Assembly (NCBI GenBank): GCA_051294375.1
Contig: CM119264.1
Location: 15,837,049-15,901,048 of the forward strand
From: Paraspadella gotoi
Lineage: Eukaryota; Animalia; Chaetognatha
DNA: 64,000 nucleotides
Direction of reading: 5' to 3'
Part shown: positions 1-64,000 of the stretch, in pieces
Layout of the letters: each line of letters opens with the position of its first letter
Position numbering within the stretch: the first letter of the stretch is position 1
Made by a program: the position numbers and the translations under genes
Notes under the pieces: model-generated
Told to the model about the DNA's origin: nothing
Seen by the model: only the letters and a program-made list of their open reading frames with translations
Databases searched by the model: none

Positions 1-1016
1 TTTTCGGTCCGTCGGTCCACCCCCTCAATCTTGTCGGGCATTCACATATATCAGGTCAAAATATCGAATTATGATAAATTATACAAAAAAAAAAAAAACG
101 ATGTCCGTCCATTCGTCTTTGTCTGTCTGTCCGTCCCACCTTAGCAAAAAACTCCAATTACTCGTGATTGGATGGATGGATTCAAATGAAATTTTGTGTG
201 TGGGTAGGGAAGTGTGTGATTGAGTTGGATATAAAGTTTCGATGGAATTGTCCGAGTGGAAATGAGTTTAAATGGAAAAAACAAAAAAATATATTTCACT
301 ATTTGAACGCCAATTACTCGAGAGTGGATGGGGCAATTGACTAGAAATTTTGTATGTGGGTAGTAAAGTGTGTGATTAAGCTGGAAATCAAGTTTTGATG
401 GAATCATCTTAGTAGAAATGAGTTTAAATGAAAAAAAAAATCTGTTTCACTAATTGATTATGCTTCTTTTTCTTTTCATAATAAATGTAAATGCAAGATG
501 TATTATATAATCAAATAATTAATCAATTAATTAATCAATTTATTAATAAATAATCAATTAATCGGCCAATTATTCAATCAATCAATTTATTTAGTATCTA
601 TTAATTAATTGTTCAATCAATTTATTTATTAATTAATTATTTAATCAATCAATCAGTCAATCTTTATCGGCATTATTATTATCGACGCCATCATCGTCGT
701 TGTTGCTTTTGTCGTGGTCAGTGACGAAAAGACCTAAAAACAAACATTTTGGATCAAATTAATTACATTTGTATTAATTAATTAAGTACCGCTAATGATC
801 GTGGGCAGATCCGACATTGTTTGCTCAAACTTGTTTGCCCCTATGGGTGACCCCTCCGGGGCCCCATATTTCGGCTCAGGGGTCAAATATTAAAATTCGC
901 CTCGATAGTTCTATTTGTATTCACATAGGGATCGTTCATACCAAATTTCAATAAATTTGGTCCAGTAGTATTCTCGAAACGTGTTCTGGTCACCTCATTT
1001 TATACTATGAAGCCTT

Positions 1017-1271
1017 TGTGGCGGTATATTCACACCGCCTCAGGTCCACCATCGTTCAGCCAAATCCATTGGCTCAGAGGGGGAACACACCATCACAGGC
1101 GTAGTGTTCCATCCATAGTCCTTACGACTTCCCTCTGCGTTGGCAAAGCGAGACCGTCCTAAGGTAACCGCGCCTGTGACTGGATGCGTCACTGAGGGTC
1201 GGAAGCCCCCAAAGCCAACAGTGAGATGCCCCATCCCAATGGGCATCAAAGGCAACCCGGCTGTTGCCATA
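1017..1271 (+). mobile_element. Solo-LTR-like unit with Pol III boxes and twister-like ribozyme (family IV)
   Basis: Termini TGTGG...CCATA. A box TGGCTCAGAGG 1070-1080, B box GTTCCATCC 1106-1114. Second copy at 26165-26417. Confidence 0.75.
1139..1219 (+). ncRNA. Twister ribozyme, type P5 (best match to consensus)
   Basis: GTTGGC aaa GCGA GA CCG TCCTAAGG TAA CCGC GC C TGTGAC tggatgc GTCACT G AGGG TCGG AAGC CCCC aaa GCCAAC. Shows UAA, P2, T2 GC/GC, P3, P4 with loop UNNNAAGC, T1 CCG/CGG and closing P5. Predicted cleavage between 1165 and 1166. Confidence 0.78.
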
Positions 1272-1645
1272 CCCTTCGTATTTATTTTCAAAATAAATTT
1301 CGTTGTTTGCAAAAAAAAACAAAAAAACAAAAAAACAAAAACCTTTAATTTGATTTTAAATTCTAAACGCAACTAAAAGATAAGTCTACTATATATATTA
1401 AAATATTAATAATTTAGGAAGCTTATCCAGCCTGCTATTGACAATTCAGGAAAAAACTAAATAAACAATAAAACTCAATGAACTTCCCCCCTCCACCTTA
1501 AAAAACAAAAGGTTAGGTTTTTTTTCAAGCATGTCGATTGTCGAGCTAATTTGTACTTTATAGCCAATGATGTGGGGGAAAGTGGTGTTTAGGCAGCTTT
1601 GTGTATTCCCCCCCTTCACAGAAATGCAGATCTAAAATTTGCGAC

Positions 1646-1962
1646 CTTTTCCATGACGATCAATGAGATGTCAGCAACAGACAAATGCGCTTTCTTGACT
1701 TCGTTTCCTTCCCAGACTCGGCAAGAAACCTTTCCGCCCCCAGCGACGGAGGCCCCGCCACCAGCGACCGGAGATGTCTTGATGTTCTGAGAGGACGACG
1801 CCGCAGCAGTGGAACTGTTCGTTTTAGTACCGCAAGCAGTTTCAAAGGCAGAGTCGTCGGCGCCGCCTAATACATCGGTGTCGTCCTGGAAGGCGGAAGA
1901 ACCAACCATCGACAAAACACCCAAGGCGTGAGAAGTATCAGAATCGCCATCATCCGTTTCGC
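1646..1962 (-). CDS. PHTF: PHTF-family gene, coding exon 5 (gene continues out of window)
   Basis: Acceptor ttttctaag|GC. KVSCRVWEGNEVKKAHLSVADISLIVMEK resembles the PHTF motif VSAIVWEGN.CKKADMSVLEISGMIM. Probable donor AAG|GTCGCA. Confidence 0.8.
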
Positions 1963-2028
1963 CTTAGAAAATTTTATTCTGTAAAAAACAAAAGCAACAT
2001 TCTCCATGACAAATTCGTCTTACACTAC

Positions 2029-2186
2029 CTTCCACTCCCACGTCTGAGTCCCAGGAAGTAGCACCGCCTGAGCGACGTTGCCCGCGCGCAGGCGATTTGC
2101 AAACCACAGCCTCATCGTCGGAGTCTTCGTCTGAGTTGTTCGACGAGAGCATAATGGCATCAAGAGCCACGCTTTTCTTCGAGTGT
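2029..2186 (-). CDS. PHTF: PHTF-family gene, coding exon 4
   Basis: Acceptor ctctttcag|A completes AGA. HSKKSVALDAIMLSSNNSDEDSDDE...VGVE. Donor G|GTAGTG. Confidence 0.7.
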
Positions 2187-2344
2187 CTGAAAGAGAAGCA
2201 ACTTGATAGCGTTTTTTAGGATCACAATGGCTTTTCAACGAAGAACAACAGTTATAATTCCACTACAGTAAATACGTAGGCAAGACTTCGTTTCCTTTAG
2301 CAATTAGACTAAATACGACACCATCTATTGAATGAAAGTACTAC

Positions 2345-2496
2345 CTCTTTTGTGAATATCTCCTTGTAGGTGAGGCGCTTCGTCTGCGAGCGGGAGAGAC
2401 GCTGTGATTGCGTTTTTCATTCGGCGGGTTCGTTGAAGACGCGAATGCAGAAGGAGAGAATTCTTCGTCCGTAAATGAAGCCGTTGAATCGCGATT
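2345..2496 (-). CDS. PHTF: PHTF-family gene, coding exon 3 (Ser-rich linker)
   Basis: Acceptor tttttcaag|AAT (phase 0), NRDSTASFTDEE...YSQK, donor AG|GTAGTA. Phases are compatible with both neighbours. Confidence 0.7.
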
Positions 2497-4542
2497 CTTG
2501 AAAAAAAATTTTAAAAGTATAGTGACCTCGCCAGACGTTACTATCAAAGAAAACTACGAAAAAAAACCGAAAAAAAAACAATGAATGCTCTAATAATAAA
2601 TTATTGATGTGATAGTAATTGATTATTAATATAATGATAACAAATTATTGATGCAATGATGACAAATTAGTGATCTGATGATAAGGAATCATTGATAGGA
2701 AAACGTTTAAAAAATGCAATGAATGAATAAAATAAAAATTTTTAATAAAATAAGTTTAATAAAATTAATTAAAAAAATTAATTGAATGAATTAATTAATT
2801 AACAAAATGAATAATTTAAATTAAAATTTATTTATTTAAAATAAATAAAAGAATTGAAATAAATTATATAAATTTAACAGTATTAAATAAATTAATTAAA
2901 TTGAACAAATTTAATCAATTTAATTTAATTAAAGAAATTGAATGAATAAATGTGGGAGAGATAAAGAAATAAAAAATGAGAGAACATTAGGGGAAAGAGA
3001 AAACAAAATAAAAAGTGAGTTTGCAAAATGATTACATGGGCGAGTTCGATCCATAATAACTTTTTTTAAATAAAAAGTATGAGTGAGTAAGAGAGAGAAC
3101 AATAAAAAGTTCCAACAAAAAATTCAGATAATTGACATTAGAGGGAATAAGTAAGTAGAATAAACAAAGAAAACAAAACAAAAGAATGTAAAGAGAAATG
3201 AAATATGAATATTAATTAATAATATAATTTAACTAAATTTTACAATGTATAACAAACAAATATAAAATTAATTAATTAATAAAAAAGGGAAAAAATTACA
3301 TTACAAGAAAAAAAAAGCTCAAATTGAGCTGGCCCCCTTGCCTTTCATGGGGCTCTCAATGAAGGTCAGGTATGGATGAGCTCGTCATGGGGAGAGTCAT
3401 TGGTAAGGAGTAGTAAAAATTCTAAATTTAACTTTAATTAAAATTCTAAAAAATGAGGAACGAACAACATTATACTAATAAACATTATGTAATAAAAAAA
3501 TTTATAATAAATTTTACAATTTACGCATAAGCCATATTTATATTAGTACTAAACCAATAAATGTTAAAATTTCAAAACAGTTTTTTCTAAGATTTTTTTG
3601 CAGATTTAGATTCGTCATAAAAAGTTGATAAAAATAAATCTAACTCTTTTTGAAAAATTCCTTCATTAAGTGGGTCAAAAATTAGAAAAAGCTATATTTT
3701 AAACTGAAAATTAACTTTTTATATATTAAATATAGTTTTTTTAATTTTTAACTCACTTAATTAGGGGGAGACTAACTCAGTAAGGTGGTTAAGAAATTTG
3801 AATTAAGCACCTGCTCAAACGAAAATTTAGATATTTTTAACAAATTTGAATTGACAAATTTTTTTAATATTACTTCATACTCCATATATTATTTTTTATT
3901 ATTTATTTATAAATAGGAAAGGCTAAAAATTTTTTTAGGATTTTTTTATTTTAAGATCAGATTCAGGTAGCTTGCAAAAAGTTGTCAACACAAAGTATAA
4001 TTCTTTTTTCGATATTATGATCATAAGTGTGTGAAAAATATGAAAAACTATTTATAATCATCATCATCATCATTTTTCGATAATTTTATTACTTTTTCTT
4101 AATTTTGACCAAGAAAACAAATATTTTTGAAAGTTGTAGTTATATTTTTTTATTTAACTTTTTATGCTCTATCAGAATCCCTCAAAAAAAGTTAAGATTG
4201 ATTAAAAAAATTTTTTATCATTATATAGTAATATTGTAATTTTAATAGCAACAATAAAAGCATTTAAATCGAACTTTTGTTAAAATTTCTTTTTTTACCT
4301 AAAAGTAGACTTCAAGACTAAAGTTTGAACCCCCGCCCCTATTGAATTTAATTTCATAGTAGATTTCTAACTTAATGAAATAATTTTTAAAAATTATTTA
4401 TATTTTCTTTTCAACTTTTGACGATGAATTCAAATCTGCATATTTTCTTTAGAACTTTTGTCAAGGAATTCAAATCTGCAATCTTTAGAGATGAAACGAA
4501 AATTCGTTGTAATAGCAATTTTTTTTTTTATTTTTATTAATG

Positions 4543-4580
4543 TACATGTTTCGACTCTTAGTATTACGAGTCTTCATCAG
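4543..4580 (-). ncRNA. Minimal type I hammerhead ribozyme (inverted copy)
   Basis: Exact reverse complement of the core at 5442-5479. Confidence 0.85.
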
Positions 4581-4621
4581 CAAATGAATTCAATAGACCA
4601 AAAAATTTTGAACATTAGTTT

Positions 4622-4652
<31 letters not shown>

Positions 4653-4744
4653 TTTCCAACAAAGAATTGAGCAAGGATAGTGGTCAGATGTGAGGACAGG
4701 TGAAAGTAGGGGAAGAGAGAGCAAATGATTTTTGAAATTGGTGA

Positions 4745-4786
<42 letters not shown>

Positions 4787-5227
4787 CACAGGGATCAATA
4801 CATTAGGCAATGTACAACAGTGAAAAATTTTAGAAAAAACTAAATATTAACAAAAGTAATAATAAATTAATTGTTAGCTGATGATTGTTGGTAAGAGAAA
4901 ATGAAATAGAAGAATAAGTGATGAGGGATAGATAAGTTAAAGATAAGTGAAATAGTAAGGTAAGAAAAAAGCTCAAAAATGAGCTGACCCCCCCCCAGCC
5001 GGGCAAATGTGGGACGTTAACGATGTAGTCGGGTCATTTTTGAGCTTTTTTCTTACCTTACTATTTCACTTATCTTTAACTTATCTATCCCTCATCACTT
5101 ATTCTTCTATTTTCATTTTCTCTTACCAACAATCATCAGCTAACAATTAATTTATTATTACTTTTGTTAATATTTAGTTTTTTCTAAAATTTTTCACTGT
5201 TGTACATTGCCTAATGTATTGATCCCT

Positions 5228-5277
<50 letters not shown>

Positions 5278-5371
5278 TCACCAATTTCAAAAAATCATTT
5301 TGCTCTCTCTTTCCCTACTTTCACCTGTCCTCACATCTGACCACTATCCTTGCTCAATTCTTTGTTGGAAA

Positions 5372-5402
<31 letters not shown>

Positions 5403-5441
5403 AAACTAATGTTCAAAATTTTGGTCTATTGAATTCATTTG

Positions 5442-5479
5442 CTGATGAAGACTCGTAATACTAAGAGTCGAAACATGTA
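5442..5479 (+). ncRNA. Minimal type I hammerhead ribozyme (PLE-type)
   Basis: CTGATGA-A-GACTC-gtaatactaa-GAGTC-GAAA-CATGTA, with palindromic stem III typical of Penelope hammerheads. Confidence 0.85.
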
Positions 5480-5599
5480 CATTAATAAAAATAAAAAAAA
5501 AAATTGCTATTACAACGAATTTTTCGTTTCATCTCTAAACTATTTTAAATAGCAAAAGAAAGTCAAAATACAAAAATCTGCAATCAAAATTAAGAAAAG

Positions 5600-6298
5600 T
5601 AGGATTAAGCTCTGACGAACAAAGCCAGAGGTTTTTTTAATATATTCTTATACTGGCAATATTGTTAATAATAAGTTTCAAAAAAATCCTACCATAAATA
5701 TAGAAAATATCAACCAAAATCTTCAGAAAATCCACCCCTTCTTTGGAAGATTTTCGCCATAGAAGATTTTTACTGAATCTGACTCCTGGTTGAAAACTCT
5801 TAGAATTCCGATCATTAGCTCCTCTTTTACTTTTACTTTAAATAAAAAATTCACCAAAATGGACTAATTCACTTTCCCAAGATCGTATCATATTAAAATA
5901 ACCAAATAAAATGTAAAGAAAAATTTTGAGAGCCCTTCAGACATATGGCTATTGGATTCCTGAATTTGAAGTTTATTGTAAAATCACAACATATGTTAAA
6001 TGCATTGACATTGTATTTAAGTTGAGAAATCCCTTTTATTTTATATATAAAAATTACATCGAAAATATTTTCCCGAGCGGACCAGTCCATTTGAATCTGA
6101 TGGTTTGATGTCAAAATGATGGTTATTTGTCAAGAGAAAAAAAATGCAAGCCCTTCAGATGCAACAGGATCGGAATCGAGTGTTTTTACATCTATTTTTT
6201 ACCTGAATTTTTTTCCAGGGTGTTGACATTATTTGGTAGTCAGATTTAACGAAAATCTCCATTGAAAAAGTCTTCCTCGATTTCTAAGAAGACTCCTA
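5600..6298. repeat. Interspersed repeat (probable non-autonomous DNA transposon)
   Basis: Inverted copy at about 53750-54469. Both copies end TAGGA...TCCTA. Confidence 0.7.
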
Positions 6299-7605
6299 AG
6301 AAAAGCCTATTTTGAAATTTTTCGATTTTATAAGGATAGTACTATATATAAATATAGCCTACTGCAAAAATTAAAAAACATATAATTAATTTTTTTTACA
6401 AATTAATGTTCACTGATGGTATGTTGTTCATAATTGACTTTTAGAATTTTCGTATGTAACTTTCACTACGCCTTAATATTTACTAAGGCGGAACAAGGTA
6501 AAAACTAAGAGTTCTGTCATATAAATAACGTTAAAGTATCTCTGTGGGATAACGAAATTTTAAAAAAAATAAAGATTTTATCTATAGTTAATAACATAGA
6601 AGCATTTAAAGTTTATCGTATTACTATAAATCATGAAAATTTTATATTTCAAATTCAGAATTTTTAAAAACGGATTCGGGTAGAGCTTGAAAAAATAAAT
6701 AAAAAATATAATTACAAGAATTCCGAATTTTTATGTTTTATTGGTTAAAATTATCAAAAAATATAAAAATTATGGTATGATGATGATGATGATTTTTAAG
6801 GGTTTTTCCCTTATTTGACCCACTTATCATCGAAATATTGAAAAACGCATTTTACTTTTTGTAGACAACTTTTTATGGGCTATCTGAATCCGTTCTTCAA
6901 AAATAAAATTTTTACAAAAAATTTTTTTCATTGCCTATGCATTTATAAATATTTAAATACTTTAATGTCATACTGTGCTTCACTAGTTATAAATGTGATA
7001 GTAAATATTGATTAAGTATATGATGGACAAATGAATTTTATATGACAGAACTTCTAATGAAAAAATCATAATAAGATCATAATAAATATATTATATCAGT
7101 TTAATACATATTGATGATTCATAGGCCTTAATATACAATAGGAAAGATGATATAAAATGACTTTCGCCAGAACTGCTGCTGGCGCATTTTTGAGCATCAT
7201 TTTTGGGAATCAAGAATGATCAATTTGTTGAGAGAAAATACATTTGCATCTCCTGTAACCAGAGGTTTTGCGAGGAAAGCCTAGTTTTTGCGCAACAATA
7301 AAAATAAATATTGCTTTCTGTACTATTCCAATATTTTTCTTATTTGAAAGATTCCTTTTCCGTTTTTAGTTAGACTTACCCTTACAGTACCTAGATTTAA
7401 AAACTAAATTTTTTCTTTTTCGTATTTTCCATACAGTAAATATTTCAAAAAGCCTTGTTTTTTGGAATCAAATTCCCTATTTTTTTTCGGCCGATAGAAA
7501 AATAAAAATTTCGTCGAATACTGCTAATCCCTATTAAAGGAATTTTTTTCCTCTTCCGGACTCTTGGACTTTCACTAAGTCTACTATTCTTACCTCGCAA
7601 CTTAC

Positions 7606-8606
7606 CCCATGCACCTTGCAATGCTTGAATCTTCTCGGCCCGAAGTCGCTAGAAGCCGAGGAATCCATGTTCATTGAATGATACTCGGCGCCTAACCTCG
7701 TGGGTGGATGCCGCGTACGTTCATGGCTACAGTATTCACTCATTGGCGACGAGAAAGGCGTCGATGGAAGGACATTCGGCGAAACTTGTGACGTATTTAA
7801 GCCTTCAACGACCGATCCGCCCGATCGGTTCTCTATCTGGTTCACAGCCTCTCCACTCCAGAAGCACCATCCCGAATCGTGACTACAGGAGCGAAGACAG
7901 CCGACTCTAGTGACACCAGAGTCTTCCACGCCAGAATCCTCGGGCATTGGGCGACGATGACGAAGACCCTCGCGCGCGGGATCGTCTATCGGGCGAGGGG
8001 CGTCCACCTGCCTGACCCTAATGTTGACTTCGTCGTCTCCATCCCGAAAATCGGAGCGAAGGTCCCTCCTGTCTCGTTCCATCTGCGAAAATGAGGCAGT
8101 GTCGCAGTGGCGCAACATAGAGGCGACGCCGTGCTCGTTGATGTCATCGAGAACGTCTCGCGACGAAGTGGGACGCAGATCGCGAACGGGAGTAGAGCGT
8201 GGCTGGCTAAGTCCCCGCATTACACTGCGTCGACGATTTAGTTCCGAGTTTGTGGACGATGACGAGGGCGAATAATCGAGACGGAAGTCCGTCCCTTTAG
8301 ATCCCGATACGATCTGAGTGTGAATGAAGGCCAGGGAAAATGCCAGTGCTAAGGGAGTCAGGATCTCCGTCATAGTAAAGGCGTCCGGTTCAGCATCAAC
8401 CCTCTCGTCCAAGGCAGTGAGGCCTAAAACGACTACGAATAGACAATAAAGGAAGAGGAAAAAGGCCCAAACGGCGACGGAGAAGTGTTGTCGCCACCAA
8501 CGAAAATAGAGTGGAAAGAGGAGGAAGCGGAGCATTGACTTCTTGGTTAAAGCACCCCAACAAAATTGGGACTTTTGCTTCGGAAAGGGGCTGCCGCGAA
8601 CCAAGT
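7606..8606 (-). CDS. PHTF: PHTF-family gene, coding exon 2
   Basis: Acceptor ttcttcttcag|AC. Encodes DLVRGSPFPKQK...LTKKSMLRFLLFPLYFRWWRQ plus hydrophobic TM segments typical of PHTF. Phase-0 donor GGG|GTAAGT, with an alternative in-frame donor GAG|GTAAGA at 7594. Confidence 0.9.
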
Positions 8607-9886
8607 CTGAAGAAGAAAAAGCAAAAGTAGTATTCAAATCCTTATCGTTCGTAACCATTCATACCGTCGCGGTCGGAATAGGTTTCTTTGCAAAATAAGA
8701 ATTAAAATTACATATCGATTGATACGATGACGATTAATTGATGAAACGATCATGTCGCTTTATTGTTGAATTTAAGGGTTGAACTTAGGCAAAGATATTT
8801 TCTTAAGGTCCGGGATCACTCAATTCAAATTATAATAGCTAAAACCGAGCTCGGATTTCGAAAGGAGAGCTCCTGACGATTCCGAAAATGTATTCACTTT
8901 ACTATTTTTTCAAAGGCGTTATCGCTTTTTCGATTTTTTTGGTACTATATAAAATAAAGAAACCTATTTGAAGAGTTGCAGCCCAAACGGTAAGGCGGTT
9001 TCTCTGAAATTTGGCATGGATTACTTTTAGGTCACAAACTCCAATTCTATGAAAAGATACTTTCAAAATTTGCCTTCCTTCATAGAAAATTTGATTATTT
9101 TAGTCAATTTTTGGATAAATTCCTTGATATCTTTGAAACGAAAAACATTTTTCCAAAAACGCGCTCATAGAATCTCCCCCACCTTTCCTTTCTTGCCCAA
9201 TATATTTTTTTCTTCAAGAAGAGTCCTGTGGTTTGAGCTGCAACTCTTCGTTTTTAACTTCACTTCGTCAAGAAAGTTAAATTCTGTACTCATTACTTTT
9301 GCAAGATTCACCACAACATACACAAGCACGGGATGTGATGATGGAGTTTGTTCAACGCCGATGTCTTAAAAAAATGGCTTACTGTTTTTAATTTTTTTAA
9401 ATTCAGATTTGATTTTTTCTTCAGAGATTTCCTAGAAATAGGGCAACTATTTTATGATATAACATTTATATAAAGTAAAAAGTCAAATTGAAATAAATTC
9501 GATAAGTTTTTTAACTCATAAAACTCATAAAAGCATAAAAACCCATATGAAAAATGTGTAGAGTAGTTTGTTTTAGACTTATTAGTGATACAACTCCAAG
9601 TATGGACTTGTACCAAAGGAAGAATTAAATATAAGAAGTAGAAATTGAGCTTACTGTAAAGAATCAGTTTTAAGTTAAAAATTTGGTTGTAGAAATTTAG
9701 CTTACATTTAAAAAAATATTTTTCTCTTGAAAATCTAGTTTTACGAAGAAAAAAAATTGTTAAAATTTTTATGAACATTTTAGGTAGATTTTTAAAAGTT
9801 TTCGATTATTTTTAATAGAAAACCTCTTACAAGATGTGAGAAAATGATTAAGATACAGTAAATTAAGATTTCTACAATATTAGATT

Positions 9887-12800
9887 AATCTGAGTGAACT
9901 ATTCTGTGAATTCAAGTTGAAGCCTTTTGTTTTCCTTTTGTTAGTCTGGCTAACAAAAGAGGCCTTGCCGCCAACTGAATTATTTTGATTGTTTACTTGT
10001 AAACTGATTGCCCTCAGATTGATCAGACTGATTTTTCTCCTGATGAAATAAACTTGCTTCTACAATTATTTTCACAATGTTTTTACTTAATATTTCAAAG
10101 TAAGAAATACATTAAGTGATAAAGAAAAACCTTTACCCTCAAATCTGATTAAACAACCAATCAAAAATGAAACAATCAATTTGAAATCCAATGTGAGACT
10201 TTCCCTGCGATGAACTGTATCATCTTAGAACTATCACATCACATGTGTCAACTCTATCGGACGCCTCTAATCAACCTCAGCGGCCTTCCGATGACTTACC
10301 ACACCTGGTGAGCCCGACAATGAACAACAAGCCAACCTTCGAACGGGGCAGAGGAGCGACATTACCACTTCCGAGGTAAGACTGGGTGAAGAATTGGAAT
10401 TAAGCGTGATCACCCATTCCGCTCACACTTTTTCCACCTGCCCCATACACCCCAATATCCCGCTCATCTCGACAACGCCGACGAGCCGCAGGCCGACGCC
10501 GCGGCGCCGCAGCTCATCCCCAGCCTTCAGCGAGGACGACGGTCAAAACCAACGTCTTCAGGCCACCTCGACGCTGCTCTAGGTTTCAACGCTCAAAGAG
10601 TCGACGTCGCCTAATTGGAACGGCGACATGGCGACCGACCAACCGACCGACAACGCTGAGAAGAAGGGAACTACGCCACATAAACGACGAATTGCGCGCC
10701 GCACTGACGGCGGCGACTCGCCGCCTCGAGAGAGCGTCAAACACGGAAGCCCGACCTTCCGGAATTCGATTCATCCAACATCGAGATTTGGATTAGAAGA
10801 GTAGAGGCAGCTTACGTCCGCGCCGGGCATCTCCACACATGAAAAACAAATTCGCTTACCTCGAATCAAAAATTTGGATCAAAGTGGATCCCAAAATAAA
10901 ATCAGTTTCTATTCGGTGAAGCGACGGAGAGGCCTGGACCCAGTGTCCTTTCAATACTTAAGGATGAATATGGATTTACTCGGCGCCAACAAGCTACTCA
11001 CCTCCTCGACAACATCGACATCGACGGATCAAGCCGTCAAGGGCTCTGGCACTCTTAGAGGAGAAAACTCGGACTCTCACTCTCGACGACTTACGCAAGG
11101 AAAAATCCTTCAGGAACTGCCGACGGAAATCCGCCGGCAACTCGAGGAGAAGGCCGGAGAACTGACCGCCCGCGACTCTGTCAACTGGCAGATCTGGCAC
11201 TACGACAATAGGTAAACCAAAGATCTGTCAGCCGACTGCACAAGTCAACAACATCGAAGGCAACCATCAGCGCCGCCTACCGTCAGAACGGACGACGACG
11301 ACGACGACGACGACGACGCCGTCAATGCCATCGACCACTCCAAGCGGAAGAAGAGAAATGGAAAAGAGCGCCGGACAAAGTCAAAGAGAGAAACAAAAAA
11401 CTAAGCTTCTCACACTTTGCAGCAAGCATCTAAAATTCGGAGATAACGCCCGATCATGCGAACCGGGCTGCCTCAAAGTACAAAGAACTGCAAAAGCATC
11501 ATGAGGGAAACGGAAGAGGGGGACGCCGTTTGGTGAAACGCCGTCCCCCAGCCAGAATCATTTTCACCAGCAGCGAGCGACCTCCTTTACATCAGGGATT
11601 CAGAGAGCAGAGTGAAATGTTGGTAGACGGCGGCCGCTCCTTCTATCAATCATACCTCCACCCGCGAACAACGCCTGAAAGGACCAAATCCAGAGACAAA
11701 ACTCAGGCGGCGAACGGATCACCTATTAGCTGCTATGGTTCAGTCAACAAAACCGTCACACTCGGGAAAAGGCGATTTGAATACGATTTTCGTCGTCGCA
11801 GATGTCACCCAGCAATATTTTGGGAGCCGATTTCCTTGCAGAGAAACTTTTCTTGCTCCAACCACCGAGACGGCCTGTTAATGGACTTTACAGGATTATT
11901 CGACGATAGCAGCGTCGACATCCTCCGGAGCCACGACTCATGCGAATTTCGTCGATAGGAAAGGCGAGAGATACTATAATTATTAGAATCTTTCCTTCGC
12001 TTTCAACGCCGACATTTGAGCTCAAGGAGCCGAGACATGGAGTGACCCACTCAAATTCCGACAGAAGGCCGACCATGCCAGTCCCGCGCCCGCCGACTTG
12101 ATCCAGAAAAACTGCAGTAGCCAAAAAGGAGCAGAGAAAATGGTTTCCCTAGGCATTCGGGGAAAAGAGAAAATCGGAATGCGTCCTCGCCTCTCCACGT
12201 TAGTAGCGAAACCGGAGGGTTGGCGCTGCTGCGAGGAGACTATCGTTCGACTCAACGCGCAGACGATAGATGACCGCTATCCGGTCAAGCTTACTGACCG
12301 ACTTCAATGGCTCAACTTGAAGGCAAAGACTATCTTTTCAAAGATAGACCTACTTAAGGGCTATCATTCAGATACCGTAAATCCTGATGATGTGAAGAAG
12401 ATGCGGTCATCACCCCCTTTGGGTTGTACGTCTTTTCCCCGCTGCCCTTTTGGGCTAAAAATGCGGTGGCAAGAGGTTGTCCAACGCCTAATGGATGAGA
12501 TACTTGGGGATATCCCTCATACATTTGGTATACCTCGACGACATATTAGTAGCGTCACCGTCGCCACGAGGAACACATACAGGATCTCTCGAGCTGTCTT
12601 CAAGGCACTGGACGGCAGCGGTCTCGTCCGTTGGATACAAAGAAGTGTCTCCTGGGCCAGGAATTCGCTCGAATTCCTCGGTTTTCTCGTTCGACAGGAC
12701 GGGTACGCCCTCTACCGCCGAACGAGTACAGACTCTACGGGGAGACAACGAAGCCCACAACGATAAAGGAGCTCCCAGAGATTCCTCGGATGATCAATTA

Positions 12801-15800
12801 CTCCGTCGATTCATCCCGAAGGTCGCACATCGTTGTACGCCGCTTTATGAGGCACTCAGTGGAAAACCGAAGGACACTCAGATGGACTGACGACTCGAAA
12901 CAGGCCTTTTGAGGCAATAAAAGAAGGCCTGATACAGGCAGCTCTTGCTCCAACCACCCCGAACCGGCGCCGCAATTATTTGCATTACGACGGATGCCTC
13001 CGACCCACGCAGTCGGGGCCAGTGCTCGTGCAGAGGGGACCCAAAGGATGGAGTACCATTGGCATTCTTTTCAGCCAATTACAAAAAAACCCAAAGACTC
13101 CTGGCCCCCATTTTGATCGCGGAGTCTTTTCGGGATTTTGCCGCGCAGTCCAGCATTTCCCGGCATGGATTTGAGGGAAGAAGCTTTTACAATTATACAC
13201 TGACCACAAAGTCGCTCATCTCCGGGCCCTCAAGAAAAAGTCCGAACCTCAAACAGCGCGTCAGAGCTTACAGCTATCGGTAATCGCCGAATTCTCGACC
13301 GACATATCGCTATCTAAAAGGCAAAAGCTATGTCGTTGGCAGACGCCTTCTCGCCCCAACTCGTCGCCAGCAGCTGCCAGCATCATTGCAAACAGCCGAC
13401 AAAACTCCGAATCAAACCGAGAGGTCTCGAACAACCAAATCGACCACACCCGCCCAGGGCCATCGACGGCTGCCGTGCCAGAAAAGCGGAGTGAAAGCGA
13501 TGCCTTACTAACTTAATCAGTTTATTTCCGGGTACGTCCAAGCGTCATAGCTCTTCATTTCTCTCGTTTTTTTGTTTTTCAACGACCGTTACGCGATAGG
13601 TACGTTCGAACGGGAGATGGCCAGAGAGCAGGAGCCTCGACCGACTATCCGAATCTCTTGCGCACTGAATCACATATCGCGAGAACTAAAGGATCTGGGC
13701 CTGAATTTTCTAAGAGTAAAATAGCAACACAAGATCGCAGGGAAGTTAGCAGCTACTCCAGATTTGTCAATGAGTGGACCAGCAAATCAGACCTACTCGT
13801 CCCTTTGCAGCTATTGGCTGACGATTAATAAGGGTGGTCAGACGTCATCAGAGTGGACTTGGCCACCCTGGAGTAGGAGCAACCTGATACGAAAAGCGGT
13901 GTCAGGCAAAATTTCGTACAACCTGGCTCTCTTACCACATTGACATATTTCAGAACTGTCAAACACGTGGGCCGAGAACTGAGTGCATTCGAATGTCAAC
14001 AAGCAACAAGTGACAAGGCACGTAGTTCCCAGAGATTGTGTGAATACAGATCCGCCGCCCATGGAGACTTTCGAGCATAGTCACAGTCTAGACCCCCTCG
14101 TGTAAGATGCGCCACGTAGCTCGAAATAGGATTCAAGCTACCTCTTAACAATCGCGCTTGATCGATTCTCGCCGCTTGGTCCAACAGAAATCGATCCCGT
14201 TTAAAGACACTCTGTACGACAACAGTACTTGCATGCCTCAGCACAGAAATGGATTAGCACATATTTCGCAGTCCCAGCCGTAATCCACAATAGATGCCGC
14301 GGTACTCATGGTTCACTTCGTCTCTATGCGAGATCAATTGACACACAGTGGAAGGAATAAAACACCAGACAATTCCACTTGACTATCACCCTCAGTCTGC
14401 GAATGGGCCTCGTTGAACGGTTTTCACAGTGCGCGCTAAGGAATCTTCTCATGGCATTGGGGAGATACGGGGACAGACCGAGAATTGGTTCTGAAACTGC
14501 CCATGACCCTCTTAGCAGCAAGTGTCAGGACGCACAATAAAGGAGGACATCGGAGCGGCCTCCAGGGCTGCTGACCTCTGGTTTTTGGCGAAGGGAGATC
14601 AGCGTCCCATGCAGCATCTATTGGTAGCGACAGTCAAAACGATGAAGTTATTCTAAGAATCGTCATCGTTCAAAACCACTATCGCAGCCCCGCCGTCGAG
14701 ATTCGCGCGGCTAAACAACCCTTGAAACTACGAGCCAAGCTTCGCATTATCAGTCGACACGATTCAGTGCAACCTCCCGGCTAGCAAACCTGGAGACAGG
14801 GCTCGACATGTTGTGACCGAGAGGAGGGCATCAACCCACCACTGTCCTCCTTACGATGGCCCAATTTCGTTGCGAATGTGAAATATGACGATATTACAGC
14901 AAAGCCGAGAATGGGTATCGTAAGGCCAGGCGTGATCGCTTACATCCTATCGGAAATCAGACGACTGGCGAACGCGGTCGGCACCGGCTAGAAATTATAT
15001 CTAACGTTTTAAAACGGGCCGAGCAAACTACGGGTAAGCAAAGTACACATACCTACGCACACGAGACTTTATCTGCCAAGCGCGGCACTGTAAATGGCCC
15101 CTCTATAACTACTTGTCGACCGGCATCGGCTTATAATGCTGGACAGTATACGACCTAGAACACCCTACAAGTTTCTTCGCCATGCATTAGACTCCAAACG
15201 ACAGAATGCCCGAAGCTCAGCGAGACCAGCACCCACTACATGGCAAGCGTCAGATCGACTTGTCGCGCGAACCGCCCGACGGCTCTTTCCATCCTCCTCC
15301 TCCCCTCTTACTCTCTACTGACCTCGCCACCAAAGCATCAGGCATCTGAATCAAGACACCTAGTCAACACTCGTACCCAACGACTTTGTGCTAGGTGCCG
15401 TCCCCTCCTCCTCACTTCTCTCACATCCATTATTCCCTCCGGGGCCCATCACTCTCCTTCTGCCTTTCGGACTTACTAGGCTCACGCCGTTCTCGCAATT
15501 CGCACCTCAAATCTTACAAGTATCTTAAGAGAAAGCGATCACAAACAACAACAACTTCGCCGAAAGATAAAATGATGGTTACTATTACAGATCCAAGACC
15601 ACGAGGAATTCCCCGGACGTAAAAGGTGATTAAAAGAGAGCTAACCACAACAACAACAAAAACGACAGGACAAAGCAAGGGAAAACAAACCAGAACAACA
15701 ATCGCCTCCAGCTGCATTTGTTATACTTTACCATTATAGTATTAAGAGAATGCTTCGTCACAAGAGAACAAAGAACGACAAAACCATAGGAACAACAAAC

Positions 15801-16578
15801 AAAAATGTAAAACAAACCCCTGAGGTTAACCGCGCCGGAACATTTGGCTATTTGCCTGTTTCTAGCTAATCGCTCCGATTTCTTCTTTGCGCCTGATTTT
15901 TGAAATGTTATATTCTATTCTTGCCATATTTTTTGAAATTTTAGAATGTTGTGAAAGATGTTAATGTTAAAGTCCAGTCAAGATAGATCTTCAAGTTGGT
16001 ATTGATAATGCGTTATATACCCGAATATAAATATTACAGTTTTAAATTATATTTTTACTCGAGATACATCCACTCCCGGTATGGACGACAAACATATTAT
16101 TGAAATATTATTAGCCCATATATTCCAACAGGGGGCTTTGCGGCCAATCTGAGTGAACTATTCTGTGAATTCAAGTTGAAGCCTTTTGTTTTTCTTTTGT
16201 TAGTCTGGCTAACAAAAGAGGCACTTGCTCGCCGCACTGAATTACTTTGTAGTTATATTGTGTTACTTGTATATTACTGATTGACCCTGGCAGTATGATC
16301 AACTGATTTTTCTCCTGATGAAATATACTTGCTTCTACAATTATTTTTCACAATGTTTTTACTTAATATTTTCAAAGTAAGAAATACATTAAGTGATAAA
16401 GAAAAACCTTTACCTCAAATCTGATTCAAACAACCAATCAAAAATGAAACCAATCAATTTGAAATCCAATGTGAGACTTCCCTGCGATGAACGTATGCAT
16501 CTAATTAACTATCAATCATCACGTGTCAACTCTATCGACGCCTCTAATCAAACTCAGCGGCCTTCGCATGAATTACCA
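9887..16578 (+). mobile_element. Ty3/gypsy LTR retrotransposon, CsRN1-clade-like, frameshifted, antisense in PHTF intron 1
   Basis: Direct repeats (LTRs) at about 9887-10303 and 16139-16578. PBS TGGTGAGCCCGAC 10306-10318 (resembles the tRNA-Trp PBS TGGTGACCCCGAC). Gag CHCC motif CSKHLKFGDNARSCEPGC 11418-11471. Protease LVDGG, RT KIDLLKGYH and YLDD (12531-12542), RNase H TTDAS. G-run PPT at about 16131. Confidence 0.93.
11505..11549 (+). promoter_or_regulatory. Candidate -1 ribosomal frameshift signal at the gag-pol junction
   Basis: Slippery heptamer GGGAAAC, 6-nt spacer, then hairpin GGGGGACG-C-CGTTT-GGTG-AAACG-C-CGTCCCCC. Confidence 0.75.
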
Positions 16579-16785
16579 ATCCCTGGCCTTAAGTAGGTAA
16601 TAGACTAGGTTAACCTAGTAGTTAACTCAATAAAAGTAGGCAATTTTAATGAACGAAAGTAGCTTTAAAACAGAAATACTCAGTAGTCCTACCAAGGTCA
16701 TTTCTTCTCGTCTCTCTCTCTCCTTTCCTTCTCTCTCTTTACTTTTTTAAACAAATCATTTTTCTCGTTTTTTCACTTTTTGCCA

Positions 16786-16825
16786 CTGATGATGATGACT
16801 TAGCAATATAAGTCGAAATATTTGG
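16786..16825 (+). ncRNA. Degenerate PLE-type hammerhead
   Basis: CCA-CTGATGA-tgat-GACTT-agcaatat-AAGTC-GAAA-tatt-TGG, downstream of a CT-rich tract as in the other pseudo-LTRs. Stem III is damaged. Confidence 0.5.
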
Positions 16826-17009
16826 AAAACCAAAATTCGGTTTTTTTTTGTAATTGTTGCTACTTTTCCCATGTATGAAAATCTATCTTATATAGATCCT
16901 GCATATTTTATTATAATTAAATTGTCAGAACGTTTTTCTCTTTTTTTTCCATATTTTTTTGACACGCTAAACGTTTCTCTGATTACGCAAAATTTCATGA
17001 AAAAAATAA

Positions 17010-17645
17010 AAAATTAATAGTACCAATAGTTAGTTAGTGTATGTCTCGAATAGATGGAAAAAAAACCTCGTTTAAAAATTCGATCGGGAAGTGGGGTAAC
17101 TAAGGCTTACCAATGGCATCCTCCACGCCAAATCGTTCTCTCAAATAATTTTTTTTATTTAATACATTTGAAAGGGAAAAAAAGAAATTCAGAATGCAGG
17201 TTGCAGAAGGGTACAGATAATGACATGACTGTACTACATGATAATCATGACCTTTTATGTCTTGTGAAATGGGGGCAGTAGAGAAACCTAAAAAATTCGA
17301 TCATTAAGTCAGTCAATGAACCCTTTCCAATGGGCTATTCCGCGAAATTTTTTTTCTTAATTTAAACGGATGATAAGTAAAAGAATTAAATTCCTTGTAT
17401 AAAGGTTGTTATATTTAAAAGAAAATTATCAATACAAATAAACACAATGATGTCTTGCTTTGTCAAATATGTCACCAGCTATGTAATTTTTTAAAATTTT
17501 ATTATGATAAACAAGCGCGTGTCAAGCTTTTTGTTTGCAGTGAAGATAATGAAAATGACAATTTTTTCACAGACAAGAAGGTAGACGTCCAGACTGTTTA
17601 TATCAATCTGAAAATATTTTTGTATTTATCATTTTTCATATTTAA
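17010..17645. repeat. Interspersed repeat
   Basis: Inverted copy at about 36767-37400. Confidence 0.75.
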
Positions 17646-19790
17646 AAAAACATTTTATCAAGCTACTTCATAAATTTTGTCTTTTTTTACTTTAAATAAA
17701 AAATACAAGCAAATTTATAGAGTAGAGCAAATTTAATGGTAATCAAAATGTAATTTAGTCTTTCCTTTTTCAAATTACGAAAGAAGAAAAAAAATTTCAC
17801 ATGCCTTCATTGAAATTTTTAATGCAAAAAACTGTTATACTTTAACTCCGATTTAAATAAAAGCTGTGTAAAGATTTTATGAATAAAATTTAATAAAACT
17901 ATTTCAGAGAGGTGTCCATGATTAGGGCTTTAATTTAATACCTCACCCACTTTCCTACCTCTTTTTTTTCCAAAGTTATTTAAGAAAATAACTTTTTTTA
18001 CCGTGAGAGAACTAAGGATTTGAACTACGCAGTACAAATCTTTGTTAAATAAAAATTTCAGCAAAGCGGGAGTATCTCAATTTATCCTATTGGTACAATA
18101 CCTAATTTTAAAATAAAACTTAAAGAAAAATTTTCCGTCCTCTAGAGACATATCACTTTCAGGTTTACCCATCGTCTTACACATTTATGGATTATGCTGG
18201 AAGAAATCAGCAAAACGTTTTCTCTTTTTTTTAAATAGTTTGTACTAGGCGTCAGAAATCTAAGAAGAAACTCGAAAATTTTATTCTGACAAATTTTGCC
18301 TTTCAAGGCTGACGTTTATACTATATCTCGAAACCATTTGTGAATTTAAAAAACGGTTTTTGCAAGTGAATATTGATATCATCCTCCAGGGACCGGCCTA
18401 TAAAATATATTAAAAAAATAACTAAATTGGCTCTCGAGTGAGGTATCTACTTTATATTATCTTTAAATATCTCTTTTCAAAATGTTAATTTTGGTAAATT
18501 TTTTCTAGCAGCGGATTTAAAATTTTTACGTGGTATACATGTACAGAGTGTCTCAAGCGTACCGTCACTTTACAAAAGAACGCTGTGTCAAATTGGTAGG
18601 GTAAATCATCAATTTGATAGAACTACCGGAAAGATAAGTGCGTACAGTTTTTTTTGGTATCTATAATATCATGTTTATGGAGAATTGCAAGATTATTTGT
18701 TTTACTGTACTAGTCTTTAAAATTTTATATTTTATATTTAGAGAGAAAAGAATTTCTTTGTGCAACAACGACTTATTGTTAGTATACAAAAAACCCACTA
18801 AAAAGTGGGTTTTTTTAAAAATTACTTAATTTTTTTAATATGAAACATTAAATTGTTGAAGCAAAAATTTAAATCATATAATATCTATCATTTTTACAAA
18901 GCTTAATATATAATTTAAAGATAAAAAATAACCCTAAACCTATGTTTTACATGTTTACTATCAGTATCACTTTCATTCCTGGCTTCTGTACCATTTTCCT
19001 TATATTAAATAATTTTAATCGTGAATCGCAAATTATGTTAAGACCGACACAAAAATGATTGCTATTCTTTTGTTATTATTTAACACAAGGTCAGGGTTCT
19101 TTTAAAGCTATTTATCAGAAAAAATTAAACTTCAATATAATTATATATTTGAATATTTGTCACACGTTAAAGAATTCGCTGAAAAGGTATCCTAACCAGG
19201 AGTAAAGTAACGAGATTAACGAAAATGCAGGAAAATAATATATTGAGGTCAGGAAAAAATCTTAGCTTAATGAAACACCTTAATATTTTATTAACTCAAA
19301 TATTGTATCCGAACATCAAAATTTATTTTTAGCCCAAAAGACAAGTTAGTTCGTCAAAAACATGTACTAAAAATGTACTTCAAGTTTTAATGTATTAGTA
19401 ATTTATATAAATGTTTATGATGCATATTTATATCAAATTATTTTGAGTATTTAATTAATATTTTCTAATAAGATTAAGTTTATACACTTTTTTCATCACA
19501 GGTTTTATTCAGAAAATATAATATTTATATTTATTACATTTCTGTTTACCATAAAAAATATTAATTAATTAATACTATTATTAAATATTTTCAGTATATT
19601 TTTATCAGTAATCACTTATATATATATTTTATATTGGTTGTACCAATTTCATTAAAAAGTATAAATATTTTAAATTTGTATATTAAAAAGTATTAATATG
19701 ACAGTCTGCTATCTATAATTTAAAAAACCCAAAAAACGCAATAAAACCCAAAAAAAACCAAAAAAACCCAGGTTTTTGCCAACCCAGCAT

Positions 19791-19832
19791 ATAAGTCATA
19801 CATGTTTCGACTTTTGTATAAGTCTTCTTCAG
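19791..19832 (-). ncRNA. PLE-type hammerhead split by a MITE insertion
   Basis: CTGAAGA-A-GACTT-atacaa-AAGTC-GAAA-CATGTA. The stem I partner (ATAAGCA) lies beyond the MITE at 20465-20471. Confidence 0.7.
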
Positions 19833-20456
19833 TAGGGTGGAGTGATGAAAAGATTGAGCGATGGAACAATGTTTTTTTGCTGCCTTTGTATATGTAATAA
19901 AAAATAATTAAGCCCTTTTTCAAAAAAAAAAATGCATAACAGTATCATTAATTGAATTTTTTTTATAATAATATCCTTATAAAATCATAAAATTTCAAAA
20001 TCATATTTTCTTAATTTTAAGAACAGTTTTGGATTCGCCGGAAAAAACTGAAAAACTTTTGTAAAAAATGTTATATGATATTTTTAAGTTAAAGCTGCAA
20101 AAAATGACCAAAACGTTTCATCATATAATAGTTTCTACTACAAAGTATAAAAAAGTAGAGAAATTGACCTTTTTTTCCCATTTTTGATGCTGAAGACAAT
20201 AAAATTTTTAATAACATTTTATATTTTTGATCTAACTTTTTATGAAAAATCAGAATGTTTAATAAAAATTTTAAAAAATTAATTTGAAAATTTAGGATTT
20301 TATAAGAATATTACTATAAATATATTGTAATTAATGATACTGTTCCCCAAACAATATAAGCAAAATATTTTTTGTACTCCTTAATCATACTATCTCACGT
20401 CTAAATATCCTTGTTTGATCACTCAAATAAAATTTATGTTCCCCAGTGCTCCACTA
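19833..20456. mobile_element. hAT-like MITE (624 bp)
   Basis: Terminal TAGGGTGGAG / CTCCACTA and 8-bp TSD TTCTTCAG (19825-19832, 20457-20464). Confidence 0.85.
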
Positions 20457-20735
20457 TTCTTCAGTGCTTATTAAATAATTTAATGAATTTCACTATAATA
20501 TCTATATATTAGATTTAATTTATATAAATCTTTATATAAGTATATTCTTTTATAATGTATTGGGGAGAGGGATGTTAGTGTTGTCTTCTGGAAATTGAGG
20601 GAGCATCTATACAACACAAGGTTAAAAATTACTTACTGCCCTAGATTGAAAATTCAAAATATTGAAAAGATAAAAAAAAACTTTTTTTTTATTATTATTT
20701 TATTATTCTCTATATTTCTCTCTCAATCAACTCTG

Positions 20736-20766
<31 letters not shown>

Positions 20767-21226
20767 AATTAACTCATCGCGTCAATAAATGACTAGCATC
20801 GCATCAATGAATGACTATCATCGCATCAATGAATGACTATCATCGCATCAATGAATGATTATCATCCGATCAATGAAGTACTATCATCACATCAATGAAT
20901 GATTATCATCGCATCCATCATTTGGTTATCATCGCCTCAATCCTTTGGTTATCATCGCATCAATATATGGTTATCATCGCATCAATATTTGGTTATCATC
21001 GCATCAATATTTGGTTATCATCAAAAGCAGGCTCGATCCCTATTGCTTTTAAGATTTTTAAATATGTTTTGTTTTACATTTTATCAAAACAAACAAATAT
21101 CCTCTATTTTATTTTATGTCTCCTTCTCTCTCTCTCTCACTCCGTCCTCTCTTTTTATGCAATTGCGACGATCTTTATGCTTTTAAGATTTAAATGGTAA
21201 TAAGCTAACTTGGTCAACTTGCATAA

Positions 21227-21853
21227 TAGAGTGGAGCACTGGTGAACATAAATTTTATTTGAGTGATCAAACAAGGATATTTAGATGCGAGATAGTATGA
21301 TTAAGGAGTACAAAAAATATTTTGCTTATATTGTTTGGGGAACAGTATCATTAATTACAATATATTTATAGTAATATTCTTATAAAATTATAAATTTTTA
21401 ACATAATTTTTTTAAAAATTTTTATTAAAGATTCTGATTCTTCACAAAAAGTTAGATCAAAAATATAAAATATGTTATTAAAAATTTTCATGTCTTCAGC
21501 GTCAAAAATGGAAAAATAAGGTTAAATTCTCTACTTTTTTATACTTTGTAGTAGAAACTATTATATGATGAAACTTTTTAATCATTTTTCGCAGCCTTAA
21601 CCTAAAAATTTCATGTAACATATTTTACAAAAGTTTTTCAGTTTTTTCCGGCGAATCCAAAACTTTTTAAAATTGAGAAAATATGATTTTGAAATTTTAT
21701 GATTTTATAAGGATATTACTATAAAGAAAATTCAATTAATGATACTGTTATGCAAATTTTTTTTGAAAAAGGGTTTAATTAATTTTTATTACATATACAA
21801 AGGCAGCAAAAAAATATCGTTCCATCACTCAATCTTTTCATCACTCCACCCTA
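21227..21853. mobile_element. hAT-like MITE, same family, opposite orientation (627 bp)
   Basis: TIR TAG(A/G)GTGGAG and 8-bp TSD TTGCATAA (21219-21226, 21854-21861). Confidence 0.85.
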
Positions 21854-23534
21854 TTGCATAATTTAATCAACTTGCATAATTTGGTTAACTGACATAATTT
21901 GGTTAACTGACATAATTGGGTCAACTGACATAATTTGATCAATTAAGATAATTTGGTCAACCGGCATAATTTGGTCAACTGGCATAATTTTATCAACTGG
22001 CCTAATTTGGTCAACTGGCATAATTTGGTCAACAGGCATAATTTGGTCAACTTTAAGAATTTGGTCAACTGGCATATTTTTGTCAATTTGCATAATTTAG
22101 TCAATCAATCAATCAATCAGAGAGAGATAGAGAGAGAGAAACTTTAAAAAATTCAAATAAATGTGTCTTTTGGGTTTCTAATTTGAACTCTTTTCCACTC
22201 CTTTATAAAGCTTTATCACATACTTTCCTACCCACACACAAAATTCAATTTCGATTTATCTATCCAATTTTTAATAAACATAATAATTATGAGTAAATTT
22301 AAGTAAAAATACTTCAAGTAAATATGACTTTTGTTTTTTCCATTTTAACTCATTTCCACTCGCACGATTCCATCGAAACTTTATATCCAGCTCAATCACA
22401 CACTTCCCTACCATCATTTAAAATTTCAAGTCAATTGCCCTATCTACTCATGAGCAATTGGCGTTCAAATAGTGAAATATATTTTTTTGTTTTTTCCATT
22501 TAAACCAATTTCCACTCGCACGATTCCCTCGAAACTTCATATCCATCTCAAGCACACAGTTTCCTACCCACACACAAAATTTCATACCAATCCATCCATC
22601 CAATCACGAGTAATTGGAGTTTTTTGCTAAGGTGTGACGGACGGACGGACGGACAGACAGACGGACGGACGGACATCGTTTTTTTTGCATAATTTATCAT
22701 AATTCGATGTTCTGACATGATATAAGTGTGTGCCCGACAATATTGAGGGGGCGGACCGACGGACCGACAAAGTGAATTATAGAGTCGGGATCTGCTGATA
22801 AGCAGATCCGACTAAAAATAAAAGAGAAAATTTGTTTGTTTTGATAAAACGTAAACAAAACATATTTAATAACTGTCCAGACTCAATTTTAAGCACATCG
22901 ATGATGAGAAGCTGTATATAAATTTTCAGCTTCATACACCCAAATTTAATCATAAAAAAGGCGATCTATAATTTGGAACACCGACGACAACAACGACGAC
23001 GACGCCACTTATGCGCAAAAGCGTTACAATATCGTTACAATATCGTCGCAAACGCTAAGCGATTGCAACGATAAAAAGAGAGAAAAGTTGTTTGTTTTGA
23101 TAAAATGTAAACAAAACATATTTAATAACTGTCCTGACTCAATTTTAAGCACATCGATGATGAGAAGCTGTATATAAATTTTCAGCTTCATACATTCAAA
23201 TTTAATTATAAAAAAGGCGATCTATAATTTGAAACGCCAACGACGACGACAATGACGCGCCACTTATGAGCAATATCGTCGCAAACGCAAAGCGATTGCA
23301 ACGATAAAAAATCTTTAATGTAGTTGGAAAGATTTGAATATTTTAAAATTGACAAAAAGTATTTTCGACATTGGCTTTGAGTGCTGATAAAATGTGATAT
23401 AATAGTTTGATTTAAAAAATAAAGATATCATATTAAACTGTAAGAACTTCTAGATCCAAAGAGTACAGCAAATACATTTTTTTTTTATTTGACAGTACGC
23501 TTGACACTTTGTAATTCACGATTGAGATACGCAC

Positions 23535-23712
23535 CGACGTCAATGAGTTCCGTTTTGATTCGTCCAGACCGCTTTGGTACGAGTTTGAGTCCTTTGAGGA
23601 CGGACTTTTGGACTTTGGGTTCGTAGTCGGCGTTGACATCGTAAGCTCCTATCCTTGTTTGCAGCCAAGCAATAGGATCGGCGTAGCCAACGGTGTTGTC
23701 CGATGATGACAT
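23535..23712 (-). CDS. PHTF: PHTF-family (putative homeodomain transcription factor) gene, coding exon 1
   Basis: MSSSDNTVGYADPIAWLQTRIGAYD...KGLKLVPKRSGRIKTELIDV resembles the PHTF N-terminus (W.Q.KIGAYD...KGL...PK..G.IK.DLIDVDL.RGS). Donor G|GTGCGT joins the exon at 8606 to give IDV-D-LVRGS. Confidence 0.9.
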
Positions 23713-24318
23713 TATGTTTATAGGTATCAGGAAGACTCAATCGGCAATAGCAGACAAAAGTTCGCAGTTAAACCCTAGCATAAAAACTAGTTTACGTGCT
23801 ACCCTAAATTCGTTTGACCCGAAAAGTACATCGAAACGCGTCGAAAAAAGTTATGTGCTGTGTCATGATTTGCTCTTTTTCTATTTGTCTTCAAAAACTA
23901 AAAACCTAAAAAACTTACATACGATAATAGCGTGTATTTAAATTTAGCAGTACAACCTCAACAGAGTACATGTAGTCGTAAAGTTACATTACCAAATTAC
24001 GTATGCGACCAACTATTGCATGATCAAGTACCGAAGGAAACGAAGAAAGCATTCAGTTCCAAGATACAAACCAAAACCACGCATATAAAATGAGAAGGTA
24101 TCATTGTTCACAAGCCACAAAATCGCCATCGAAAAAAACCCTCAACCAAAACAAAAATAAGTGGGAAGGAAGCGCGACGGTAATAGTGAGAGAAAAAGTA
24201 TTACAAATATCTAATTTAATTAGTATGTTACTATAATATCACGAGTAAAATGACAACGCGCAAATTTCTGGCTCGTGATCGCGATGTAGTTCTCTCGATC
24301 AATCCCCATTGCAGTTCG

Positions 24319-24502
24319 TTATTGATGAGCTGAGCTGAAGATGTATTTAACGAAGTCCTCATAGTTAACGTTTCCTTGTTGATCCTCGTGCGGTCCCACA
24401 AGATGTTCAACGTCCTCCTCTGACATTTTTTCGCCCAAGTTGATCAAGAGGTGGCGCAATTCGGCCGAGCTTATGGTGCCATTGGCGTCCTTGTCGAAAA
24501 CC
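24319..24502 (-). CDS. Myosin essential light chain, exon 3 (stop)
   Basis: Acceptor cttgtag|[61 protein letters not shown]. The three exons total 459 nt = 152 aa plus stop. Confidence 0.93.
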
Positions 24503-26164
24503 CTACAAGAATAATCAACATTAAGACACAGCTAAATTAACATATAATAAAACAAGTTTGAGCAAATCGGATCTGCCCACGATCATTAGCGGTACTTAAT
24601 TAAACATTAATTGACAATAGTTTGGTCAACTGACATAATTTGGTCAACTGACATAATTTGGTCAACTGACATAATTTGGTCAACTGACATAATTTGGTCA
24701 ACTGGCAGAATTTGGTAAATCAATCAAAGAGATTGAGAGAGGGAAACTTTTAAAACTTCAAATAAATGTGTCTTTTGGTTTTCTAATTTAAATTACTTTC
24801 CTACCCACACACAAAATTTCATTTCAATTTATCTATCCAATTTTAAATAAATATAATAATTATGAGTAAATATAAATAAAAATACTAAGTAAATATGACT
24901 TTTATTTTTTCCATTTAAACTCATTTCCACTCGCACGATTCCATCAAAACTTTATATCCATTTCAATCACACACTTTCCTACCCACACACAAAATTTCAT
25001 TCCAATCCATACATCCAATCACGAGTAATTGGAGTTTAATGCTAAGGGGGGATGGACGGATGGACGGATATCATTTTTTTTGCATAATTTATTATAATTT
25101 GGTTCTGATATGATAATAATGATTTCGCGACAATATTTTGGGGTGGGAACGACAAAGTAAATTATAGAATCGGAATCTGCTGATAAGCAGGATCCAAACT
25201 AAAAAAATGTCCCCGTCGGTTAGTCCGTCTTTCCGTCCCCCCTTAGCATTAAATCCAATTACTTCAAGTAATATGACTTTTGTTTTTTCCATTTAAACTT
25301 CCACTCGCACGATTCCATCAAAACTTTATATCCAGCTCTATTACACACTTTCACAAAATTTCATTCCAATCCATCCATCCAATCACGATTAATTGAAGTT
25401 TAATGAAAAGGTGGGACAAACCTTCAGACAGACGGACATTGTTTTTTTTTGCTTAATTTCTCATAATTTGATGTTCTGACATGATTTAAGTGACTGCCCG
25501 ACAACCTTTTAGGGTGGGACCGACGGACCAACAAGGTGAATTATAGAGTCGGAATCTGCGATAAGCAGATCTGAATAAAAATTAATTTATTTGATTCGAA
25601 ATGTTTGTTTTTGGGTCTGACCAAGATAAAAGCATCGACGATGATGGCGACGATGAAAATAATGCCGATAAAGATTGATTTGATTAATAGACTTTTTTTC
25701 CGCAACAAATGGTGATAGAAACTTCGGAAAACCACCATTCGATTCGAAATAAAATCCTCTTTCGAATGATGTGCTATATGATTAACTTATTTACAAATTT
25801 CCAAGTTCTACGTGCGTCAGATTTATTATGGATTTAATTGAATGTAAAACTCCGATGTAGGTGTAATTTATTACAAATTAATAAAAAACTTGTTAATAGT
25901 ATAAAACAAAATATTTTTAAACTGAAGAGACATTAATGATTGTTGTATGTTTGTTAGAAATGATTTTAAATCAAACAAATTCTTTTCGTGAATATCTGAA
26001 TCACGTCAATTGGTATTAGTCTCAACTTTAATGATTTTATATTATCTTGACTCTCATTGGTCGAATTCTACCAATAGTAGTTAATGATTGAATTCTCAAT
26101 AATTTTAAAGAAGATCTCTCTTCTCATTGGTCCATTAAATTTAGTTTTTGTATAAAAGAAAGGG

Positions 26165-26417
26165 TATGGCAACAGCCGGGTTGCCTGTGATGGCCATTGG
26201 GATGGGGCATCTCTCACTGTGGGCTTGGGGCCTTCCGACCCTCAGTGACGCTTCCAGTCACTGGCGCGGTTACCCTAGGACGGTCTCGCTTTGCCAACGC
26301 AGAGGAAGTCGTTAGGACTGTGGATGGAACACTACGCCTGGGATGGTGTGTTCCCCTCTGAGCCAATGGTTTTGGCTGACGGATGGTGGACGTGAGCGGT
26401 GTGAATATACCGCCACA
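26165..26417 (-). mobile_element. Second family IV solo-LTR-like unit, in myosin light chain intron 2
   Basis: Reverse-complement copy of 1017-1271, flanked by the 4-bp direct repeat AGGG (26161-26164, 26418-26421). Twister-like fold at 26219-26298 with an altered L4. Confidence 0.75.
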
Positions 26418-27042
26418 AGGGCAAACTTTTATTTTTTGAGAGAATTGCCCTGGGACCATAAGGTAATTGATTGATTTACTGAAATTATTAAATAGTGGAA
26501 TTAGTATTAATAAATGGTTATTTTTGTAGCTTTTGAGCTTCCACAGCTCTTCCACAGCGCTTCCAATGGCTCTACTGATTGCTATTCGATTGTCCTTATA
26601 AACTGTCAACTGAATTACAACTAACTTCAATTAATACTACTAATCGCTTACGGTTATTGATGAGTCAACAATAAGAGAAATTAATATGAAGGATGCTCAA
26701 TCGTGTTCCCAAGTCCGTAAGGAAATGTGCAATCTCTAACAATGTTAGCAGATAGAGGGATGAGTATATTTCACTGGATTCCCCCATTTCTCTTCCCATT
26801 CTCGCTCGAGACACCATTTCTTCTCCTCTTCCCGCCTCTTTTTCCTCCCTTTCCCTTCCTCCTCATCGAGCGACGACAGAAGAGCAAAGAGAGAGATTTC
26901 GTTCTGTCTTGGGTTCTACTTCAGCTCGCGAGCTCCCTCTCAGAGAATATATTTTTTTTGCCTATTTTTTGGACTTTTCCTTTGACTTTACTCAGAGAGA
27001 TAGAGATAAAAATGCGTGTATGATTGAGAGAAAGAGAAAAAA

Positions 27043-27470
27043 AAATCTTAAAAGCATAAGGATCGTCGCAATCGCATACGAAAAATCTGGATTGACAACA
27101 AATTTTGATACTAAAAAAAAATAAAATTTGAGAAAAGAAAATTAATTTATAAACAAAAAGAAAAAATTTATTTTGCGATTGTCAATTAAAAAAAATAATA
27201 AAGTACCGAGGAAAATTAAAGTTACAGTTTCTGTAAAAAAAAATTATTATCAAAAAATAAACTGATCAGCAGACGCAGCCCCTGAGAAAAAAAAAAGAGA
27301 GAGAGAGAAAGAAGCCAAATCGTTTTCGGACGAATCAGCAACGGCAGCAGCAGAGGCACCCAGAAAAAGAGAAAAAAATCAAAAGGCAGCAGAGCCAGCT
27401 GCAGACGACGCCACTTATGAGCAAAAGCGTTACAATATCATCGCAAACGCTAAGCGATTGTGACGATAAA
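27043..27470 (-). mobile_element. HINE-like family 2
   Basis: Ends AAATCTTAAAAGCATAAGGATCGTCGCAA and ATC(A/G)TCGCAAACGCTAAGCGATTG(T/C)GACGATAAA (sub-TIR plus hairpin). Related pieces at 22819-23308 (tandem pair), 29405-29505, 35698-36755. Confidence 0.65.
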
Positions 27471-27895
27471 TAAAGAGAAGCTGGACAGCCGCTGCAGACC
27501 GAACTCGTTTTCAGACGAATCAGAAGAAACTGCGACGAAAAATAGAAAGAGCGACATATAATTAAAAGAGAGAGAAATAGAGAAAAACTGGACAGCCGCT
27601 GCAGAGCTGAACTCGTTTATATATATAAAAATTTTGTAAATAAAACAAACAAATGAGTGTAGGAATAAGAAACATAACAATTTAAAAGACCTCAATGATG
27701 AGAAGCCATATATATTATATATATATTATATAAATTTTCAGCTTCCTTTGGTACTCGAGCTATTTTTAATGTTAAAACAACGTGACAACGACGACTACGG
27801 TCAAAAGAAGCAGAAAAAAATTAACATCTCGCCCAAGTCTGGCATTCGCCCGTCTGGCAAGATGAAAATAGGTAAACATTATTAATTGGCAAGAC

Positions 27896-28086
27896 CTGAA
27901 TCCCTCGATAAAATCTTCGGCTGTGCAGGTCTCCTTGCGTTTGGCAACAGATTGATAAAGGGGGAGAAAGTTTTGAAAAGTTATCATGGTTTGTCCGTTT
28001 TGTTTTGCCTCCAGAACCAGTTTTTGAACTTCAGACTCAGTCGGGTTAAGACCAAGAGCGCGGAGAATGTCTCCGATCTTTGACGC
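27896..28086 (-). CDS. Myosin essential light chain, exon 2
   Basis: Acceptor catatag|GCG. ASKIGDILRALGLNPTESEVQK...ITFQNFLPLYQSVAK...TAEDFIEGFR. Donor AG|GTCTTG. Confidence 0.93.
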
Positions 28087-29827
28087 CTATATGAAACGTT
28101 GAAAAAGTCAGCACTTTCCATAGCATGAGATAAGATCAATTTATATGAAAACAAAAAAAAATAACATACAAGGTGACACACAACCCGCCGCTAGAAAAAA
28201 ATCGACATTTACAAACCTGTGAAGATTTTTTTTTTATCAGAAAGATTTTTTCTGTAGTAAAAAACAAAATCATTTATATATCCAAATTTCATATTGATTG
28301 GTTATGATTTGACAAGTTTGAGCAAACAATGCCGGATCTGCCCACGATCATTAGCGGTAAGCAGCTGATCTGATAATTAATAAATTATTAAATTAAATAA
28401 TTAATTAATTAATATTTTTTGGTATCCAAATCGTTTTACACTTTATCTCGACTATCAATCACATAACAATCTTTTTCATAAAATTAATTAATTAATTAAT
28501 TACTAATTCATTAATAATTAATGAAGCTGGAATTTACATTAAATATAAAAAAAGCATAATCAAATAGTGAAATAGATTTTTTGTTTTTTCCATTTTAACT
28601 TATTTCCACAAGCAAACAATGCCGGATCTGCCCACGATCATTAGCGGTAATTAATTAATTCAAGTTAATTAATTAATTGATAAGTAAATTATTTAATAAT
28701 AATTAATTGATAAGTAAATTAATTAATTAATTTGATCCGACATGTTTGTTTTTAGATCTTTTCGTCACTACGAAAGCAACGACGATGATAATGGCGAAGA
28801 GGACAATAATGCCAATAACGATTCATTTATTGACTTGATTGATTGATTGATTAATTGATAAATGATTTTTTTGATTGATGATTAATTAATAGATAAATTG
28901 ATTGATTGTATAATTAATTGTTTGATTAATTGGCTGAATAATTAATTAATTTATTAAATTAATTAGTACCTACTACCTACCACAGAAAGTGACAAAATTT
29001 TTAAAAAAATTTTTCTAATTCTTTCCTACCCACATACAAAATCCCAGGTCAATCAGCCCATCTACTCATGAGCAATTGGTGTTCAAATAGTGAATATATT
29101 TTTTTTGTTTTTTCCATTTAAACTCATTTCCACTTGGACGATTCCATCGAAACTTCATATCCAGCTCAATTACACACTTAGCTATCCTTACACTAAATTT
29201 TATTCAAATCCATCCATCCAATGACGAGTAATTGGTGTTTTTTGCTAAGGTGGGACGGACGGATGGACGGACGGACATCATTTTTTTTGCATAATTTATC
29301 ATAATTCGATGTTCTGACATGATATAAGTTATTGCCCGACAATATTGAGGGGGCGGACCGACGGAATTATAGAGTCGGGATCTGCTGATAAGCAGATCCG
29401 ACTAAAAAAGGCGATCTATAATTTGGAACGCCGATAACGACGACGCTACTTATGTGCAAAACCACAGCAAAATCGTCGCAAACGCAAAGCGATTGCGACG
29501 ATAAAAAAACTTTTTTAATTTTGACATTTTCTATGGTGAGTACTATATATAAATATGGGCTATGCGAAAATTGACAAACAATTTCAAGTCAATCGCCCCA
29601 TACAATCATGAGTAATGAGCAAGGGGGGACGGACAGAGAAGGACTACAATTTCTTCAATTTATCATAATTCGATATTCTGAGATGATGTAGTTGACTTAC
29701 CAACAAGATTGTGGGGGACAGGGGGATCCGGCTAAAAATCTTCAAAGGTTTGAAAATGACAATTTTTTTCTAGCGGCGGGTTGCGGGGCGTCACCTTGTA
29801 AGCTAAGCAGTTTGCATGAGAACCTAC

Positions 29828-29911
29828 CTCGACTTTTCCGTTCCCCCGAGTCTCAAACAGAGAGAAGACTTCTTGAAATTCACAAATTTGATCTTCGCTA
29901 AGGCTCGACAT
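29828..29911 (-). CDS. Myosin essential light chain (MYL6/Mlc-c-like EF-hand protein), exon 1
   Basis: MSSLSEDQICEFQEVFSLFETRGNGKVE, donor GAG|GTAGGT. Confidence 0.9.
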
Positions 29912-32900
29912 TTTTATTTACTTTTTAAAATAAAAAATCTTTAACTGAAATAAAACTTTCAATAGCGAAGGCAGAGGATCGTAAATAAAACAGATTAATT
30001 CATGACTAAGACAGGTTTCGAGCATAATTTTCATGCTTAGGATAATAAATATAAAGCAAATTCAATTTTATCACCGACCTCATGGGTTTTGACCAGTAAA
30101 GCCTTTTTTAGTCGAATCTGCTTATCAGCAGATTCCGACTCTATAATCACTTGTCGTTTCACCTAATCTTGCAGTAATCCATATTCTGCCATCCGGATAA
30201 ATATTGTAAAAGTAGTCTGTCGTCGCACTTTCGTGATCATGATGAAGGATTGTCTGGGTTAGAACTGTGTGATTGAGCTGATATAATATTTCAAATAATC
30301 CGTCGAGTGGAAATGAGTTTAATGGACAAAAAGTAACGTTACTGAATCTTTTTACTATATACCCAATATTACTATAATTAATCTAATGGATTAATGGGTT
30401 GAAGATGAATTTGTATGCGTATTTAGAAGTAAGTGATTGAACTGAATATAAAGTTTCGGTGAATCGTTGCAAGTGGAAATGAGTTTAAATATGTTGAATG
30501 ATTAATTGATACACTTTCATTACATTCAATAATTATTTCATCGCATCTACTATGATCGCATCAATCAAAAAATATAAATCAATATCAATAAATCTGAACA
30601 TCGCTTTTTTTGACATGATTATTCAATGAATGACTATTATTTTAAGAAAAATGAACTTATCTTTTTAATTAATAACTATCATTATATCAATGATTAACTA
30701 TCACCTTAATAATAACTGACTAATCATCGCAACATCTACTAAAATTGCATAAAGAAATCATTATTATTGAATCAATAAATCTTTAACATAGTGAACTGAT
30801 AGTAAAATTCAAGTTTAAAAAATTATTCAACTTTAAATAAATGTAAGTTGAAAAAAAGCAAATTAAAATAACTATGCAAGTGTAAAATAATGAACAAAAT
30901 ATTTAAAATATTATTGATTTTATAGATATATTTCTAAATATTTTCAAGATTTGTTAAGTCTGTTATGATTTTGTGATTGTTTATGATCTGTAGACAGCCA
31001 AAGATTGTATTATGCATCTGTTTAGACACTTATCGTAGGCAGATCCGACATTGTTTGCTCAAACTTTCGTTGTTCATTTCTGTGAACAAAAAAAACTTTA
31101 TTTTTCAAAGATCTCCAATATCCAGTAATAATTTTTTTTCAATAAAGAAATCAGGGATCTACTGAAAAAATGATCATAAAAAATTTACAATTATTTTAAA
31201 ATAATTAAAGATTTTTAAAAATTATATAATATAAAAAATATAGATACAAGATATTAATTGGTTTTTTAAAATAATATATCTTTTAAAATTTTTTGAATTC
31301 ATGAGAATTCATCTAGGTTAGCATCTTCAGCTTTAGCTTTAGTTAGTTACAAATTTCATAAAAATAAATAATGCATGATGAGGCTTTAAAATAACTAAAA
31401 AACATAATAAAATTAAAAAAGTCAATTTGCATTTTTTATTAACATTTTTATAATAACTGATGCTGGAAAAGCTAAATTGGGTTATAAATAGCTTTTACTG
31501 TGTAGCTTTTTCATGCATACAGTTAATAATAATATGCATATTTTTATTATTTTAATTTTATAGGGTAGAGTAATGCGGTGTGATTCGTTATATGGAATAC
31601 TGACATATAAAATTAAATAAAAAAATTAAATTTTGAAATTAAATTCAAGAGGGGCGGGGGTTCAAAACTTTAGTCTTGAAGTCTACCTTCAGGGGCAGTG
31701 ATTTTGATCGAGAAATTCAGCAAAAAAAAAACCACACTTTTGGAAATATTGCTAGAATATTATCAACAAAATTGATTAAATTAGAACCCTAAGACAAAGA
31801 GGGCTGGACTACGGATTAATTGAAATCATTTGCTGCATTTTATTACTAAGAATCGATATCATTTTTGCTACTTTTAATAAAAAAAAAATTATGTCCATTT
31901 TGACTTGAGATTTGAAAAAAATCTTTTTACTCCGGCTTTCGGGTCCTTATCTTCTTTACCTCTGAGTCGGTTCATTTGCCGTTGGTCATCCATTGTTTGC
32001 CTATAAATTAATTTTCAAATTGACTAGTCAAAAATTTATATTTTATTACAATTTGTTAAACGAAAATACTTCAAAATGTTCATAATTGTAATCAAATAGT
32101 CCTTATCAACGGTGCTTCTAGTACATAAAAAATTAGGGCAAAAAATATAATACTTTTAATGCAAAAAATCTTTTAAGTCAACTTTTAGTTTGTGAGGATT
32201 TTTGAGGTGCGTTTTATTTGAAATAAAACTCGGCTTTTGACTTATTTTAGGCAGTGATTTTGATTTGGGTATTTTCAACAACCTCGACATTGGAGACTTA
32301 ACTAATGTATTATTCTTTTTTTCTCTACTGATACTCAGTATCGAAAAATTTCTTTATTTAAAAACAACAGTTGGCGTAAATTATTTTCTCCTGTAAATAC
32401 AGCATAGAACTCACTGGCGCTGATTTCTCATTGCTTTCAAGATACTGGCTACATACAGAATTCTTTTTACGACCATGCATGTCTATTTACACCTCGTCAT
32501 CAGCGCTTAATTAAGAAGAAACTATGAAAACGCAATCTTTTCATGCGTAAGAGGCCAACTTTTTAAAACGATAAAAGATGCTCGTAGGATCTAACACGTT
32601 TTTTAGACCAAAAAACGGCGATGCTAATGAAATGGAATTGTATAATCTTTTTTCCTTTTCTTTCTCTCCCTCACTTCATTATTTTCTATTTCTTTCTCTT
32701 TTTGAACTTTCCGTCTCTGTCTTCCCTTCTCTGCTTTCTTCCCTGTTTTCTCACGTGTATATGTCGTGCGCGTTTTTCCGTCTCCTTAACTTTTCTCTCC
32801 TACAAAATTATCTGGAAACTTCATGTCCGCTTAGTGTCTCTGGTAATATCTTAGCACCTTGGTATAGCAATTTTATGTTTCCTTGCTCGGTCTATCTCCC

Positions 32901-34171
32901 ACTGTCTTTCTTCCGTTCTCCCTCTTTCTGATTTCTCTTCTTCGCAGTCTCCTCGATATTAATTCACCACTGGTCCGTTCTGTTCTTCTGCGTTACATCA
33001 TGCTCGTGGATTCTCTTTTCCAACTTAAGAAATTTCCTGTCTCTTCGCCCTAGCGCCATGCACTGACATTGACAGTTTCTTTCGCGACTCGTTTCGTCAT
33101 TCTCCCTAACTCCTCTCCCTTTTTTGTTTTGCAGCACACAGTTGGACATCTTTCACTCAACTATCGCCCTATTTTTTCCGTTCTTAAGATCCTCTTAACT
33201 TATTCAGCTGTCTTTCTCATGCAAACTTCACTTCTACTGCTGGCGCTTTTACCCTCTCTTCAACTTTAGAATCATTTTAACATCTATTCAGAACTTAGTA
33301 CAGGATAGTATTATAATCCTATTTTTCTACCACGCAACTCTTTTTATATTGTGAGAGTTTATTTTTCAGATAAAAAGTCTAGTGGGCGTGTGTTTATTAT
33401 ATATCACGGCAAAGATTTTAGCGAAGCTCGTTAAGACTTGCCTAAGGCAGCCACGCCGATTCCTGAGATAAATTCGACACTTATTTTTGTCTACAAAATT
33501 TTTGATCTCTGCGCAAAAACGTGTTGATTTGGAGAAAAGAGGAGAGTCGGTATCTCGACAAGACCTCCGTCCATAAGACGATATAAAAGCGTAATCCGTT
33601 GCGTCTTGTGTGGTGAAAACGATACCGGCCGGCGACTGAGAGTGAGAGTCGTTGCCTATTCGCTGAGTGCAAACTATATTTTTGCTGGTAGAAGCTTGAA
33701 GCAGGCTAAAAAACGAGTATGTGTAGTTGTTTCAGAAAGAGAACGGCGACGCGCTCGGCCTACAAAACCCACAAGCTTACGGACGGCGTGTGAGTGGGCT
33801 GTATGTTAGATTGTTTGTGTGTGTGCACGAACACAGCGAGTGAGCGCTTCGGCGGCGCGGGAATCTTGTTTGAACTTTTCAGAGCGCTTTTTAGGTCAGT
33901 GTGGATTTGCTATTTATATGAGTCTGCCACCGGTTGTAATATATTATTATTTGTATATTGCTGCACTCAGGGGAGACAGAATATTTCGGGTACAGGTCGC
34001 GGCTGAGACGAGAGAGAGAGGATCGAAAAGCAGTTAGTATGTATTGTGTTGAACGAGAGATAGTGTAGAGAGAAGATGAGAGAGACAGTGAAAAATTATT
34101 GAGAGATAGTGTGTTGGAGCTAGATCAGAAATTTAAGTATTGATGTCATTTTAAATCAAAGTTAAACAATA

Positions 34172-34775
34172 TAGGGTTAGGCTTAGGAGGAAGGTACTGC
34201 GGAGGACATTAGGGATTAGGGTTGAGGCACCGGAGATGTACGGGAGGCCTGGGCCCGGTTTAGGGTTAGGGTTGGGAGAGAGGCCGCGTGGTTATATATC
34301 AAAGGCGATTAGGGTTAGGGTTGAGGTACGGAGATGTACGGGAGGCCGGGCCTGGGTTAGGGTTAGGGGAGAGGCATGGAGTTGAAGGGAGGCTTGGTTT
34401 AGGGTTGGGGGAGGGACCCATGGTTGATGCATCGAAGGGCGGTTAGGGTTAGGGTTGAGGCACGGAGATGTACGGGAGGCGGGCCTGGGTTAGGTTAGGG
34501 AAGAGGCATGGATTGAACGGGAGGCTTAGTTTAGGGTTAGTGTTGGGAAGGGGCCGTGGTGATGCATCGAAGGCGGTTAGGTTTGAGGCACGGAGTTGAA
34601 CAGAGGGCTTGGTTTAGGGTTGGGGGAGGCCCGTGGTTGATGCAACAAAGGCGGTGTAGGTGTATAGGGTTGAGGCATGGAGATGTACGGGAGGCCGCAG
34701 GCCGGGTTAGGGTTAGGGGAGACAGAGCACAGAGTTGAACGGAGGTTTGTGGTTTAGGGTATGGGTTGGGAGAGG
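34172..34775 (+). repeat. G-rich complex tandem repeat built on TTAGGG-like motifs
   Basis: Recurrent TTAGGGTTAGGGTTGAGG and GGAGATGTACGGGAGGC (34232, 34330, 34464, 34679). Confidence 0.85.
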
Positions 34776-35139
34776 AGCCTGTAGTGATGTTCATCCCCGT
34801 GTTAGCTGCGCTTTTCATTATATTCGCTACTTTTATCACTGGCGAGGTCACCAGTGGGGGGACTGGCGACATCGCAAAGCCCTGGCGATAAATTCGCCAG
34901 GCGATACATCGCTATTTGAATGAACTACAACTTGGGTTATAGAGTAATATTAATTTTTTTAATTTATTCAATTTTTTAAAAAAATATGTAAATTTTTGTT
35001 TGAACAGGTGCTTAATACAAATTTCTTAACCACCTTACTGACTTTCCATGATTACAGTTACAACATTCCGATGCTGCAGCAGCAGCATTTTCAAAGCTTC
35101 TGTCACAGTCATAATTGATATAATATGACTATAGTAGCG

Positions 35140-35601
35140 GTAGTATTTCATACCCCGCTACTCGTCCGAGAATCAGCAGCACCTATGGCGCCGGAGGAGC
35201 ACGAGCTCCTCCCAACCCAAAGGAGTTGGGTTCGCGCCCTACTGATTCACCTAAGTAAAAGCGGGACGGGGCGTCGAACCCACCTGTAGTGACGGACTAC
35301 AGCCCGATCCGACGTTCGGGACCTTGGGTGCAACGGACGGTGAACTGCTCGCGGCATCGTCTTCCACATTGGTGAGCCCACACTAACACGCTGGTACGTT
35401 AATACACCTCTGCCTGGGCATGTTAACCCACCTCTGCCCTCGACCATTGCGTGTGAAGACGGGAGCAGGAATAGGAAGGTCCTCCTAGAGTGCTCGGGCA
35501 CAACGCGTGCATCATTGCCATCACACTTGCGCGGATGTGGGATGCCTTGGGGGGATGTGTAGTATTTCATACCCCGCTACTCGTCCGAGAATCCGCAACA
35601 C
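35140..35601 (+). mobile_element. Non-autonomous TRIM with tRNA-like Pol III boxes and a twister-like ribozyme in its LTR (family II); 3' LTR truncated
   Basis: 5' LTR (T)GTAGT...TTCCACA 35140-35368. PBS TGGTGAGCCC at 35370. PPT GGGGGGA 35549-35555. Second LTR starts TGTAGT at 35558 and repeats about 35-43 nt of the first. A box 35186-35197, B box 35229-35238. Confidence 0.82.
35248..35330 (+). ncRNA. Twister-ribozyme-like motif, type P5 (family II)
   Basis: P5 CACCTAAG/CTTGGGTG, GA-CGG (T1), GAA, AC (T2), P3 TGTAGT/ACTACA, P4 CCCGA/TCGGG with loop TCCG-AC-GT. Confidence 0.65.
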
Positions 35602-38019
35602 GGCGAAAAACAATACTTATTTGAAGGGAAGATGGGACAAAATGCAGTAATGTAAGGAAATAAAAAAAACTTTTGTCAAAAATACTAACATGATGGAAAA
35701 AATCTTAAAAGCATAAGGATCGTCGTAATTGCATGAAGAAAAATTCTGGTATTGACGACAAAATTTTGATACTAAAAAAAATCAATTTTGAAAAAAAAAA
35801 AATTTATAAACAGAAAGAAAAAGAAGAAAAGAATAATATAAAGAATAGAAAGGAAAGAAAAGAAAGAAAGAATAGAAAAAAAAATAGAAAGGAAGAAAAA
35901 ATAGAAAAGGAAAGAAAGAATAGAAAGGAAAGAAAGAAAAGAAAAAAAGAATAGAAAGAAAGAAAGAATAGAAGGAAAGAAAGAATAGAAAGGAATAAGA
36001 GAAGGAATAGAAAGAATAGAAAGGAAAGAAAGAATAGAAAGAAAGAATAGGAAAAGAAAGAATAGAAAGGAAAGAAGAAAGAAAGGGAAAAAAAGAAATT
36101 AATTTATAAACAGAAGAAAAATTCTATTTTGTGATTGTCAATTTACAGTAGTTTCTGAAAAAAAAAAAAAAATCAGACTGACGAAGTGAAGTAAAGACTA
36201 AAGTGAAATAAAAACCCGATTGTACTATAGCAAAATGATAACATGCACGAATGCGATGCCTAATTTTACGAGTTCAATCCCAATTCAATTTTTTTTTAAT
36301 AAAAACACAGAAGAGAGAGAGAGAAAAGAAAGAAATCAAATGGCAGTAGCAAGAAGCAGCAGGAGAAAAGAGGAGAAAAGAGAGAGCCCCTGCAGAGCCA
36401 GCTGCAGACTCGTTTTTTTTTCCTATGATTATGAATCAGTGAATAGGGAAAAGAGAGAGGGAGAGAGACATGTAATTAAAAGAAAAAAGAGAGAGAGAGA
36501 GAAATATGAAAATAAAAGAGAAAATTTGTTTGTTTTGATAAAACGAAAACAAAAATCATATCTTAAGTAACTGTCCAGACTCAATTTTAAGCACCTTGAT
36601 GATGAGAAGATGTATATAAATTTTCAGCTTCATAAACCCAAATTTAATCATAAAAAAGGCGATCTATAATTTGGAACGCCGACGACGATGCCGACGACAA
36701 CGCCGACGACCACAACGCCGACGCCACTTATGCGCAAAAGTGTTACAATTGTCGCGGTTTGGTCTTTTTAAATATGAAAAATGATAAATACAAAAATGTT
36801 TTCAGATTGATATAAACAGTCTGGATGTCTACCTTCTTGTCTGTGAAAATTTTTTTTTTTATTTTTCATTATATTTAACTGCAAACAAAAAGCTTGACAC
36901 ACTGCTTGTTTATCATAATAAAGTTTTAAAAAATTACATAGCTGGCAACATATTTGATAAAGCAAGACATTGTGTTAAATTGTATTGATAATTTTTTTTT
37001 AAATATAGCAAGGAATTTAATTCTATTATTTATCATCCATTTTAATTAAGAAAAAATATTTCTCATAATAGCCTATTGGAAAGGGTTCATTGACTGACTT
37101 AATGATCAATTTTTTTAGATTTCTTTACTGCCCCCATTTCACAAGATATAAAAGGTCATGGTTATCATGTCAGTAAGTTCAGATTTTCTGTGCCTTTTCT
37201 GCAACCTGCATTCCGATTTTTTTCCCTTTCAAATGTATTAATTAAAAAAATTATTTGAGAGAACAATCGGCATGGGAAGAGGATAGCCGATGGTAAAATA
37301 AAAAAAACAGCTTAGTTACCCTACTTCCCGATCAAATTTTTAAATATAGGTTTTTTTTTTATCTATTTGAGACATAACACTAACTATTGGTACTATTATT
37401 TTTTTATATTTTTTTACGGATCTGCTTATCAGCAGATCCGACTCTATAATTCACTTTGTCGGTCCGTCGGTCCGCCCCCTCAATATTGTCGCGGCACTAA
37501 CTTATATCATGTCAAGACATCGAATTATGATAAATTATGCAAAAAAATTATATCCGTCCATCCGTCCCACCTTAGCAAAAAACACCAATTACTCGTGATT
37601 GGATGGATGGATTTGAATAAAATTTTGTGTGGGTAGGGAAGTGTGTGATTGAGCTGGATATAAAGTTTCGATGGAATCGTCCGAGTGGAAATGAGTTTAA
37701 ATGAAAAAAAACAAAAAACCTGTTTCACTAATCGATTATGATTTTTTTTCCATTAAATATATATGCAGGATGTATTAATAAATCAAATAAATTAATCAGT
37801 TAATTAATCAAAAGTTTTGACGGAATTGTGCCAGTGGAAATGAGTTTAAATGGAAAAAATATAAGTCACATTTACTTTATTTTAAGGACATCGATGATGA
37901 TAAGCTGTATATAAATTTATAATTAATTATTAAATATTAAAATTAATTAATTAATCGATTAATTAATTAATTTTTGTAAGCAGATCCGACATTGTTTGCT
38001 CAAACTTGTTTATTACAAT

Positions 38020-38251
38020 TGAAGAGACAGTAATTATTGATAAGTGTTAATGACAGAACCGTTCAATATAAGCAGTCCCGAGCTTCGGATCAGGCTGTAA
38101 CACCATAGTTACAGGCGGGTTAAGCCACCCCGTCCCTCTTAACTGCCAGACGACCACCGGGCTAGAACCCGGACCTTTTGGGTTGGAGGCGAATGACTTC
38201 CTCCGGCACCAATGGCGCGGATGAACGGTTGGTGGATTTTAGGCCACCATA
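38020..38251 (-). mobile_element. Family I solo-LTR-like unit
   Basis: 232-bp reverse copy of 57368-57599 with 5-bp TSD ACAAT (38015-38019, 38252-38256). Twister-like fold at 38071-38147. Confidence 0.78.
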
Positions 38252-40377
38252 ACAATTCTATTAATAAATATAAGTAACTTTTTAAAGAAATTTATCATCC
38301 CTCACCCTATATTCAGTCATATCTACAAAACAAAAAAAGATTTTGCATTGATATTTTGTATATGAACATATGAAACTAAAACATTTCAAAAAATTTTTTA
38401 AAAAATAATAATATTGAACAGCGAACTTTTTTTATGCACGGAACAGTAACGTTACGCCATTTTTCATTGTGTCATAAATAAAAAATATAGATATGAAAAA
38501 GATAAAAAAGAAGAAAGCATTTTTTTGGACAACTCATTTTCTTTGGCATGGAACTCTTGTACTTTTTGTCGTACATAATTGAGACACAGCTCATATGAAT
38601 CACAATAAGCCAAAGTTTTCTAATATCTAAATTTTATTTTTTAATTCTCACATTAAAATGCCGAAAAAAAATCTGGAAAGTAACCGCGACAATTTTTTTT
38701 TTCATCATGGTATAAATCAAAAAATACATAAAAATTTTGAATCTATTGACATTCAATAATTTTTCTAAAACGATGACAGCATTAAAAACCATTTTTTTCT
38801 ATTTAAGTATAGAAAATTTAAATTTTTTAAACAAAATATTTATGATATGCTCTATGTACTTTATAAAAGTGTTTTAGTTATTACATTCCCTAATATTATA
38901 AAATAATTGTTCCGAATTACCCACATGCTGGGCTAATTCGGAACACTTCAATTTTTTAAAAAATGCAGCCCCTAGTCGCCGCAGGATTAAAACGCCTACA
39001 TCAACCTGTAGTGGGGACACTTTCCTAAGTATATCGCCATAAAATTTTATTTCAGAAATATATTTCCTTAAAAAAGTGTTCCGAATTACCCCGCACTACC
39101 CATCTATGTATTTTTTTCTATGGAATTTACTTTTCAAGTAAGGCTCAATTATTTAGAGTCATTTGAAAAAAATCATAATGTAATAATCTTAAAAATATTA
39201 GAAAACCCAAAATAGGTTTATAATGTCGGATCTGCCCACGTTCATTAGAGGTAATTAATTTATTAAATCAAGTTAATTAATAAATTAGGCAATTAATTAA
39301 TTAATTTGATCCGAAATGTTTGTTTTTAAGTCTTTTCATCACTGACCATGACAAAAGCAACAACAATGATGGCAACGTGGATTATATTATATTATAAGTG
39401 GATTATAGAGTCGGAATCTGCGTTAAGCAGATCCGACTAAAAAATGCGCGTTGAATTTGTAGAGACTGGACGGCTATGATTGTTATAGATTCAGTCCAAA
39501 AACTAAATAATCAGCAGGAGAAGACTACTTGATCAACAGTATGCCCACAACGTTGACCGATTTATGTCGTATTGTGTAAAATAGTGAATAAATAACCTAT
39601 TTTCATAGTTTGATTAAGAATAAGGACGCCTGGGTTAATGGGTAAAATTATACTTATTTTAAAAAACCACGTAAAAATATATAGGCCAAAAGATTATTTG
39701 CAAAACAAAGATGTCTATTCACTGCCAATATTTAGCTTGTCCTATATTGAAAAAATAAAGAAAGAGAAGTGCTTATGGCAAGACAATTAAAAAATTGGAA
39801 GTTTAAGCTCGATAGAGTGACCAGTGAATCACAGCATCTGCTGCATAAAAGTTTTTTACCTTAATTTTTCAAGAAAAATCAGTTCGAGAAGAGGGGATAT
39901 TCCTTAACTATCCTGAGGTTCCAACCTGTAAAATCTTATTTTTTATTTTGGTGATTTAGAACTTGAAAGGTTTGTAAGCAGAAACCAAAGTTGTTATGAG
40001 CATTCGACTTTTGTAATGGTAAAAAATTAAAACCCTCTTTTGGACAAGATTTTTTGCTCCATGAAGAAGAATTTTTTCTAGCGATGCCGAGTTTTTTGTA
40101 CTGCTTTTGATAGCATTTTGAGAATGTTTTAAAGCGTTTTTAATTGGTGTTATAAATTCTTATTGGCATATAGTTTACTTATAATTAATTTTTCTTTCGT
40201 ATCATCGGATTTGGCTCACGGGGTAGGTAAGGGTTATTTTGGGTAATGGTTGGTTAGGTATAAGGGTGGTTGGTAGGGTGAAGTGAAAGTTTGTAATCAA
40301 AATTTAGCAGTTATATCTTGAAAACTATCATATTAGTGAATACTAATCTGTAATTATTTATTTTTTTTATAAATATA

Positions 40378-40675
40378 TACATGGTCACAATTTTACAAGC
40401 GCCGGTAGAAATACGCTGTCATTTGCAAACCAGTGGTTATTTCATTGATTTTAAAAATTAGTTGAGTAGAACATATTAAAGTCATTTATGTGTTCAAATT
40501 TTATATTGATCAGTTAAGATATGCCTTAACAATGAGTGGAGAAAGTTGGCTTGTCAAATCGGGTTTCATTTTCCAACTGTTTTTAAATTCATTTTTTTTT
40601 GAACTTTTAGCACTTTTTAAAACAAAGTATTTATTAAAATAATAACAATATTAATATCCTCAGAAAGCCCTTAAA
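40378..40675. repeat. Interspersed repeat next to the transposase relic
   Basis: Inverted copy at about 44270-44555, partly duplicated in tandem at 44010-44210. Confidence 0.7.
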
Positions 40676-41817
40676 AATATAAAGAGAAATATATACTTAC
40701 GAATACTGTAGTATAGACGAGAATCTCGCTTAAAAAAAAATTCAACCATTTTTCTAAATAGAGAATTCCGTTCCAATCTGACTACCCAAATTGCAAACGC
40801 GTTTGCCAGAAATTCGGTTAAAAACACATTGTAAAAACGCACGATTCCGAGAGCGTTACATCTGAAGAGCTTGTCCTATTCCGTTTTATGGCATTTGATA
40901 AAGGATTTAATATCAAACAAGCCAGGGGAAATGCACTACTCATCTCCGGAGAATTTTCAAACCTCATTTTACTATAGAAATGAAAGGGAAAGTTTACAAA
41001 CTTAAAATTGCAAACAGGATTGCTATATGTTCCTGTTACATGAGCGACTTCGAATTTCGCGATTCTGATAGCTTTTGTGTCTGAAGAGCTTGTCCTATTT
41101 TTCTTTTTTCATTTTATAATGATTTTGACATAAAATGATCAGGTTTAAATGAAATAGTCCGGTTTGAATCGCGAAATTTTTATTCAAAAAGAAATTAAAA
41201 GGAAGGTTGAGAAAAAAACTGATTTTTCCTAATATCTTTTGAAGGAATAAAGATAAAGGGATGGCAATAGTACCAAAATGAAGCCATAATCATAGGGCAC
41301 ATACAAGATACAATTTAGAATTACTTATGCTAGAACCTCCTTACAGGGTTAGTGTCAAACTAAGTCAAAATTATAATGAATTTTAAAACTAATGACACCC
41401 CATAGAAGATAAATGAAAATTTAATTCTTTTTAATGATTCTGAAAGAAAAAAGGCTAAATTGTAAAACTTTAAAGTTTTTTTGATAAAGAAAATTCAAAT
41501 TTTTTGTCACTTAAATATTTGCTCGTCTGATTTTACAAGCATGCTTACAAAATTCTACAAAATATTATTTACCCCATCACAGCCTAAGTATTTATCCTTC
41601 TTTTCCACCAGCAAAAAGTAAACATTATCTTATTGAAGAGAACAGGGATGTTTACTGAAAGGAGCCGGAAGCCATTCAACTTCTTCACTTTGATGTTATT
41701 TTTCAATTATAAAATAAGCGAATTTTTTAATTATTTAATCACAGGCTTCATAAGATATTACACTTTCATAATATCCCAATGTTAATGTAATTTATTATAT
41801 TTTTTACCAGAAATCTT

Positions 41818-42503
41818 GGTAATTATCCTTTTCTTTTTTCGTTGTTTGAGAGATTAACAAAGTTTGATTTTATTTTTGCAACGAATTTTATTTTACAAGA
41901 GCAGACATGTTTCGGCTCAGTGCTCACAATACGAGCCTTCATCAGCGCATAAGAGTTGTGAACTTGATACAAGTTTTTAGTTAAAGAAAGAGAGAGAGAG
42001 AGAGAGGGTTATAGGTTTCCAACAAAAAATTGAGTAAGGACAGTGATCAGTGGTGAGGACAGATTTTTAGAAGTGGCTAGTTTGAATAAGTTTTGAAAAG
42101 AAGTGAAAATTGGTGAGAGAGACAGAGAGAGAGAAAAATAAATAAATAATTACATTTGAGCAATGTACAACATAGATAAAGATAATGGAAACTGTTTATT
42201 AACAAATTGAAATAAATTAATTTTTTGAAATTGAAAAGTTGAAATTGAAATTGAGAAGTTGAAAATTGAGATTTTAGAGGGATAGATAAGTAAAATTGTA
42301 GTGAAATATAAGAATTAAGAAAGAGCTCAAAATGAAACCTTTAACCCCCTCTCTCTCTCTCTCCTCTCTCTCTTTTCTTTAACTAAAAACTTGTATCAAG
42401 TTCACAACTCATATGCGCTGATGAAGGCTCGTATTGTGAGCCGAAACATGTCTGCTCTTGTAAAAAAAATTTGTTGCAAAAATAAAATCAAACTTTGTTA
42501 AAC
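41818..42503. mobile_element. ORF-less Penelope-like element with inverted pseudo-LTRs and two hammerheads
   Basis: Long arm 41854-42345 and short inverted arm 42349-42501. Hammerheads at 41904-41945 (-) and 42418-42452 (+): CTGATGA-A-GGCTC...GAGCC-GAAA-CATGTC. Imperfect TSD CCAG(A/G)AATCTT. Confidence 0.8.
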
Positions 42504-43024
42504 CCAGGAATCTTAAAATAACAGAAAGTTGTGAATTCCCTTCGCTCGTTAAAGAAAAAAAAATTAACTAGCGGAATTATAAGTTTGTAAGAGGAAGTCA
42601 GAATCGGCGAAAATCTTAAAAGGCGAGAATGTTGAAAAAAAGGGGTGGAATTTTGATGGATTTCCTAAGATTTCTCCACAATGTGAGGTCCGATTAAAGC
42701 GAAACTTGAGATTTACAATATTCCCATCATTCCACATCTATCGATATAAAAATATAAGAAAAAAAGTCACTGGCTTCTTTTTCTATAGCGGCTTCCTATG
42801 TAGTATAAAATTTAACTGGCCCAGCTTTAATTTAATTAGGATATTCAAAAACGAGACATCTTTTTTAAAAATCAATAGCTGTAGAGTAAATTTATAATTT
42901 TTATCAAATTGTGATTGGCTATCTTAAATCTTTTTTTCTCAGGCTCTTTCATGATACTTATATAAATATAATATTTTTTGTTATAAACTAATTTAAACAG
43001 GTCATATATTTTGAAAAAAGATTT

Positions 43025-43781
43025 GTAGACATTGTTGTGATTCTTTCTTTTTCGTTGTGTTTGTGTTTAAGGAATAACAGATTTTTAATGTGTAACAACA
43101 AATTTTTATTTCATAGGGACATGTTTCGACTCTGTGGTTTAGAGTCTTCATCAGCATTTGATTCAATCAACAATTTTCTCTTTAATGTTAGTTTTTAGAG
43201 AGAGAGAGAGAAAGAGAGAGAGACAAAAAGAGGGAGATTCCAACAAAGAATTGAGTAAGGACAGTGGTTAGATGTGAGGACAGGTGAAGGTAAGGGCAAG
43301 GAAGAAGATAAATTGGTTGAAATTTTGAAAGGTGAAAAAATTGAGGGAGAGAGAGAGAATAACAGAGGCAGAGAAAATAGTTACATTTGGTAATGTACAA
43401 CAAATTAAAATGGACAAACCTAATGTTAATCTGGTAGTAACAAATCAATTAATAACTTAGTTTAACTATTAAGGATGAAATATGAAAGGGAAAATAAGTT
43501 GTTAGGGATAGTTAAGTGAAGATGTTAGTGAAATTAAGATAAAGAGCTCAAAAAAGAGCTGTTACTACTAGATTAAAATTAAGTTTGTCCATTTTTACTT
43601 TGTTGTACATTACCAAATGTAACTATTTTCTCTGCCTCTGTTATTCTCTCTCTCTCCCTCAATTTTTTCACCTTTCAAAATTTCAACCAATTTATCTTCT
43701 TCCTTGCTCTTAGCTTCACCTGTCCTCACATCTAACCACTGTCCTTTCTCAATTCTTTGTTGGAATCTCCCTCTTTTTGTC

Positions 43782-43816
<35 letters not shown>

Positions 43817-43942
43817 AAAAACTAACATTAAAGAGAAAATTGTTGATTGAATCAAATGCTGATGAAGACTCTCAACCACAGAGTCGAAACATATCCCTAT
43901 GAAATAAAAATTCGTTGTTACACATTACAAATATGTTATTCC
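43025..43942. mobile_element. ORF-less Penelope-like element with inverted pseudo-LTRs and two hammerheads
   Basis: Arms about 43069-43560 and 43564-43944. Hammerheads at 43118-43154 (-) and 43859-43895 (+). 14-bp TSD TTGAAAAAAGATTT (43011-43024, 43943-43956). Confidence 0.82.
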
Positions 43943-44686
43943 TTGAAAAAAGATTTAAAATTTTAAATAATTTACTTTTGACACTCTTAATTGAACCAAG
44001 GCTGGGCAGCTTACTTTTTATGTTAGTGCTTTCGTAAGTATATCATTCTCTTCATTTTTTTAAGGGCTTTCTGAAGATATTAATATTGTTAATATTTTAA
44101 TAAATACTTTGTTTAAAAAAAAATAAAAGTTCAAAAAAAAAAAGAATTTAAAAACAGTGAGTTGGAAAATGAAACCCGATTTGACAAGCCAACTTTCTCC
44201 ACTCATTGTTAATATTAATATTACTTTTTATGTTAGTGCTTTTGTAATTATATCAATCTCTTCATATTTTTAAGGCTTTCTGAAGATATTAATATTGTTA
44301 ATATTTTAATAAATACTTTGTTTTAAAAAAATGCTAAAAGTTCCAAAAAAAAACATTTAAAAACAGTGAGTTTGAAAATGAAAGCCGATTTTACAAGCCA
44401 ACTTTCTCCACTCATTGTCAAGGCATATCTTAACTGATCAATATAAAATTTTAACACATAAATAGTTTGTATTTTCTACTCAACTATTTTTTAAAATCAA
44501 TGAAATAACCACTGGTTTGCATATTTCTACCGGCGCTTGTAAAATTGTCACCATGTACAAATTAATAATACATTTGAATTCAACAAAAATATTCAGAAAT
44601 CGAAGATCAAAAATACTTAAAGCAGATCTATGTAAACAGATGTAAGTAAAATGGGATAACAAATGAAATGACTTCCTGTATTATAG

Positions 44687-45610
44687 CTATATATTACCGG
44701 CCTTGAGATTAATTTTTGAGTAACGGTTTTGATCTACTTTTTTAACAAAATAGTTATGAGAAATGTTTCGAAAATCGGCGTGCACTGCTTCACTTGCAGA
44801 CTCATTAAGAACAGCTAAACCAAAGCCATACATCTCGATAACCTCTGACATATGCACCGTTAGTAAATGCATTTTAGGAGTTTTACTTAGATTCAATTCT
44901 TTCCATGATTTTTTGAACTCATTTACGTAACGTATATACTATATAGTCTGTATCCACATCCTAAGAGAAGCACGAAGTTACAACAGAATCAAAGGCTTCA
45001 AAGGCTTTTAAAAAATTATAGTGCTCCAGTGGTAATAATTCATTCAAAACATAAGTATTTTTCAGGAGACTACGATATTCGTTCCCCTGTTTTATATTTA
45101 GAAATATAAAAAAAATGTTATATTTATTCAAAACCTTTTCCAACTCTGAGCAAAGTTCTTTCACTATTCCTAAATATCATATTATAATTAGGTGAGCTTA
45201 TTTGCTTATAAACGACAAATTGTACATATCCTATTGGGAAGACAGTAATTGTTTTCGTCATATGTGTTTGATACATTTCCTTTAATTTTTTCAATATAAA
45301 AATCTTCCGATCTGCTTTTAGCAAACAAACTTGCTCGATTGTCGTGATGATTGGTTGGCCCTGGATTGAGCTCTACACCGGTAATTATAAGTAATAATTT
45401 TTGACGCGGCGATATTTTTGCAGAGGATGATGTACCAAACGAAATGTAGAATGTGGAAAATATATAATATATGATTTACAACTTTAAGCTTTATTATTGA
45501 TTTTTAATAATTATGAGGTAAAATATATTTCTGTTAATTGTTTTCTTAACTTACTTAAGCAATCTCCATGCTTTACGATCTGCAATGCAAGGAATACCCA
45601 TAATAAAAAA
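44687..45610 (-). pseudogene. Decayed DDE transposase, Chapaev/Transib(RAG1)-like
   Basis: Frameshifted fragments CIADRK, GNEYRSLLKN and SKTPKMHLLTVHMSEVIEMYGFGLAVLNESASEAVHADF fit the K.H.L..H...G....E...E..H..F C-terminal motif of this group. Confidence 0.62.
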
Positions 45611-47403
45611 TGCATTCTTTAAATAACATAAATAAATATCTAACATATGAAAACAGAATATTCAAAGAAAGCAGAAAGCACTTTTAATGGTAAATCATTA
45701 ATGATTAATCATTAATCAAGTTTAAGAGAATGAGTGGAGGGTGTAAGAATTAATACCTCTTCGTGTTTTAGCTTCCTTTTCATACATCTTTCAATTATTT
45801 TATTATCTCTTGTACCTCTTGTCGGTTTATTCCTTTCCCTTCAATTTTAATTTATGGTTTAATAAATAATTTTTAAATTCATAAATATTAGAATTAATAT
45901 AAGATTTTATTCCATAGGAAACAAAAATAATATTTTAATATATATTACTAAAAAATATTAACTTATTAGCAGAATAAAAGACATTAAAAAGTATACCATG
46001 GGTAAGCCCAATAACAGTACTATCTGAATAATAACAAACTTGAATAAAATACTTTATAATTAAACTTGTTTAACAAATTAAATTTTTCCAAAAAAAAATT
46101 TTTTTTGGCTACCCTTATATAATGTTAACATTTTAAAATGGTTTTTTTAAAAATTCTGATAACAGATTCAGATTCCTCGTTAAAAGTTGATAGAATATAA
46201 TATATAAATCTTTTTCAAAAATTATGTTATTAAATAGGTTAAAATCATAAAAAAACTATATTTAAGATATCGATTTTTAATTTTTTAGTTTTTGATATAT
46301 TTGACCAACTTAATGAAATAATTTTTCAAAAATAATTTTTATATCAACTTTTTGTAAGGAACCCAAATCCGATCTTAAAATTAAAAAAATTGCATTTTGA
46401 AATTTTAGCCTATTTTATACTTAAATTACTTATTATTAGCAAAGGGATTTGTTTTTGGGCAAACAACGATTTTATTTAATATGTTTTATATTAAATAAAA
46501 TCGTTGTTTGCCCAACAACAAATCTCTTTGCTAATCAAAAACACTAATGTATGAAATTAAAAAATAAATTTACCAAAATATTTTTATTAGTTTTTATTTT
46601 CATGTTTTATATGCTAAATCTTAATTTTATAAAATTTTATTATTTTCTTATCACTCTAGTGGTTAGGTCTAGGGGAGGTTAGGATTAGGGGTCGTTTGGG
46701 GTTGTGAACGTTAAGAGTAGTTAAGGGAGGTTAGGGTTTGAATTCGTAAGGGGTAAAGGAGATTTTTGAAAAAGTTTATGTATTCTTACCACTTACTAGT
46801 GTTCCTTTTTTTTTGTGCGTAATGATATTTCTGATATTGTTGCTCGTAAGAAGCGAAAAAAACAAGTTTGAGCAAACAATGTCGGATCTGCCCACGATCA
46901 TTAGCGGTAATTAATTAATTAATACAAATTATATAAACTAAAAAATAATTTAATTAATAAATTAATTAATTTGATCCGAAATGTTTGTTTTTAGGTCTTT
47001 TCGTCACTGATCTCGACGAAAGCAAAGACGACGATGATGGCGATGACGACAATAATGCAGATAAAGATTGACTTGATTGATTGATTAATTGATTAAATAA
47101 TTTATTTATAAATAGTTTGATTGAATAATTGATTAATAGATAACTAAATAAATTGATTGATTGAATAATTAATTGATTATTTGACCAATTAATTATTTAT
47201 TAATGAATTGATTAATTGAATAATTAACTGATTAATTATTTGATTAATTAATACATCTTGCATTTAATATAAAAAGAAAAAGAAGCATAATCAATTAGTT
47301 TTTTGTTTTTTCGATTTAAACTCATTTCCACTCAGACGATTCCATCGAAACTTGATTTCCAGCCCCGTCCACTTATGAGTAATTGCCGTTCAAATAGTGA
47401 AAG

Positions 47404-49512
47404 TTTTTTTTATCGAGCCTTGACCGGCGAAGCCGGGTCAGAGCTCTATAATGTTTTAGGGTTGCTTCTTTGTGACGTAGTCGTCGCGTCGTCGTCGGTC
47501 CGTCACGCTGTTTTCATATATAAAAACTACTACGCTTTATATAGGTTTGGCTGTGATCTACCGTTTTTTTTAAAATAAAAATTATTATGAATTATGATAA
47601 AGTTTTACAAAAGTGTGCGATCATAGTAATTTAAAATTTAGATATGGCTTTTCATCTTGAAATAGCTGTGATATTTTCATATTACATTTGGATTTAAGTA
47701 TTTTTTGTTTGAATTTCCACTTCATTATGATTTACTGCAATATGCAAATGAGATTAAAGTACTCATTATAATATCCAAATTAGTATATAAAAATGCTTTA
47801 ATCTAATTTACATATTGCAGTATATAATATTGAAGATGAAATTCAAAAAATTGTGTATAAATTTTTAATAAAAATGGGACTCAAAGGATTTTTTTAATGA
47901 GAAGCTATATCTTAATTTTAATACAAATATAAATATCTTTTACAAGCTGCGATTGGAAAAATTGGAAAAATTTCCAATTGTAAACATTGTAACATTTTTT
48001 GCCTTTCTTTTTATTTCTTTAAATTACTATATATATATTTGTCTCTCTTCTATATGTTGTTTTTATATGTTGTTTTTTTATTAGCGTCTTTTTTCTGTTT
48101 ATGTGGTAGCGTCTGTATATGAAATTGGTACAACCAATATAAATATTTTATATGTTTTTTATTAGCGTCTTTTTTTGTGTTTATGTGGTAGCGTTTTCAG
48201 TAGGATGATGTAGGAATTATTTTTACTTAAAAAACAACAAAAAAAAAACAAAAAACAAAAAAACCAGACTGTCCTTTTGTGTATTGTTAGCGTCTCATTC
48301 GTTTTTAGCGTCTCTTTGTTTTTTTTATTAGTGTCTTTTTCTGTTGATCTGAGTGCTTATATTATATATATATTATATTATATATATATATACTGATTAT
48401 AGTTTGATATTTCTATTCATAGCAATGTGGTCCTCTGCCCTTTACTTTAACATATTAAACACTTTTATAATGTTTTAGTTTATTTTTTGCTCTCATGTTT
48501 TTCATTAATGCTTTATATTTTTTGTTTTTGTTCTTGTTTTCATATTTTTTGTTTTTGTTTTTATGCATTATCTTTGAACGTTTTATTAACATTGTTTTTC
48601 GTTTATGCTTTATATTTTTTGTTTTTGTCTTTGTTGTCATATTTTTGTTTATTTTTTACGCATTATCAAAAAATAAAAATTATAAATTTAAAATAAAAGC
48701 TATTGCTTCTCTTGACATTTGACATTTTTCGTTTTTTAGTTTTTCCGGTTTTATAATTTTTACATTTGATCTTTGAACGTTCCTGACAGTTATTTTTTAT
48801 AGTTTCTTATGTATTAGTTCATAACATTTATTAATGATTTAAACGCTAGTGTCTTTTGTTTTTATTGAATTTCAAATATGTAGTTTAGTTTTTACTTGTT
48901 TTCCAGTCTTTTTAAACGTTAGTGTCTTTTGTTTTTATTGAATTTCAATACATAGTTTAGTTTTCCAGTCTTTTACACTGTTACTGTTTATGATTATGTC
49001 AATACTGTTTTTGGTATTAATAATAAAAAAAAAAAAAAAATCTTTCTCTCTCTCTCTGATCGATTTCATGCTGATCGTTCGTTTTTTGAAAAATTCTGAT
49101 TATTTTTTTCCTTCTAAAAACTTTTATTATTGCCATTTATTCCGCGCTTTTTTCACAATACAAAATCCCAAATTTACATCCGAGATTCTCTTGGATTTGT
49201 TGGAGAAAATGTTAAGAATATCTTACTTTGACCTGCATTTCAACCAACTATGTCGAGGAACATGACCTAATAACGCGTTTTGATGGCAACAGAAACGTTA
49301 TGTGTATAAAAAAAATCAACTTGACCGAGATCACGTCGCCGTTGCTAGGCAAACGGATAACCGATATAAACGAGAGTGATCCTAATATTGCGTATCGGTT
49401 GGGCGGGAAAACTTTCTCTCTCTCTCTCTCTGTCTCTCTCTCTCTCACTCTCTCTATCTCTTTTTTTTTTTTTTTTTTAATTTTTAGTCACTTTTTTTTC
49501 ACCACGAGTTCC

Positions 49513-49563
<51 letters not shown>

Positions 49564-49598
49564 TACTCTCCTCTCTCTCTCATCTTTCTCTCTATCTG

Positions 49599-49635
<37 letters not shown>

Positions 49636-50700
49636 AGCTTCTTTCTCTCTCTCTTCTCTCTCTTTCTCTCTTTCTGACTCTCTCTCTCTGTACGATCTCT
49701 TGCGTGATCGTTCGTTTTTTTGAAAAATTCTGGTTATTTTTTTCCTTTTTAAAACTTTTGTTTTTATTTATTACTGTAACTTTGGACCGGTCGGCCCACT
49801 TTTAGCAAATTATATCAAAAATAGGAGTCGAGAAGAGAGATATAGACAAATTAAACATTACTTTTTTGTTATTCTGATAATTTGTACTATTATTAAATGT
49901 ATAAATATTTTTAGTGTATATATTAAATCATTTTTATCTTTTTTTAAACTAATAATTATTTTAGTTTTGTTAACTATTTATAAATTAATTAAATATGCAA
50001 ATATAAAATTGACCTCGGTCTGGTTTCTTCCTAAAAAAAGAACAATCAAAATTTTTATTCAAGATTAAAATTTATTAAAAATGAAAAATAAAATTTTTTT
50101 TGATAAGTAAAAAAAATATTTGGAATCAAAAAAATCATAGTCGTTAACTGAGTATTGTCAACTATATATTTTGTTAATAGGCGATTCTAATTTTATTTCT
50201 ATCACGTTCAAATATTTGTTTGTGGTCTCTCTCTGTCTCTCTCTCTCTCTGTCTCTCTGTGTGTGTCTCTCTCTTATTCTCTCTCGGTCTCTCTCTGTGT
50301 GTTCTGTCTCTCTCTGTATGATCTTTTGTGTGATCGTTCGTTTTTTGAAAAATTCTGATTATTTTTTTCCTTCTAAAAACTTTTATATCGCCATTTATTA
50401 TTTTATCTCAATACAAAATCCCAAAATACAATAACTTACTTAACCTAGATTTCGTGGTCGTTGCGGGGCAACAAGTAAACAAATGTCGAGGAACATGACC
50501 TAATAATGCGTTACGTGTAAAAAAAAAAATAACATGACCCAATTTCACGACGGATAACCGATATAAACGAGAGTGACCTAATAATGCGTCTCTGTTGGTG
50601 GGAAAATTCTCTCTCTCTCTCTCTTTCTCACTCTCTCCCTCTTTCTCTCTCTCTCTCTCTTCTATTTCCTTTTTTTTTACCAAAAAATTGTTATTCAGTT
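47404..50700 (+). mobile_element. Long HINE-like family 3 composite repeat; inverted relative at 61815-64000
   Basis: 5' TTTTATCGAGCC plus hairpin TGACC-GGCGAAGCC-GGGTCA. Matching 3' end AAATCTTAAAAGCATAAAGATCGAGCC at about 61818 (-). Blocks 47750-48050, 49060-49430, 49760-50040 and 50330-50620 recur inverted within 62200-64000. Confidence 0.6.
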
Positions 50701-50710
50701 TTTTTTTGCA

Positions 50711-50779
50711 TCAGCAGGGCGCGAACCCGAGTCCTTTGATTGGAGGTGCTCGCGCTACCTCCGAGGCTCCCGGACGAGT
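50711..50779 (-). repeat. Fragment of a family II-like LTR (tRNA-like head only)
   Basis: Reverse complement ctcgtccg...cggagg..gcgcgagcacctccaatcaaagga.tcgggttcgcgccct.ctga aligns with 35160-35245. Confidence 0.65.
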
Positions 50780-50904
50780 TCAGCTTCTCTATCTCTTTTT
50801 TAATTATATATTGCTCTCTCTCTCTCTTTTTCTCCGTCGCTATTGCTTCTGATTCTGATTTGTGACGTCGTCGTCGTCGTTGTCGTTGGCATCACACTTT
50901 TGAT

Positions 50905-51575
50905 CTTGCCAACTTGCATACTTTTTAAACTTGCATAATTTTTCAACTTGCATAATTTTATTCATAATTTTTCAACTTGCATAATTTTTAACTGCATAAT
51001 TTTAACTTGCATAATTTTTCAACTTGCATAATTTTTAACTTACTTGCATAATTTTTTAACTTGCATAATTTTTTAAACTTGCAAATTTTTTAACTTGCAT
51101 AATTTTTAACTTGCATAATTTTTAACTCATAATTTTTTCAACTTGCTTAATTTTTTCAACTTGCTAATTTTTCAACTTGCTTAATTTTTTCAACTTGCTT
51201 AATTTTTTCAACTTGCTTAATTTTTTTAACTCGCATAATTTTTTGCAACTTGCATTATTTTTTAACTTGCATAATTTTTTCAAAAACTTGTATACTTTTT
51301 TCAATTTGCATAATTTTTTTCACTTGAAAAAAATATGCTAGTTGAAAAAATTATGCAAGTTAAAAAAATTATGCAAGTTAAGAAAATTATGCAAGTTAAA
51401 AAAATTATGCTAGTTGAAAAAATTATGCAAGTTAAGAAAATTATGCAAGTTAAAAAAATTATGCTAGTTGAAAAAAATATGCTAGTTGAAAAAATTATGC
51501 AACTAGCATAATTTTTTTAACTTGCATAATTTTCTTAACTTGCATAATTTTTTCAACTTGCATAATTTTTTTATG
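50905..51575. repeat. About 18-bp minisatellite (AACTTGCATAATTTTTT)n with an internal inversion
   Basis: Tandem units. Orientation flips at about 51325-51500. Related 19-bp array at 58118-58226. Confidence 0.9.
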
Positions 51576-52311
51576 AAATTGGTACAACCAATATAAAAAT
51601 TATCCATTCATTTAATAAATAAGCTATCTTGCCCCTGACTTTGGACAGGCTTTGGTGGTTTAAAGCCTCCATCACTCTTACAAGATAATGACATAGCAGG
51701 TCCATGCAAGCTTTCAATCAAGACTCTCTCACAATCTCGTTTATTCACTCCCAGAGTACCTGGCTTTTTTATCAATGAAGTGGAAAATATTTCAAAGAAT
51801 GTTTCAATTGTATGAAAAGACCACTCCCTTAAGTATTAGTAATTTTTTATACTTGCATAATTTTTTTAACTTACATAATTTTTTTAACTTGCAGCATTTT
51901 TTCGACTTTTAACTATCTAGTTATCGAGTTTCATTAGTGAGGCAGTGAGGAAGTTGAAATGTGTGTCCATTTTCTTTGTTTCATATCGATTAAAATATTT
52001 TTTGTTTGAATTTCCATTTAATTATGATTTACTGCAATATGCAAATTAGATTATGGTAATTTTCTTTGATAGTAAAAAAAGGCGAGATCACTATACTTTT
52101 AAGATTTTTTTTTTTCTATTTAAACTCATTTGCACTCGCACGATTCATCGAAACTTTATATCCAACTCGGTAACACACTTCCCTACCCACACACAAAATT
52201 TCATTCCAATCCATCCATCCAATCACGAGTAATTGGAGTTTTTTGCTAAGGTGGGACGGACAGACAGACGGGCATAATTTATTTTTGCATAATTTATCAT
52301 AATTCGACATT

Positions 52312-52618
52312 TGTGGATAAGGCGCTACGTGGGCTGAAAATGACTGTCCGTAACTTCTATAACCCCCTCTAGCAGCCATGGAAAGGGTCCCTGGGCTTGG
52401 AACCAGGCTTGAGGGTTTGCCATGCCCCCAAGGCGGCTTACAGCCGTCCTCACGGCGTGAGGCTCACGCTTCCCGCAGGGTAGGTACCGGGTTGGGATTG
52501 AACCCGGTACCCAGTGGTCATGAGCTGATGGCTTTACTCAATGAGCCACCGGGTCACAACTGAAAGTGTCATGCTTCTAGGCGAGGTGAACCTAGGCATT
52601 AGGCAATGCCCGACTACA
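52312..52618 (-). mobile_element. Solo-LTR-like unit with tRNA-Met-like head and twister-like motif (family III), inserted in a HINE
   Basis: Termini TGTAG...CCACA on the minus strand, 4-bp TSD CATT (52308-52311, 52619-52622). A box TGGCTCATTGAG, loop CTCATGA, B box GGTTCAATCC. GA-GGA...TAA GCC GC C, P3, P4 CCTGG/CCAGG with loop TTCCAAGC (about 52385-52474). Confidence 0.78.
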
Positions 52619-54499
52619 CATTCTGACATGATATATGTGATTGCCCGTCAAGATTGAGGGGGCGGACCGACAAAGTGAATTATAAAGTCGGGATCTGCTG
52701 AAAGCAGATCCGACTAAAAATCACCGACTAGAAAATCTTAAACAGTGAATGTAAAATTTTACTATATTTTTGAAAAAGTAACTTCTTGACGTATATGAGA
52801 AAGAACCCAAAAAATCGGCAAAAGATCCTTAATCGATCAAGGAAAGATAAATTTTTAAAATTAAAAACACAACAAAAACTTTTACTTTCGTTACTTCAGA
52901 TTCTTTGTCACTATTGAGCACAAGGTTTGAAATAAATCAGTCAATCAAAACGTTGGGGGGCCAATTGAAATAACAAAAAATATAAGAAATTCTTGCTTGT
53001 TTTTACGAAAATTTTGCAACCAAATCAAGAAGTTCTTAGTTAATAAGAGTTAATAGCGAACATTGAGCGAAAAAAGATACGTTATCCTATAAGGTAGTAT
53101 CCAATATATCATTCCGTTACCACTTTATTGAGCTAACGTGATAACTTTTTTTATATCTGAATAAATTTGAATAACTATTGTGGAGAGGGCGTTGAAAACT
53201 GGCGATTGCTTGGCACAGGCAATATCAAGTATGTTCATTAAAAATAAAACAGTTCAAATAGGATATTCAGTTTCGTATAACACTAAAAGTGCCTCGGTTA
53301 ATCTTTGGCATACAGCATGTGAAGAAACTTGAGTTAGCATTCTGTGTATTAGCTTTTCTTTCCTACAATTGACAACAATAGTCAAACATATAAGGTATCT
53401 ATATGACTAACTTATCAGAACTCTAAACAAGTATGGAACTATGAATGAACTTTTATGAAGGAACAACCGAAAAAAATGCACAATTTGTCCAATTTAATGT
53501 AAACCAGCTATATCAACTTGGTTTTAGTTCACGAAAAGTTCTGGTAGAGTAAAACAAGCCATTTGCATAAAGTAAATCAACATTAAAAACCGATAGATGA
53601 AAAATATATCAATTTTCGCTCCCGAAGGAAGGAGCATAGGAAAGGCGAATTTACAACACGAAAAAAAAAAATAAAACGGAGGCTTTCAAATTTGGAATAT
53701 ATCAAAATATGTTAACGAGTACAATCCTGATAGGCTAATGGCAAATAACTAGGAGCCGACGTCGTTCTGAGAGATCGAGGAAGAATTTTTCAATGGAGAT
53801 TTTCATTCAAATCTGACTACAAAACAATATAAACGCTCCTGGGAAAAATTCTGGTAAAAAATCGATGTAAAAACACTTGATTCCGATCCTGTTGCATCTG
53901 AAGGGCTCGCATTTTTTTTCTCTTGTCAAATCATCATCATCTTGGTATTAAACAAGCCAGAACAAATAGACTGCTTCTGTACGGAAAAATTTTCCATCTT
54001 TGATTTTATATAGAAATGAAAAAGATTTTATCCCCTCAAGACAATATAAACGTATTTTATATATGTTCTGGTTTTACAAATGACGTAAAATTCAGGAATC
54101 CTCTGGAAAAGTGTCTGAAGGGCTCTCAAAATTTTTCTTTACAATTCATTTAGTTATTTTAGTATGATACGATCATGGTAAAGTGAATTAGTCGATTTTG
54201 GTAAAATTTTTATTTAAACTAAAAATAAAAGAAGAGCTAACGATTGGAATTCTAAGAGTTTTCAACCGGGAGTCAGATTCGGGAAAAATCTTCTATGGCA
54301 AAAATCTTCCAAAGGGGTGGATTTTCCGAAGATATTGGTTAATATTTTTTATATTTATAGTCGGATTTTTTTGAAACTTAACAATAGCAATATTGCCATC
54401 ATTCTACATTGGCCGGTATAAGAATATATTAAAAAAACCTCGGGCTTTTTTCATCAGAGCTTAGTCCTAAAATAATCTATTTGTTAATTTCTTAAGTAC

Positions 54500-55400
54500 T
54501 ATGGTGAACTTAAATCCACCAACCGTTCATCAGCAGCCATTGATGCAGGCTCTGGTTAAAATTTGGCATATTGTGTGCCAGATTTGGCATAATTTCAGAC
54601 CGTTTAGCCAGTAAAAAAATGTTCTGGCATATAGCATACAATCTGGCATATTCAAAATGTGAAAAAAATTTTAGGTTTTTCGATCTACAGCATTGGACAG
54701 AGTATGAAAAACACTTCCTTTGGCAATGTAAATCTGTATTAAATATGTTATTTGCTTATTTTATTATTTATTTCTTTGATAACAATAACAATAAAGCCAA
54801 AGTATTTGGTTAATACCGATTTTCCTCTGAGATGCTTGTGTAGTTCAGTAATACTAGTAATAGCATGTTAAAGCAACTTTCCAAGAGCAAAATACTATGA
54901 CGTCGGTTGGTTGGTCTGTTTGAAAATTACTGCTGCAAAACACCTTTTACAGGACTTGACCGGTTATATGGCTCATCGCTTAAGCATTAAGAATTAATCA
55001 ATTCACAAAAAATCTCATTTTTTTGGTCTTTTTGTTTTTATCTGTCTTAATAATTTTACATAGGCTCTAATAATAATCATTTTTCTGTACTCTTGTAATA
55101 GTTTTGCATTAAATTAGCTAAAATATAATTTGGCATAATATTTAGCATACTAAAAAAAAAACTAACCATTTTTAGCATAATTTAGGGCGCTATCTGGCAC
55201 ACGTTTTTTCTGCAGAGTTTTAACCAGAGGATGCAGGAGGTAAGTCATTCGCCTCCAAAACCAAAGGTCCGGGGTTCTAGCCCGGTGGTCGCATAGCAGT
55301 TAAGAGGGACGGGGCTCTTAACCCGCCTGTAACACAGTGTTACAGCCTGATTCGAAGCTCGGTTCAGTCACTAACTCATAGCAATTATTACCGTCTCTTA
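54500..55400 (+). mobile_element. Family I solo-LTR-like unit interrupted by a MITE
   Basis: 5-bp TSD AGTAC (54495-54499, 55401-55405). The halves 54500-54549 and 55238-55400 rejoin into a family I unit. The 3' strand of twister P5 is deleted. Confidence 0.78.
54550..55229. mobile_element. MITE with 8-bp TSD (680 bp)
   Basis: TIR CTCTGGTTAAAA/TTTTAACCAGAG and TSD GATGCAGG (54542-54549, 55230-55237). Confidence 0.85.
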
Positions 55401-55728
55401 AGTACCAAACGTTAAAATATTTTTGCGTCAATGAATTATGTCAAAATAAACCAGCCATTTGGATCACACTCAGTACGAAAAATAGTCTCAATAGTTACGA
55501 TATAAAATGAAAATCAAAAATATTAAAAATTATAAATTGCGGAAATTAAGAATAGTTTAACTAATTAATAGGCTAAATCAATCAAAAGAAGATACTGATG
55601 ATTTAGCCGTTGATCACAAAAAATAAAATAAATTTAAGATGCGTATAAATATCAGCAACGACGAACAAAAACCAATAAAAAAAAGCAAAATCTCGTCCTC
55701 CTTCGAATGCAAAAAAGATTCTTTTCCT

Positions 55729-56306
55729 TCATCTCGGCGGTTTGGTCGTACCATCCCCTTCTCCAGACGTAAAATCTAGCTTTGGAACCACGGAAATCAC
55801 AGAATTTTGATGATATTGTTGTTGTTCTTGATATTTTTGTAAATGGCGTTGGTGCTGCTCCTGCTGCTGCGAGGAAATCGATCCGTGATAATTAAAATGT
55901 GCTGAAGAGGAAACTGGATGAGGCTGGTTGTTCATGTAAGCGGGTATACTACCGATGTCGCCTTGTGATCCTGCGGAGGTTGACGAAGTAGTTGTCGTCG
56001 TCGTCGTCACTGTCGTCGTAGGAGTTAAGTGGGAACGATACGTTTGAGAGGGGGGTTGCCCGGGATGACTGTATCTGGAATCGATAATGTTCACCTCAAG
56101 ACCATTTATGAGCCGGAGCGGTGGCACCATTGGCGAATGATGATATTGCAGATGAAGTTCGTGTTGTTGGTGCTGCTGGAGTTGGTGGGCCTTGTGTTGC
56201 TGGGTAATTCGTCGGCGAGTAAGCGGTTCATCGAGGTAAGAGGTCACAATGACAGGATGAGCCGGTTTACCCGTCATATTCGAAGGATTACCGCCTTGGC
56301 GCGTTT
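55729..56306 (-). CDS. Coiled-coil protein gene, terminal Q/H/T-rich exon
   Basis: Acceptor tcttccag|AA is phase compatible with the 60553 donor. Open to the stop after ...GTTKPPR. Confidence 0.7.
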
Positions 56307-56684
56307 CTGGAAGACAAATTACGTAATTAAAGATTATTTTATTAGGAAAATATAAGATATATAATAATGTCTTATTTTATTAATTACTAATATTTAAGAT
56401 TATTGTATTTGTGATTACGACGAGTTGACTAAACATTAAATTATTAAAAAACATTAGTATGAAACGTGACAGACCCCAAAAAATAAATGTGGCGGAAATT
56501 TATTATCACAAAATAAAAGGGTACAGAGAGACTTTTACAATGGTTGAGAGATCATGATAGAGTGAACAAGATCAGTTCATCCAATATGTTAAGCAGCAGT
56601 GACTTTATTTTCACGTGTATTTATGACACGCACTGCATCAGAATTCCATCTTTTATTCTTTATAGTTTTATAATTTCCTGAAGG

Positions 56685-56955
56685 CGATGATAACCAAATA
56701 TTGATGCGATGACATTCATTCATTGATGCGATGATAACCAAATATTGATGCGATGACATTCATTCATTGATGCGATGACATTCATTCATTGATGCGATGA
56801 CATTCATTCATTGATGCGATGACATTCATTCATTGATGCGATGACATTCATTCATTGCTGCAATGACATTCATTCATTGACGCGATGAAATTCATTCATT
56901 GACGCGATGACATTCATTCATTGACGCGATGATAGTCATTCATTGACGCGATGAC
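56685..56955. repeat. About 21-bp minisatellite (CATTCATTCATTGATGCGATGA)-like
   Basis: Tandem units. Related arrays at 20775-21022 (reverse) and 61862-62100. Confidence 0.9.
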
Positions 56956-57367
56956 AGTGTATGAGTGAGAGAGAAAAACCGAGAGAGAGAAAGAGAAAAA
57001 GAAAGAAAGAGAAAAAGAGAGAGAAAGAGAAAAAAAAAAGAAAGAGAAAAAGAAAAAGAAAGAAAAAGAAAGAAAAAAAAGAGAGAAAGAGAGAGAAAGA
57101 GAGAGAAAGATAGATACAAGCTGGATAACCGCTGGAGAGCCGCTGCAGCTGTCCTCGTTTTTAGACGAATCAGAAGAGTCGGCGATGGAAAAAAAAGCGA
57201 GAGCGCGATACCCCGTGTCCGTTCGCGAGTGACACCAAAAAAATGCGTACCATTTCTCATTGGATAAATATTTTTTAAATTTTTTTTCCTCATTCTGGAG
57301 CAAAGTACTGGACGTTTATTATATTTTAATTTAATAAGATGAAATTGATATTTACTCATGTAAAACT

Positions 57368-57599
57368 TATGGTGGACCAAAATCCACCAACCGTTCATTA
57401 GCGGCCATTGGTGCCGGAGGCAAGTCATTCGCCTCCCAACCCAAAGGTCCGGGGTTCTAGCCCGGTAGTCGCCTAGCAGTTAAAAGGGACGGGGCGCTTA
57501 ACCCGCCTGTAACATGGTGTTACAGCCTGATCCGAAGCTCAGGGACTGCTTATATTGAACTGTTCTGTCATTAACACAATAATTATCACTGTCTCTTCA
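57368..57599 (+). mobile_element. Solo-LTR-like unit with tRNA-Gly-like head and twister-like motif (family I)
   Basis: Termini TATGG...TTCA, flanking AACT repeat. A box 57409-57420, B box 57453-57462. Twister-like fold 57475-57550 (P5 AGCAGT/ACTGCT, P3 TGTAAC/GTTACA, P4 CCTGA/TCAGG, loop TCCGAAGC). Confidence 0.78.
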
Positions 57600-58991
57600 A
57601 ACTTTTCTTTAATGGTCATCCAATTTAATCTTCAGTAAACAAGTTTGAGCAAACAATGTCGGATCTGCCCACGATCATTAGCGGTAATTAATTAATACAA
57701 ACTATATAAACTAAAACAATTTAATTAATAAATTAATTATTTTGATCCAAAATGTTTGTTTTTAGGTCTTTTCGTCAGTGACCACGACAAAAAAAAGACG
57801 ACGATGATGGCGATGACAACAATAATGCTGATAACGATTGACTTGATTGACTGATTAATTTATTAAATAATTAATTAATTTATAAATAAATTGATTGATT
57901 GAATAATTAATTAATAGGGAACTAAATAAATTATTTTATTGAATAATTAATTGATAGATTAATTGACCGACTAATTAATTATTTATTAATTGATTAATTA
58001 ATTAACTTATTAATTATTTGATTAATTAATACATCTTGCATTTACATTTAATATAAAAACAAGTTAAAGCAAACAGTGTCGGATCTGCCTACGATAATTA
58101 AGCGGTAATCGGATGATAACTCGCATCATTTTTTCAACTCGCATCATTTTTTCAACTCGCATCATTTTTTCAACTCGCATCATTTTTTCAACTCGCATCA
58201 TTTTTTCAACTCGCATCATTTTTTCAGATTAATTAATTAATTAATTAATAAATTAATTAAAACATTTATTAGTAATCATAAATAATAAAGATTCAAGTAA
58301 AAGTGACTTATGTTTTTTCCATTTAAACTCAGTTCCACTCGCACAATTCCATCAAAACTTTATATCTAGCTTCTTCACACACTTTCCTACCCACACACAA
58401 AATTTCATCTCAATCTATTAATACAATTATGATTAATTCGAGTAATTAATAATAGTTATTTCCACTCGCACGATTCCATCAAAACTTTATATCCAGCTTC
58501 ATCACACACTTTCCTACCCACATACAAAATTTCATTCCATTATTGGAGCTTTTTGCTAAGGTGGGACGGTCGGACGGACAGACCGACAAAGAGAATTATA
58601 GAGTCGGATTCTGCTGAAAGCAGATCCGACTAAAAAAATAAGCATAATAATTAGTAAAACAGGTTTTTTGTTTTTTTCACTCGCACGATTCCATTGAAAC
58701 TTGATTTCCAACTCCATCACACACTTCCCTACCCACACACAAAATTTCATTTCAATCCATCCATCCCATCACGAGTAATTGGAGTTTTTTGCTAAAGTGG
58801 GACGGACAGACAGACAGACGAACGAATGGATGGACGGACATCATTTTTTTTGCATAATTTATCATAATTCGATATTCTGACATGATATATGTGAATGCCC
58901 GACAATATTGAGGGGGCGGACCAACGGAATACATCAGCCTGTAGCAGGGACACTTTCCTAGATATTTCACCAAAAATTGGGAAAATTTTCA

Positions 58992-60297
58992 GTCGGATCT
59001 GCTATAATTCACTTTGTCGGTCCCACCCCAAAATATTGTCAGTAAATCATTATTATCATATCAGAACCTTGAATTATGATAAATTATGAAAAAAAAGTTA
59101 AGTCCATCCGTCCGTCCGTCGGTCTGTCCGTCCCCCCTTAGCAAAAAATCTATTTCACTATTTGAACGCCAATTGCTCATGACTTGAAATTGGTGGTAGA
59201 AAAGTGTGTGATTGAGCTGGATATAAAGTTTCGATGGAATTGTGCGAGTGGAAATGAGTTAAAATGGAATAAACAAAAGTCATATTTACTTGAAGTATTT
59301 TTACTTAAATTTACTCATAATTATTATGTTTATTAAAAATTGGATAGATAAATTGAAATGGAATTTTGTGTGTGGGTAGGAAAGTATGTGATAAAGCTGG
59401 ATATAGATTTTTTGATGGAATCGTAGAAGTGGAAAAGAGTTCAAATTAGAAAACCAAAAGACACATTTATTTGAATTTTTTTAAGTTTCTATCTCTCTCT
59501 GATTGATTGATTGACAAAAATATGCCAGTTGACCAGATTATGCCAGTTGACCAAATTATGCCAGTTGACCAAATTAATGCCAGTTTGACCACATTATGCC
59601 CAGTTGACCAAATTATGCCAGTTGACCAATTAGCCAGTGACCATATTATGCAGTTGAACAGTCAATTATGCAGTGACCAAATTATGGCCAGTTGACCAAA
59701 TTATGCCAGTTGACCAAATTATGCCAGTTGACCAAATTATGCCAGTTGACCAAATTATGCCAGTTGACCAAATTATGCCAGTTGACCAAATTATGCAGTT
59801 GACCAAGTTATGCCAGTTGACCAAATTAATGCCAGTTGACCAATTATGCCAAGTTGACCAAAATAACATGCCAGTTGACCAAATATGCCAGTTGACCAAT
59901 TATGCCAGTTGAACCAAATTATGCCAGTTGACCAAATTATGCCAGTTGACCAAATTATGCAGTTGACATCATTGACCAAATTATGCCAGTTGACCAAATT
60001 ATGCCAGTTTGACCAAATTATGCCAGTTGACCAAATTATGCCAGTTGACCAAATTATGCCAGTTGACCAAATTATGCCAGTTGACCAAAATAATGCAGTT
60101 GACCAAATTAATGCCAGTTGACCAAATTATGCCAGTTGACCAAATTATGCCAGTTGACCATAATGATGCCAGCTGACAAAATTATGCCAATTGACCAAAT
60201 AATGGCAAGTTGATTAAATTATGCAAGTTTGACCAAGTTAGCTTATTACCACTTAATTATCGTTTGCAGATCCGACTTTGTTTGCTCAAACTTGTTT
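58992..60297 (+). mobile_element. Helentron-associated (HINE/DINE-1-like) element, family 1, carrying an 18-bp minisatellite
   Basis: 5' AGTCGGATCTGC (hairpin with GCAGATCCGACT in intact copies), (GTCC/GTCT)n tract, 3' sub-TIR GCAGATCCGAC plus stem-loop GTTTG-CT-CAAAC, in T-runs, no TSD. Other copies or fragments at about 1-836, 21196-22813, 24550-25575, 28313-29403, 30105-31046, 37417-38011, 39224-39438, 46860-47400, 52118-52715, 57637-58925. Confidence 0.8.
59515..60235 (+). repeat. 18-bp minisatellite (GTTGACCAAATTATGCCA)n
   Basis: Head-to-tail units without spacers. Reverse-complement arrays at 21862-22100 and 24560-24720. Confidence 0.95.
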
Positions 60298-60552
60298 TTT
60301 ACTATGTGAAAAATTTGATTACTTACAAAAGTGTTCCGTATTACCCCGCACTACCCTATTAACTAAGTTATGCAGCATTGACTTTCTGTTCAAATAATTA
60401 ATTACATTTTGAGGCGATCACTCGTGGAAGATACAAGAGGACGAAAAAACGTTCTAAATTTCTTTAGTGTTTTGATGAACATTAACAGTGGTGTTAAGTT
60501 ATAAGTTATAAAAAATGACTTAATGATAGACAGAAAACCAGGAAATCGGTAC

Positions 60553-60780
60553 CTGCAAAGGAGACGTTGTAGATGCCACTACCCACAACGTTCCCGCTGA
60601 CGTCAAAAACGGAAACGCGTTGATTGTATGGAGCTGAGGAGGAGCATTGATGCGAGGACTGTTTGGTCGCAAGTATCGCGTTTGTCGAAGATGGATGACT
60701 AGCAGCAAACGTTTTCCCCCGTTGAGAGTTGGTAGAGTTGAACGTTGGTTGGGGAGTATCAGATTCATTGTGAGGAATTC
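60553..60780 (-). CDS. Coiled-coil protein gene, next exon (low complexity)
   Basis: Acceptor aaacacag|GA, 228 nt open in the spliced frame (GIPHNESDTPQP...NVSFA), donor G|GTACCG. Confidence 0.7.
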
Positions 60781-60862
60781 CTGTGTTTGAAAGAAAAAAC
60801 GGTTTAAAAATAATTCGACGATAAAAAAGCGAAACGGGGACAATGATGTGTCAAAATCTCAC

Positions 60863-61160
60863 CACGATAATCTGTGAAGGCTTCAGGGATGACCTGAAAG
60901 CTGACTCCAGCTGATCTTTGGGTAGAATGATTCAAGACCTCCGCGACCCCGGCCTCAAAGGCCGACTGGCTAACAGAGGAGATCTTGGTAGACTGCAGAT
61001 CAGACGCCATGATCTCTGACTGTAGTTTGTTGTAGACGGCCATCTTATCGTTAAGAGCCTTTTCAACGAGTCCTATTTCTTCCGCCATGAATCGAGTTTC
61101 GGTGCCAATTTTAACCCGCCGCTCCAACTCGGACTCTTGCTTCTTGTGCATTTCAGTCAT
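60863..61160 (-). CDS. Coiled-coil protein gene, next exon
   Basis: Acceptor cttaaag|ATG. EEIGLVEKALNDKMAVYNKLQSEIMASDLQS weakly resembles the RASSF7/8 coiled-coil end (L.DK..E...L..E.R..NLQ). Donor G|GTGAGA. Confidence 0.7.
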
Positions 61161-61269
61161 CTTTAAGAGCCGGGGTGCGGTTGAGGAGGTGAGACAATGG
61201 TGAAAAATGGAAAACTAGTATAACTAAATCATTTACAATTTGAATACGGAAAGGGTAACGGTGCCCCAC

Positions 61270-61470
61270 CTCGTGCCTTCCGATCTCCTCAAAGGCTGTT
61301 TCCAGAGCCTCACCCTGGAGAACAGCTTGCACGCTGGCGAACCTCCATTTGGACTCTTCCAATTGGTCGTCGAGTATAAGAATTTGGTCGCCAATCTGAA
61401 GGAATAGGTTCAATTGGTCCGTCGGCACCGACGATAAAGAGGCAAGAGTATCGTGAAAGTGCATCCTCGC
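61270..61470 (-). CDS. Coiled-coil protein gene (possibly RASSF7/8-like), first traced exon
   Basis: Acceptor ttcccgacag|GCG, 67 open codons, donor GAG|GTGGGG, in frame with the next exon. Confidence 0.7.
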
Positions 61471-62146
61471 CTGTCGGGAAAAATTAGAAATAAAGAAGAA
61501 AATTAAAATGAAAAACATTTTAATAATGCATTGTCAGTTCAGAAGTCAAATATTGTTTATAATTTTTGCTATATATTTTGACAGTTTCCTACGAATTAAA
61601 AACAACCATAATAAACATAGGATTTAGCTTGCCGTCCCATTCTCCTCTTCCTCTTCTTTCCTCCTCCTGCCCCTCAGTATATTTTGTCTTGAGATACATT
61701 TTCTTGTTTCTACTCTTCGCAAAATAAATAATTTTCCCTCTATTTCTTCACGCCTTCAATACCCCTCAAGTGGCGCCCTCTTCGCGGATTAAGTTTTCCG
61801 TGTGAACCCTTAGCAAAAAATCTTAAAAGCATAAAGATCGAGCCGCTTTCGTTTCCAGATAGTAACCAAATATTGATGCGTTGATACCAAATATTGATCG
61901 CGATGATAACCAAATATTGACGCGATGATAACCAATAATTGATCGATGATAACAAAATGACTGATGTGATGATAATCAAATATGATATGCGATGATAGTC
62001 ATTCATTGATATGATGATAATCATTCATTGATACGATGATAATCATTCATTGATACGATGATAGTCATTCATGGATGCGATGATAGTGATTCATTGACGC
62101 GCTGAATCATTCATCGTAAATAAAACAAACAAATGCGTGTATGAGT

Positions 62147-62213
<67 letters not shown>

Positions 62214-64000
62214 CTGGACCGTTTTCCCCGCCAACGAAACGCATTATTAGGTCTCTCTCGTTTTATATAAAGAATAATCAGAATTTTTAGAAAAAAAAAT
62301 CCACGAAAATCTCGGATGTATTTTTGTGATTTTGTATTGAGAAAAAAGCGCGAATAAATGGCGATAATAAAAGTTTTTAGAAGGAAAAAAGAGAGAGAGA
62401 GGAAGAGAGAGGGAGAGAGAGAGAGAGAGGGAGAGAGAGAGAAAGAGAGAGAGGGAGAGAGAGAGAAGAGGAGGGGAGAGTGAGAGAAAGATGAGAGAGA
62501 GAGAGGAAAGTTCCCCACCAAAGAGACGCATTAATATTAGGTCACTCTCGTTTATATCGGTTATTCCGTTGCCTCGCAACGGCGTCGTGAAATTGGTCTA
62601 TGTTGATTTTTTTTTATACACGTAACGCGTTATTAGGTCATGTTTCCTCGACATTTTATTTTGTTGCTGCTCGCAACGACCACGAAATCTATAGGTTAAG
62701 TAAGTTATTGTATTTGGGATTTTGTATGAGATAAAATATAAATGGCGATAAAAAAAGTTTAGAAGGAAAAAATCACGAAAATCTCGGAATAAATGGCGAT
62801 AATAAAGTTTTTAGAAGGAAAAAAAGAAGAGAAGAGAGAGAGAAAGAGAGAGAGTAGAGGAGAGAGAAGGAAAGGAGATAGAGAGAAAAAGATGGTTCTT
62901 TTTTAGGAGAACCAGAACACGCAGGTCAAATTTAATTATTGTGCATATTAATGTAATTAGTATATAATAGTTTATCAATCAACTCATCAATAATTATTAT
63001 TTTTAAAAAAAAAGTTAAAGATTGATTAGAATATATACACTAAAAAAATATTATAAATTATTTAATAATAGGTACAAATATTCAGAATAACCTATGAAAA
63101 AAGTAATGTTAATCTTGACTATAGTCTTTCTTATAACTCTATTTTAGTATAATTTGCCATATGGGCCAAACCGGTCCAAAGTTGCAATAATAAATAAAAA
63201 CATTTTTTTTTTTATATAATGTGATGCATGCAATTATATTATTCGGCGAAAGTTGCTGCAATATAATAGGTCACATTAGCTCTATGTATATGTGAGAATG
63301 CACTTCATTATAAAGTTATTCTTCATCTTTTTTAAAAAAATAATAAGAAGCAGAGAGAGAGAGAGTAGAGAGATTGAAAGAAAAGAAAACCGAATTTCTT
63401 ATCCAATTATATTCAGATATAAATTGTGGATTTTGTATTGAAAAAAAAAAGCGCGAATAAATGGCGATAATAAAAAGTTTTAGAAGGAAAAAATAATCAG
63501 AATTTTTCAAAAAAAGACGAACGATCGTACAGAGTGAGAGAGACAGAAAGACAGAAAAGAGAGAAAGAGAGACAGAAAGAGAAAAAGAGAGACAAAGAGA
63601 CAGAAAGAAAGAGAAAGCTGGAAAGCCCAGCTGAACAGTCAGTGCGAACCTGAACTCGTTTTTTAAGGGTTCAGAAAAAGCAGCAACTGACAATTATAGG
63701 AAAGAAAAATCTATATATAATTTAAAGAAATAAAAGAAAGCAAAAATTGTTACAATTGTTTACAATTGGAAATTTTTCCAATTTTTTCCCAATCGCAGCT
63801 TGTAAAAGATTTAATTTATATTTGTATTAAAATTAAGATATAGCTTCTCATTAAAAAAATCCTTTGAGTTCCCATTTTTATTAAAAATTTAAAACAAATT
63901 TTTTGAATTTCATCTTCAATATTATATACTGCAATATGTAAATTAGATTAAAAGCATTTCTATATACTAATTTGGATATTATAAGGAGTACTTTAATCTC

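Follow-up and report, generated by a model that had tools for sequence, protein, structure and literature searches.

A covarying twister-P5 fold in probable Helenus-type LTRs of the chaetognath Paraspadella gotoi: a candidate animal LTR retrozyme

Most twister ribozymes found in genomes have no assigned job. Retrozymes have been described as LTR-type elements with hammerheads in plants and as non-LTR elements in animals (PMC4918200, PMC7229834); in the plant LTR retrozymes the hammerhead cuts in both LTRs and circular RNA has been shown (Cervera et al. 2016, PMC4918200), and the RNA of animal retrozymes is circularised by RtcB (PMC7229834). A further group of short LTR elements, the Helenus TRIMp3 elements, has LTRs that mostly end soon after a tRNA-like part (supplement of PMC10886601); in the accessible text of the paper that describes them (Kojima 2024, PMC10886601), the terms 'twister' and 'self-cleav' are absent and retrozymes are named only as another group. 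As for the twister itself, copies without P1 cut at a near wild-type rate (PMC5408937), and a screen of natural twisters saw no dependence of activity on the length of P1 or P2 (PMC11662667). Our literature search found no twister described in an LTR or TRIM, with subscription papers, Repbase notes and bioRxiv supplements lying outside its coverage.

The window analysed here, a single 64-kb stretch of the P. gotoi genome, is AT-rich, repeat-rich eukaryotic sequence and contains eight copies of a type-P5 twister with a P1 of 1-2 bp, which fall into five families (I-V). Elsewhere in the window lie an exon of a PHTF1/2-family gene (7534-8658, minus strand; Pfam PF12129, E 1e-24) and a very abundant repeat (22329-22823 and many further copies) that holds a GACG/GACA microsatellite and internal arrays of 156 bp and 18 bp; this repeat resembles Helitron-derived DINE-type elements. 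The twisters, with the parts of the copy at 1139, are as follows.

1139..1219, plus strand: family I twister, predicted cut 1165/1166 (type-P5 fold, by descriptor and segmentation)
1139-1144/1214-1219, plus strand: P5 of this family I copy
1148-1151, 1152-1153 and 1154-1156, plus strand: its P2', GA and T1' (CCG)
1157-1164, plus strand: its P1 region, followed by U1165^A1166 A1167
1168-1171 and 1172-1173, plus strand: its P2 and T2 (GC)
1195-1198/1207-1210, plus strand: its P4, next to P3, which is closed by C1174...G1194
1199-1206, plus strand: its L4, UCGGAAGC
57475-57550, plus strand: family II twister, predicted cut 57499/57500
38140, minus strand: family II twister, intact, predicted cut 38122/38121 (segmentation)
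55305-55363, plus strand: family II twister, decayed; one G.U in T1 of this third family II copy
35248-35330, plus strand: family III twister, predicted cut 35276/35277
52474..52380, minus strand: family IV twister, predicted cut 52440/52439
51625..51687, minus strand: family V twister-P5 without P3 extension, predicted cut 51662/51661 (Rfam Twister-P5, 25.2 bits)

Across families, T1 reads CCG/CGG, CGG/CCG, GGA/UCC or UGG/CCA and T2 reads GC/GC or AC/GU, and the pairs of both pseudoknots, three in T1 and two in T2, are all Watson-Crick in six of the eight copies; in the second family I copy (26290, minus strand) T2 is broken by G.G. The conserved core, made up of a GA that precedes T1', the A at the cut site, U...AA within L4 and C-G in T2, is found in seven of the eight copies, the exception being the window copy of family III, which departs from it at 35276 and 35313. 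P4 has 3-5 bp, P2 2-3 bp and P5 6-9 bp (six copies scored); in family IV, P5 lies 4 nt from P4 and has 6 bp by eye. The family I copy at 1139 has T.T as its outer P3 pair (1175/1193) and a P2 that opens with C.A, and family V has a C-AAA-G junction in place of the long P3. Two standard P1 pairs are possible in all eight copies, their letters changing together, and a 2-nt loop is left in most copies of families II-V. An earlier note on this DNA had given the strand order at 1139-1219 and the letters of T1, T2 and P3 at 57475, 35248 and 52385; the order is correct with every element in its place, and the letters agree with the segmented copies. That note also counted four families, thereby overlooking family V, which is the best Rfam match, and described P1 as reduced and P2 as shortened in three families, which is supported: P1 has 1-2 bp, and P2 is a pair short in families II-V, with two pairs left and one nucleotide fewer than in the Rfam model. 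Its proposal of a new minimal twister variant is a modest one and not the main finding, since P1 is known to be dispensable (PMC5408937, PMC11662667) and a short P1 is not in itself new. We consider it very probable that the twister-P5 fold is real and probable that the twister is active, with cleavage predicted.

Statistical support for the fold was obtained with a descriptor that left T1 and T2 unconstrained, and 60 block shuffles served as the control. Among the seven matches in the window, five had all five pseudoknot pairs in Watson-Crick form, one (the decayed family II copy) had four and one had two, whereas none of 46 matches in the shuffles had all five and three had four; two copies escaped this descriptor, the other family I copy and that of family IV, in the latter case on account of the distance between P5 and P4. 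A descriptor used before it, in which the pseudoknots were obligatory, matched five loci in the window, against one match in 20 shuffles, and missed family I. The first T1 pair is C-G, G-C or U-A across families, the second C-G or G-C and the third G-C or A-U, and the first T2 pair is G-C or A-U. When pairs were counted in five aligned copies of families II-IV, 79 of 80 cells were paired and seven of 16 pairs had changed on both sides; slid controls gave 16-55%, from sequences too few and too closely related for a probability to be derived. MAFFT, when run without guidance, put families I and V out of register, and both were excluded from this count and from the covariance model. A covariance model built from families II-IV recovered family V, absent from the model, at E 6e-5, and did not recover family I at E up to 5; support for family I is thus the descriptor together with a weak Rfam match (twister-P1, 16.4 bits at 1171-1214, under the cut-off of 67.2), because the II-IV model misses it. 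No copy reaches the cut-off of Rfam Twister-P5 (RF02684, gathering 37.6), family V scoring 25.2 bits and family IV 16.8.

The twister-P5 fold is under selection, with both pseudoknots covarying, a conclusion supported by the eight copies in the window. The earlier note had claimed this for four diverged families, and the compensatory changes in T1 and T2 and the comparison with shuffles uphold it; all four sites are present, but family II (57475) is homologous to family III (35248), at 71% over 118 nt, and no other LTR pair among families I-IV aligns, so that its four families amount to three independent lineages. In public contigs, family I varies at a frequency of at least 3% at only five sites within 1139-1219, three of them in loops and two changing towards pairing. 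At both core departures of the window copy of family III, 99% of contig depth (run X1) has the canonical letter, so these departures are private to a few copies. Runs X10 and X11, which come from other organisms, gave no matching contigs for family I or family III, a result that does not prove absence. Selection during spread is indicated because compensatory pseudoknot changes occur across LTR families that do not align and because the bulk of copies has canonical core letters. The competing hairpin that the earlier note had suggested for families I-III is indeed predicted, and in all eight copies: every minimum-energy fold differs from the twister, with competing hairpins including some over the cut site, and in families I-III these folds lie 7.5-10.5 kcal/mol below partial twister structures, that is, those without P1, P2 and both pseudoknots. 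The alternative hairpins, however, have no common register across families.

The repeats that carry the fold in families I, II and IV have the following parts.

1017..1271, plus strand: family I solo LTR of 255 bp with TG...TA at its ends and CCTT/CCCT as flanks (near-exact duplication)
1070..1114, plus strand: tRNA-like boxes A (1070-1080) and B (1106-1114, degenerate), a predicted Pol III promoter of putative function (motif scan; spacing short)
26165..26417, minus strand: the other solo LTR of family I, with CCCT as an exact 4-bp duplication
57368..57599, plus strand: family II solo LTR with TA...CA ends, AACT duplicated exactly, and A/B boxes that start at 57409
38020..38251, minus strand: family II solo LTR, flanks TTGT/(A)TTGT (near-exact)
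54512..55400, plus strand: family II LTR split by the element 54550-55231, right end approximate
52312..52618, minus strand: family IV solo LTR, TGTAG...CCACA, 307 bp, exact duplication AATG
52548 (A box start) and 52504..52494 (B box), minus strand: boxes of family IV, by eye

We are highly confident that families I-IV are the LTRs of Helenus-type miniature retrotransposons. A 4-bp target duplication is exact in three of the five whole solo copies and near-exact in the other two; the LTRs run from TG to CA in family IV and in family III (from the start of its 3' LTR and the end of its 5' LTR), from TG to TA in family I and from TA to CA in family II. The ends of family IV were fixed by an empty-site alignment to four uninterrupted copies of the host repeat, and those of family I coincide, in three runs, with sharp depth edges and loose contig ends (1016/1017 and 1270-1272). 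Summed depth over family I is 0.5-2.2 million inside the LTR, against 373 in the left flank bin (run X1, 6601 contigs), which implies a very large family, summed contig depth being no copy number. In each of families I-IV, tRNA-like A and B boxes, degenerate in family I, stand within the LTR, shortly 5' of the ribozyme, and five of the 11 matches of the A/B-box motif scan fall in these LTRs. ARAGORN called no true tRNA in the tRNA-like stretches, and Pol III transcription, which is predicted for the P. gotoi elements, is unvalidated for Helenus as well (PMC10886601). A run of four T is absent from the LTRs of families I-III, an absence that is not significant (shuffle probability 0.43-0.84), and is present in that of family IV, 3' of the ribozyme. 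The twister lies inside the LTR in families I-IV; its slot is the same in all four, and families II and III are the only ones among them whose LTRs align. A classical tRNA-SINE reading of these repeats was ruled out, the tRNA-like part being 40-70 nt within elements that have LTR ends and 4-bp duplications. No LTR ends or tRNA-like A/B boxes were recognised around the family V twister. The element that splits one family II LTR (54550-55231) has terminal inverted repeats of 12 bp and a duplication of 8 bp, GATGCAGG; by its hallmarks it is hAT-like. It was the LTR nature of the repeats, likely what gives the ribozyme a job, that the earlier note overlooked.

Families I, II and IV are present in the window as solo LTRs only; a non-coding two-LTR layout of less than 1 kb with a primer-binding site (the PBS) plus a polypurine tract (the PPT) is found there for family III only. 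Its parts, and a second LTR element of the window, are listed below.

35133..35368, plus strand: family III 5' LTR, 236 bp, ends CCACA, A/B boxes from 35186
35370..35379, plus strand: primer-binding site TGGTGAGCCC, tRNA-Trp-like, one base after the 5' LTR
35369..35557, plus strand: family III internal region, 189 nt, non-coding, with the polypurine tract 35549-35557 at its end
35558..35601, plus strand: family III 3' LTR, which opens with TGTAG and breaks off (truncation) after 44 bp, short of its ribozyme
9887..16578, plus strand: degenerate Gypsy-type LTR retrotransposon, candidate helper family, LTR ends TACCA(CA) (LTR alignment)

Among the twister-bearing families, the family III 3' LTR is the sole 3' LTR in the window. 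In run X1, depth over family III is 148-399 thousand in the LTR, 9-19 thousand in the internal region and 0.3-1.1 thousand in the flank; the LTR edges 35134 and 35368 have 42 and 41 loose contig ends, and contigs span both LTR-internal junctions. The Gypsy element has LTRs of about 430 bp, a PBS at 10306, a purine tract before 16140 and broken reading frames, of which the RT frame matches the Ty3 RT (E 1e-4); it gave no Pfam match, and no twister was found in it. Its PBS and that at 35370 are identical in 10 of 10 nt, each starting one base past the LTR end. A 10-nt match is weak by itself (two matches with at most one mismatch occurred in 16 of 100 shuffles), and the sharing carries weight because of its position after both LTR ends; the tRNA-Trp type of the PBS was assigned by comparison with Fig. 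S2 of PMC10886601, not with the tRNAs of this genome. Around and beyond the family III element, a tandem array of 132-134-bp units with TTAGGG (34266-34581) lies 550 bp upstream, and at 50707-50763 on the minus strand there is a tRNA-like head that is 81% similar to the family III head and is not followed by a twister. Run X9, in contrast to runs X1 and X5, shows 5-10 times as much depth over the family III head (35190-35249) as over the remaining LTR; contig depth is no measure of RNA level.

The P. gotoi elements resemble the Helenus TRIMp3 elements in being short, non-coding LTR elements with A and B boxes inside the LTR, a PBS, a PPT and many solo LTRs, and they share with animal Helenus the 4-bp duplications and a PBS in common with Gypsy; unlike published Helenus, they have a twister behind the tRNA-like part (PMC10886601). 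The plant LTR retrozymes likewise have a ribozyme in the LTR of a non-autonomous element, together with a PBS, a PPT, 4-bp duplications, Gypsy-like ends and solo LTRs; the differences are the animal host, a twister-P5 instead of a type III hammerhead, a tRNA-like internal promoter, a Trp-like instead of a Met PBS and a predicted monomer of about 425 nt instead of about 700 (PMC4918200). Animal non-LTR retrozymes and the Schistosoma Sm-alpha repeats are also ribozyme-bearing, non-autonomous animal repeats, Sm-alpha having a Pol III promoter, but they are tandem, carry type I hammerheads and are without LTR, PBS or PPT (PMC7229834, PMC6765202, bioRxiv 10.64898/2026.07.22.740005). The T-variant twisters of Perere-3 share a weak or absent P1 and a tie to animal retrotransposition; those are P1-type and belong to an autonomous RTE LINE, where they lie at the 5' end, whereas ours are internal to an LTR (Liu et al. 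2021, PMC8501958). With the type-P5 twister RF02684 the fold has in common the strand order, two pseudoknots, GA, N^AA, L4 and an open P5 (PMC5408937); it differs in a P1 of 1-2 bp, a P2 one pair short in families II-V, a T1 other than GGG/CCC and a score below the cut-off, and its long P3 resembles that of Rfam twister-P1.

A parallel case appears to exist among published Helenus elements. The LTRs of Helenus-2_SyJa and Helenus-2_SyUm from Synergus wasps (DataS1 of PMC10886601) contain CTGATGAG...GAAAC with three helices and complementary loops, as judged by eye. This motif is apparently a complete type III hammerhead, and it lies 3' of the tRNA-like part, in the slot that the twister holds in P. 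gotoi; both wasp elements use a tRNA-Trp PBS, and the hammerhead is unremarked in the accessible text of their description (PMC10886601). Six L4 motif terms gave six matches in the accessible Helenus supplement, none of them twister-like (PMC10886601), and a metagenome scan with the family II/III pattern gave 110 matches, of which the one that passed the T2 and P4 filters was not twister-like. A viral scan for short-P1 P5 twisters with GGG/CCC yielded 63 loci; the three that passed the P2 and P4 filters were all rejected, being better described as ordinary twisters with a full P1. Two type-P1 twisters stand head-to-tail at about 100-200 in the phage contigs L031 and L054.

We propose, by analogy with the plant elements and with a probability of roughly 0.6, that the twister-bearing Helenus-type LTRs work as an LTR retrozyme, with one twister cut per LTR, a circular unit and copying by Gypsy enzymes. 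Pol III would start at the tRNA-like boxes of the 5' LTR and, there being no T4 run in the LTRs of families I-III, would read on into the 3' LTR. The twister would then cut at N^AA in both LTRs, releasing a monomer of about 425 nt in family III, with a 5'-OH, a cyclic phosphate and no terminal redundancy. With the cut placed inside a fold of the P5 type, the ends of the monomer would be held together: each would keep half of the ribozyme, and the halves could re-pair through P5, P2 and T1 and so be presented to an RtcB-type ligase. The cut-to-cut unit would have no terminal repeat, which is required for strand transfer; plant LTR retrozymes overcome this lack by circularisation (PMC4918200). 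Gypsy RT and integrase, with a tRNA-Trp-like primer, may then copy the circle without strand transfer, and such copying could yield solo LTRs directly, which fits the approximately 15- to 20-fold excess of LTR over core depth; recombination explains this excess too. The occupation of one slot by two ribozyme classes, a twister here and a putative hammerhead in wasp Helenus, suggests that cutting in this slot is what is selected.

The main rival to this proposal, which we consider unlikely, grants that the twister is active and regards it as a 3'-end maker that replaces the T-tract terminator of Helenus; it would cut mainly the 3' LTR, leaving a linear RNA with a terminal repeat of about 100 nt and ordinary strand transfer. 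Most published Helenus LTRs do have a T-run soon after the tRNA-like part, in the very slot that is held here by the ribozyme (PMC10886601), and the lack of T4 in the LTRs of families I-III suits such a role. The two LTR copies, however, do not differ in sequence and their fold is a local one, which means that a special device is needed to cut only one of them; alternative folding that slows the ribozyme copy of the 5' LTR might be that device, and competing hairpins are predicted over the cut site, but plant elements of like layout cut twice and circularise (PMC4918200). A good deal less probable is that the twister is a passenger without a role in mobility, captured together with a tRNA-headed SINE or the 5' end of a LINE. 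An origin of Helenus by insertion of a SINE into a TRIM LTR has been proposed (PMC10886601), and twisters head RTE elements such as Perere-3 (PMC8501958); those RTE twisters, however, are P1-type and lie at the 5' end, whereas the twisters here are P5-type and internal (PMC8501958), and the compensatory pseudoknot changes across non-aligning LTR families, with a canonical core in the bulk of copies, amount to selection. It is very improbable that no twister forms and that the G+C-rich stems are simple hairpins for packaging or RT recognition, since the sub-threshold Rfam scores, the differing minimum-energy folds and the miss of family I by the II-IV model are countered by full pseudoknot complementarity in five of seven window matches against none of 46 in shuffles, by GA, N^AA and U...AA conserved in seven of eight copies and by alternative hairpins in no single register.

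The LTR retrozyme reading predicts an exact cut site and a circle size. An LTR element of an animal whose LTR carries a twister would cross the divide between plant and animal retrozymes and link Helenus to the retrozymes. Diverged twisters in very high-copy repeats fall below the Rfam cut-off, and some 'tRNA-SINE-like' repeats would be ribozyme-bearing solo LTRs. In our estimate the chances are even that animals have true LTR retrozymes, a Helenus lineage with a captured tRNA promoter and an exchangeable ribozyme, in which circles of about 400 nt would be copied by Gypsy enzymes and solo LTRs would come straight from the circle. If true, the P. gotoi elements would be the first retrozymes built on a twister, and P5-type twisters would have their first role in an animal.

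Follow-up and report, generated by a model that had tools for sequence, protein, structure and literature searches.

The closest described systems to the elements considered here are the Helenus TRIMs and the plant LTR retrozymes. Helenus TRIMs (TRIMp3) are described as short non-coding LTR elements with a tRNA-like segment in the LTR, a PBS, a polypurine tract (PPT), and many solo copies (Kojima 2024, PMC10886601). In that account, animal Helenus elements make a 4-bp TSD and their gypsy helper is inferred from the PBS, a Trp case included; no helper is reported there for Cassandra. Plant LTR retrozymes carry the same ribozyme, a type III hammerhead, in each LTR, have a tRNA-Met PBS, and make a 4-bp TSD; their helper is inferred only from the LTR end with the PBS and from the PPT with the LTR start (Cervera 2016, PMC4918200). 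Among possible helpers, the CsRN1 clade of gypsy elements, which contains PwRn1 and AgCR, is defined by a CHCC gag, a tRNA-Trp PBS, and a 4-bp TSD (PMC2582038).

Here we describe a 64,000-nucleotide stretch of DNA from the chaetognath Paraspadella gotoi (hereafter the window), in which a CsRN1-like gypsy copy and a TRIM have the same LTR end and PBS. A preliminary description of the window had proposed that elements of the former kind supply reverse transcriptase and integrase to the latter. Of the two, the passenger is of most interest, since it is a TRIM of the Helenus type whose LTR has a twister-like fold.

The gypsy copy (9887-16578, + strand) begins with a 5' LTR (9887..10303) that ends CCACA and has a shorter left end than the 3' LTR. 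After a 2-nt spacer follows the PBS TGGTGAGCCCGAC (10306..10318), identical at 12 of 13 positions to the PBS of L124-L127, a CsRN1-like family from another host. The gag CX2HX9CX3C (CHCC) motif (11418..11471) is exact, lies upstream of the protease region, and aligns with the motif of L124 gag; judged by this motif, the copy is CsRN1-like. The PR-RT-RNase H region (11605..13364) was matched in that domain order by tblastn, and the integrase was seen only as short motifs compared by eye. A polypurine tract (16127..16135) precedes the 3' LTR (16139..16578), which starts TGCGG and has a shorter right end than the 5' LTR. The RT piece matches Ty3 RT and has 331 protein matches, of which the closest shows about 60% identity; none of the 120 relatives listed bears an element name. 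The best relative matches the PR-RT-RNase H region in all three frames, and the copy, being frame-scrambled, therefore has no intact ORF as assembled. The scrambling also accounts for the Pfam search of its stop-free pieces (five ORFs, then 32 of 37 pieces), which returned nothing except one irrelevant weak match; when the CHCC-bearing piece served as the query of a profile search, only 2 matches came back, both weak and of low complexity. In its CHCC gag, probably Trp-type PBS, and PR-RT-RNase H order the copy is like the CsRN1 clade, from which it differs by a G at position 7 of the PBS and by having neither a clean TSD nor an intact ORF (PMC2582038).

Aligned with each other over 439 columns, the two gypsy LTRs show 13 substitutions and 22 gap events. 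Much of the damage to the copy is probably assembly noise, since only two gaps separate the 5' LTR from short-read contigs and the 3' LTR agrees with them less closely. The insertion site is a very high-copy host repeat, and both junctions are ragged, with no clean TSD. AATC was considered as a TSD and rejected, because it also occurs inside the start of the 3' LTR and is absent from the empty host-repeat form seen in loose contig ends. In the repeat that flanks the copy (9700-9886 and from 16579), the empty form is five letters longer at the site and has a short word in common with the left part of the gypsy LTR, which suggests either an irregular insertion or an assembly seam. At least one further gypsy family, about 85-90% alike and with a different LTR-end/PBS stretch, falls on the same region in the contigs. 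Elsewhere, the window has an open frame (7534-8655, - strand) that matches the N-terminal domain of PHTF1/2 (Pfam PF12129, E 1e-24) and is probably a host-gene exon; a search for longer relatives of this exon found none. It also holds 18-bp tandem arrays joined to a dispersed repeat, together with several MITE-like long inverted repeats (21825-22160, 24600-24760, 50900-51900, and 59450-60180; 4600-5420, 20020-21670, and 43060-43950).

The junction between LTR and PBS is what links the gypsy copy to the TRIM. The 10-mer TGGTGAGCCC occurs exactly twice in the 64 kb when both strands are scanned, and in none of 100 shuffles; both sites lie directly behind an LTR ending in CCACA. In the gypsy copy, CCACA (10299-10303) is followed by CC and TGGTGAGCCCGAC; in the TRIM, CCACA (35364-35368) is followed by T and TGGTGAGCCCAC (35370-35381). 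The perfect match between the two PBSs covers 10 nt, letter 11 being G in the one and A in the other, and the spacer is 2 nt long in the window gypsy versus 1 nt in both the TRIM and L124. The gypsy junction is spanned by a single contig in each of three DNA runs, which come from two studies, and in the contig from run X1 all differences (3 substitutions and 5 gaps) lie outside it. The TRIM PBS (35370-35380) shows no indel and no listed substitution in the contigs, with 6 weaker substitution rows outside the list. That the two elements share the LTR end CCACA and the PBS, as the preliminary description had claimed, is thus confirmed by the double occurrence of the 10-mer and by the contigs. 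Their presence in one window, which the same description had put forward, adds nothing to the case for a partnership.

The TRIM, here family A, consists of a 236-bp 5' LTR (35133..35368, + strand) with a tRNA-like segment and a twister-like fold, a 1-nt spacer, the PBS, a G6 polypurine tract (35549..35554) placed 3 nt ahead of the 3' LTR, and a remnant of that LTR (35558..35601). Because the remnant is cut short, the copy has no usable TSD pair. Non-coding, with a PBS, a PPT, and an internal part of 189 bp, family A falls within the size (below about 1 kb) and structure given for animal Helenus. Its LTR bounds are marked by loose contig ends at 35134/35368, which number 42/41, 43/40, and 31/27 in the three DNA runs.

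Three further families are present as solo or solo-like units. Family B (52312..52618, - strand, TGTAG...CCACA) has the tRNA-like and twister-like parts and an exact 4-bp TSD, AATG (CATT on the + strand), and paralogous copies of its host repeat are found without the insert. Both the CCACA end and the 4-bp TSD had been reported before for this unit; they hold, with the correction that the CCACA end is read on the minus strand only. Family C comprises 57368..57599 (+ strand, TATGG...CTTCA), with an exact 4-bp direct repeat, and 38020..38251 (- strand), with an exact 5-bp direct repeat. Family D comprises 1017..1271 (+ strand, TGTGG...CCATA), flanked by a 4-bp repeat with one mismatch, and 26165..26417 (- strand), flanked by an exact 4-bp TSD. 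For families B-D the repeat is thus an exact 4 bp in three of five units, 4 bp with a mismatch in one, and 5 bp in one. The flanks of the two family D copies resemble each other (GCC(C/T)T ... CCCTT), a possible sign of target preference. Family A and family C are related in their LTRs (local score 67, reached by 0 of 100 shuffles). Further pieces of family C lie at about 55230-55400 and 54500-54550, and neither a full-length copy nor a PBS of this family was found within the 64-kb window.

All six tested small units contain a GGTTC B-box-like motif. tRNA-like calls were obtained in 5/6 small units at a relaxed threshold only, with 0 at the default threshold (family D, 0/2). Self-priming by the tRNA-like part of the LTR was rejected, the best complement being 4-6 nt long. 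At 50707-50763 (- strand) there is a piece of this segment from family A that lacks the twister-like part. A run presumed to be RNA shows a summed-depth peak of about 5- to 10-fold at the LTR tRNA-like segment (35197-35238), which one or a few deep contigs may explain. The gypsy LTR has almost no cover in that run, and no RNA run was listed for the gypsy stretch, observations to which we attach no weight.

Median summed depth, which is not the same as copy number, is 341-453 times that of the gypsy copy over the family A LTR and 19-34 times over the internal part, and the LTR reaches 10-22 times the depth of its own internal part. Read from depth only, family A is very abundant and mostly solo. 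The fact that most units stand alone and carry a tRNA-like head would also fit SINE-like units that are moved by a non-LTR retrotransposon and bear the PBS incidentally, and twister ribozymes have been reported at the 5' ends of RTE elements (PMC7761336). We consider such an origin very improbable. The element at 35133-35601 has an LTR, a PBS, and a PPT, after which a second LTR begins; the ends of the solo units are fixed and flanked by 4-5 bp repeats, and an A-rich tail is absent; and the contigs break at both LTR ends, with the excess of LTR over internal depth given above. For family A, a SINE-like nature is largely refuted.

All four small families combine a tRNA-like segment with a twister-like fold. 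In family A the fold, which is like twister P5, occupies 35248..35330 (+ strand), with cleavage predicted between 35276 and 35277, and has no Rfam match; that a P5 form of twister exists is documented (PMC6765202). With the general twister numbering and with a descriptor and parser that were written after these sequences had been seen, a P5-type descriptor found 4 units in the window versus 1 match in 100 shuffled windows, and a relaxed twister descriptor found 3 units versus 1 in 60 shuffles. On the same basis, 7/7 cores could be parsed, with T1 paired in 7/7 (four triplet pairings), T2 in 6/7, P4 in 7/7, and UAA in 6/7. The T2 pseudoknot is once AC/GT instead of GC/GC, and the P2 helix has a mismatch in all seven cores. 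Where Rfam twister models matched, scores were below the gathering threshold (16.8 bits versus 37.6; 16.4 versus 67.2), the weak match of family D being to twister-P1 at 16.4 bits. Two other small units had no twister match, and the Rfam scans of the small units gave no hammerhead. The family A copy does not conform to the twister pattern at two positions, 35276 and 35313; at both, the letter that the pattern calls for is carried by nearly all of the contig depth. Minimum free energy (MFE) folding of the TRIM core recovered P3 and P5, but not P4. A MAFFT alignment of the cores misplaced families B and D and was dropped for the pair counts. We regard the fold in the LTRs of the small elements as likely to be a twister variant, for which self-cleavage is predicted. 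Metazoan retrozymes are described as lacking LTRs, in a paper that mentions twister at RTE ends only (PMC7761336).

A scan for loci related to the gypsy copy returned 20 in genome_contigs and 1 in viral_contigs (21 in total), the viral matches being distant (0 and 1 loci). L124-L127 are four copies of one CsRN1-like family from another host, with a DUF7041 domain and a CHCC motif that is imperfect; gag and pol form a single ORF. All four carry the canonical PBS TGGTGACCCCGAC, behind a 1-nt T spacer like that of the TRIM. The three copies that have both ends show a 4-bp TSD, and the CsRN1-like lineage therefore makes the TSD length seen at the solo units. Among the 21 related loci, a Trp-type PBS was found only in these four, the rest having no upstream DNA or belonging to other clades. 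L124-L127, L134, L138, and L139 are gypsy-type elements, several of which have LTR pairs and TSDs; the contigs in which they lie are filed as bacterial assemblies and presumably represent eukaryotic contamination. Because the related family in another host carries the canonical GACCCC PBS (TGGTGACCCC), the GAGCCC common to the window gypsy and the TRIM is, at the level of sequence, a real local trait, and the earlier view of it as a departure from the usual GACCCC stands.

The ends of the small elements point to the same lineage. Over the 8 terminal bases, families A, B, and D agree at their right ends with the window gypsy at 6/8 positions and with L124 at 3-4/8, whereas the left ends of the small families match the window gypsy at 3-5/8 and L124, the foreign CsRN1-like element, at 5-7/8. 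Family C fits at neither end (right end 4/8 to the window gypsy). Immediately after its PBS, the TRIM sequence bears a loose resemblance to the CsRN1-like tail. Beyond the junction there is no similarity between gypsy copy and TRIM (the best local score was 26, and 15 of 100 shuffles scored as high), and shared sequence is described as not required for trans-mobilisation (Kojima, PMC10886601). From these comparisons, the helper of the TRIM is probably some family of the CsRN1-like gypsy lineage, acting in trans. The lineage, rather than the family in the window, is indicated because the right ends come nearer to the window gypsy, and the left ends and the spacer nearer to L124. Thus, the CsRN1-like helper first proposed is supported as regards the lineage, by the CHCC motif, the 4-bp TSD and GACCCC PBS of the relatives, and the right ends of three of the four small families, but not as regards the family, for which left ends and spacers fit poorly.

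That the window gypsy family (9887-16578) is itself the helper is doubtful. It has GAGCCC and the CCACA right end in common with the TRIM, and it looks young, its 5' LTR being two gaps away from the contigs and its LTR-LTR differences being mostly indels that are probably assembly noise. However, the left ends agree at only 3-5/8 positions, the spacers and the 11th PBS base differ, and the two elements have no internal sequence in common. The depth of the family, with the reservation that depth is not copy number, lies about 350-450 times below that of the TRIM LTR and 19-34 times below that of the TRIM internal part, its copy in the window has neither a clean TSD nor an intact ORF, and at least one other related host family, about 85-90% alike, is found on the same region.

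The significance of the shared PBS depends on the origin of GAGCCC. Either the host tRNA itself ends in this way, or both elements inherited a mismatch from a CsRN1-like ancestor; we hold the two to be about equally probable. Ty1 and Ty3 are described as inheriting the parental PBS strictly, and a shared mismatch can therefore mark descent in Ty3-type elements; the notion that the PBS is reset from the tRNA in each cycle was dropped on the same ground (PMC7472051). In a metagenome tRNA scan, the 126 matches listed that end in GTCGGGCTCA comprise at least 69 Lys, at least 6 Arg, at least 1 Ile, and 50 uncalled genes and include no Trp; most of them look prokaryotic, and the result says nothing on the host. 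Natural tRNA genes with this end thus exist (76 of the 126 matches listed are called Lys, Arg, or Ile), and the PBS might merely mirror a host tRNA ending in GGGCUCACCA, so that any element primed by it carries the same PBS and the helper belongs to another gypsy clade. The ACA end, which is generic among LTR elements (PMC2582038), and the 4-bp TSD, which is common to all animal Helenus whatever their primer (PMC10886601), would both agree with this. Nevertheless, we find a helper from another clade unlikely, as the TRIM ends resemble CsRN1-like ends (the right that of the window gypsy, the left that of L124), as does, loosely, the sequence behind the TRIM PBS, and as a Trp-type PBS is a hallmark of CsRN1 (PMC2582038).

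With a CsRN1-like helper, a model for the propagation of the small elements can be proposed. Transcription by Pol III would start within the tRNA-like segment; in family A, neither the LTR nor the internal part contains a T4 run, which is weak evidence for Pol III. The twister-like fold would then cut each LTR at one site, the equivalent of 35276/35277, yielding a unit RNA of about 425 nt without terminal redundancy. Because this product would have no terminal repeat, it would need to circularise before reverse transcription, as plant retrozymes do. It would be packaged with the CsRN1-like RT, RNase H, and integrase, which would act in trans, and would be primed by the same tRNA as the gypsy element, likely Trp. 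Combining these steps, we tentatively entertain, as a possibility with rather more against it than for it, an animal lineage of LTR retrozymes. Such a lineage would comprise four or more TRIM families in which every LTR had a tRNA-like head used by Pol III and a P5 twister that is active. Its members would have reached very high copy through unit-length circular RNA copied in CsRN1 gypsy particles, and they would share with their helper an inherited PBS mismatch to the host tRNA-Trp.

How new is this? The partner logic has already been published for both Helenus TRIMs and plant retrozymes, and a partner claim alone is ordinary. ETn and MusD, which we take to be a non-autonomous/autonomous pair, invite a further comparison. 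As may be so in the present case, they are related elements, and primer-mismatched PBS variants are common among them; they differ in being retroviral, in having a PBS that is partly reset from the tRNA, and in that their host tRNA is known (PMC7472051). The main text of Kojima 2024 (PMC10886601) contains no mention of twister or CsRN1, and the string TGGTGAGCCC was not found in the text of its supplement, where line breaks can hide matches. In CC-licensed PMC and bioRxiv full text, judged mainly from listings, we found no report of a twister-bearing animal TRIM. An animal LTR element that combines a Pol III-like head with a twister-like ribozyme of predicted activity is, within that literature, unreported.

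In its anatomy, family A follows the Helenus TRIMs: it is short and non-coding, its LTR includes a tRNA-like segment, and it has a PBS, a PPT, and many solos. Wasp Helenus families have a T spacer, as in the TRIM, and a Trp PBS, and their LTRs end in TTACA and not in CCACA (PMC10886601); the small elements of the window have ends of the form CCA(C/T)A, unlike Helenus. With the plant LTR retrozymes the small elements have in common a ribozyme-like fold within the LTR and, at most solo units, a 4-bp repeat, whereas the type III hammerhead and tRNA-Met PBS of the plant elements are replaced by a twister-like fold and a tRNA-like head in an animal element, known here from DNA anatomy (PMC4918200). 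The helpers of TRIMp3 and of the retrozymes are inferred only, and with a named clade and a PBS variant common to both partners, a single genome suffices to test the question. Should the twister prove active, these elements would represent an animal counterpart of the plant LTR retrozymes, with a different ribozyme and a promoter of their own.
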